From the sequence record SRR31156797_7709: 38,926 nucleotides of DNA; one strand, written 5' to 3'. The notes under the pieces were generated by a model, which saw nothing but the letters and a program-made list of their open reading frames with translations, had not been told where the DNA came from and searched no databases. This document shows positions 1 through 38,926 of the stretch, piece after piece (position 1 is the stretch's first letter; the number at the start of each line of letters is the position of its first letter). A program made the translations under genes and the position numbers.

Positions 1-1
1 C

Positions 2-1933
2 GGCTGGGATCGTCCCATTCTCTGTGATGAGAAGGTGTTCCAATATGGTGATGCCATCGCAATTGTTTGTGCTGAGACTGAAAAAATTGCAAAAGAAGCT
101 GCCAAGCTTGTCAAGGTCGAGTTGGAGCAACTTCCCGAGTACATGAGTGCCCCGGCAGCAATGGCCGAGGACGCAATGGAGATCCATCCCGGCACTCCTA
201 ATATTTACTATACTCAAAAAATAGCCAAGGGTGATGAGACATCGCCTATTTTTGATGCTGCCGATGTTGTTGTCGAGGGCGACTACTTTACTACCCGTCA
301 GCCGCATCTTCCTATTGAACCGGACGTCGGATTCGCTTACATCGACGATGAAGGGAAGCTCTGCATCCACTCCAAGTCTATCGGATTGCACCTCCACCTG
401 TACATGATTGCTCCTGGTCTTGGCGTGGAGCCAGAAAACATGGTTCTCGTTCAAAATCCAACAGGTGGTACTTTCGGTTATAAATTCAGCCCAACCATGG
501 AAGCCCTTGTTGGCGCCGCAGCTCTTGCCACCGGGCGTCCGGTATATCTTGGATATGACTACTACCAGCAGCAAACCTATACAGGAAAGCGTTCACCCCA
601 GTTCACTACCGTACGTATGGCAGCCACCAAAGACGGGAAACTCCAGGGAATGGAGACCGACTGGACAGTGGATCATGGGCCTTATTCCGAGTTTGGTGAT
701 TTGCTGACCATTCGCGGCGCACAGTACATTGGTGCTGGTTATGATATCCCAGCTATTCGGGGTGAAGGACGGACCGTATGTACTAACCACGCTTGGGGCG
801 CAGCTTTCCGTGGATACGGCGGACCTGAGGCAGAATTTCCATCTGAAGTACTGATGGACGAACTGGCGGAAAAGCTGGATATGGATCCGCTGGAACTGCG
901 TTACAAGAACGTCTATCGTGAAGGGTCTACAACTCCAACAGGGCAGGACCCAGAGGTTTACTCCTTGCCGGAGATGCTCGACAAAATTCGTCCCAAATAC
1001 GAGGCAGCCAAAGAGAAGGCCGCTGCTAATTCAACTGATGCAGTCAAGCGAGGCGTGGGTGTTGCAGTTGGTGTCTATGGTGCTGGGCTTGATGGGCCAG
1101 ACAGCTCAGAAGCAGATGCAGCGCTCAATCCAGATGGCACGGTCACCGTTTTCAATTGTTGGGAGGATCACGGTCAGGGTGCGGATATGGGTACTTTGGG
1201 TACAGCTCACGAAGCTTTGCGTCCCTTGGGTTTGAATCCGGATCAGATTAAGTTAGTCATGAACGATACCAGCAAGGCTCCCAATTCTGGTCCAGCTGGC
1301 GGTAGCCGTAGTCAGGTTATGGCTGGACAAGCAACAAAAAATGCCTGTGAGCTACTCATTGAAGGCATGAGGAAGGCCGACGGTTCTTTCCGGAGCTACG
1401 CCGAAATGGAGGCCGAAGGCCTCGATCTGCGTTACAACGGTAAGTTTACTGCTCCGGCTAGCGATTGCGATGAGAACGGTCAGGGTAAGCCATTCTGCTG
1501 CTACATGTACGGCGTGTTTATGGCTGAGGTCGCCGTGGAACTTGCAACTGGAAAGACCACAGTTGAGAAGATGACCATGGTGGCTGACGTTGGTAAGGTC
1601 AACAACTTCCTGGTGGTTGATGGTCAGATCTATGGTGGTTTAGCGCAGGGTATTGGTTTGGCGCTGACAGAGAACTATGAGGACATCAAGAAGCACTCCA
1701 CCTTAAAGGGTGCAGGATTCCCTTATATTAAGCAGATCCCTGATGATATGGAGATCATGTATGTAGAGACCCCGCGTCCTGACGGCCCCTTTGGTGCGTC
1801 CGGCGTTGGGGAAATCCCACTGTGTGCACCGCACCCAGCAATCATCAATGGAATCTACAAGGCCTGTGGGGTTCGAATCACTGAGCTCCCAGCATTGCCT
1901 GAGAAGGTACTTGCCGGACTGCAGAATAGATAA
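2..1933 (+). CDS. mop: Molybdopterin-dependent aldehyde oxidoreductase (Mop/xanthine oxidase family), 5'-truncated by the window edge
   Basis: Frame is open from position 2 (GWDRPILCDEKVFQY...). Moco-contact motifs GGTFGYK, AFRGYG, HGQG, GGSRS and catalytic GVGE are present. Stop TAA at 1931-1933. Confidence 0.93.
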   Translation, partial: GWDRPILCDEKVFQYGDAIAIVCAETEKIAKEAAKLVKVELEQLPEYMSAPAAMAEDAMEIHPGTPNIYYTQKIAKGDETSPIFDAADVVVEGDYFTTRQPHLPIEPDVGFAYIDDEGKLCIHSKSIGLHLHLYMIAPGLGVEPENMVLVQNPTGGTFGYKFSPTMEALVGAAALATGRPVYLGYDYYQQQTYTGKRSPQFTTVRMAATKDGKLQGMETDWTVDHGPYSEFGDLLTIRGAQYIGAGYDIPAIRGEGRTVCTNHAWGAAFRGYGGPEAEFPSEVLMDELAEKLDMDPLELRYKNVYREGSTTPTGQDPEVYSLPEMLDKIRPKYEAAKEKAAANSTDAVKRGVGVAVGVYGAGLDGPDSSEADAALNPDGTVTVFNCWEDHGQGADMGTLGTAHEALRPLGLNPDQIKLVMNDTSKAPNSGPAGGSRSQVMAGQATKNACELLIEGMRKADGSFRSYAEMEAEGLDLRYNGKFTAPASDCDENGQGKPFCCYMYGVFMAEVAVELATGKTTVEKMTMVADVGKVNNFLVVDGQIYGGLAQGIGLALTENYEDIKKHSTLKGAGFPYIKQIPDDMEIMYVETPRPDGPFGASGVGEIPLCAPHPAIINGIYKACGVRITELPALPEKVLAGLQNR

Positions 1934-1975
1934 ATCGTTCCGCAGCAGGCTGTAGTTATGTAGTTTTCACAACAT

Positions 1976-2013
1976 CCCCCCGGATAGCTTTTCCCCCTCT
2001 GCTATCCGGGGGG
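1976..2013 (+). terminator. GC-rich stem-loop after mop (terminator or mRNA stabiliser)
   Basis: Perfect 13-bp inverted repeat CCCCCCGGATAGC / GCTATCCGGGGGG with a 12-nt loop, followed by a weak T-tract (GTACTTATTT). Confidence 0.65.
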
Positions 2014-2146
2014 GTACTTATTTCAGCTCTAACCAGCATGGCTGGGGCCAACTGAGCCAGCAGTAAGTAGCAATGAAAGGCAGATCTTAGCCAACGATTT
2101 ACGATGAAGTAGATCGGGTTTTATACGAGTTCAGCAAGGAGCAATT

Positions 2147-4417
2147 ATGGAGCAGAAGGAACTGCGGGCATGGGAAGCCCTCTGTATTCAGGAAGAACCA
2201 CCGGCCTGCAGGGCCGGGTGTCCTTTGAATGTTGACGGACGGTCATTTGCCAGTGCCATGGCGAAAGGGCAGTGGAGTTCAGCCAGAGCGATCCTTGAAA
2301 AATCAATGCCCCTGGCTGGCATCATCTCCCGAATCTGTGAAGCTCCATGTGAACAATATTGTCTTAGAAAAGATCTTGGAGGCGCTGTTGCCATCGGTGC
2401 GCTTGAACGTGTCTGTGTCGATAATGCTCCAGTGCGGAGAAAGGCGTTTCGTTTGCCTCCTCGTCCTAAAAAAGTAATCACCGTCGGCGGCGGACCATCC
2501 AGCCTGACGGCAGCCTTTGACTTGGCGAAAAAGGGATATCCAGTCACGGTTTATTTTGCTGGTCAAAAACCGGGAGGATCCTTTAATAATTTCCCTGAGG
2601 AAATACTGCCTCAAACTGTAGTTGAGGAAGAGCTGAACTATTTGGAAAAACTCGGCGTCGCTTTTCGCCCACTTGAAAATTTCACTCTAGATTGTATTGC
2701 CTCAGCAGACAGCATCTATGTCGGTCAAGATGACATCTTGCCCGAAATACTCACTGTTACAATTCAAAAGCCAGACAGCGAGACCTTCGCCCTTGCTGAG
2801 CCAGGTTGGTTTTCCGGAGGAATGAGCGGCAAAGAGTATCGCTATCAGCACATAGCCAACATCTCTGAAGGAAGGCAGGCAGCAATTTCTATAGATCGCT
2901 ATTTACAGAATGCCTCGTTGATCTCTGGCCGGGCTGCCCTCAGAAACGGCAAAACCAAGCTGTACACCCGAACCGACCACATTCCTCCCCTTCCAAGAAA
3001 AGTACCGGTATCTGACGCCGGCTATACCCTTGATGAAGCAATAGAAGAGGCTGCACGATGCATTGATTGTCAATGCCTGGAATGCGTTACCCACTGTCAG
3101 TATCTCGAAGATTTCAACGCTTTTCCCAGGGTATATGCCAGGCAAATCTATAATAACTCTGCCATTGTTAAGGGTACCCACATGGCGAATACACTTATCA
3201 ATTCCTGTTCGCTGTGCAGACAGTGTGAGGAGGTATGCCCTAATGATTTTTCCATGGCTGACCTTTGTCTTCAGGCACGGCAAACCATGGTCCGTGAAGA
3301 CCGGATGCCGCCTTCGGCACACTGGTTTGCTCTTGAGGAAATGCACTCTGCCAGGACAGAAGGTTCGCTTGTGCGGCATGCACCTGGCACAGAGGCGAGT
3401 AATGTTCTGTTTTTTCCTGGCTGTCAACTGGGAGGGATTCGGCCGGAACAGACTCTACGTTTGTACGAACAGTTACTTGAGCTTCAACCCCTGACAGGGA
3501 TCTGGCTCGACTGTTGCGGGGCTCCAGCGCATTGGGCTGGCAGGGAGGAGGAGTTTGTAGGAATTATTAAACAGGTGGAAAAGGTTTGGCAGGAAATGGG
3601 TCGACCTCGGGTTGTGACGGCTTGTTCGACTTGTCTGAAAATGTTTCGAGATCACTTACCTGCAGTGGCAGTGGTGTCTGCATGGCGTGTACTTGCTGAG
3701 CATGTTTCTGATGATGGTGTTTTTGTGGAAGCCGTGGCGATTTCCGATCCATGTACAGCCAGAGACGATACAGAGACCAGAGCAGCGGTGCGAACATTGC
3801 TGGAAAGTCTTGGTCGGGTGGATGCACCTTTTCCCATGTCCGGGCAGTTAACCGAGTGTTGCGGCTTTGGTGGCCTGATGGACTGCGCCAATCCAGAGCA
3901 GGCACGCCAAGTGGCAGAAGCAAGGGTGGCCCAGACAGATGCTGAGATTGTCACCTACTGCGCCATGTGTCGTGATCAACTGGCGAGGACCGGCAAACCT
4001 GTTTCTCATATCCTTGACCTGCTGTTTAGTGATTTGGCCCATTCCGCAGAGGAGAGACCGCAGTCTATTTCAGCCAGAAGGGTAAATCGACGTCAGCTCA
4101 AATCAGCGCTGCTTAGCAGGTACTCACCTGAAGAACAGGAAGGCAAGGCAGCTTGGGAAGAGCTGGCGCTGATGATACCTGAAAAAGTGGCTGTCATGAT
4201 GGAAGAACGAAGAATCCTGGAAGACGACATCCGTAAAGTGCTCTTTGCCGTAGCAAGTGGTGGGCAGCGGTTTATTCACGATGAAAGTGGCCTTGCGGTT
4301 GCCTCTGGTGTTTTGGGCGCGGTCACTTTTTGGGTGGAATATGCAGTGGAAGAAGATCTTTACCGACTGGAACGCTGCTGGAGTCATCGAATGGTGATCA
4401 GGGGAGATAAGGCATGA
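2147..4417 (+). CDS. Multidomain Fe-S oxidoreductase: GltD/DPD-like N-terminal clusters, degenerate Rossmann fold, 4Fe-4S dicluster and CCG domains (DVU_1558-like)
   Basis: RBS AGGAG. Motifs PACRAGCP, ICEAPCEQYC, GGGPSS, CIDCQCLECVTHC, CSLCRQCEEVCP, then FPGC / CCG / ACSTC and DPC / CCGFGG / YCAMC. Confidence 0.85.
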   Translation: MEQKELRAWEALCIQEEPPACRAGCPLNVDGRSFASAMAKGQWSSARAILEKSMPLAGIISRICEAPCEQYCLRKDLGGAVAIGALERVCVDNAPVRRKAFRLPPRPKKVITVGGGPSSLTAAFDLAKKGYPVTVYFAGQKPGGSFNNFPEEILPQTVVEEELNYLEKLGVAFRPLENFTLDCIASADSIYVGQDDILPEILTVTIQKPDSETFALAEPGWFSGGMSGKEYRYQHIANISEGRQAAISIDRYLQNASLISGRAALRNGKTKLYTRTDHIPPLPRKVPVSDAGYTLDEAIEEAARCIDCQCLECVTHCQYLEDFNAFPRVYARQIYNNSAIVKGTHMANTLINSCSLCRQCEEVCPNDFSMADLCLQARQTMVREDRMPPSAHWFALEEMHSARTEGSLVRHAPGTEASNVLFFPGCQLGGIRPEQTLRLYEQLLELQPLTGIWLDCCGAPAHWAGREEEFVGIIKQVEKVWQEMGRPRVVTACSTCLKMFRDHLPAVAVVSAWRVLAEHVSDDGVFVEAVAISDPCTARDDTETRAAVRTLLESLGRVDAPFPMSGQLTECCGFGGLMDCANPEQARQVAEARVAQTDAEIVTYCAMCRDQLARTGKPVSHILDLLFSDLAHSAEERPQSISARRVNRRQLKSALLSRYSPEEQEGKAAWEELALMIPEKVAVMMEERRILEDDIRKVLFAVASGGQRFIHDESGLAVASGVLGAVTFWVEYAVEEDLYRLERCWSHRMVIRGDKA

Positions 4418-4623
4418 ATCTGAGTTTTATACCTGCAGACATGAACTGGACTTGCCAGCCTTGTGGAGAAAAGCTGGAGCCAGGAGTGGTTGAGTTGGAC
4501 TACATGGGCAATGTGTTCAAAGTGGAGCTGCCTGTGTGTCCCAAATGTTCGGCTGTGCTTATTTCTGAAGATCTGGCCATGGGCAGGATGTTGGAAGTAG
4601 AGCAATTGCTGGAGGACAAATGA
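4414..4623 (+). CDS. Small CxxC...CxxC metal-binding/redox protein (DVU_1557-like)
   Basis: 69 aa with CQPC and CPKC. ATGA overlaps with both neighbouring genes. Confidence 0.82.
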   Translation: MNLSFIPADMNWTCQPCGEKLEPGVVELDYMGNVFKVELPVCPKCSAVLISEDLAMGRMLEVEQLLEDK

Positions 4624-5330
4624 AGCCACTGTACTTGGCTGATTGTGTCCGTGAAGTTTTAGGTAAAAGTTTACGACCAGGAGGCGAGGCGCTCACTCGA
4701 CGAATGATGGAGCTGGTTCGCCTCACAACGGGAGATATGGTACTTGATGTGGGTTGTGGTGCCGGGACCAGTATGAGGTTGTTGCGCAAAAAAGATGCAT
4801 GTCGGGTTGTTGGGGTTGATTTCGATTACGGGCTGGCAACAGAGGCTCATAACAGCGGATTAGCCGTTGCCCAGGCCGATATGGCGCAGTTACCGTTGTT
4901 AACCGGTACGATAGATAGGGTACTATGTGAATGTGCTTGGAATCTCACTGATAAAAAACAATCGTTGGCAGAAATTGTTAGGGTGCTGCGTCCCGGAGGT
5001 CTGCTGGCACTCAGTGATATTTATCTTCGTAACCTGGAAGGCGCACACGGCAAGAGCGTATGGCCCAATCGCTCCTGTTTTTTCCAGGCAACTGATCTGG
5101 AAACTGTCCGGGAAGTGGTGAGTAAGGCAGGACTTGAAATTTTGAAACTGGAAGATCACAGTTTGCTTCTTAAAAGAACTGCGGCGGAGTTTGTCTTTGT
5201 TCATGGATCCTTGCAGGGATTTTGGGAGTCTGTCATGGGCGATAGCAAACGGGCAAAGGCGGTTTGTGCAGCTTCAGCAGCTGCCAGGCCTGGCCTATTT
5301 TTGCTTATTGGACAAAGGAAGAAAGCATGA
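4620..5330 (+). CDS. Class I SAM-dependent methyltransferase (DVU_1556-like)
   Basis: LRPGG at the N-terminus, motif I VLDVGCGAG, and EIVRVLRPGG. Confidence 0.88.
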   Translation: MKPLYLADCVREVLGKSLRPGGEALTRRMMELVRLTTGDMVLDVGCGAGTSMRLLRKKDACRVVGVDFDYGLATEAHNSGLAVAQADMAQLPLLTGTIDRVLCECAWNLTDKKQSLAEIVRVLRPGGLLALSDIYLRNLEGAHGKSVWPNRSCFFQATDLETVREVVSKAGLEILKLEDHSLLLKRTAAEFVFVHGSLQGFWESVMGDSKRAKAVCAASAAARPGLFLLIGQRKKA

Positions 5331-5761
5331 ATGAATATGATGTTGATATCCTGCGGCTTGCTGGTCAGGGGTACTGCTGCGCGCAGATAGTCGTGCAGCT
5401 TGCCTTAGAGTTGCAGGGTAAAGAAAACAAGGGGCTCGTTCGTGCCATGGCATCTCAGTGCCATGGCTTTCCAGATAACAGAGGTACTTGTGGGGCGTTG
5501 ACTGGAGCAGCATGCGTACTTGCTTATTATGCAGGTAAAGGGGGGGCTGATGAGGAAGAGCATGAGCGGTTTCCCTTGATGCTTGCAGAACTTGGCGATT
5601 GGTTTGAGCGTCAATACGCATCGCTTTATGGTGGTATCGCTTGCAGTGACATTGTTGATGATGGGAAAGCGGATACCACTGTTTGCGGAGGGCTCGTTTC
5701 AGCGTGTTTTGGTCAGGCAATGACGATTCTAGTGGAGAACGGCTTTGACCCGGAAGGCTGA
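5327..5761 (+). CDS. C-GCAxxG-C-C family putative redox protein (DVU_1555-like)
   Basis: Start re-assigned to ATG 5327 (ATGA overlap with the upstream stop). Motifs GYCCAQ, GTCGALTGA, IAC and VCGG. Confidence 0.85.
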   Translation: MNEYDVDILRLAGQGYCCAQIVVQLALELQGKENKGLVRAMASQCHGFPDNRGTCGALTGAACVLAYYAGKGGADEEEHERFPLMLAELGDWFERQYASLYGGIACSDIVDDGKADTTVCGGLVSACFGQAMTILVENGFDPEG

Positions 5762-5762
5762 A

Positions 5763-7124
5763 ATGGATTTTAAAAATTTCCAACAGGTTGAGAGTGTTTG
5801 CCCGGTGTGCCTGGAACGGATACCAGGGCAGCTGGTCGGGCGCGGAGAGTCTGTCTTTTTAGAAAAAAGCTGTCCGGAGCATGGTCCTTTTTCTGCCACG
5901 GTCTGGAAGGGAGAACCAGCATTTTCTTCCTGGTTCAGGCCTAAAATTCCTTATTATGGCGGCAAGCGAGAGCAAACAGGAAAGGGTTGTCCTTTTGATT
6001 GCGGGCTCTGTGAACGCCATACCCAGCGAACCTGTACCGCGCTGGTGGAGATAACCTCGCGCTGCAATCTAAACTGTCCTGTCTGTTTTGCCGACAGCGG
6101 TAAAGGTTCTGATCTTGATCTGGATACTCTAACCCGGATGTTTGCATCTATAATGACGAGGACAGGTGGGTGCAACCTGCAGCTCTCAGGAGGAGAGCCA
6201 ACGGTCCATAACGATTTGGAGCGTATTGTTGGATTAGCCCAAGAGGCGGGCTTTACTTTTATTCAACTGAATACCAACGGTATCCGACTGGCCGATGATC
6301 CGCAGCTTTCGTTTCGACTCAAAAGAGCTGGGCTTTCGTCGGTCTTTTTGCAGTTTGACGGTGTGGATGACAAGGTCTTCCGCTCGCTTCGCGGGCGTGA
6401 ACTTTTTGCCAGCAAGTGCAGGGCAATAGAGAACCTGGCTGATGCCGGTATCGGGATTGTACTGGTACCGACCATCGTGCGTGATGTGAATATGGAGCAG
6501 CTCTGGGAAATCGTTCGATTTGGTATGGAACGTCAGCCCCATGTACGAGGCGTGCATTTTCAGCCAATGAGTTATTTTGGGAGATTTCCCGTCGATTTTG
6601 TGCCCGATCATGTAACCCTTCCTGAGGTGATGAGCGGTTTAGCTCTGCAGAGCGATAGTATGCTGCATGTTGAAGATTTTCGCCCTCCTGGATGTGAGCA
6701 TGCCCTTTGCTCATTTTCGGCCAAGTATATCCAACAGGATGATGGTCGCCTGATGCGCCTAGGAACTAATAGCTGTGATTGTACGCCCGTGCCTGCAGAG
6801 CAAGGTGCTTTGACTTCAATTGGGGTAACTGCCAGGCAGTGGGCAGGAGTTGTCAAGGAATCCGGCGGCCCGTCTGGACAGCCCGTTGATGAACTTGAAC
6901 GTTTTCTACAACGAGCCAGGACCCATACTTTTTCAATTTCAGGCATGGCCTTTCAGGACTGTTGGTCTCTGAATCTTGAGCGGTTGCAGGGGTGCTGTAT
7001 ACATGTGGCCAGACCTGATGGCCAGCTTATCCCCTTTTGCAGTTTCAACCTCACTGCTTGCGATGGGACTTCTCTCCATCGTCCTTCCCTGAACCTTCTT
7101 CATCCAGGGCAGAAAGATGAATGA
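5763..7124 (+). CDS. Radical SAM enzyme, MJ0619/tetraether-synthase-like superfamily (TrsS-type)
   Basis: CNLNCPVC (CxxxCxxC) and SGGEPT. Also N-terminal SVCPVC...CPEHG and GCPFDCGLCERH, and C-terminal GCCIHV...IPFC. Likely start ATG 5763. Confidence 0.88.
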   Translation: MDFKNFQQVESVCPVCLERIPGQLVGRGESVFLEKSCPEHGPFSATVWKGEPAFSSWFRPKIPYYGGKREQTGKGCPFDCGLCERHTQRTCTALVEITSRCNLNCPVCFADSGKGSDLDLDTLTRMFASIMTRTGGCNLQLSGGEPTVHNDLERIVGLAQEAGFTFIQLNTNGIRLADDPQLSFRLKRAGLSSVFLQFDGVDDKVFRSLRGRELFASKCRAIENLADAGIGIVLVPTIVRDVNMEQLWEIVRFGMERQPHVRGVHFQPMSYFGRFPVDFVPDHVTLPEVMSGLALQSDSMLHVEDFRPPGCEHALCSFSAKYIQQDDGRLMRLGTNSCDCTPVPAEQGALTSIGVTARQWAGVVKESGGPSGQPVDELERFLQRARTHTFSISGMAFQDCWSLNLERLQGCCIHVARPDGQLIPFCSFNLTACDGTSLHRPSLNLLHPGQKDE

Positions 7125-8454
7125 GCGGCCCATTCAGACACCGGTAGATTCCCTGGTTGGACGTCGGTTGGCTATCCATGGGGTGATGGGAAGAAAAGAG
7201 CTGGAACAGGCTCAAATGAAGGCATTGCGCAGTACACTCCACTATGCTTTAGAGCATAGTGGCTATTACCAGGAACAGCTTGCCGGTTGTGATCCCCAAC
7301 AAATAAAGAGCTACTGTGATCTTGAGGGGATTCCTTTTCTCACACCTTCTGCTATCTCCAAACAGGGGCACCGGTTGCTCTGTGTTTCCCAAAGTCGCAT
7401 TGCCAGAGTGGTGACCCTGCAAACCTCTGGCAGTACAGGTGTGCCGAAACGGTTTTCTTTTAGCACAGATGACTTGGAGGCTACTTCTGATTTTTTCCTG
7501 CACGGAATGCGCACTTTCGTGAATGAGGAAGATCGGGTGCTGGTCCTGTTGCCCTACCAACAGCCTGCCAGTGTTGGTGAACTGCTTATCGCTGCACTTA
7601 TCGGTGGTGGAATTCATGCAGAGGGCATGTGGCCGCCACCGATTACCGGTCCGGAGTTGCCAAAGCAGATACGAGAGGGCCGTATAACCTGTGTGGTCGG
7701 TTTGCCCCAACATCTTCTGGCTGTGTCGAGCTTGGTTGCTTTTGGGCAGTTGACGTCGATGTTGCTCTGTTCCGATTATGCCTCCCCAGCATTGCGCAGT
7801 CGTATTGAAGATAACTGCGGCTGCCGTACCTATCTCCATTACGGTACTACTGAGTCTGGGCTGGGGGGAGGTGTGGAGTGCCTGTTGCATGCCGGATGTC
7901 ATATTCGGGAATCAGATCTCTTGGTGGAGATCATTGATCCGCACACTGGTCGGCAGCAGTCCGATGGTAAAGCCGGAGAAGTGGTATTGACCACCCTTGG
8001 CCGGGAAGCAATGGCGCTGATACGATATCGTACTGGGGATATTGCTGTCCTGGATCGGTCAACCTGTGCCTGTGGAGGAGTGACTGCCAGGCTTCGTTCA
8101 ATACGTGGACGGATGGCTGGTTGTTTGCTGCCTTCCGGTGTCCTCCTGCACAGTCAGGATATGGATGACTATCTTTTTCAGGTACCAGGACTTCTTGATT
8201 ACCGGGTGCGCTTGGGCCGTGGCAGGGTGGATCAACTGCATATTGATTATATGGTAGTTCCGGGATTCATGGAGATTGTTGGCGAGCTTATGGCTATGAC
8301 AGCCAAGATCCCTGCCATCCGTGATAATCTTGTCAACGGCAACCTGGTACTGGGAATATTTAAACAGGTCGAATCTTTTGCGGCCATTCATACACTCAAA
8401 CGAACTCTTATCGATCAACGCACAGCTGGAGAATTATATGCGGTATGTTCTTGA
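7117..8454 (+). CDS. PaaK-like AMP-dependent CoA ligase (DVU_1553-like)
   Basis: P-loop TSGSTG, HYGTTE and IRYRTGD adenylate-forming motifs. Confidence 0.87.
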   Translation: MNERPIQTPVDSLVGRRLAIHGVMGRKELEQAQMKALRSTLHYALEHSGYYQEQLAGCDPQQIKSYCDLEGIPFLTPSAISKQGHRLLCVSQSRIARVVTLQTSGSTGVPKRFSFSTDDLEATSDFFLHGMRTFVNEEDRVLVLLPYQQPASVGELLIAALIGGGIHAEGMWPPPITGPELPKQIREGRITCVVGLPQHLLAVSSLVAFGQLTSMLLCSDYASPALRSRIEDNCGCRTYLHYGTTESGLGGGVECLLHAGCHIRESDLLVEIIDPHTGRQQSDGKAGEVVLTTLGREAMALIRYRTGDIAVLDRSTCACGGVTARLRSIRGRMAGCLLPSGVLLHSQDMDDYLFQVPGLLDYRVRLGRGRVDQLHIDYMVVPGFMEIVGELMAMTAKIPAIRDNLVNGNLVLGIFKQVESFAAIHTLKRTLIDQRTAGELYAVCS

Positions 8455-9451
8455 TAAACTCATTGAAACCCTTGAGCAGGGAGAGCCTGCAGTATTAGGC
8501 GCTATAGTTAAAAGTTCAGGATCTGCTCCGAGAACTTCTGGTGCCCGTATGCTGGTCCTGGCAGATGGCACCCTTGTCGGCAGTGTTGGTGGCGGCAGTG
8601 TTGAAGGGAACTGTCACGCAGAGGCTCGGAAGTTGCTGGCCAATGGTCATAATTATAAAGAGGTGAAATGTGATTTAAGTGCAGCTGATGCAGCCGAATC
8701 AGGGATGGTTTGTGGTGGCGCTGTTTGTGTTCTGCTGCAGAAGGTGGTGCCCCAAGCTGTTGAGCAGTTCCGGCAACTGCGTCATTGTTATCAAAATGGA
8801 TCGCGACCTTTGCTGGTTACCCAGCTGCCAGCTGCTGATTCACCGCCGCAATTGATGACACTGGGTATCGGAAAGGATGATGAGGTTCCTAGTGTGCTCC
8901 GAGAGAAGGCTTTAGCTAAGAAGAAACGGGTTTCATTTATCGTAAGCCATGCAGGGAATGATTTTTTTATAGAGCCCATGGTCAAGCAGGGTACCGTGCA
9001 TCTGGCAGGGGCTGGTCATGTGGCGCTTGCGACGGCGCATCTTGCATCCTATGTGGGGTTTGAGGTCATTGTCATGGATGATCGGGATGAGTTTGCAAAT
9101 AAAGAGCGGTATCCCCAGGCGAAAAAGGTGCGGGTTCTGGAGGGATTTGATGCTTGTTTCTCAGAGCTTGGGCCTGATGATTATGTGGTGATTGTTACCC
9201 GCGGCCACCAATATGATAGGGATGTCCTGGCCCAGGCATTACTGACCGATGCAGGATATATCGGAATGATAGGCAGCAGCAGTAAACGAAAGGCCACCTA
9301 TGCTTCCCTTTTGAGATCAGGGTTCACTGAATTTGATCTGGAGCGTGTTCACAGTCCCATCGGACTCTCCATTGGCTCTGATACTCCCCAGGAAATCGGC
9401 ATGAGCATTGTGGCAGAGCTGGTACAGTTCCGTGCGGCAATGAATCAATGA
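8438..9451 (+). CDS. xdhC: XdhC/CoxI family Moco insertion chaperone
   Basis: Start re-assigned to ATG 8438 (GGAGA RBS). Motifs GSAPR..GARM, GSVGGG, GMVCGG, GAGHV, VTRGH, YIGMIGS and PIGL. Confidence 0.9.
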   Translation: MRYVLDKLIETLEQGEPAVLGAIVKSSGSAPRTSGARMLVLADGTLVGSVGGGSVEGNCHAEARKLLANGHNYKEVKCDLSAADAAESGMVCGGAVCVLLQKVVPQAVEQFRQLRHCYQNGSRPLLVTQLPAADSPPQLMTLGIGKDDEVPSVLREKALAKKKRVSFIVSHAGNDFFIEPMVKQGTVHLAGAGHVALATAHLASYVGFEVIVMDDRDEFANKERYPQAKKVRVLEGFDACFSELGPDDYVVIVTRGHQYDRDVLAQALLTDAGYIGMIGSSSKRKATYASLLRSGFTEFDLERVHSPIGLSIGSDTPQEIGMSIVAELVQFRAAMNQ

Positions 9452-10551
9452 AGCTGGGTGCGATTATTTTAGCAGCGGGATACTCTTCCCGTATGGACGG
9501 GTTTAAACCGCTTATGCGCCTTGGGGAACATTGTCTTGTCGGGCATAATATACGGCTTTTTAAAACAAAGGGTATTGACCGAGTCGTAGTTGTGGTTGGG
9601 CACCGGCATGAAGAAGTCGAAGCCGAGGTGCAAAGGCAAGGTGCGGAACCACTCTATAATCCTGATTTTGATAAGGGAATGTTTTCATCTGTGTGTACGG
9701 CAGTGTTGAGAATGTCGGAGCTGGATGGTTTTTTCCTCCTGCCGGTGGATATTCCGTTGGTTCGCCCGGTGACCATAGACCTGCTTGAATCCGGCTTTGA
9801 TGGTACAAAGGTGATGTATCCTTGTCGTGACGGTATGCGGGGACACCCGCCGCTCATTCCTGGTTGTTTTGTCAAGGAGATCATCGAATATAATGGTGAA
9901 GGCGGGTTGCGAACCCTGCTGCAGCGTTTTCCAGGTAAAGATGTGCCGGTTTGGGATGACGGTGCTTTTATGGATGCAGATGCTCCCGAGGATTTTGCTC
10001 GGCTTGCTGATCGTTTGTCGAGAATGGAAAAAGGATCGCGAGTTGAGGCTGAATCCATTGCAGCAATGCGTATGCCGCAGCGGGGAATAGCACATGGGCA
10101 GGCTGTTGCCAAAGTTGCATGTACTTTGGCCAGGGAATTGGCTCGGAATGGGAACGATATGGATCTGGATATCGTATATAACGGAGCACTCCTCCATGAC
10201 GTGGCCAAGGGGCAGCCGCAGCATGAAGCACGGGGGGCGGAAATGATGCGCATGTGTGGTCTAGGGCAACTGGCCGATGTGGTTGGCAGTCACCGTGATG
10301 CATTACCGGTAGCGCCGGAAAAGGTGGGGGAAAAAGAGGTGGTCTGTCTGGCTGATAAACTTGTCCGTGGGGATCGTTTGGTCTCGGTTAGTGAGCGGTT
10401 CGAAGAGAAACTCAGTTTTTATAAAGATGACCCGGAAGCCTGTAAGGCAATTCGATCGCGGATGAACATAGCCATTGCTCTGCAGAAGGCCGTGGAACAG
10501 GCAACATCGAAGACTATTGAGCAGTTGCTCGGTGCCGAGGGGAAAGGGTGA
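9448..10551 (+). CDS. MocA-like nucleotidyltransferase fused to a C-terminal HD domain (DVU_1551-like)
   Basis: IILAAGYSSRM, GMFSS, PVDIP and GHPP in the N-terminal part. H...LLHDVAKG..H...H...LADK in the C-terminal part. Confidence 0.87.
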   Translation: MKLGAIILAAGYSSRMDGFKPLMRLGEHCLVGHNIRLFKTKGIDRVVVVVGHRHEEVEAEVQRQGAEPLYNPDFDKGMFSSVCTAVLRMSELDGFFLLPVDIPLVRPVTIDLLESGFDGTKVMYPCRDGMRGHPPLIPGCFVKEIIEYNGEGGLRTLLQRFPGKDVPVWDDGAFMDADAPEDFARLADRLSRMEKGSRVEAESIAAMRMPQRGIAHGQAVAKVACTLARELARNGNDMDLDIVYNGALLHDVAKGQPQHEARGAEMMRMCGLGQLADVVGSHRDALPVAPEKVGEKEVVCLADKLVRGDRLVSVSERFEEKLSFYKDDPEACKAIRSRMNIAIALQKAVEQATSKTIEQLLGAEGKG

Positions 10552-11150
10552 GCACCATCTATCTTATTCGGCATGGTGAAATTTCTGCATCTTCGCCACG
10601 TCGCTTCATAGGCCAAAGCGATTTAGAACTGACTGCACACGGGCGAGAGCAGGTGAAAAGTATCGGTAAATACTTGACGACCTCTTCTATTGATAGAGTC
10701 GTCTCCAGCCCCTTGCTACGCTGCCGCGAGAGCGCAGACATCATCGGGTCTGCCGTCGGATGCAGTCCTGAAATCATAAACGAGTTGAGCGAAATTGCTC
10801 TGGGAGCATGGGAGGGGTTGAGCGTAGTCGATGTTCAACGGCAGTACCCAGGAGAATATGAAGCGCGCGGCAAAGATATTACCGGATACCGTCCTCTGGG
10901 TGGGGAAAGTTTTGCAGATTTACTCAAACGGGTATGGCCTGCATTTGTCGAGTTGGTGGAGGCTGGTAACGAGAAAACAGCTGTGTTAACACATGCAGGA
11001 GTTATCCGGGTTCTTCTCTGTCATCTTTTGGGAATGCCCCTTGTAAATTTATTTCGCCTGGGGCAGAGTTATGGCTGCATCAACGTGGTGTACTTTGACA
11101 AGGGGAAGTATCGTCTGGAATGTATCAATAGGACCGTAAACAACCGGTGA
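10548..11150 (+). CDS. Histidine phosphatase family protein (CobC/GpmB-like)
   Basis: RHGE, SSPLLRC, GESF and THAGVIR. GTG start overlaps the upstream TGA. Confidence 0.88.
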   Translation: MSTIYLIRHGEISASSPRRFIGQSDLELTAHGREQVKSIGKYLTTSSIDRVVSSPLLRCRESADIIGSAVGCSPEIINELSEIALGAWEGLSVVDVQRQYPGEYEARGKDITGYRPLGGESFADLLKRVWPAFVELVEAGNEKTAVLTHAGVIRVLLCHLLGMPLVNLFRLGQSYGCINVVYFDKGKYRLECINRTVNNR

Positions 11151-11264
11151 GTGAAAGGTAAGCGTTTCTTGCTCTGTCCCTATTCTCCCTCCCCTTGTCC
11201 AGCCCATGCAGGTGTAAACAAATTCTTCATAATTTTGCTGACGGGGAATTCACAGCCCCGAAAA

Positions 11265-11305
11265 AGCTTATTGAAGCAACGCTGTTAGCGATGTTTCAAT
11301 AAGCT
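11265..11305. terminator. Stem-loop between convergent operons; U-tract on the minus (ilvBN) strand
   Basis: Arms AGCTTATTGAA / TTCAATAAGCT with an inner CGCT/AGCG stem. A-run at 11261-11265. Confidence 0.7.
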
Positions 11306-11332
11306 GGTTAAAGGGCGAAATCTGGATAATTT

Positions 11333-11806
11333 CTACTGTTTTTCCATGGCAGTTACCCCGGTGCGGGCTATCTCAATGATATATTCTCTGCCGATTTCAT
11401 CAAGAAAGGAATCAATCTGCCTGGTGGAACCTGCAACCTGCAGGATATAGGCATCTTCGCTCTTTTTCTCAAGTACTTCGAAATTATAACGACCATGAAA
11501 AGCTTCGAGATGGGCGGCATCTACCTCCAGTTGGATGATGGCTACCTCTCGCCAGTAGCTGTGGTCGGTATCAAGTTCTTTTGCAGAAATAACTTCGGTG
11601 AATTTTTCCAGTTGTTTGATTATCTGCTCGACTTTGGCTTCGTCATCCTCGCGCAGGGTAATGGTCATCCGGCTGATCCCGGGGACTCGAGAGCTGCATA
11701 CTGTTAATGTATCGACATTGTACATCTTTTTCCTGATCAACATCGATACCTTGTTAAGGACCCCAGGGCGATCAAGCATAAAGGTAAGTATCGCACGTCG
11801 GATCAT
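11333..11806 (-). CDS. ilvN: Acetolactate synthase small (regulatory, ACT) subunit
   Basis: DRPGVL..V...MYNVDTL, SRMTI, QIIKQLEK and EIARTG. Overlaps the ilvB stop. Confidence 0.9.
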   Translation of the reverse strand: MIRRAILTFMLDRPGVLNKVSMLIRKKMYNVDTLTVCSSRVPGISRMTITLREDDEAKVEQIIKQLEKFTEVISAKELDTDHSYWREVAIIQLEVDAAHLEAFHGRYNFEVLEKKSEDAYILQVAGSTRQIDSFLDEIGREYIIEIARTGVTAMEKQ

Positions 11807-13581
11807 GATTCTTCTCCATTCTTCTCTGTGGTTGCTGAAGGCTTCTCTGGTTCCAGCGATGGACGTTTGATAATCATGTCGTCAAAACCTCCACCGGCAG
11901 GGATCATAGGTAAGATAACTTCGTTGGGGTCGCAAATGAATTCCAGAATAATCGCTCCTTGATGGTCAATGGCCTGCTGCAGTGCGGGTACGATTTCTTC
12001 GGGTGTTTCTATCTTGATGTAGGGGATATCATATGCTTGAGCAATGCTGCCAAAATCGGGGCTTTGCATTGGCGTTCCTGCATATCGGCCGTCAAAAAAC
12101 AACGTCTGCCATTGCCGCACCATGCCGAGGTAGCCGTTGTTAAGTACAAGGATCTTGATGTCGACCTGCTGCTCCATGATGGTGCCCAGCTCCTGCATGT
12201 TCATCTGGAACCCACCGTCACCGCTGATGGACCACACTCGCTCTGTTGGGCGCGCCAGCTTGACCCCGATTGCCAGCGGCAGGGATGCCCCCATGGTCCC
12301 GGCGCCACCGGAGGCAAACCAGCTGTTCTCGGTCTGGTAGTTATAGAAACGGGCGGTCATCATCTGGTGCTGGCCAACATCAGGAACTATTAGATCTTTC
12401 CCCTCTGTTAGCTCCGAGAGTTGATGGACAATGGATTTCATCAACAACTTGCCTGCATCACCAACCGAACTTTCAATTTCCTGCTGCAGGTCTTCCTCCA
12501 TCAGTTGGCGGTAAAGGTTGATTTTTTCAAACCACCGTTTGCGGGGCTTAAACGTGAGCATGGGGTCTCCGAGCATCACGTGAAGAGTGCGGTATACGTC
12601 GGCATTGATTGCCACGCTGGTTGCCACATTTTTATTAATTTCTGAAGGATCAATTTCTACATGGATGACATCCGCGTTCTGCGCATACTCATTGAGTTTG
12701 CCTGTCACACGATCATCAAAGCGCATCCCAAAAGAGATCAGCAAGTCAGCTTCCATAATTGCCCGGTTTGCCTCGACCGTACCGTGCATTCCCATCATGC
12801 CTAGGCTTAAGGGATGGTCGGCAGGTAATGCGGAGATGCCGTGAAAAGTAAAAGCAATGGGGATATTGACCTTTTCGGCAAATTTTTGCAGCATTGTACC
12901 TGCATTGCTGCTGATGACTCCATGGCCACAGAACAGGACTGGTCGCTGACTCCTGTTAATCAGGGTGATTGCTTTTTGCATCACCTCCCTTTCCGGGGAA
13001 GGGTGAAAAAAGAAACCAGGCAGATCTGGCTGGAAATTGTTGGCATCAAATTGATACTCTTCAGGAACCTGTTGGTCTTGAACATCTTTTGGGATATCTA
13101 TCAGCACTGGACCGGTTCGGCCTGTTGCAGCAACATAAAAAGCTTCATGTACAGTAGGCTCGACCTCTTCTGCTGCCAGCGGCATGTAGGTCTGTTTGCA
13201 GATAGGCATCATTACCCCAACCACATCGCTTTCCTGAAAGGCATCAGTGGCTATCACCCCTGTGGCTACCTGACCTGTGACTGCAATAACAGGTATCGAG
13301 TCCATGTAGGCATCGGCAATACCGGTTGTCAGATTCATTGCTCCAGGACCTGAAGTGGCCATACAGACGCCGATTTGCGGGTTCTGGGTAGAGAGTGAAG
13401 CCCTGGAAATTCCCTGGGCCATAAATGTTGCCCCTTGCTCGTTACGAGACATGACAAAGTGGAAGTCACCTAGTTTGTCCATCTCATCAAAAATTGGCAT
13501 AATGGCCCCGCCAGTGTACCCGAAAATATACTTGACGCCCTTTGCCTTCAACGCCTGCAGCATCTTTTTCTTTCCTGTCAT
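11803..13581 (-). CDS. ilvB: Acetolactate synthase large subunit, biosynthetic type
   Basis: IFGYTGGA, RNEQGA, TSGPGA, DAFQE, GMRFDDRVTG, DVGQHQM, ThDP motif GDGGFQMN...NN and GMVRQWQ. Confidence 0.94.
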   Translation of the reverse strand: MTGKKKMLQALKAKGVKYIFGYTGGAIMPIFDEMDKLGDFHFVMSRNEQGATFMAQGISRASLSTQNPQIGVCMATSGPGAMNLTTGIADAYMDSIPVIAVTGQVATGVIATDAFQESDVVGVMMPICKQTYMPLAAEEVEPTVHEAFYVAATGRTGPVLIDIPKDVQDQQVPEEYQFDANNFQPDLPGFFFHPSPEREVMQKAITLINRSQRPVLFCGHGVISSNAGTMLQKFAEKVNIPIAFTFHGISALPADHPLSLGMMGMHGTVEANRAIMEADLLISFGMRFDDRVTGKLNEYAQNADVIHVEIDPSEINKNVATSVAINADVYRTLHVMLGDPMLTFKPRKRWFEKINLYRQLMEEDLQQEIESSVGDAGKLLMKSIVHQLSELTEGKDLIVPDVGQHQMMTARFYNYQTENSWFASGGAGTMGASLPLAIGVKLARPTERVWSISGDGGFQMNMQELGTIMEQQVDIKILVLNNGYLGMVRQWQTLFFDGRYAGTPMQSPDFGSIAQAYDIPYIKIETPEEIVPALQQAIDHQGAIILEFICDPNEVILPMIPAGGGFDDMIIKRPSLEPEKPSATTEKNGEES

Positions 13582-13760
13582 GACGACCTCAATATATGTT
13601 TGTTCGTTTGGGTAAGATTGTTAACTCCTGCCTGAAACGACGCGCTTGCTCACCTGGAAAAACGGTTTTTTAAAATTATGGGAGCGTAGGCTGGAGTTGT
13701 TGCGGGTGTAGTGTGCACCACTCAAATTGTTTGGAGTCCTTCTTTTGCTACATACCACAT

Positions 13761-13788
13761 GCGGGTAAAGGTGCAAACATTTACCCGC
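13761..13788. promoter_or_regulatory. Inverted repeat upstream of ilvB (candidate operator or hairpin)
   Basis: GCGGGTAAA-N10-TTTACCCGC with perfect 9-bp arms. Confidence 0.4.
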
Positions 13789-13880
13789 TGACTTTCATTT
13801 TTATCCATATAAAAGAGAGTTAACGGACATTTCTGTTCTCTTGATGAGACCGGTGAAACAGGATTGCTGGTTGGTTCAAA

Positions 13881-13910
13881 TGCACCACCATAAGTGGTAG
13901 TTATGCACCA
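13881..13910 (+). promoter_or_regulatory. Candidate enhancer (bEBP/NtrC-like half-sites)
   Basis: TGCACCA at 13881 and 13904, about 115-140 bp upstream of the predicted sigma54 start site. Confidence 0.45.
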
Positions 13911-13993
13911 GTTTGCCGTAAGCGTGATTGATGTGCTGTTGAGTTTTCCTGTCAGGATAAGTCGTTAACGGATTTTTCCATTCAATGGAGCAG

Positions 13994-14010
13994 TGGCATA
14001 CCCTTTGCTA
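13994..14010 (+). promoter_or_regulatory. Sigma54 (-24/-12) promoter
   Basis: TGGCATACCCTTTGCTA: exact GG-N10-GC spacing and a close match to TGGCAC-N5-TTGCW. Confidence 0.72.
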
Positions 14011-14104
14011 GGCTGTATCTGTATGTACTTTGAACTTTGATATTAGGAAGGTGTGCCACCGAGTGGTTCCTTGATGAAGTTGAATGTTTACAAAACAGGA
14101 GAGA

Positions 14105-14968
14105 ATGATGAAGCACCGGAAAAAAGTGGGTACAGTTCTAACCATATTCAGTTTACTCATGCTTATTTCGGCATGTACTGATTTGACGCCTATACAAGAA
14201 TGGTCTAGCACATCGCTTGAAGCAACTCAGTATAACAAGTTGGTCATGACGTATTCTAGCACTCCAGAGAGAATGAAACGATATGATCCGTCACAGACAT
14301 GGGATGACATTCTTAATTCGCGTAAGAATCAATCTTTAGCACTTAAAGAGCTGCTTGTGGTTGTTTCAGATTATATGAGTGTTTTAGCAGCTCTCTCGGC
14401 CGATAGTACAGTTGATTACAGCAAAGATGTTGATACTCTTAGCAAGAGTGTTGCGAAGTTCAATGCTGGGATTACATCTGGTAATAAACAAATTTCCCCG
14501 GAAACGGTTGAGGCAGCCGGGGCATTAGTTAAAACAATATTGAATGCAGCCGCTAAATTGTACCAAGCTAAACAAGTTAGAAATGTTGTTGAACAGGCAA
14601 ATGAACCACTGCAAAAAATTATAGGGAAACAAGGTGATTTGTTTCAAGTTGTTGATAAGGATTTTCGTCGTGATTTAGTGATAGAAGCAACGGAAATAGA
14701 TGGTTATTACGATAAGTTGTCAAGAATCGGTAATCCTTCGGATGCTGCTAAAGAGTCCATGGCAGAATGGAAAGAAGTGCGTATAGAGCAAAATGCAAAA
14801 CAATTAACAGCTATTGATGCCTACTTGGAAATTCTTGGCAACATCGCAATGGGGCACCAAGAACTTTACAATAACCGCAATACGCTTGATTCCGAAGAAT
14901 TGGTTAAGCAGTTACGTGTACTTGTGGTGGAACTTCGTAAGCAGATTCAGATACTTGCTCAATCTTAA
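14105..14968 (+). CDS. Hypothetical lipoprotein, probably alpha-helical
   Basis: RBS AGGAGA. Basic N-region KHRKK, hydrophobic core and lipobox ISAC (Cys24). AT-rich. Start is 14105 or 14108. Confidence 0.8.
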   Translation: MMKHRKKVGTVLTIFSLLMLISACTDLTPIQEWSSTSLEATQYNKLVMTYSSTPERMKRYDPSQTWDDILNSRKNQSLALKELLVVVSDYMSVLAALSADSTVDYSKDVDTLSKSVAKFNAGITSGNKQISPETVEAAGALVKTILNAAAKLYQAKQVRNVVEQANEPLQKIIGKQGDLFQVVDKDFRRDLVIEATEIDGYYDKLSRIGNPSDAAKESMAEWKEVRIEQNAKQLTAIDAYLEILGNIAMGHQELYNNRNTLDSEELVKQLRVLVVELRKQIQILAQS

Positions 14969-14983
14969 TTAGGGGTGATGAAA

Positions 14984-15400
14984 ATGTCTATAAGTGTAGA
15001 ACAAGCACGTGCCGTTGCAGATGAATTTATGATAGCCGCCCAAACTATTGATGCCTATTTAGACAAAAATTTTAACAACATTACCAGAGCAGAGTATGAA
15101 TACCTTTATGAATCATTCAAGACATTGCTACGTATTTCTAGTTTTGCGACCACTATAGCTGTCGGCCTTGCCATTGAAGAAACGACTGCGTCTGTGAAAC
15201 CACTGGAGTCAGTTATATCGGAAGCAAACCAGACCATTGAAAAGTTACAAAAGGTAGGGCAGGTTATACGATTAACTGCTTCGTTAACAGACCTTGCGGC
15301 TGGCATTGTGTCGCAAGACCCCCGGGCTGTCATCGCGTCTGCTAAAAATATAACAGCCACAGTAACTGCAATAAATAAAGAAGAAGAGCTTGAAGCGTAA
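14984..15400 (+). CDS. Hypothetical helical protein (about 138 aa)
   Basis: Open frame starting just after the lipoprotein stop, RBS AGGGGTGA. Alternative starts at 14975 and 14978. No recognisable motif. Confidence 0.78.
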   Translation: MSISVEQARAVADEFMIAAQTIDAYLDKNFNNITRAEYEYLYESFKTLLRISSFATTIAVGLAIEETTASVKPLESVISEANQTIEKLQKVGQVIRLTASLTDLAAGIVSQDPRAVIASAKNITATVTAINKEEELEA

Positions 15401-15465
15401 ATATGGATAAAGGTTGATATGCAAGATGCACTAGTTAAAAATAAAAAATGATGGGAGACGCTGGC

Positions 15466-16425
15466 ATGCTGTTTATAACGAATAGAGAGCCGAAAGGTTC
15501 AATACGTACAAGAAATGGTCGTGTATACAAATTTGATTTAAATAAAAATGCACCGTCAAATTCTATTTTTTGTTGTAATCGATTAGGGCGCGATGACTAT
15601 ATTGAAATTGGCTCCGAGGGGCTGATGTTGCAGCTTAAAGAAAGCAGAGCAAAGCAGTTACTGTTTTTTATCCATGGCTTTTCGAATTTGCCTGAAGAAA
15701 ACATTTTTCCAAGGGCAAGTTTGTTGCAAGAATATTTTAATTTAAAAGAGCCTGATCTGGTTGAAGTCGTACCAATAATATGGCCATGTGACAATGATTT
15801 TGGAATAGTAAAAGACTATTGGGATGATCAAAAATCAGCTGATAACAGTGCCTTTTCATTTGCACGGGTTCTGCAACTTTTTATGGCATGGAGAGATAAA
15901 GCTCCTGAAAATGCGCCATGCTTAAAACGTATCAACATCCTCGCACACTCCATGGGGAACCGAGTACTCAGGGAGACACTTTCTGCATGGAATAAATATG
16001 ATCTGGCAAATGGGGTTCCACTGCTGTTTAGAAACACGTTTTTAATGGCAGCAGACATTGTTAATGAATCACTCGAAAAAGGAGAGCCTGGAAATTTAAT
16101 TAGTCAGGCTTCTAGAAATGTTTCTGTATATTTCGCCTCAGATGACCTTGCTCTGCGGTCAAGTAAAGTATCTAATTTGAAAAATAAAGTAGCATCAAGA
16201 AGGCTTGGACATACAGGGCCGGAAGATATGAAAAAGACTCTGCCAAATGTCTATGCAATTGATTGTGATAATTTTAACAATAAATATGATTCCCCTAAAG
16301 GCCATTCTTACTTCCTCGATGACGATAATGGAAATGTCGGTGTCGTCTTTGATCATTTATTTAACTCGATAAAGTCAGGCAGGGTGGCTGTCGATGATGA
16401 GAGGGGACGAAAGCATATACTCTGA
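15466..16425 (+). CDS. Alpha/beta hydrolase (DUF900-like esterase)
   Basis: FFIHGFSN, nucleophile elbow AHSMG, SDDLAL, RLG and HSYF. GGAGA RBS before ATG 15466; the maximal ORF starts at 15448. Confidence 0.85.
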   Translation: MLFITNREPKGSIRTRNGRVYKFDLNKNAPSNSIFCCNRLGRDDYIEIGSEGLMLQLKESRAKQLLFFIHGFSNLPEENIFPRASLLQEYFNLKEPDLVEVVPIIWPCDNDFGIVKDYWDDQKSADNSAFSFARVLQLFMAWRDKAPENAPCLKRINILAHSMGNRVLRETLSAWNKYDLANGVPLLFRNTFLMAADIVNESLEKGEPGNLISQASRNVSVYFASDDLALRSSKVSNLKNKVASRRLGHTGPEDMKKTLPNVYAIDCDNFNNKYDSPKGHSYFLDDDNGNVGVVFDHLFNSIKSGRVAVDDERGRKHIL

Positions 16426-16564
16426 ACCTTATAGGTAGACTATGGTATGAATAAGTTAATTGCGATGGGCTCTGGTAGAGTAGCCTCTGTTAAAAAAGGT
16501 AAAGGCTGCATAGTCTGTGTACCTTTGAACAGCAGTTGACAATTAACTTCGCCAATATATGACC

Positions 16565-16628
16565 GCATCCTCTTTTTAACTCTACGAGCATTAAGTAGGT
16601 AAATTTCAAAAAGGGGATGCTCTTTTTC
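16565..16628 (+). terminator. Possible terminator after the hydrolase cassette
   Basis: GCATCCTCTTTTT / AAAAAGGGGATGC (13 bp, one G.U pair, 30-nt loop) followed by TCTTTTTC. Confidence 0.4.
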
Positions 16629-16795
16629 ATGTAGCCCGTTCCCTTTTTAAAATTTTGTCAGGATTTTTTTCTTGTAACAAATAGCGTGGTAACAAAAGTT
16701 GTTAATCAGGATATCATGACCTGTCCCTTTTTTCGGGCGTTTTGGGGTGACCGGTTGAGTCGTCAGGGCGATAAATTTCATAACAGAGAAAAGTA

Positions 16796-17626
16796 ATGGC
16801 GTACCATTTTACACGAACATACAGAGGGAAAATTAAACTGGTTGTCTTTGATTGGGCCGGGACTACCGTGGATTACGGGTGTCAGGCACCGGTAGGTGCT
16901 TTTGTGGCAGGCTTTAAAGCCAAAGGAGTTGCTGTCGGTATGGCAATCGCCAGAATTCCCATGGGCATGGAAAAACGTGACCATATTAAGACGGTGGCAG
17001 CGTACGATAAGGTAAGGCGTGCTTGGCAAGAGGTCCATGGGCGGGACGTTACCGAAGACGATATCGATTCCATGTATGACGATTTTTCCGACCTGTTGCT
17101 CAGGTGTATCCGTGAGCAAAGTAAACTGCTGCCCGGTGTTGTGGAAACGGTGGGTGCGTTAAGAGCGGACGGGATAAAGATTGGTGCCAGCACCGGTTAT
17201 TTTACAGAGGCTGCTGATAGGGTGGTTGAAGGAGCGGCAAGGGAAGGCTATCGTCCCGATTTCACAATCTGTTCTTCTGACGTTTCTGCCGGACGTCCTG
17301 CTCCATGGATGATCTACCGGACAATGGAGGCCCTTGCTGTGCATCCGCCCGAAGCTGTCATAAATGTCGGTGACACTCCGGTGGATATGGCTACCGGACT
17401 CAACGGCGGGGTCTGGTCAGTAGGAGTTGCAGGGACTGGCAATCAGATGGGTTTGTCAGAAGAGGAGGCCAAAAGCCTGGATTCTGAAGAATACAACCAG
17501 CTGTTGGTGAGCGCCCGCGGAAGTCTGTATCAGGCAGGGGCTCACTACGTTGTTGACACCATGGAGCAGGTTCCGGCGATTGTTGAAGAGATAAATGCTC
17601 GCTTGGCAGTGGGAGATAAACCGTAG
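16796..17626 (+). CDS. phnX: Phosphonoacetaldehyde hydrolase (phosphonatase)
   Basis: HAD motif FDWAGTTVDYG, Schiff-base lysine in PMGMEKRDHI, GRPAPWM and VGDT. Confidence 0.93.
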   Translation: MAYHFTRTYRGKIKLVVFDWAGTTVDYGCQAPVGAFVAGFKAKGVAVGMAIARIPMGMEKRDHIKTVAAYDKVRRAWQEVHGRDVTEDDIDSMYDDFSDLLLRCIREQSKLLPGVVETVGALRADGIKIGASTGYFTEAADRVVEGAAREGYRPDFTICSSDVSAGRPAPWMIYRTMEALAVHPPEAVINVGDTPVDMATGLNGGVWSVGVAGTGNQMGLSEEEAKSLDSEEYNQLLVSARGSLYQAGAHYVVDTMEQVPAIVEEINARLAVGDKP

Positions 17627-17680
17627 GGCTAAGCGCACAACCCTGTGTCTATAAATATTCAGATATTGCTGCACTTTTTT

Positions 17681-17709
17681 TTGGCATCTTAAAATATGAG
17701 CGATATAAT
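17681..17709 (+). promoter_or_regulatory. Sigma70-type promoter for the hox operon
   Basis: TTGGCA-17 bp-TATAAT. Confidence 0.65.
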
Positions 17710-17795
17710 AAAGCTATAACCTCTAACCCTTACGGGTTTTTATATGCCTGCTTTCTGGTCAAGGATAAGAAGTAGGCTTATCGAGGAGGAAGCTG

Positions 17796-18323
17796 ATGCA
17801 TGATGTCGGGCAAACTCTACAGGTAGAAAAAAGGGATGCTGCTACCCAGAATTCGCAGTGGCGTACTGTTGATCGTACCATGCGACTCAATGGTAATCAT
17901 CCGGAAGCACTCATTGAAACCCTCCATGTAGTACAGAATACCTTTGGCTATATTGATCGTGATGCCATGGAGTATGTGGCCCATGGGCTGCATGTGCCAC
18001 TCAGCCAGGTCTATGCGGTAGCCACCTTTTATCACTCCTTCACTCTAAAACCACCTGGCGAGCACACCTGTGTTATCTGCACGGGCACCGCCTGCTATAT
18101 TGGCGGATCATCCTCTTTGCTGGCCGCTGTCCATGATTACGCCGGTATTGCACCCGGCGAGACCACCAAAGACGCAAGGGTTTCACTTTTGACTGCACGT
18201 TGTCTTGGCTCATGTGGTTTGGCGCCAGCGGGTGTATTCGATGGACAGGTGAGCGGTAAGTTGAAACCCTCTGACGTTGTACAACAATTACAAAGGTGGG
18301 GAATTGATGACGCTGACACTTGA
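17796..18323 (+). CDS. hoxE: Bidirectional hydrogenase diaphorase subunit HoxE (NuoE-like)
   Basis: RBS GAGGAGG. LIETLH..Q..FGY, VATFYH, CTGTAC and CLGSC [2Fe-2S] motifs. Confidence 0.92.
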   Translation: MHDVGQTLQVEKRDAATQNSQWRTVDRTMRLNGNHPEALIETLHVVQNTFGYIDRDAMEYVAHGLHVPLSQVYAVATFYHSFTLKPPGEHTCVICTGTACYIGGSSSLLAAVHDYAGIAPGETTKDARVSLLTARCLGSCGLAPAGVFDGQVSGKLKPSDVVQQLQRWGIDDADT

Positions 18324-19959
18324 TAACCTGAATCATATTGCCGAAACAGAAAATGAAAGGCTAGGCAGCTATCAGTACCAGATTAACATCTGCGTCGCAG
18401 CTGGGTGTCTCTCCTGTGGGAGTGGTGAGTTTAAAGCCGCATTGGAAAATGGAGTAAAGCAACGGGGATTGGATGAGCGGGTTTTGGTGAGAGGTGTGGG
18501 GTGCATGGGGCCTTGTTCAAAAGGACCGCTTATTGCGATTCAGCCGGGAAACATCCTGTACCAGGGATGTAGTGCAGCCGATGTCGATGCTTTACTGGAA
18601 TCTTTAGGCGCAGAACCGGTGGAACATCTGCGATGCCCTGCCAATCAGCCCTTTTTTGAAAAACAACGTAAGGTTGTCCTTGAAAATTGCGGCATAATAG
18701 ATCCGGAACGAATCGAAGAGTATATTGGTGCCAAGGGGTACGAACCACTATATTCGGTGCTGCGGAAGATGACTCCCGGAGAAGTTATCGAAGAGGTTGG
18801 CAAGGCCGGTTTACGCGGCAGGGGCGGTGCTGGTTATCCTACCGGCCTGAAGTGGTCCACAGTTGCTAACACCGTTAATAAGACAAAGTTTGTTGTCTGT
18901 AATGCAGACGAGGGCGACCCCGGTGCCTTTATGGACCGGAGTGTGCTCGAAAGTGACCCCCACCGGGTACTCGAAGGAATGGCCATCGGAGCCTATGCTG
19001 TTGGTGCGAATTACGGCTACATTTACGTGAGAGCAGAATATCCACTTGCCGTTAAGAGGTTGAAAAAAGCAATCGTCCAGGCAAAACGTATCGGTGTATT
19101 GGGTGAAAATATTTTTAACAGCGGGTTTGGGTTTGATGTTCAGGTGCGGCTTGGTGCAGGTGCCTTTGTCTGTGGTGAGGAAACCGCGCTTATCGCCTCC
19201 ATCGAAGGGCATCCTGGAAAACCTCGTCCCCGGCCTCCATATCCTGCTGCATCCGGCTTAAGAGGTTGTCCAACCTTGATTAATAATGTGGAAACCTTTG
19301 CCAACATAGCACCGATTATCCGCAACGGCGGTGAGTGGTTTGCTCAGATTGGATCCTCGGAAAGCAAGGGTACTAAAGTTTTTGCCCTCGCCGGAAGAGT
19401 GAAGCAGACTGGGTTAATAGAGGTTGCCATGGGAACATCCCTGCGTGAGATTGTTTTTGATATCGGTGGCGGGATTGCTCAAAACGGTGCGTTTAAGGCC
19501 GTGCAGACAGGAGGACCTTCCGGCGGCTGTATTCCTGAGCGTTTTTTGGATATGGGTGTGGATTATGGATCTCTTGCTAAAGTCGGCTCCATCATGGGGT
19601 CAGGCGGGATGATTGTTATGGATGAACATTCCTGCATGGTGGATGTGGCGAGATTTTTCATGGAGTTTTGCATGAGCGAGTCATGTGGGAAATGTGTACC
19701 TTGCAGGGTTGGTACCACCCAGATTCATAACCTGCTTGCAAAAATTATCAGTGGTAGAGGGGAGATTTCGGATTTGTTCATGATCGAGGAACTGTGCAGC
19801 CTGGTCAAAGAGACATCCTTGTGTGGACTCGGTCAGACCGCAGCTAACCCGGTAATGAGTACTCTGCACTATTTTAGAGACGACTATCTGGCTCATATTA
19901 AGGATAAAAAATGTGTGGCCAATTCCTGTATACAGGCAGCGATCACGGAGGATTTATGA
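18307..19959 (+). CDS. hoxF: Diaphorase subunit HoxF (NuoF-like, FMN/NAD binding)
   Basis: N-terminal CVAAGC...[30 protein letters not shown] and ESCGKCVPC...LCGLG. Start re-assigned to ATG 18307. Confidence 0.93.
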
Positions 19960-20720
19960 ACCCTTCTACAAATCTTCCCCCACGTCAGGCAGTGGTTAAT
20001 GATCCTCATGCTCGGATTTTAACGTTTAAGATGAACGATAAAGATGTGAGTGCAAGGGAAGGTGAAACCATTCTGTCGATAGCAGGTCGTTACAATATTA
20101 AGATTCCAACCCTTTGTTATCTGGACGGACTCTCTTCGTATGGCGGTTGTCGTATCTGCAGTGTTGAACTCAAGAAAAGCGGGAAGCTTGTCCCAGCCTG
20201 TATCACACATCCCCAGGAGGGGATAGAGATCCTGACCCATTCGCAACGGGTGGTGGAGTTTCGAAAAAAGATATTGGAACTCATTTTTTCTGAGCGCAAT
20301 CATGTCTGTGCTGTCTGTGTTTCCAATGGGCATTGTGAGTTGCAACAGCTGGCAACAGACCTCGGAGTTACACATATTCATTATGCGTATTGTTATCCAC
20401 ACCTTACTGTCGATGCTTCCCATCATCGCTTTGTTATGGACCCAAATCGATGCGTACTGTGTTTGCGCTGTGTCAGAGTGTGTGCGGAAATTGAAGGGGC
20501 CCATACATGGGACGTAATGGGACGGGGAATATCATCACAGGTTGCCGCAGACCTTAATCAGCCTTGGGGAAGCTCTACAACCTGCACCAGTTGCGGTAAA
20601 TGCGTACAGGTATGTCCAACTGGGGCACTTTCTGAAAAAGGGAAGTCCGTTGCAGAGATGGTTAAGAACCGGGAGTTCCTTCCTTACCTACAGGAGATGC
20701 GGGATAAGAAGCACTATTGA
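19956..20720 (+). CDS. hoxU: Diaphorase Fe-S subunit HoxU
   Basis: [30 protein letters not shown] and [16 protein letters not shown] overlap with hoxF. Confidence 0.93.
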
Positions 20721-20804
20721 ATAGTTACTGATTATGTAAAAATGGACAACAAGCACACACGGCTCCACCCAGTATCATAAAAAAGGAAAAGGGAAGAGGC
20801 TGCA

Positions 20805-21338
20805 ATGAACAAGGTGCGGATTGCAACAACCTGGCTTGACGGCTGTTCAGGTTGTCATATGTCGTTTCTGGATATTGATCAGCGGTTGATTGATATTGCT
20901 GATCAGATAGAGATTGTTTACAGCCCGCTGGTTGATGCGCTGATGATTCCGGAAGGCATTGATGTCACTTTTGTGGAAGGAGCGGTGAGCAATGAAGATG
21001 ATGTTCGTAAGGTGCGCCTGCTCCGTGAACGCAGCAAACTGTTGATTGCTCTTGGTGACTGTGCTGTAACTGGTAATGTATCGGCCATGCGAAATACCTT
21101 TGGGGTGCAGGAGGTACTGGACCGTGTTTATAGCAAAGAGACAGCTGATGAAAGGGTCGTGCCAACTGAGGGTGTTCCACGCCTGAAAGCCCATGCGTGT
21201 CCGCTCCATACCTATGTGACTGTTGATGCTTTTTTACCGGGATGCCCACCACCAAGCGATGCCATATTTTTTCTGGTAAGTGAATTGTTGGAGGGGCGTC
21301 TTCCCGATATGGTTGATAAGAGTAGGTTCGGGGCTTGA
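20805..21338 (+). CDS. hoxY: NiFe hydrogenase small subunit HoxY
   Basis: WLDGCSGCHMS, GDCA and PGCPP; a single-cluster small subunit. Confidence 0.93.
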   Translation: MNKVRIATTWLDGCSGCHMSFLDIDQRLIDIADQIEIVYSPLVDALMIPEGIDVTFVEGAVSNEDDVRKVRLLRERSKLLIALGDCAVTGNVSAMRNTFGVQEVLDRVYSKETADERVVPTEGVPRLKAHACPLHTYVTVDAFLPGCPPPSDAIFFLVSELLEGRLPDMVDKSRFGA

Positions 21339-21367
21339 TCAAGGTGGCCTACAAAGAGGAGGGGGAT

Positions 21368-22792
21368 ATGGGGCAACAGGTTGTTATAGAACCGATAAGT
21401 CGCATTGAAGGGCATGGTAAAATTACTATTCACCTGGATGAGCAAGGCCAAGTTGCAGATGCCAAGTTGCATGTTACTCAGCTTAGAGGGTTTGAAAAGT
21501 TCTGTGAGGGGAGACCATTTACTGAAATGGTATCGTTGGTGGAAAGGATTTGCGGTATCTGTCCCATTAGCCATTCCATGGCCTCGTCCAAGGCATGCGA
21601 TCAGATTATGGGGGTGAGGGTTCCAGACACTGCACTGAAGTTGAGAAAAATGATCAACTTTGGAGCGTTTATTCAATCCCATGCGCTGAGCTTTTTCTAT
21701 CTCTCTTCGCCAGACCTGCTGCTTGGCATGGACGCTGAGCCAGAGCAGCGCAATATATTTGGAGTCTTAAAAGCAGACCCTGTTTTTGCAAACGACGGGA
21801 TTCGGCTGCGTCAGATAGGTCAGCAGGTAGTCGAGTGGCTGGCCGGCAAACGGATTCACCCGTCCTGGGTGGTGCCGGGGGGAGTGAATAAACCCTTTAA
21901 TGCGGAGTTTAAGGGTGATATTCGGGCTGTCCTTCCAGAAGGCGTAGAGATTGTACAGCGTGCGTTGGCGTTTTTTAAACAGTCCATTGGCAAGTTTGAC
22001 GAGGAGATTCAAACCTTTGCCAATTTCCCTTCTTCCTTTCTTGGACTTGTTGATCAAGAAGGCATGTTAGAGTATGTGGACGGTAGGCTACGCTTTATTG
22101 ATGCAGCGGGGTATACTATTGCTGACCAGGTTGATTCATCCAGGTATCAGGAGTACATAGCCGAGGCTGTTGAGCGGTATTCATATCTTAAGTCCCCTTA
22201 TTATAGACCCTTGGGCTATCCAGAAGGTATGTACCGAGTCGGCCCCGCAGCCAGGCTCAATGTCTGCAACGGCATTACCACCCCTCTAGCGAATAAAGAG
22301 TGGGCAGAATTCAGAAACCTTGGCCCAAAAGGCCCGGTGCTCAGTTCTTTTTTTAACCATCATGCCAGATTGATTGAGATTCTATACGGGCTGGAGATGC
22401 TAGACCTGCTGCTCAATGATGAGGGTATCCTGGATCAGAATATACGGGCAATTGCCGAACCCAATTTCGAGGAGGGAATAGGGATCGTGGAAGCACCACG
22501 GGGCACGTTGTTTCATCATTACAAGGTGGACGAGAACGGGCTGATGACCTGGTTGAACCTTATAGTTGCCACTGGTAATAATAACCTGGCCATGAACCGG
22601 GGGCTGCTCCAGGTAGCACGGCATTTTGTTCAAGGCAGCAAGCTGACTGATCCGGCCATCAACAGGCTGCAGGCTGTGGTTAGAGCCTTTGACCCCTGTC
22701 TGAGTTGTTCAACCCATTGCATGGGAACGGGAGGGACAACCATTCAATTGCTGGCTGCTAACGGAGAGGTGGTGGATGAGCTGAGAGAATAA
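21368..22792 (+). CDS. hoxH: NiFe hydrogenase large subunit HoxH (group 3d)
   Basis: RIEGH, L1 RICGICP, EAPRG and L2 DPCLSCSTH, followed by a 24-aa C-terminal extension. Start ATG 21368 after GAGGAGGGGG. Confidence 0.94.
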   Translation: MGQQVVIEPISRIEGHGKITIHLDEQGQVADAKLHVTQLRGFEKFCEGRPFTEMVSLVERICGICPISHSMASSKACDQIMGVRVPDTALKLRKMINFGAFIQSHALSFFYLSSPDLLLGMDAEPEQRNIFGVLKADPVFANDGIRLRQIGQQVVEWLAGKRIHPSWVVPGGVNKPFNAEFKGDIRAVLPEGVEIVQRALAFFKQSIGKFDEEIQTFANFPSSFLGLVDQEGMLEYVDGRLRFIDAAGYTIADQVDSSRYQEYIAEAVERYSYLKSPYYRPLGYPEGMYRVGPAARLNVCNGITTPLANKEWAEFRNLGPKGPVLSSFFNHHARLIEILYGLEMLDLLLNDEGILDQNIRAIAEPNFEEGIGIVEAPRGTLFHHYKVDENGLMTWLNLIVATGNNNLAMNRGLLQVARHFVQGSKLTDPAINRLQAVVRAFDPCLSCSTHCMGTGGTTIQLLAANGEVVDELRE

Positions 22793-22816
22793 AATTCCAG
22801 GCTTCAGAAAATTGGA

Positions 22817-22882
22817 CGGAGAAGTTTTTTTTAATCGATCAAAAAACTTCTCCGCAGCCAGAGAGTCTGCTTGCGGAGAAGT
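22817..22882. terminator. Overlapping hairpins between convergent hoxH and GDPD genes
   Basis: CGGAGAAGTTTTTT (22817-30) pairs with AAAAAACTTCTCCG (22841-54). ACTTCTCCGCA (22846-56) pairs with TGCGGAGAAGT (22872-82). Confidence 0.7.
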
Positions 22883-22896
22883 GACTTTACCCCAAT

Positions 22897-24198
22897 TTAT
22901 TTTAAATTTTTACAGTTGGCATAGTAAGTGACTGTCGCAGGCCAGTCAGAGAAGATACCAATCACTCCCACATCCTGAGCAAGAACATCCAAAACTGCCA
23001 TCATGTCGCCGTCCTTGTCGATGGCACCCTTCATTGTTTGGTAGTACCACCCCCCACCGCTGACCAGCAGACCTGAGCGCTCCAAGGTCCAGGTTATGAT
23101 GTCGAGCCCCGCAGCCTTGGCATGCTTTGCATATATCGACGGTATGATTTTGCCATCGCTGTTCAGTGCAAGCAGCATCCACATTGGTGGTGCTATGATT
23201 TTTACCCCATCTGTAACCAGTTCTTCCATAGAAGGTGACCAGGTTGCAGGGTTGGTGTGATCAAATTCTTTGACGTCATATCTGCCATCGAGATAGACCG
23301 CCTGCTTGCCAAAAGCAGGTTCATTTTTAATCCAATAGCGTACGTCTTCCACACTAAAAGATTGAGCATACACCTGCTCGGCGGTAACCCCTGCATCTTT
23401 ATATTCATCAATCATCTGCTGTGCGTAGTCCTGCTGGGTGTAGCTGCCTTGAAAGGGCATTGTAACGCCGGGCGATTTGAGTTCCGGTGTCATTTTCACA
23501 CCAAGTTCCTGGAAAAGTTCAATGCTCTCTTTATGGGACATGACTGTGCCGCAGGTGGCATAAAGATCGGTGCGCCAGTTCGCAGTTCCCCCCATATATT
23601 CTTCCACGGTTGCAGCTGCAGGATTAGAAGCATCCATCTTGCCACAGAGTGACTTGAATTCTTCCAGGGTAATGTCGCTTGCACAACACTGAGCGGACGC
23701 TGGTGTGATTACTTTTCCGGTTTTAGGATCTATTTCTGCTGGTGTAAATGGCTTGGTACATTTTGCTGCCAGTTCAGGGATAGCGAGGATATTGGTAGTT
23801 GTATGCAGGTCACACTGCGAATGGCGGCAAACCAATTCGGTATCTTTGGTAAAGGTTACATCACACTCAAGGATACCAGCACCCATGCGGGCTCCTGCCA
23901 TATAGGATTCTTTGGTATGTTCGGGAAACTGCATGGCAGCTCCACGATGACCTATGGAGAAGTCACTGCGGTAAAAAGGGCCGTTTGTACACTGTTGCAG
24001 CTCTTCCTTGAGCTTGGTGTCTTCCATGGCGTTAACCAGATAAAACGGCCGTGGCCCTAGCTGAACCATTTCACTTTTTATCTTGTGCTTTGCTTGTTGC
24101 TGGCCGTGTTTTGGCCCGGAAGCTATTCCTATACTTGCTGACCCGACGATTACCGTTGCCATTAGTGCCGAAACACAGAGTGCTGATTTACTCACCAT
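22897..24198 (-). CDS. Secreted glycerophosphodiester phosphodiesterase family protein
   Basis: N-terminal signal peptide. IGHRGA, PEHT, ILECDV, VCRH, PELK, AQSF, TWTLE and IFSDWP. Confidence 0.9.
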
Positions 24199-24375
24199 TT
24201 CACGATTCTCCTTTTAGAGTTGATACGTTAGATACAGAAGTACCTGCTATGGATACTCCAGATAAAACAGTAGTTACAAATAAAGGCGGAATATATTTGA
24301 TACTCGCATACAGCTGCTCCAGCTGGATCCTTATATTTGTTAAGCGACTGTCTATCCTGTTTGTGTTATCTTCAT

Positions 24376-24404
24376 ATTACATTTTCATTTCAATAAAGTA
24401 ACAA
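24376..24404 (-). promoter_or_regulatory. Candidate Pho-box-like direct repeats upstream of the GDPD gene
   Basis: Minus strand TTGTTAC-TTTA-TTGAAAT-GAAA-ATGTAAT: three units at an exact 11-bp period. Confidence 0.35.
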
Positions 24405-24498
24405 ATCCAATCTGTTAACATATAAATGGAAAGTAACTGTCGGTCATCGTGTTTGGCTTTTTGTGATATGAACTCCTTATTGATACTGGCAAGTAACG

Positions 24499-24556
24499 AA
24501 AATGGTCCATACTAACGGGGGAAAAAGAATCTTACCCCGTTAGTATGGACCATTTT
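24499..24556 (-). terminator. Long perfect stem-loop downstream of the glutamate-synthase-like gene
   Basis: 22-bp perfect inverted repeat AAAATGGTCCATACTAACGGGG / CCCCGTTAGTATGGACCATTTT with a 14-nt loop. Confidence 0.75.
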
Positions 24557-24588
24557 AAAGGGAAATACAGTACTTGAGTATTTTGGGC

Positions 24589-25995
24589 TTAAACGTGTCG
24601 TATTTGAGTGTGACTTGATATCTCTGAGTTGGTTGTCCGCAGGTCCTTGATGCAGAGACCATGTATCGTGCTATTGCCGGTTAATCTGGTGAAATCTTCC
24701 AGTTCGGTAGTGGAGACCTTTAAGAAATTATGGAGTCTGCGGGCTGAGTGATCAATATCGAACCGAGCTCGCAGTTCTGGATCATGGGTGGCAATCCCCA
24801 CCGGACACTGGCCGGTATTGCAGATTCGGTATTGCCTGCAGCCAATGGCTATGAGGGCACTGGTACTGATGGCCACTGCATCTGCTCCCAGAGCAAGGGC
24901 TTTGGCAAAATCAGAAGAAATGCGCAATCCGCCGGTGCAGATAAGAGAGACATGATAGGCCTTTCTGGCGTTAAGATGTTTCCTGGCACGGTAGATGGCA
25001 AAAGGGGTTGGCACGCCAACAGAACTTTTCACATATTTTGGTGATGCACCTGTACCGCCAGCCCTGCCGTCCAGGGTGATGAAATCTGGCTGTGCATGAA
25101 GGGCAAAGTCGAGATCCTCTTCGATATGACCGGCTGCTATTTTTATCCCAATTGGTCTGCCTTCTGAGGTCTGCCGCAGCCAGGCGACTTTCTCTTTCAG
25201 TTGTTCTCGGGTAATAATATCTTCAAAGTGGGCAGGACTGATGATATCAAGTCCTTCAGCAAACCCCCTGATGCCCGCAATCTCTCTGGTAACTTTGTTT
25301 GCGGGAAGATGGCCGCCCATCCCTGGTTTGGCAGATTGACCGAACTTAATCTCTATTGCGTCAACCGAGCGCAGATTTTCTTCGGTGACACTATACCTGT
25401 TCGGCACATATTCAAACATGTACTTGTGAGCATTCTCAAAGGATTCAGGTAGGATTCCTCCTTCACCTGATCCTATGGCAGTCTGCATAGCACTGCTGCC
25501 ACGTGCAAGAGCAATTTTTGCTTCTTTTGAAAGCGCCCCAAACGACATATGGCTGATAATGATGGGGGTGGCAATAACCATCGGCTTTGCAGCCCCGGGA
25601 CCGATAGTGGTTGCTGTGTCTACAGGATCTTCATGGTTGAGCGGAGTGCGGGAGAGCTGAGCACCCTGGATAAGGATATCATCCCATCTAATCAAGCTAG
25701 CCTTGGTCTGCATAGGTTCGATAATAGATTGCCCTGTTTCAGCCATGGCATCTATATCGGCTAAAAACGTTTCGTGGGAATCTTCTGTCTTTGCAGGTTC
25801 AAAGGAAAGCGGACTTTCTTTGGTGGTCTGCTGAGTATCTTCAAAAGTGTCAGGTTCAGCTCCGATCCTTCGCCAAAAGGCTTTACCAGATTCACAGATC
25901 GGGCAGACCCAATCAGGGGGGAGGTTATTCCACGCTATGTTTTGCTGTTCCTCATTATATTCGGTGTCGCATACAGTACAAAGATAAACAGCCAT
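24589..25995 (-). CDS. Rubredoxin domain fused to an FMN-binding glutamate synthase (GltB2-like) domain
   Basis: YLCTVC...W..LPPDWVCPIC, then MSFGALS, SGEGG, EIKFGQSAKPGMGGHL, DGRAGGTGA, TGGLR and the 3Fe-4S motif CRQYRICNTGQCPVG. Confidence 0.9.
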   Translation of the reverse strand: MAVYLCTVCDTEYNEEQQNIAWNNLPPDWVCPICESGKAFWRRIGAEPDTFEDTQQTTKESPLSFEPAKTEDSHETFLADIDAMAETGQSIIEPMQTKASLIRWDDILIQGAQLSRTPLNHEDPVDTATTIGPGAAKPMVIATPIIISHMSFGALSKEAKIALARGSSAMQTAIGSGEGGILPESFENAHKYMFEYVPNRYSVTEENLRSVDAIEIKFGQSAKPGMGGHLPANKVTREIAGIRGFAEGLDIISPAHFEDIITREQLKEKVAWLRQTSEGRPIGIKIAAGHIEEDLDFALHAQPDFITLDGRAGGTGASPKYVKSSVGVPTPFAIYRARKHLNARKAYHVSLICTGGLRISSDFAKALALGADAVAISTSALIAIGCRQYRICNTGQCPVGIATHDPELRARFDIDHSARRLHNFLKVSTTELEDFTRLTGNSTIHGLCIKDLRTTNSEISSHTQIRHV

Positions 25996-26019
25996 CATTT
26001 CCCCCTTTATTGTTGAACA

Positions 26020-26050
26020 TCTATGCTGCCTGCTTAGCAGGCAGCATAGA
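26020..26050. terminator. Perfect hairpin between rubrerythrin and the downstream gene
   Basis: TCTATGCTGCCTGC-TTA-GCAGGCAGCATAGA, a 14-bp stem with no clean U-tract. Confidence 0.55.
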
Positions 26051-26066
26051 AGCTGTAAATAAGGTA

Positions 26067-26100
26067 ACGACGCCGTAGTTCAAAGTTTTTACGACGCCAT
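26067..26100. repeat. Degenerate dispersed intergenic repeat (related copies at 2101-2134 and 29059-29075)
   Basis: ACGACGCCGTAGTTCAAAGTTTTTACGACGCCAT. 21/34 ungapped identity to 2101-2134, and a near match to AAGTTTTATGACGCCAT at 29059. Confidence 0.4.
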
Positions 26101-26108
26101 TGTTTTTA

Positions 26109-26630
26109 TTAAATATCCATATTTGCAGGCTGATAGTATTCTTTGGGGTGTTTACAGGCCGGACACTTTGGTGGTGGCTCGGTTCCTTCATGGGTATAGC
26201 CACATACTGAGCATTTCCATTTAATAGGTTGGTCGCGTTTGAAGACGGTGCCGTTTTGTACCATCTCCAGGCAGCGCTTGTAGCGGTCACGGTGGTGTTC
26301 TTCAATTTTGGCAATCTGTTTAAAAAGGATTGCTGCTTCCATGTTGCCCTCTTCTTCGGCCTCTTTGGCAAAGGTGGGGTACATGTCGGTGGTTTCATAG
26401 TTCTCACCGTCTATTGCTTCTTGCAGGTTGGCGGCGGTATCCCCTATGCCGTTAAGCATTTTGAAATGATCGTTGGCGTGACGCTGCTCGTTGGCAGCAG
26501 TTTCATCAAAAAGTTCGGCTATGTAATGATATCCTTCTTTGCGGGCTACCTTGGCAAAAAAGGTATACATGTTTCTGGCTTGAGATTCTCCGGCAAATGC
26601 TGCTTTCAAATTTTCGATTGTTTTCGACAT
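26109..26630 (-). CDS. rbr: Rubrerythrin
   Basis: ENLKAAFAGESQA, NEQRHA, GENYE, IEEHH and C-terminal WKCSVCGY...CPACKHP. GGAGG RBS before ATG 26630. Confidence 0.94.
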   Translation of the reverse strand: MSKTIENLKAAFAGESQARNMYTFFAKVARKEGYHYIAELFDETAANEQRHANDHFKMLNGIGDTAANLQEAIDGENYETTDMYPTFAKEAEEEGNMEAAILFKQIAKIEEHHRDRYKRCLEMVQNGTVFKRDQPIKWKCSVCGYTHEGTEPPPKCPACKHPKEYYQPANMDI

Positions 26631-26757
26631 GGTGCCTCCTTGTTGGTGATTAAACATTGCACAGATAAGCGTGTTATTACACACTGTGCCTTTTGTTGGG
26701 ATCTTTGGGGTATCAGCTTTCCCTCAGATTTGAACGGATTGTCTACATTAAGAGCTA

Positions 26758-26776
26758 AATAGGAAATATTCTTAAT
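26758..26776. promoter_or_regulatory. Candidate PerR (Fur-family) operator upstream of rbr
   Basis: Imperfect 9-1-9 palindrome AATAGGAAATATTCTTAAT, about 20 bp downstream of a minus-strand TTGACA (26797-26802). Confidence 0.5.
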
Positions 26777-27103
26777 TAATTATGGCTGGCAAGATTTGTC
26801 AAGGGAAATGCAGAAAACTATAAAAAAAGTATACCTGTGTTTATGTAGTTAAATCAAGAGAAAACAGATGCTTGTGATACATAGTGGGAGGGGTGACATG
26901 CTGGGAACAAGTGGCAATCGTAGCCTTTGGGAGAATGGTTAAATGATGAATAATTACAGATTCTACATTTGATTGACTTGTAAAGAGAGCCTAATATTGT
27001 TTCAAATAACTATGGGCAGGTCACCTTCAAGTACGTTGAAGACGAAACAGAAAAGAGAACACTTCGCGCTCTGCTCGGTGAAGAGTTTTTGTACGTGTAT
27101 TTT

Positions 27104-27132
27104 TTGTCGATTTAGTAGAGATGTTATACAAT
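27104..27132 (+). promoter_or_regulatory. Sigma70-type promoter candidate for the SLT-domain gene
   Basis: TTGTCG-17 bp-TACAAT. Confidence 0.4.
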
Positions 27133-27178
27133 AGCAGCCTAAGAGTAGTTTCCATTTTTCCTTGACCACTTCATTTAC

Positions 27179-29056
27179 ATGATCATGATAAAAAACGTGC
27201 AGATATTTCTAGCAATATCCATGCTCTTTCTTGTTTGTCAAACAACAGCATGGGCAAACATGCAGACTGTTTCCCTGCCCATAACGGTTGATTATTCTTT
27301 ACTGAGACAGCTGTTGGTCACCAGTTCTTTTACAGAGGAAGGGGAGTCGGTAACCTTGGTCGATGAAAAAGACGGATGTATTCATCTGCGCCTTTCCGCA
27401 CCGCATCTCAGCGAGCAGGAAGGTACACTAAAAGTCGAGTTAAGTGTTTTTTCCCAAACAGGAGTGCCTCTGGGTGGTTCATGTTATTCTCCGCTTAAGC
27501 TGCAAGGGTATGTCGTGCTTTATCAACGGCCCGTTATTGATCCTGTGGACTGGAAGTTGTCTTTTGAAACCGTGCGATCAGAATTGCTGAACGTAAACCG
27601 CAAACCGACAAAAGTAGCAGGTATCGTCTGGAAATTTGCAGAACCATATGTTACGGCCTACCTCAGCGGCATCAAAATCGATCTGATGCCGCCAGTGAAG
27701 GATATCAAAGAATTCGTTTTTCCACTTTTTTCTCCTGATAAAGAGCAGCAGGTGAAAGCCATGCTCGACTCCATGCGACCAGGAACAATAGAACTTGAAT
27801 CCAATGCCCTATACCTGCCGGTTCTTGTTGATGTAACCAGTGTATATGACCCGCATGAGCGACGGCCCACTATTGGTTCGGATAAAGAAACGCTGGAGCA
27901 GACTGTTGCCTTATGGGAGCAATGGGATGATTTATTGGTGCACCTGGTCACACGATTAGCAGGAAGGTCGCTGCGTGAGGAAGAAAAAGAGGTGTTGGTC
28001 GGTGTTTTGCTGGAAAGCAGGTACCGTTTTGTTACGGAATTATCAAATGAATCGATTCAACACGATATAGTTAGAAAGCAATTTATCGAGGTTTGGGGTG
28101 AACTCGCACCTCTTTTTCGTAAGTATTTTCTGCAACAGGGCGAAGCCAACCGATTACTGGGCTATCTCGGCTTTTTTTCTTCAGCAGATGCTTTGATGAC
28201 GCTGGATAAACTTGGGCCGACATTTGGCGTGGAGATAAGTACTGCGGGGCTGGTAAGGCTCGTGGAAATGCTTCAAGTGAATCCCAGCCTTTTCTATTAC
28301 GGAAATCAGCCAAATGCAGATTTGCAGGAATTATTTCATATAGAACCGCTCAAAAAAAAACAGGGGTCTCTTCTCAAAGAGGAGGTACCCCCAGACAACA
28401 GCGGGGTATTCAAAAAAATGTTTAATGCGCTGACGGTTTCTACCGTTTATGCAGCCGATAAACAAATGTCTATGAGTGAAATCCTCCAATGGAAAGTACC
28501 TAAAGGAAATATTACCGATTACATACGGCGGGTAGAACGTGTTCTCAAGGCATCTACTGCTGCGACCCTGATGAAAGGGAATGTTCCTGAAGTAAAACAG
28601 GCAATGTTTCAGAAACTCATCTTGGCCATGGCTTGGCAGGAAAGCTGTTTTCGTCAATTTATCGTTAAGAACCGGAAGTTGACCTACCTGCTGTCCTACA
28701 ACCAAAGCTCTGTAGGTTTGATGCAGGTAAATGAAAGGGTGTGGCGGGGATTGTATGATCTAAATCGTCTTCGGTGGGATATTCATTACAATGCTGCGGC
28801 GGGGAGTGAAATAGCCGCCCTTTACTTTAAACGTTATGCACTGCGTGAAGAGATTCGGAAAAGAAACCTGGACGACGAAACCATGGCCAGGCTCATTTAT
28901 GCCATGTATAACGGGGGACCTTCTCAGCGTACAAAATTTCTGAAAAGACTGTCTGCAAAAAAACTGTACGAAAGCGATAAACTGTTTGGGAAGAAATTTC
29001 AAATGGTCAGTGCCGGTGAGGTGAACAAGGTTAGTCTTTGTTTGGTTGGTCGCTGA
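27179..29056 (+). CDS. Exported protein with a C-terminal lytic transglycosylase (SLT) domain
   Basis: Signal peptide ending TAWA. SLT motifs AWQES, GLMQVN, YNAAAG and YAMYNGGP. Confidence 0.85.
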   Translation: MIMIKNVQIFLAISMLFLVCQTTAWANMQTVSLPITVDYSLLRQLLVTSSFTEEGESVTLVDEKDGCIHLRLSAPHLSEQEGTLKVELSVFSQTGVPLGGSCYSPLKLQGYVVLYQRPVIDPVDWKLSFETVRSELLNVNRKPTKVAGIVWKFAEPYVTAYLSGIKIDLMPPVKDIKEFVFPLFSPDKEQQVKAMLDSMRPGTIELESNALYLPVLVDVTSVYDPHERRPTIGSDKETLEQTVALWEQWDDLLVHLVTRLAGRSLREEEKEVLVGVLLESRYRFVTELSNESIQHDIVRKQFIEVWGELAPLFRKYFLQQGEANRLLGYLGFFSSADALMTLDKLGPTFGVEISTAGLVRLVEMLQVNPSLFYYGNQPNADLQELFHIEPLKKKQGSLLKEEVPPDNSGVFKKMFNALTVSTVYAADKQMSMSEILQWKVPKGNITDYIRRVERVLKASTAATLMKGNVPEVKQAMFQKLILAMAWQESCFRQFIVKNRKLTYLLSYNQSSVGLMQVNERVWRGLYDLNRLRWDIHYNAAAGSEIAALYFKRYALREEIRKRNLDDETMARLIYAMYNGGPSQRTKFLKRLSAKKLYESDKLFGKKFQMVSAGEVNKVSLCLVGR

Positions 29057-29088
29057 CGAAGTTTTATGACGCCATCCACCGTGAGTGC

Positions 29089-30540
29089 TTATTCCTTCCA
29101 AAAGTCTGGGTGAAGCATTACCAGAAAAGGAATCAGCTCAAGTCTTCCGGCAACCATATTAATAATAAAAATAATTTTACTTGGTACTGCCAGACTGCCA
29201 AAGGTACCCATGGGACCAATTTCTCCAAACCCTGGTCCTATATTGCCTATGGTTGCTGCGGCTCCTACAAAACCAATGGCAAGATTTCCTTCTATCATGG
29301 TGACCACAGTACCGGAAATTGCAAGCAGGAGGATATAAAAAAGAAGGAAACTCAGCATCTGGTGCTGGATTGTATCGGGTACTGATTTTCTGTCTATTTT
29401 TACAGGAATGATAGCCTTTGGGTGCAGGGCCTGGACAATTTCTCTCCAGAGATATTTTCCCATAAAAAGGATGCGTACTATTTTAATCCCCCCGCCAGCA
29501 GATCCCGCACAGCCACCGGCAAACATGACCATGAGCAGGATTGCCTGAGCTGGAACCAGCCATAAGGCAAAATCAGCCGAGGAAAATCCGGTGGTAGTAA
29601 TGATTGAGATAATTTGGAATACGCTGTCCCTGAGGCTATCCTTAAGCGCTGTGTCCTGTGCGAAAAATAAGAAGCTGGCAAGGGCAAGGGAAAGTAGCAA
29701 GATAATAGTGGTGTAGAGACGAAATTCCTCATTTTTTAGCAATGACTTCGGCTTAAGCTGGATAATGCATCGGTACTGGAGAGCAAAGTTGCTGCCAGCA
29801 AGGAACATGAAGAGGGTCACAATCCACGTTGCAGTACTATTTTGATAGCCCATAATGGAGAGAGGATGAGGAGAAAACCCACCTGCAGCCATGGTGGTTA
29901 GACCGTTGCAGACGGCATCAAAAAGCGGCATGCCTGTAAAATCGAGCAGTGCAATTTCTAACACGGTTAAAAAAACGTAAATCAACCAGAGCGCCTTGGC
30001 TGTGTGGGCAATGCGCGGGGTTATTTTTTCCTCTGTCGGGCCTGGTGCTTCAGCAAAAAATATTTGTCTGCCCGCGACTGCAAACTGGGGCAGGATAGCT
30101 ACGAATAATACAATAATCCCCATTCCACCAAGCCACTGGGTCAGGCTTCTCCAAAAAAAGAAAGCCCTTGGGTAGAGTGAAAAATCCTGAAGTATGGTTG
30201 CTCCGGTGGTTGTTATCCCTGATACAGCTTCAAAGTAGGCATCAAGCGGGCTCAATCCATAAAAAAGATAGGGGATGGCCGCGACTGCTGCGGTACTTAA
30301 CCAGGTCTGGGTTACTAAAAATAACACCTCAGAGCGTTTGACCCGGTCAAGATTTTGTTTTCTATCACTGTTCCATTGGCAAGAAAGGCCAACGGCGATG
30401 CTGACGAAGGAAGCTGCACAAAAAGGAAGAATAGAAGGGTAGTCGTGATCCAACAGTGCCACTATCACTGGCGCAAGAGTTATCACACCAAAACCGATAA
30501 GGATGAGCCCAAGCGCAGGGGAGACTGAGCTTGTTTTCAT
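29089..30540 (-). CDS. trkH: Trk potassium uptake permease
   Basis: Selectivity-filter loops SGITTTGA, MAAGGFS, ITTTGF and IGNIGPG. Also QWLGGMG, GSAGGGIK and GRLE. Confidence 0.93.
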   Translation of the reverse strand: MKTSSVSPALGLILIGFGVITLAPVIVALLDHDYPSILPFCAASFVSIAVGLSCQWNSDRKQNLDRVKRSEVLFLVTQTWLSTAAVAAIPYLFYGLSPLDAYFEAVSGITTTGATILQDFSLYPRAFFFWRSLTQWLGGMGIIVLFVAILPQFAVAGRQIFFAEAPGPTEEKITPRIAHTAKALWLIYVFLTVLEIALLDFTGMPLFDAVCNGLTTMAAGGFSPHPLSIMGYQNSTATWIVTLFMFLAGSNFALQYRCIIQLKPKSLLKNEEFRLYTTIILLLSLALASFLFFAQDTALKDSLRDSVFQIISIITTTGFSSADFALWLVPAQAILLMVMFAGGCAGSAGGGIKIVRILFMGKYLWREIVQALHPKAIIPVKIDRKSVPDTIQHQMLSFLLFYILLLAISGTVVTMIEGNLAIGFVGAAATIGNIGPGFGEIGPMGTFGSLAVPSKIIFIINMVAGRLELIPFLVMLHPDFWKE

Positions 30541-31874
30541 CGGGAAAATATGGACTTGATTGGTTCTGTATTTTCAGGAACAGTGAAAATCTTTAAGAGA
30601 TCATGTGCCTGCACCATGGTACTTCCATTGGGAATAATAATTCCCTTACCCCGTCGTATGACACCGATAATTGCACCTGAGGGCATTCCAATATCCATTA
30701 CTGCCGTATCAGGAAATGTTTCAGCTACCTTTATACGCAGTACTTCTCCCTTGCCGCCACCAACCATGGCTAGAATATTAACGTCTTTGGCCTGCATATG
30801 ATTGAGCAGTTCTTTCATGGCTGACTCACGCGGGGAAACCACTACATCAATCCCGACCCGTTCAAAGAGTTGTGCTTTACGCCCATTACTCACTCTGGTG
30901 ACCACTCGCTTCACACCCAACTGTTTGACAAGCAGCGAGCAGAGGAGGTTTTTTTCGTCGTTATTGGTAACGCATACCACCACATCCACTGTGCCGACCG
31001 ATTCTTCCTCAAGGAGTTCCAGATCGGTACCATCTCCATGGAGCACCAGGCTGCCTTTCAGGTTATCGGCAAGAAAGATGCAACGCTGTTGATCCTGCTC
31101 TATTGTTTTTACGCGAATACCGGCTTGCTCCATCTGCTGAGCAAGAAAATAGCCGACATTGCCGCCGCCGATCACTGCTGCCGTAGCTATTTTGTTTTTG
31201 ACTTGAAAAAGATCCGCGGCCAACATGTCAAGCGCCCGACCAGTTCCCATAAAAAAAACCTTGTCATCCCGTTGTACTTGGGTTGTACCTTTGGGGATAA
31301 AGAGGACATCATCGCGTGTAATGCCGACAATAAGAGTATTTTTGGGAAAGACGTTGTCCATGATCCTGGTATCACAGAGTGGAGAATCATCTTTTATTCG
31401 GTACTCAAATAACTTGGCCCGACCATTGATAAAATATTCTACATCGATGGCTTCCGGAACCAGGATTATTCGAAAAATATCTTCGGTCAGTAGTTGTTCC
31501 GGCCAGATGACCGTGTCGATATCGTATTTGGTTTGATAACTGTACTGATCCGGTGAGATAAGATTGTGGTGAATCTCACCTTTGCTGACGAAACAGACGG
31601 TTTCTATGGAGGTAATTTTTTTTATTGTCCAGCAGGCAACAATATTGGCTTCATCAATAGTTGAGCAGGCGATGAAAAGCTTTGCTTTTGGTTCGTTTGC
31701 CTTTTCCAGAGTCGCAATATCAGATCCATTTCCAACTATGTGCCTGATATCCAGACTGCGGAATTTTTCAGGCAGATAAGGGCTTTCATCGATAATTGTT
31801 ATGTCGTGATCTAGGGAGAGCTGGGCTGCAATCATAAAACTAACTTCTGTTGCTCCACAGATAAGAATTCGCAC
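30537..31874 (-). CDS. trkA: Trk potassium uptake NAD-binding subunit
   Basis: Two RCK_N/RCK_C pairs (MRILICGA; VIGGGNVG; GDGTD; DEKN). GTG start; overlaps the trkH start. Confidence 0.92.
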   Translation of the reverse strand: MRILICGATEVSFMIAAQLSLDHDITIIDESPYLPEKFRSLDIRHIVGNGSDIATLEKANEPKAKLFIACSTIDEANIVACWTIKKITSIETVCFVSKGEIHHNLISPDQYSYQTKYDIDTVIWPEQLLTEDIFRIILVPEAIDVEYFINGRAKLFEYRIKDDSPLCDTRIMDNVFPKNTLIVGITRDDVLFIPKGTTQVQRDDKVFFMGTGRALDMLAADLFQVKNKIATAAVIGGGNVGYFLAQQMEQAGIRVKTIEQDQQRCIFLADNLKGSLVLHGDGTDLELLEEESVGTVDVVVCVTNNDEKNLLCSLLVKQLGVKRVVTRVSNGRKAQLFERVGIDVVVSPRESAMKELLNHMQAKDVNILAMVGGGKGEVLRIKVAETFPDTAVMDIGMPSGAIIGVIRRGKGIIIPNGSTMVQAHDLLKIFTVPENTEPIKSIFSR

Positions 31875-32014
31875 AATCAGGTCCTTGTAAAAATCGTGTT
31901 TTATAGCTCTCTGTATTCACCAAGTTTGCTTGGTGCTATGTGCAACAATACAGGGGCTGGCAGATACCTTTAGCTGTACCCCCACCCCCATGAAGCTAGT
32001 CTAAAAGTGAGAAG

Positions 32015-32860
32015 CTATTGTACATCCACATTATAGAAAGTGTTAATATGCCCTTTAAATGGATGAAGAGGCTCTTTGTACATAACCTCTTCGATATGAT
32101 ACAGCGCCTTCATTTGTGAAGAAAAATCCCGGCGGGCTGTTTTATCCGTTTTCAGCGGACCGTCTGTGTCGGTAAGCTCGATACTGCTGTCGTTGACAAG
32201 TCGGACCTTTGCCGAGGAGGATGTCTGGTAGACTTTGGCAAGGATATTAGCACAGAGTATTCTTTGTTTCAATTCAGCCAGTGATGCTTCTGTTACCTGG
32301 AACTGTTTTTTTTGAACCGTTTGCACTAAAAGCTCGACCGCATCATCTACCGTAAGAGAGCCCACACAAAGAACCATGTCGTACAGGCGGCAGTCCCAGG
32401 TGTCTTTTCCATAAAGATGCAGGCTCCACTTGCGCCGCTCTTTATCATCAAACGTTATCTTTTTCAGGGCATCATTTGCCGAGCACTTTTCACGTGTTGT
32501 CTCTTCTCGGACTCTGTCTTCCATGTTGGCAATGATCCGAACTTTGAGGGCGTGTGGGATGTTTTGTAGAAAGAAGTGGCCTGCCAGGCCATGATAAACA
32601 ATATTCCCTTGTGCCATGTGGGAAAGAAAGGTGGAACGGAAAAAATGAACCAGACGTTCCTGATCATGACTGAACCACTCAAAGGCTGTTGGAGCGTCAT
32701 GTAAAGCTTTTAACAGTTTTTTTTTCGAAATTTTGAACTGGTCCGAGGTCTCAACCATAATCTCCCTTGAAAGGCAGTCGTAGTGCAGTCTCTCTGCCAG
32801 TGCCTCGGCAACTTCTTTGCCGTGACTGTATGATCCTCTCGAAATTGTAATAATAGACAT
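32015..32860 (-). CDS. Cytidylate kinase-like family protein
   Basis: IITISRGSYSHGKEVAE.LA..L, LKVRIIA and YDMVL. GGAGG RBS before ATG 32860. Confidence 0.85.
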   Translation of the reverse strand: MSIITISRGSYSHGKEVAEALAERLHYDCLSREIMVETSDQFKISKKKLLKALHDAPTAFEWFSHDQERLVHFFRSTFLSHMAQGNIVYHGLAGHFFLQNIPHALKVRIIANMEDRVREETTREKCSANDALKKITFDDKERRKWSLHLYGKDTWDCRLYDMVLCVGSLTVDDAVELLVQTVQKKQFQVTEASLAELKQRILCANILAKVYQTSSSAKVRLVNDSSIELTDTDGPLKTDKTARRDFSSQMKALYHIEEVMYKEPLHPFKGHINTFYNVDVQ

Positions 32861-33366
32861 TCCTGCCTCCTTTAGCATTGCCTGTACGGGGCAACAGCCA
32901 TTTAATGAATAAAAAGCCAAATAGCTAGAAAGGAGAAAAGAAAACTCAAGCGATAGACCCAAGGTCTACAAAGAGTAAAGAAAAGAGATACTCATTTTCT
33001 TTGGTAAAGAATTTGCCTCGTTCTACACCCGCCTTATTCTTTTTTCAATCACTTTTTTTGGGTGTTGTTGAGCTTTGAATTGTTCCATGAAAAATGCCAT
33101 TGCGTTGGTGTGACTACACGTTTTATTGCAGCAAAAGCAACAGGCTCAGCTGGTGTGATGACATATATGGTGCCGTTGGTACTTCAAGGGCAGCAGGCTA
33201 CAGGTAAAGGATTGGAAGAGAAGGCTTGTTCTCGATGCTTGGGAAGAGGCCAGTTAATATTAAAACCACAACAATAGGAGCATAATACCTTTTCTGTTAT
33301 ATATTATTCTCATGAAATTTATATTTTACATAACAAAAGTGAGACTAACCGATGATATAGGGCTAA

Positions 33367-34149
33367 ATGGAAATTGGTCAAGATAGCCTCAACTCGAAGA
33401 AACAACACAATCTGCCCATGCCAAAAATAGACCCAGTCAATGAAATGCAGATGAGTAAAGTGCCTTCCCTCTTCCGGCTGCAGCAAGTATCCAAATCTTT
33501 TCAGGAAGGAAGCCAGGAACGAATTGTCTTGGATTCTGTCAGCCTTACTGTCAAACAAGGTGAGATTGTTGTGCTTCTTGGCAAAAGTGGGACGGGTAAA
33601 ACAACTCTGCTCAATTGCATCGGCGGCATTGAGCTACCTTCCAGTGGTGAGGTTTTTATTCAAGATACGAATGTGACACTCCTTTCGGAACAGAAGCGCA
33701 CTCTGTTCCGCCGCAACCATATAGGTTTTGTTTTTCAGTTTTTCAACCTGTTGCCCACTCTTTCTGTTGAAGAAAATGTTCTGCTGCCTCTAGAATTAAA
33801 AAAAGGCAGACTGACTAGAGAAGATCGTACTCTGGCTATGGAATTGTTGGAAAGTGTTGGCTTAGGAGATCGACTGAAAAGTTTTCCGGATCGGCTCTCC
33901 GGAGGAGAACAGCAACGCATTGCCATTGCCAGGGCGCTTATTCATGACCCTTTCCTGCTGCTTGCCGATGAACCCACCGGAAATCTGGACTTTGACACGG
34001 GGTTGCAGATTCTTGAACTTCTCGAACAACTATCACGGCGCACCGGAAAAACACTGGTGATGGCCACCCATAGCCGGGAAGCAATTGGCTTTGCAGACCG
34101 CATCCTCACCGTGAAAGGAAACCAATTGATAGAAGAGTTTGGAAGGTAG
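33367..34149 (+). CDS. ABC transporter ATP-binding protein (LolD/MacB-type, AttE-like)
   Basis: Walker [26 protein letters not shown] and ADEPTGNLD. The true start may be 33418-33451. Confidence 0.9.
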
Positions 34150-34153
34150 AACT

Positions 34154-36709
34154 ATGGGGCCAATTCTATGGAAATCTTTTTTTCGTTCCCTGTTCCATCA
34201 CCCCTGGCAACTTGTTTTTTCATTAATCGGTGTTGCACTGGGAGTTGGTTTAGTTGTTTCCATTGACCTGGCCAACGACAGTGCCAAACTCTCTTTTAAA
34301 CTATCCACAGAAAGTGCAGTGGGGCGCACCACCCATCACATAACAGGATCCGATGGCACCGTTTCGGCAGATCTTTACCGACAATTGCGAGTAGAGAAAG
34401 GAATCCGCCCGTCTGCTCCAATTGTCGAAGGGTACGCCAGTGCTGTTGATTTTCCAGGATACTCTTTTCGTATCCTGGGAATTGACCTTGTGGTTGACAG
34501 GCCTTTCAGGGCTCACCTTACCGGCATGGAGAATCTACCACTTCTTGATTTGACGGCTTTTATAAGCGACCCCGGTACCATTATTCTCTCTGAAGATATG
34601 GCCACGTCTCTGGGGCTGGCTGTTGGAAACAGTCTCCTGCTGAGGGTGGGCAGTATTACGCATAAAACAGAAATAGTTGGCCTCATAAAGCCGCAAGATC
34701 GCCTGACCAGACTGGCCCTGGAAAATTTTTGCATCACAGACATAGCCACAGCCCAGGAACTTTTTAATACAAAAGATTGTCTGCATCGGATTGATCTGAT
34801 TATTGCAAACGATAAAGAGGGCAGGGCACAGCTGCAGGCCATAGAAAAATCTCTTCCACAAGGCACCGAAATAATCCGCTCCAGCACCAGGGCAGAGCAT
34901 ATTGAGACAATGATGCGAGCGTTTCAGCTAAACCTCACTGCCTTGAGTCTCTTTGCCCTCATTGTTGGCATGTTTATTATTTACAATGCCATCACCTTTT
35001 CAGTGGTTCGACGGCGACAGCTGATAGGTACTCTTCGTTGTCTAGGGGTGACCAGGTCGCAGGTATTCACTCTGATTCTCACTGAGTCTATGGTTATTGG
35101 AATTATTGGGACCCTTCTCGGTCTTTTTATTGGCATCCTGCTAGGCAAAAATCTTGTGCACCTTGTCAGCCGTGCCATTAATGACCTGTATTTTGTTCTA
35201 CCACTTAGCAGCCTTGAAATTTCTTTTTATTCCCTTTTTAAAGGAGTGGGATTGGGTCTCTGTGCCACACTTATCGCATCCTTGGGTCCAGCTTTTGAAG
35301 CAACAGCTGCATCGCCGCGCACAATCGTGACTCGATCGACCATCGAGTCACGAGTCCAGAAAATGAGCCCCAAACTCGCACTCTCCGGTATTGGTATGTG
35401 TGTGCTGGGCGTGCTGCTGCTTTTCGTGTCGGGTAAAAATATTATACTCAGTTATTTTGGTCTGTTTATCATTATGCTTGGCTGTGTCCTGGTGACGCCT
35501 CGGCTGATTACCTCTATCATGGGGGCTTTGCAGCCAATCGCTCTGCGAGTATCCGGTATCCTTGGCAGTTACGCTGCGCGCAGTATCAGCACTAATTTGA
35601 GTCGAACATCAATAGCCATTGCAGCGTTGATGATTGCCTTGGCATCCACAATTGGCGTTGGAGTGATGATAGGAAGCTTCCGGACTTCGGTCATCCATTG
35701 GCTTGATACTCTACTCAAGGCTGATTTTTACGTCTCTGCGCCACGGCTGGTTGCGACAAGAGGGAGTGCGAGTCTTGATGAGGAGCTGGTTACAAGGATC
35801 AGGGCAATAGAGGGTATTTCTTATGTGGGTTCATATCAATGGTTTGACATTGTGGGCCGGCAAGGACGCACCCCGATTGGAGTCATGGAAATGGTTGCAC
35901 CCAGCCGCAAGAATTATATCTTTAAACAGGGGAATCCAGAAACCATTTGGGATGCTTTTCAACAGGGGAAAGGAGTGTTGCTGTCAGAGCCATATGCCTT
36001 CAGGCATAACCTGAATGCCGGAAACAACATATCTCTGCGGACAGAGTCGGGCATGAAGGATTTTCCGGTACTCGGTGTGTTTGTCAGTTACAACTCGGAC
36101 CAGGGTGTGGTGATGATAAGTCGAACTTTATTTAAAAAATTCTGGAATGGCAAGGGCATCTCTGCCCTCTGGCTTTACGCTGCAGAAGGAGCGGACAACG
36201 TGGCCATAGAACAGAAAGTGAGAAATCTGATACCGCCAGGACAGACCGTTGAGATTCGTTCCAATAAATTACTCCGCCAGGAAACCCTGCGTATATTTGA
36301 TAGAACCTTTGCCATCACCGCTGTGATGCGGTTGCTTGCCATGATTGTGGCCTTTATCGGCGTAATTACCGCCTTGATGGCTCTCCAGCTTGAACGTCAA
36401 CGTGAATTTGGTATCCTTCGGGCCACCGGTTTCACTCCTTATCAAGTTTCAGGCCTTATTCTGGTCCAGACAGGACTCATGGGGGTCGTTGCAGGCCTGC
36501 TTGCCATACCGGTTGGACTGATCACTGCCCTGGTTATGGTTTTTGTTATCAACCGGCGTTCCTTCGGCTGGACATTGCAGTTGGATGCCAGTCTGGAAAT
36601 TTTTCTGCATGCTCTCTTGTTGGCAATTCTGGCAGCGATACTTGCCGGTGTTGTACCAGCAATAAAGATAGCTGTCAGTCCTGTATCTGCCGCCCTCCGC
36701 GATGAATAG
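34154..36709 (+). CDS. ABC transporter permease (duplicated MacB/FtsX type, AttF/G-like)
   Basis: Two MacB_PCD + FtsX repeats (VVRRRQLIGTLRCLG; ERQREFGILRATG) and INRRSFGWT. Confidence 0.9.
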   Translation: MGPILWKSFFRSLFHHPWQLVFSLIGVALGVGLVVSIDLANDSAKLSFKLSTESAVGRTTHHITGSDGTVSADLYRQLRVEKGIRPSAPIVEGYASAVDFPGYSFRILGIDLVVDRPFRAHLTGMENLPLLDLTAFISDPGTIILSEDMATSLGLAVGNSLLLRVGSITHKTEIVGLIKPQDRLTRLALENFCITDIATAQELFNTKDCLHRIDLIIANDKEGRAQLQAIEKSLPQGTEIIRSSTRAEHIETMMRAFQLNLTALSLFALIVGMFIIYNAITFSVVRRRQLIGTLRCLGVTRSQVFTLILTESMVIGIIGTLLGLFIGILLGKNLVHLVSRAINDLYFVLPLSSLEISFYSLFKGVGLGLCATLIASLGPAFEATAASPRTIVTRSTIESRVQKMSPKLALSGIGMCVLGVLLLFVSGKNIILSYFGLFIIMLGCVLVTPRLITSIMGALQPIALRVSGILGSYAARSISTNLSRTSIAIAALMIALASTIGVGVMIGSFRTSVIHWLDTLLKADFYVSAPRLVATRGSASLDEELVTRIRAIEGISYVGSYQWFDIVGRQGRTPIGVMEMVAPSRKNYIFKQGNPETIWDAFQQGKGVLLSEPYAFRHNLNAGNNISLRTESGMKDFPVLGVFVSYNSDQGVVMISRTLFKKFWNGKGISALWLYAAEGADNVAIEQKVRNLIPPGQTVEIRSNKLLRQETLRIFDRTFAITAVMRLLAMIVAFIGVITALMALQLERQREFGILRATGFTPYQVSGLILVQTGLMGVVAGLLAIPVGLITALVMVFVINRRSFGWTLQLDASLEIFLHALLLAILAAILAGVVPAIKIAVSPVSAALRDE

Positions 36710-36759
36710 AGTGTATTGTGCTAAAGTTATTTTATCCACAGAGGATTTTTAAATAGGCG

Positions 36760-37935
36760 ATGTTTAAATTGCGACCCATTGTCATTGCGGTGATTTTAGC
36801 TATTGTTCTTGGGGCATTGGTTTGGTTCTTTACCCAAGATAAACGATACCATCTCGAAGCCAAACTACCACTGACAGAAGCCCTGAATACAGATGATATA
36901 AAGGGATTTGCCAGAGCCATGCAGCCTCGGCCTTTTTCATTTCCAGAGGATCATGGACCCCACAAAAAGTATAAAATTGAATGGTGGTATTTCACCGGCA
37001 ATCTTACATCCGATGCCAATAACCATTATGGGTATCAACTGACCTTTTTTCGGCTTGGCCTGCGCGCACAACCTGCCCACCGTACGACAAACTGGGGAAC
37101 AAACACATTGTACATGGCACACTTTGCTGTGACAGATGTTAAAGGCAAAAAATTCCATCACTTTGAGAGAGTCAGCAGGGACGCAATCGGCCTGGCTGGA
37201 TCAACGAGCAGGCCATTTCGGGTATGGCTGGAGGATTGGTATGTGCATGGTCAGGAAGGGGATGGAACACCCATGCGCCTCCATGCCAAAACAGATGCAT
37301 TCCAACTCGACCTGGAATGCAGCAGCGCTAAACCCATTATACTGCATGGAGACCAGGGACTCAGCCGGAAAGGGAGTGAACCGGGAAATGCCTCCTACTA
37401 TTATTCCTTGACCCGACTTCAGACAGAAGGAAGTTTGAAAATTGACGGAAAAACCTTTCAGGTAAGCGGTACAAGCTGGATGGACAGGGAATGGAGTACC
37501 AGCGCTTTGGAAAAGCAGCAGCAAGGCTGGGACTGGTTTTCTTTGCAACTCTCTGATAACCGGGAAATAATGTTCTTTCAATTACGCAGGAAAGACGGCA
37601 GCATTGATCCTCACAGCTCAGGCACCATGATTAACTCAGCAGGTGAGAGCAGGCCACTTTCCCAGGCGGATGTCAAGGTTGACGTTCTGGACCATTGGCC
37701 AAGCCCTTTGGATGGTTCCTTATACCCATCAAGCTGGCGTTTAACCATCCCTAGGGAAGGTTTGGATCTTGAAATTACGCCTTTTTTAAACAATCAGGAA
37801 CTGGATGCCGCTGCAATACGCTACTGGGAGGGGGCGGTGATGGTAAATGGCCGTTCTGGCGATGCTCCTGTAAGCGGGGTGGGCTATGCTGAGTTAACCG
37901 GGTATGGCGGCAACCAACCGGTTAATCTCAACTGA
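36760..37935 (+). CDS. AttH/CrtC-like lipocalin-fold protein, N-terminally anchored
   Basis: FPEDHGPH...EWWYFTGNL, GYQLTFFR, ASYYYS, WMDREWS, GWDWFSLQL, YWEG and GYAELTGY. Confidence 0.88.
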   Translation: MFKLRPIVIAVILAIVLGALVWFFTQDKRYHLEAKLPLTEALNTDDIKGFARAMQPRPFSFPEDHGPHKKYKIEWWYFTGNLTSDANNHYGYQLTFFRLGLRAQPAHRTTNWGTNTLYMAHFAVTDVKGKKFHHFERVSRDAIGLAGSTSRPFRVWLEDWYVHGQEGDGTPMRLHAKTDAFQLDLECSSAKPIILHGDQGLSRKGSEPGNASYYYSLTRLQTEGSLKIDGKTFQVSGTSWMDREWSTSALEKQQQGWDWFSLQLSDNREIMFFQLRRKDGSIDPHSSGTMINSAGESRPLSQADVKVDVLDHWPSPLDGSLYPSSWRLTIPREGLDLEITPFLNNQELDAAAIRYWEGAVMVNGRSGDAPVSGVGYAELTGYGGNQPVNLN

Positions 37936-38058
37936 TTTTTGCTAAAGAAATCAACCTATGACGTATGTAGGCCCAAGAAAGGGGTAAAAGGATTGATCCG
38001 ACTCTCTGGAATGTGCCATCCATATTTTAAATATTCTTCTGTGGTCTATGGAGGAGAG

Positions 38059-38095
38059 ACGCACCCAGCAAAAAAACGAAGGGTGCGTTTGTTGA
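38059..38095 (+). terminator. Possible intrinsic terminator between convergent genes
   Basis: ACGCACCC / GGGTGCGT 8-bp stem followed by TTGTTGA. Confidence 0.45.
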
Positions 38096-38096
38096 T

Positions 38097-38600
38097 TTAT
38101 AACTTATCCTGATATGCTCCAGCTGAATAGGTCAGCTCATAACTATGTGAGTATAATTCAAGTATATTTCCGAAAGGATCCTCGCAATATACCATCCTGT
38201 ATGGTTTTTCTCCGGGGTAATACTCTCTTATCGGCATCCTTTGTTTTCCACCATTTTCGACAATTTTTGCAGCAAGACCCTCAATATCAGGATCTTGAAC
38301 AGCAAAGTGAAACACCCCGTTCTTCCAAAATTCGAAGTTGTCATCGCGAAGTTCAGCATTTTTAAATTCAAAGATTTCAACACCGATCTTATCACCGGTG
38401 GCCAGGTGGGCAATTTTAAATCGTTCCCAATCATGGCCGAAAACGTCATCACACATCACTCCTATTGCGGAATCGTCTGATACAATCTCTGTAGGAGGCA
38501 TGATGACATACCATCCAAATACTTTGGTGTAAAATTCTACGGCTTTTTCAAGATTCGTTACGGATATTCCAATATGAGAGAATGTTCTCGGATATGTCAT
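38097..38600 (-). CDS. VOC/glyoxalase (lactoylglutathione lyase-like) family protein
   Basis: FSHIGISV, VEIFEF, FHFAVQDPD and EDPFGNILE. AGGAG RBS. Confidence 0.9.
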   Translation of the reverse strand: MTYPRTFSHIGISVTNLEKAVEFYTKVFGWYVIMPPTEIVSDDSAIGVMCDDVFGHDWERFKIAHLATGDKIGVEIFEFKNAELRDDNFEFWKNGVFHFAVQDPDIEGLAAKIVENGGKQRMPIREYYPGEKPYRMVYCEDPFGNILELYSHSYELTYSAGAYQDKL

Positions 38601-38926
38601 TGTTGTCTCCTGTCTTTGTGCGCGTATACCAGGGATAGACCGACAAATAATGAAAGTTTGGTGGCAAGCTCGGTGGCTAACGCTGTGGTTGTTTTAACTC
38701 AGTTCCATGTGTTTTTAAGGTATAGCCTGCAAAGGTTACCTCCCAACAATTACACTATAGTGGACTAAAAGCTCAGCTATCCTGCCTTGGGAGCAATTGT
38801 GGCAAAATGTTTTTTGTTAAAATCTGTTAATCGCAAGAGCGATGCTGAGCAGCTGAGATGTTCTCAACTGGAAGCATCCAGCATCCCCCTCTCCACAACT
38901 ATAAACAGCAACGCCCTCTGTAAAAA

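Follow-up and report, generated by a model that had tools for sequence, protein, structure and literature searches.

A TrsS-family radical SAM protein related to archaeal tetraether synthase is encoded within an aldehyde oxidoreductase operon

Organization of the operon

The window (the whole stretch of DNA analysed, 38,926 nucleotides of sequence record SRR31156797_7709) carries ten translationally coupled genes, an operon centred on a molybdenum aldehyde oxidoreductase (AOR), and the gene under study, encoding the radical SAM protein TrsS, is one of them. Junctions between the operon genes overlap or abut. The ten genes are listed below, with NCBIfam scores and cut-offs.

2..1933, plus strand: molybdopterin-dependent aldehyde oxidoreductase (MOP type), 5' end cut by the window; NF045668 (pterin_aldehy), 1188.6 bits (cut-off 1100), model positions 263-905; Pfam MoCoBD_1 and MoCoBD_2
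2147..4417, plus strand: pyridine-nucleotide-disulfide oxidoreductase/dicluster protein with two HdrD-like CCG domains (DVU_1558 type); NF045663, 944 bits (cut-off 530)
4414..4623, plus strand: 69-residue CxxC...CxxC zinc ribbon, named DVU_1557 family redox protein (Pfam DUF7479); NF045645, 99.4 bits (cut-off 60)
4620..5330, plus strand: DVU_1556 family class I SAM methyltransferase; NF045667, 214 bits (cut-off 155)
5327..5761, plus strand: DVU_1555 family C_GCAxxG_C_C protein (CGA); NF045669, 167 bits (cut-off 103)
5763..7124, plus strand: TrsS, Tes-like radical SAM enzyme, the feature under study; profile search, alignment, model and tree
7117..8454, plus strand: DVU_1553 family PaaK-like AMP-dependent ligase; NF045666, 382.8 bits (cut-off 300)
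8438..9451, plus strand: XdhC-family aldehyde oxidoreductase maturation factor; NF045664, 386.8 bits (cut-off 350)
9448..10551, plus strand: DVU_1551 family fusion of a MocA-like NTP transferase and an HD domain; NF045665, 404.5 bits (cut-off 315); Pfam NTP_transf_3 and HD
10548..11150, plus strand: CobC-like histidine phosphatase, last gene of the coupled run; TIGR03162, 164.6 bits (cut-off 162.9)

All nine neighbours of TrsS score above their own NCBIfam cut-offs, giving a neighbourhood of the DVU_1551 to DVU_1559 type, and their order matches that of related loci. The D. vulgaris orthologue of TrsS is presumably DVU_1554; no literature was found under the tags DVU_1553 to DVU_1556.

Translation of positions 5763-7124 on the plus strand yields an open frame of 453 residues with no internal stop and, hence, no in-frame TGA; the opposite strand is rich in stops. 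Its ATG at 5763 is preceded by a Shine-Dalgarno-like GGAAGG and lies one base past the stop of the CGA gene. The N-terminus contains SVCPVC (residues 11-16) and CPEHG (residues 37-41), followed by GCPFDCGLCERH (residues 75-86), the radical SAM motif C101-x3-C105-x2-C108 and, near the C-terminus, CCIHVARPDGQLIPFC (residues 411-426). The preliminary description, made from the letters of the window, had reported this frame, these motifs and the lack of an in-frame TGA, and translation bears it out on each of these points. Pfam recognizes Radical_SAM (E 5e-20) and Zn_ribbon_HMPTM (PF23545; E 1.5e-17, 63.3 bits), the latter confined to the N-terminal zinc-ribbon domain. Judged by their Pfam, NCBIfam and PDB E values, the matches of TrsS lie far above chance level.

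Several of the neighbouring proteins are rich in conserved cysteines. The DUF7479 gene, which overlaps each of its neighbours by 4 nt, encodes four cysteines that are invariant in 73 sequences. Likewise, C18, C55, C106 and C120 of CGA are invariant in 65 sequences; the start of this gene was reassigned to the ATG at 5327, part of an ATGA in which the methyltransferase gene ends. No solved relative of CGA was found by sequence at E values up to 1, and the prediction of a TrsS-CGA complex, made by a predictor that left the alignments unused, scored 0.00 against a mark of 0.34, a score that speaks neither for nor against such a complex. In the methyltransferase, E104-C105 is invariant in 58 sequences and C153 is 82% conserved. 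Its best PDB relatives are O- and N-methyltransferases, and a weak match (E 1e-5) to arsenic methyltransferase chains pairs C105 with their Cys174 and C153 with their Cys224. In ArsM, these two cysteines supply the thiols that bind As(III).

The dicluster protein carries Fer4_20, NAD_binding_8, Fer4_17 and, in two stretches, CCG (Pfam); its last ~100 residues make up a domain that exists as a gene of its own beside DUF7479 at loci L010, L011, L015, L036 and L054. The ligase gene, whose product has phenylacetate-CoA ligases as best PDB relatives, overlaps that of TrsS by 8 nt, and its own end is overlapped by the in-frame ATG of the XdhC gene at 8438. Rfam searches of the whole window at the gathering threshold returned no match, and thus no Moco riboswitch; the gap between the AOR and dicluster genes gave a chance-level match only (E 0.63). 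Promoter and terminator consensus scans showed no enrichment over shuffles.

TrsS membership and the recurring gene module

The protein is an ordinary member of TrsS and not of Tes, the archaeal tetraether synthase family, as established by the NCBIfam cut-offs and by tree placement. The TrsS model NF045646 scores 632 bits (cut-off 490, E 4.1e-190), with residues 8-440 covering positions 2-441 of its 441, whereas the match to the Tes model NF045702 stops at 312.7 bits, short of the required 450, and comes in two stretches of which the best spans residues 9-327. In the reciprocal control, the TrsS model matched three Tes-bearing archaea, none of them above the TrsS cut-off. Homologues that are 53-86% identical carry the NCBI name 'radical SAM (seleno)protein TrsS'. 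In an unrooted tree from a quick IQ-TREE search (53 rows, SH-aLRT support only), all 36 TrsS rows fall on one side of a branch with SH-aLRT 100 and a stem of 1.13 changes per column. The window sequence is nested in that clade beside sequences from Desulfogranum and Desulforhopalus, grouping with P0007 and P0015 at a support of 97. TrsS is a bacterial relative of archaeal Tes, either its sister or, the tree being unrooted, nested within it.

These results revise the family assignment of the preliminary description, which had placed the protein in the MJ0619/Tes family. A close relationship to Tes in sequence and structure holds, membership does not: taken strictly, the profile scores put the protein outside Tes, and the tree that had been proposed as a check places TrsS on a separate long branch. 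TrsS had been mentioned merely as a related family; it is the family to which the protein itself belongs. The remark that relatives were once labelled pterin methyltransferases agrees with two JGI names and with the name of the Pfam domain Zn_ribbon_HMPTM; MJ0619 itself formerly bore the annotation 7,8-dihydro-6-hydroxymethylpterin dimethyltransferase. NCBIfam already has entries for the family (NF045646) and for its neighbours (NF045645 and NF045663 to NF045669), and a review table (PMC13188914) credits TrsS to Haft and Tolstoy (2025, mSystems 10:e0141724); as a selenoprotein member, that review cites WP_327020591.1. No functional experiment on any TrsS was found in the literature searched, a body that excludes the family-naming paper.

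The lack of a TGA codon is compatible with TrsS membership, because the family bears the name '(seleno)protein' and none of 73 TrsS matches from 401 genomes of the phylum contains an internal stop. Moreover, no TGA aligned to a cysteine of TrsS was seen in 80 loci. At locus L024, a candidate in-frame TGA occurs at about residue 377 with conserved sequence after it; no SECIS-like hairpin was detected for this codon (z -0.70), and it may be an assembly error. The TGAs of L009, which are accompanied by numerous further stops and resemble assembly errors, were discarded as selenocysteine codons. Some database homologues of TrsS are shortened, possibly through miscalled starts or contig ends.

TrsS is present in 40 of the 401 sampled genomes of the window's phylum and in at least 597 confirmed stretches of a species-representative genome collection, and a small core module recurs with it across phyla. 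Among 80 loci, the neighbours include DUF7479 (72), the ligase (69), CGA (67), the methyltransferase (63), the dicluster protein (59) and AOR (50). Where enough downstream DNA is available, the ligase is found in 60 of 62 loci; with enough flank, XdhC is present in 34 of 62, the NTP transferase in 32 of 62 and the CobC-like phosphatase, downstream, in 29 of 62. MOP-type AOR accompanies the module in 48 of 64 loci with enough flank. The link is frequent and not obligatory, since the other 16 of 64 have no such enzyme within 10 kb. At loci of this latter kind, other partners adjoin the module: tungsten enzymes (AFOR_N/AFOR_C) at L015 and L036, MoeA and MOSC along with a molybdoenzyme of the bis-MGD type at L010, and FlpD/HdrA-like/CCG proteins at the Dehalococcoidia loci L054 and L062, where the genes are of the Flx/Hdr type and no pterin enzyme lies within ~6.5 kb.

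Two types of gene fusion were encountered. In an Acidobacteriota genome, MocA-HD and TrsS share one open frame of 918 residues. At L041 and L057, which have no CGA match, TrsS is fused to DUF5714; CxxC...CxxC opens this tail, and further on it has a TCGAxxG motif resembling the one in CGA. Remote homology of DUF5714 to CGA is unsupported (BLASTP E 0.14; hhalign probability 0.4% with a two-sequence profile), the TCGAxxG motif being all that the two have in common.

Predicted metal sites, proposed chemistry and alternative readings

The best PDB match of TrsS is GDGT-MAS, the solved Tes enzyme (E 1.1e-76). Metal ligands of Tes, including a labile methionine on the C-terminal [4Fe-4S] cluster, are named in the structure paper (PMC9433317), and they align with C13/C16/C37/H40, C76/C80/C83/H86, C101/C105/C108 and M395 of TrsS; by sequence alignment, 15 of 15 ligand positions are kept. 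Conservation of the ligand residues, and of C316, C411 and C426 with them, reaches 90% or more in 35 TrsS and in 12 Tes sequences, and the same residues are invariant across 84 TrsS sequences with identities down to 41%. From this alignment we infer a rubredoxin-like site (C13, C16, C37, H40), an N-terminal [4Fe-4S] cluster (C76, C80, C83, H86), a SAM-cleaving [4Fe-4S] cluster held by C101, C105 and C108 and, towards the C-terminus, a cluster held by C316, C411 and C426 with M395. The earlier suggestion that the auxiliary cysteines and histidines correspond to Tes ligands is upheld, the full set of Cys, His and Met positions being alignable. An AF2 model (pLDDT 92.6, pTM 0.93) superimposes on GDGT-MAS with Z 44.9 and an rmsd of 2.5 Å over 405 residues, covering model residues 2-450 (VIA-align); Foldseek gives E 1.1e-40 and TM 0.79. 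The predicted fold of TrsS thus matches that of Tes end to end.

We give an even chance to the reading that TrsS performs Tes-type radical chemistry on a soluble or carrier-bound, ligase-activated substrate as part of a module wired to low-potential-electron enzymes. TrsS would cleave SAM reductively, abstract a hydrogen from an unactivated carbon and, as in Tes, park the substrate radical on its methionine-gated C-terminal cluster. For Tes, an intermediate between substrate carbon and cluster sulfur does occur, according to the abstract of PMC9433317. From such a cluster-held intermediate, TrsS could form a C-C or a C-S/C-Se bond. Its substrate would be a carboxylate, not a membrane lipid, activated by the PaaK-like ligase, and the product would be further processed by the co-inherited methyltransferase and the four-cysteine CGA protein. 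The DUF7479 zinc ribbon and the HdrD-like dicluster flavoprotein may then couple the module to enzymes handling electrons of very low potential: here the molybdenum AOR with its own XdhC/MocA cofactor-insertion genes, elsewhere possibly a tungsten aldehyde oxidoreductase or an Flx/Hdr-type complex. Judging from gene context and residue replacements, a non-lipid substrate is the more likely one. Tes-like C-C or C-S coupling on an acyl-adenylate or acyl-CoA from the adjacent ligase, as first suggested, would be a plausible reaction. The link to low-potential electrons is one of several readings that would fit the variable partners; a cofactor role would fit the pterin enzymes of most loci equally well.

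In an alternative reading, TrsS might insert sulfur or selenium, the cluster-sulfur adduct of Tes-type chemistry serving to attach the chalcogen to carbon (C-S or C-Se) in the ligase-activated acyl substrate; the ArsM-like methyltransferase would then methylate the chalcogen, or the thiol(s) would become a disulfide-type substrate of the HdrD-like CCG domains. If true, aldehyde oxidation would gain a dedicated thiol/disulfide electron acceptor. Analogues of such an acceptor are lipoate on LbpA in sHdr systems and CoM-S-S-CoB. Insertion of this kind we consider unlikely, even though it could draw on the carbon to cluster-sulfur bond of Tes (PMC9433317) with the C-terminal cluster ligands and methionine conserved in TrsS, the two CCG stretches of the dicluster protein, the methyltransferase C105 (invariant) and C153 (82%) aligned with arsenic methyltransferase Cys174 and Cys224, the '(seleno)protein' name, the TrsS-specific pair C338/C340, the candidate TGA at about residue 377 of L024 and the four invariant cysteines each in CGA and DUF7479. 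Against it stand the Pfam and NCBIfam searches of the gene cluster in the window, which showed no gene for a donor of sulfur or selenium such as cysteine desulfurase or SelD, the O-/N-methyltransferases that outrank the weak ArsM match (E 1e-5), the L024 codon having no SECIS-like hairpin (z -0.70) and perhaps being an assembly error, and the absence of internal stops from all 73 matches. In its fullest form, which strikes us as quite improbable, the core module (ligase, TrsS, ArsM-like methyltransferase, CGA and DUF7479) would build a new thiol-, methylthio- or selenol-bearing cofactor or carrier as the dedicated disulfide-type acceptor of the HdrD-like dicluster protein, TrsS inserting S/Se at an unactivated carbon via the adduct that in Tes is no more than an intermediate. 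Through such a cofactor, anaerobic bacteria could discharge the electrons of very low potential from aldehyde oxidation in heterodisulfide style.

A further proposal is that TrsS and its partners modify, mature or help insert the pyranopterin of the adjacent aldehyde oxidoreductase. MOP-type AOR in 48 of 64 loci, XdhC and MocA-like genes in the same coupled operon, other pterin enzymes in many AOR-less loci (tungsten AFOR at L015 and L036; the bis-MGD type with MoeA and MOSC at L010), the 918-residue MocA-HD-TrsS frame and the rank of MoaA, a radical SAM enzyme of Moco biosynthesis, as next-best structural relative (Z 21.7) all speak for it. The likeness to MoaA, however, is that of a shared radical SAM core; L054 and L062 have no pterin enzyme within ~6.5 kb; and XdhC (34/62) and the NTP transferase (32/62) are far less regular companions than the ligase (60/62). 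Crystal structures of D. gigas MOP reportedly show an ordinary cytosine dinucleotide cofactor. Pterin tailoring is rather improbable in our view. As to the pterin substrate mentioned in the preliminary description, genomic context, and nothing else, links TrsS to pterin enzymes, and the authors of the Tes structure paper (PMC9433317) state that they could not corroborate the underlying assignment of MJ0619 as a pterin methylase.

That TrsS modifies DUF7479 or CGA, yielding a protein-derived cofactor or crosslink, appears very unlikely. DUF7479 (72/80 loci) and CGA (67/80) do travel with TrsS, a single base separates the CGA stop from the TrsS start, the DUF5714 fusions of the CGA-less loci L041 and L057 carry a CxxC...CxxC and TCGAxxG tail, and the peptide maturases SkfB, SuiB and anSME are among the structural neighbours below Tes and MoaA (Z 15-18). 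Nevertheless, conserved proteins with ligand-like invariant cysteines suit metal-binding redox proteins better than precursor peptides, the comparison of DUF5714 with CGA is insignificant (E 0.14; 0.4%), Dehalococcoidia-type loci keep TrsS and ligase without CGA, and a PaaK-like ligase suggests a small-molecule acid. Least probable is that TrsS does the job of Tes on bacterial lipids, as a genuine synthase of tetraether or membrane-spanning lipids. The whole-chain fold match to GDGT-MAS and the 15 of 15 ligand positions would suit such an enzyme, and Tes also binds ester-linked phosphatidic acid (PMC9433317). Yet the protein scores under the Tes cut-off, its family occupies a long branch of its own, a Tyr and a His conserved in Tes are replaced, and a Cys-x-Cys pair occupies hydrophobic Tes positions. 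Furthermore, the operon consists of redox and cofactor genes with no lipid biosynthesis gene (Pfam, NCBIfam), genomes that might make branched tetraethers have a different full-length Tes-like paralogue besides TrsS, and the published bacterial membrane-spanning lipid synthase is a different enzyme, Mss.

On its own, the window gene is one more orthologue of an NCBI-named family and of small import. The wider interest lies in the family: TrsS keeps the ligands for the complete cofactor set of Tes, is widespread in anaerobes and has a PaaK-like ligase as a nearly constant companion, usually also an aldehyde oxidoreductase. To our knowledge, Tes is the only enzyme that couples two inert sp3 carbons. 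The TrsS reaction, once worked out, would reveal other uses of Tes-type chemistry; it might also account for the genes that accompany the aldehyde oxidoreductase of Desulfovibrio, an enzyme with a long history of study.

Comparison with Tes, its bacterial paralogues and MoaA

MoaA (GTP 3',8-cyclase; 1TV7, 2FB2) is the next-best relative of TrsS in both structure and sequence, sharing the radical SAM core and a C-terminal auxiliary cluster. It has neither the rubredoxin-like nor the N-terminal cluster domain, its Z of 21.7 to the TrsS model compares with 44.9 for Tes, and the NCBIfam MoaA models give TrsS 75-80 bits against cut-offs of 231-325.

None of eight TrsS-bearing genomes has any match above the Tes cut-off. 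Three TrsS-bearing genomes, two of Acidobacteriota and one of Anaeromyxobacter, encode a separate full-length Tes-like paralogue. Bacterial paralogues of this type (e.g. L094, L096 and L098) belong to the same superfamily as TrsS, with which they share a zinc ribbon, a radical SAM motif and Met/Cys positions at the C-terminus. L094, L096 and L098 cover positions 2-483 of the Tes model at 302-324 bits, below its cut-off. The paralogues are ~620-710 residues long; the cluster motif GCPxDCGLC is missing from them, whereas the Tyr of the Tes type ('IPY') is retained, and in the quick unrooted tree they make up a separate clade, away from TrsS (SH-aLRT 99).

With Tes itself (GDGT-MAS, MJ0619; 7TOL, 7TOM; NF045702), TrsS shares a four-domain architecture and 34% identity over structurally aligned residues. 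TrsS is ~50-90 residues shorter, and its middle region, residues 310-384, shows no sequence alignment with Tes. Tyr459 and Met439 of Tes are completely conserved in 1000 archaeal homologues, as stated in PMC9433317. In the window TrsS, the Tyr459 position is V415 (30 of 35 TrsS sequences have V there, 10 of 12 Tes sequences Y), and the His that follows the labile Met in Tes is A396 (A in 33 of 35 TrsS, H in 12 of 12 Tes). Conserved residues specific to TrsS are C91, N170, H265, F272 and C338-x-C340; Tes has F/L/M or gaps at the last of these, and over residues 336-340 TrsS has G/S/C where Tes has F/L/M, a difference that bears, if indirectly, on the two hydrophobic lipid-binding pockets of Tes. 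Finally, TrsS is bacterial and lies within a redox and cofactor operon, whereas Tes operates in lipid metabolism.

Family assignment of the radical SAM protein

The gene at 5763-7124 (+) consists of 453 codons that are open throughout, with zero internal stops upon translation, and the reading of the opposite strand is closed. It starts with an ATG at 5763, behind a GGAAGG stretch and one base past the stop of the upstream gene. All motifs quoted in the preliminary description were recovered, namely SVCPVC (residues 11-16), CPEHG (37-41), GCPFDCGLCERH (75-86) and CCIHVARPDGQLIPFC (411-426), and the radical SAM motif is located at C101-x3-C105-x2-C108. As the frame contains no internal stops, the reported lack of an in-frame TGA also holds and this copy is Sec-free. 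Pfam matches are Radical_SAM and an N-terminal zinc ribbon (PF23545).

The protein is a member of the TrsS family. It matches the full NCBIfam model NF045646, 'radical SAM (seleno)protein TrsS', with 632 bits (cut-off 490), compared with 312.7 bits (cut-off 450), mainly over residues 9-327, for NF045702, the model of archaeal tetraether synthase (Tes or GDGT-MAS). Separation of TrsS and Tes by these models is reciprocal: among 14 control genomes the Tes cut-off is passed only by M. jannaschii, S. acidocaldarius and M. acetivorans, all three of which the TrsS model matches below its own cut-off, and none of eight TrsS-bearing genomes exceeds the Tes cut-off. Database homologues (53-86% identity) belong to Desulfobulbales and Desulfovibrionales and, where the source gives a name, are called TrsS. 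The nearest TrsS proteins among the matches listed, one from a Desulfobulbus MAG and one from Desulfogranum marinum, share 89% and 87% identity, respectively, with the window protein.

For tree construction, Tes sequences were retrieved by querying a representative library with L098, a full-length bacterial Tes-like protein. An NCBIfam scan of 22 proteins (19 returned and three locus-encoded) placed eight over the Tes cut-off and four near it. The tree comprised 53 rows: 36 TrsS (35 drawn from an 84-sequence set plus the second copy of L054, a Dehalococcoidia MAG locus), eight Tes, four near-Tes and five bacterial Tes-like; the Tes-like proteins L094 and L096 and one locus with a masked run were left out. 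In this quick search, whose midpoint root serves drawing only, a single branch (SH-aLRT 100; stem length 1.13 changes per column) separates all 36 TrsS rows from the others. The window protein nests beside homologues from Desulfogranum mediterraneum (P0007) and Desulforhopalus (P0015).

Tes-type fold and ligand set

The best solved relative of the window protein is GDGT-MAS (7TOL/7TOM; E 1.1e-76, residues 9-309 and 385-430). An AlphaFold2 model (pLDDT 92.6, pTM 0.93; 84-sequence alignment) matches 7TOM with a Foldseek E of 1.1e-40 and, in VIA-align, with Z 44.9 and an rmsd of 2.5 A over 405 aligned residues (model 2-450); MoaA is the second structural match (Z 21.7).

In PMC9433317, Tes is described with a rubredoxin site (C9, C12, C33, H36), an N-terminal cluster (C73, C77, C80 and a His), a CX3CX2C radical SAM motif and a C-terminal cluster with a labile Met439. 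Using a chain offset of 20, the ligands described there map onto C13/C16/C37/H40, C76/C80/C83/H86, C101/C105/C108 and M395 of TrsS. Together with C316, C411 and C426, these positions show 90% or higher conservation among the 35 TrsS as well as among the 12 Tes sequences of a joint alignment, and they are invariant over 84 TrsS sequences with identities down to 41%. Because they are conserved, unlike C311, C338, C340 and C412, which vary among the 84, residues C316, C411, C426 and M395 are the likely C-terminal cluster ligands as predicted from sequence. The auxiliary Cys/His residues thus do align with the Tes metal ligands, and the protein has the Tes-type ligand set and fold, whereas the earlier assignment to the Tes family itself does not stand, given the score below the Tes cut-off and the branch that sets the TrsS rows apart.

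Conserved module with a variable redox enzyme

Ten genes run in the same direction here, with TrsS in sixth place, and all nine neighbours exceed the cut-offs of the curated NCBIfam set.

Genes of the operon in the window, assigned by NCBIfam
2-1933, +, MOP-type molybdenum aldehyde oxidoreductase (AOR), cut by window start
2147-4417, +, dicluster flavoprotein, two CCG stretches
4414-4623, +, DUF7479 zinc ribbon, 69 aa
4620-5330, +, methyltransferase
5327-5761, +, C_GCAxxG_C_C (CGA) protein
5763-7124, +, TrsS
7117-8454, +, PaaK-like ligase
8438-9451, +, XdhC-like factor
9448-10551, +, MocA-HD NTP transferase
10548-11150, +, CobC-like phosphatase

All junctions between the dicluster gene and the operon end overlap or are one base apart. 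A gap of 213 nt behind the AOR gene holds a terminator-like hairpin and T-run at 1994-2014, and the genes that follow may be expressed separately from, or at a lower level than, AOR. No Rfam family reached threshold in the window.

Elsewhere in the window, HoxE, HoxF-like and HoxU genes followed by small and large [NiFe] hydrogenase subunits (17796-22792) point to a soluble NAD-linked bidirectional hydrogenase cluster. Three successive ORFs (294, 141 and 325 aa; 14084-16425) precede a phosphonoacetaldehyde hydrolase gene (16796-17626); none of the three has an NCBIfam match at E up to 1e-5, nor the first a Pfam match at E up to 0.01.

Species-representative genomes scanned with a pattern gave at least 600 matched stretches, and 597 of 600 were confirmed; 80 loci were kept. 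Partners were counted by tblastn with the window proteins (coverage >50%; at least 70% for DUF7479). Beside TrsS we found DUF7479 in 72/80 loci, the ligase in 69/80, the CGA protein in 67/80, the methyltransferase in 63/80, the dicluster protein in 59/80, AOR in 50/80, XdhC and the NTP transferase in 38/80 each, and CobC in 31/80. Where flanks sufficed, the ligase was present in 60 of 62 loci and AOR in 48 of 64. In 401 sampled genomes of the phylum, 40 carry TrsS over its cut-off.

Neighbourhoods of eight loci chosen as lacking a MOP-type AOR or being unusual were scanned with Pfam. The module adjoins a tungsten-type AFOR and an aldehyde dehydrogenase in L015 and L036, a bis-MGD type molybdopterin oxidoreductase with FAD subunit, MoeA and MOSC in L010, and FlpD/HdrA-like/CCG proteins in L054 and L062; L046 has an XDH-family molybdoenzyme, and an AOR-like gene, a dicluster gene and DUF7479 lie upstream in L057. 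The C-terminal tail (~100 residues) of the dicluster protein exists as a standalone gene adjoining DUF7479 in L010, L011, L015, L036 and L054. Since AOR varies, the partners recur and the dicluster tail can stand alone, the inherited core consists of the tail domain, DUF7479, methyltransferase, CGA protein, TrsS and ligase. The module around TrsS is tightly coupled and widely conserved, its large redox enzyme being variable.

Several loci carry variant TrsS genes. In L024, a contig of an uncultured Syntrophaceae MAG, an in-frame TGA (4069-4071, ~residue 377) is followed by strongly conserved sequence; no SECIS-like hairpin was found at this TGA (z -0.70), and the C338-x-C340 pair is missing. 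This TGA is a candidate selenocysteine codon or possibly an assembly error. None of 73 TrsS matches from the 401 genomes has internal stops. L054 holds tandem paralogues (9989-11389 and 11417-12769; second copy 559 bits, over the NCBIfam TrsS cut-off) with Flx/Hdr-type genes ahead and a ligase and MFS transporter behind. In two Bacillota loci (L041:9968-12145, L057:6303-8369), the TrsS C-terminus is fused to DUF5714 (PF18978), a tail that opens with a CxxC...CxxC stretch and contains a TCGAxxG motif; CbiM/CbiN cobalt-transport genes lie nearby and no CGA match was found. L093 (Acidobacteriota G004) joins the MocA-HD NTP transferase and TrsS in a single stop-free frame of 918 aa, either a fusion or two very tightly coupled genes with an internal start; adjacency of the two recurs in L069, L074 and L079.

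Possible role of TrsS and comparison with Tes

We propose that TrsS would perform Tes-style radical chemistry in which the radical is captured at the Met-gated C-terminal cluster, probably on a substrate supplied by the PaaK-like ligase rather than on a membrane lipid. Low-potential electron handling may be the trait common to the variable redox partners. Solved relatives of the ligase are phenylacetate-CoA ligases; its C255, C317-x-C319, H241 and H262, invariant in 60 sequences, are unusual for PaaK and suggest a putative metal site or catalytic thiol.

The top solved relatives of the methyltransferase are small-molecule O- and N-methyltransferases, and its C105 (invariant) and C153 (82% conserved) line up with Cys174 and Cys224 in chains of arsenic methyltransferase, the As(III)-binding thiols of that enzyme. 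A pathway of sulfur or selenium insertion and methylation feeding the HdrD-like dicluster protein has a small but real chance of being correct. Two JGI rows among the homologues retain the old pterin dimethyltransferase label, and tailoring of a pterin cofactor is rather improbable. DUF7479 and the CGA protein each have four invariant cysteines, and no solved relative was found for the CGA protein; that TrsS serves to mature one small cysteine-rich protein of the module seems quite improbable.

The TrsS family and its gene neighbourhood are already catalogued; the literature searched yielded no experimental work on any TrsS. The copy in the window is an ordinary one, complete and Sec-free, and its source organism is Desulfobulbales-like.

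True lipid coupling by TrsS is very improbable. In addition to TrsS, genomes of Acidobacteriota and Anaeromyxobacter (L094, L096, L098) encode another Tes-like protein, a full-length paralogue (about 620-710 aa) that keeps the Tes-type Tyr, lacks the N-terminal [4Fe-4S] Cys motif and scores under the Tes cut-off (302-324 bits); these are better candidates than TrsS for bacterial tetraether chemistry. Tes Tyr459, completely conserved across 1000 archaeal homologues according to PMC9433317, is Tyr in 10/12 Tes, whereas the corresponding V415 is Val in 30/35 TrsS. The His beside the labile Met (12/12 Tes) is replaced by A396 (Ala in 33/35 TrsS). Likewise, C91 (35/35 TrsS) is Cys in only 4/12 Tes, N170 (34/35) is Ala in 11/12, H265 (35/35) is Ser in 10/12 and F272 (34/35) is Thr in 11/12, while C338-x-C340 (Cys in 31/35 and 27/35 TrsS) corresponds to F/L/M or gaps in Tes. 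TrsS is also shorter than Tes by about 50-90 residues.
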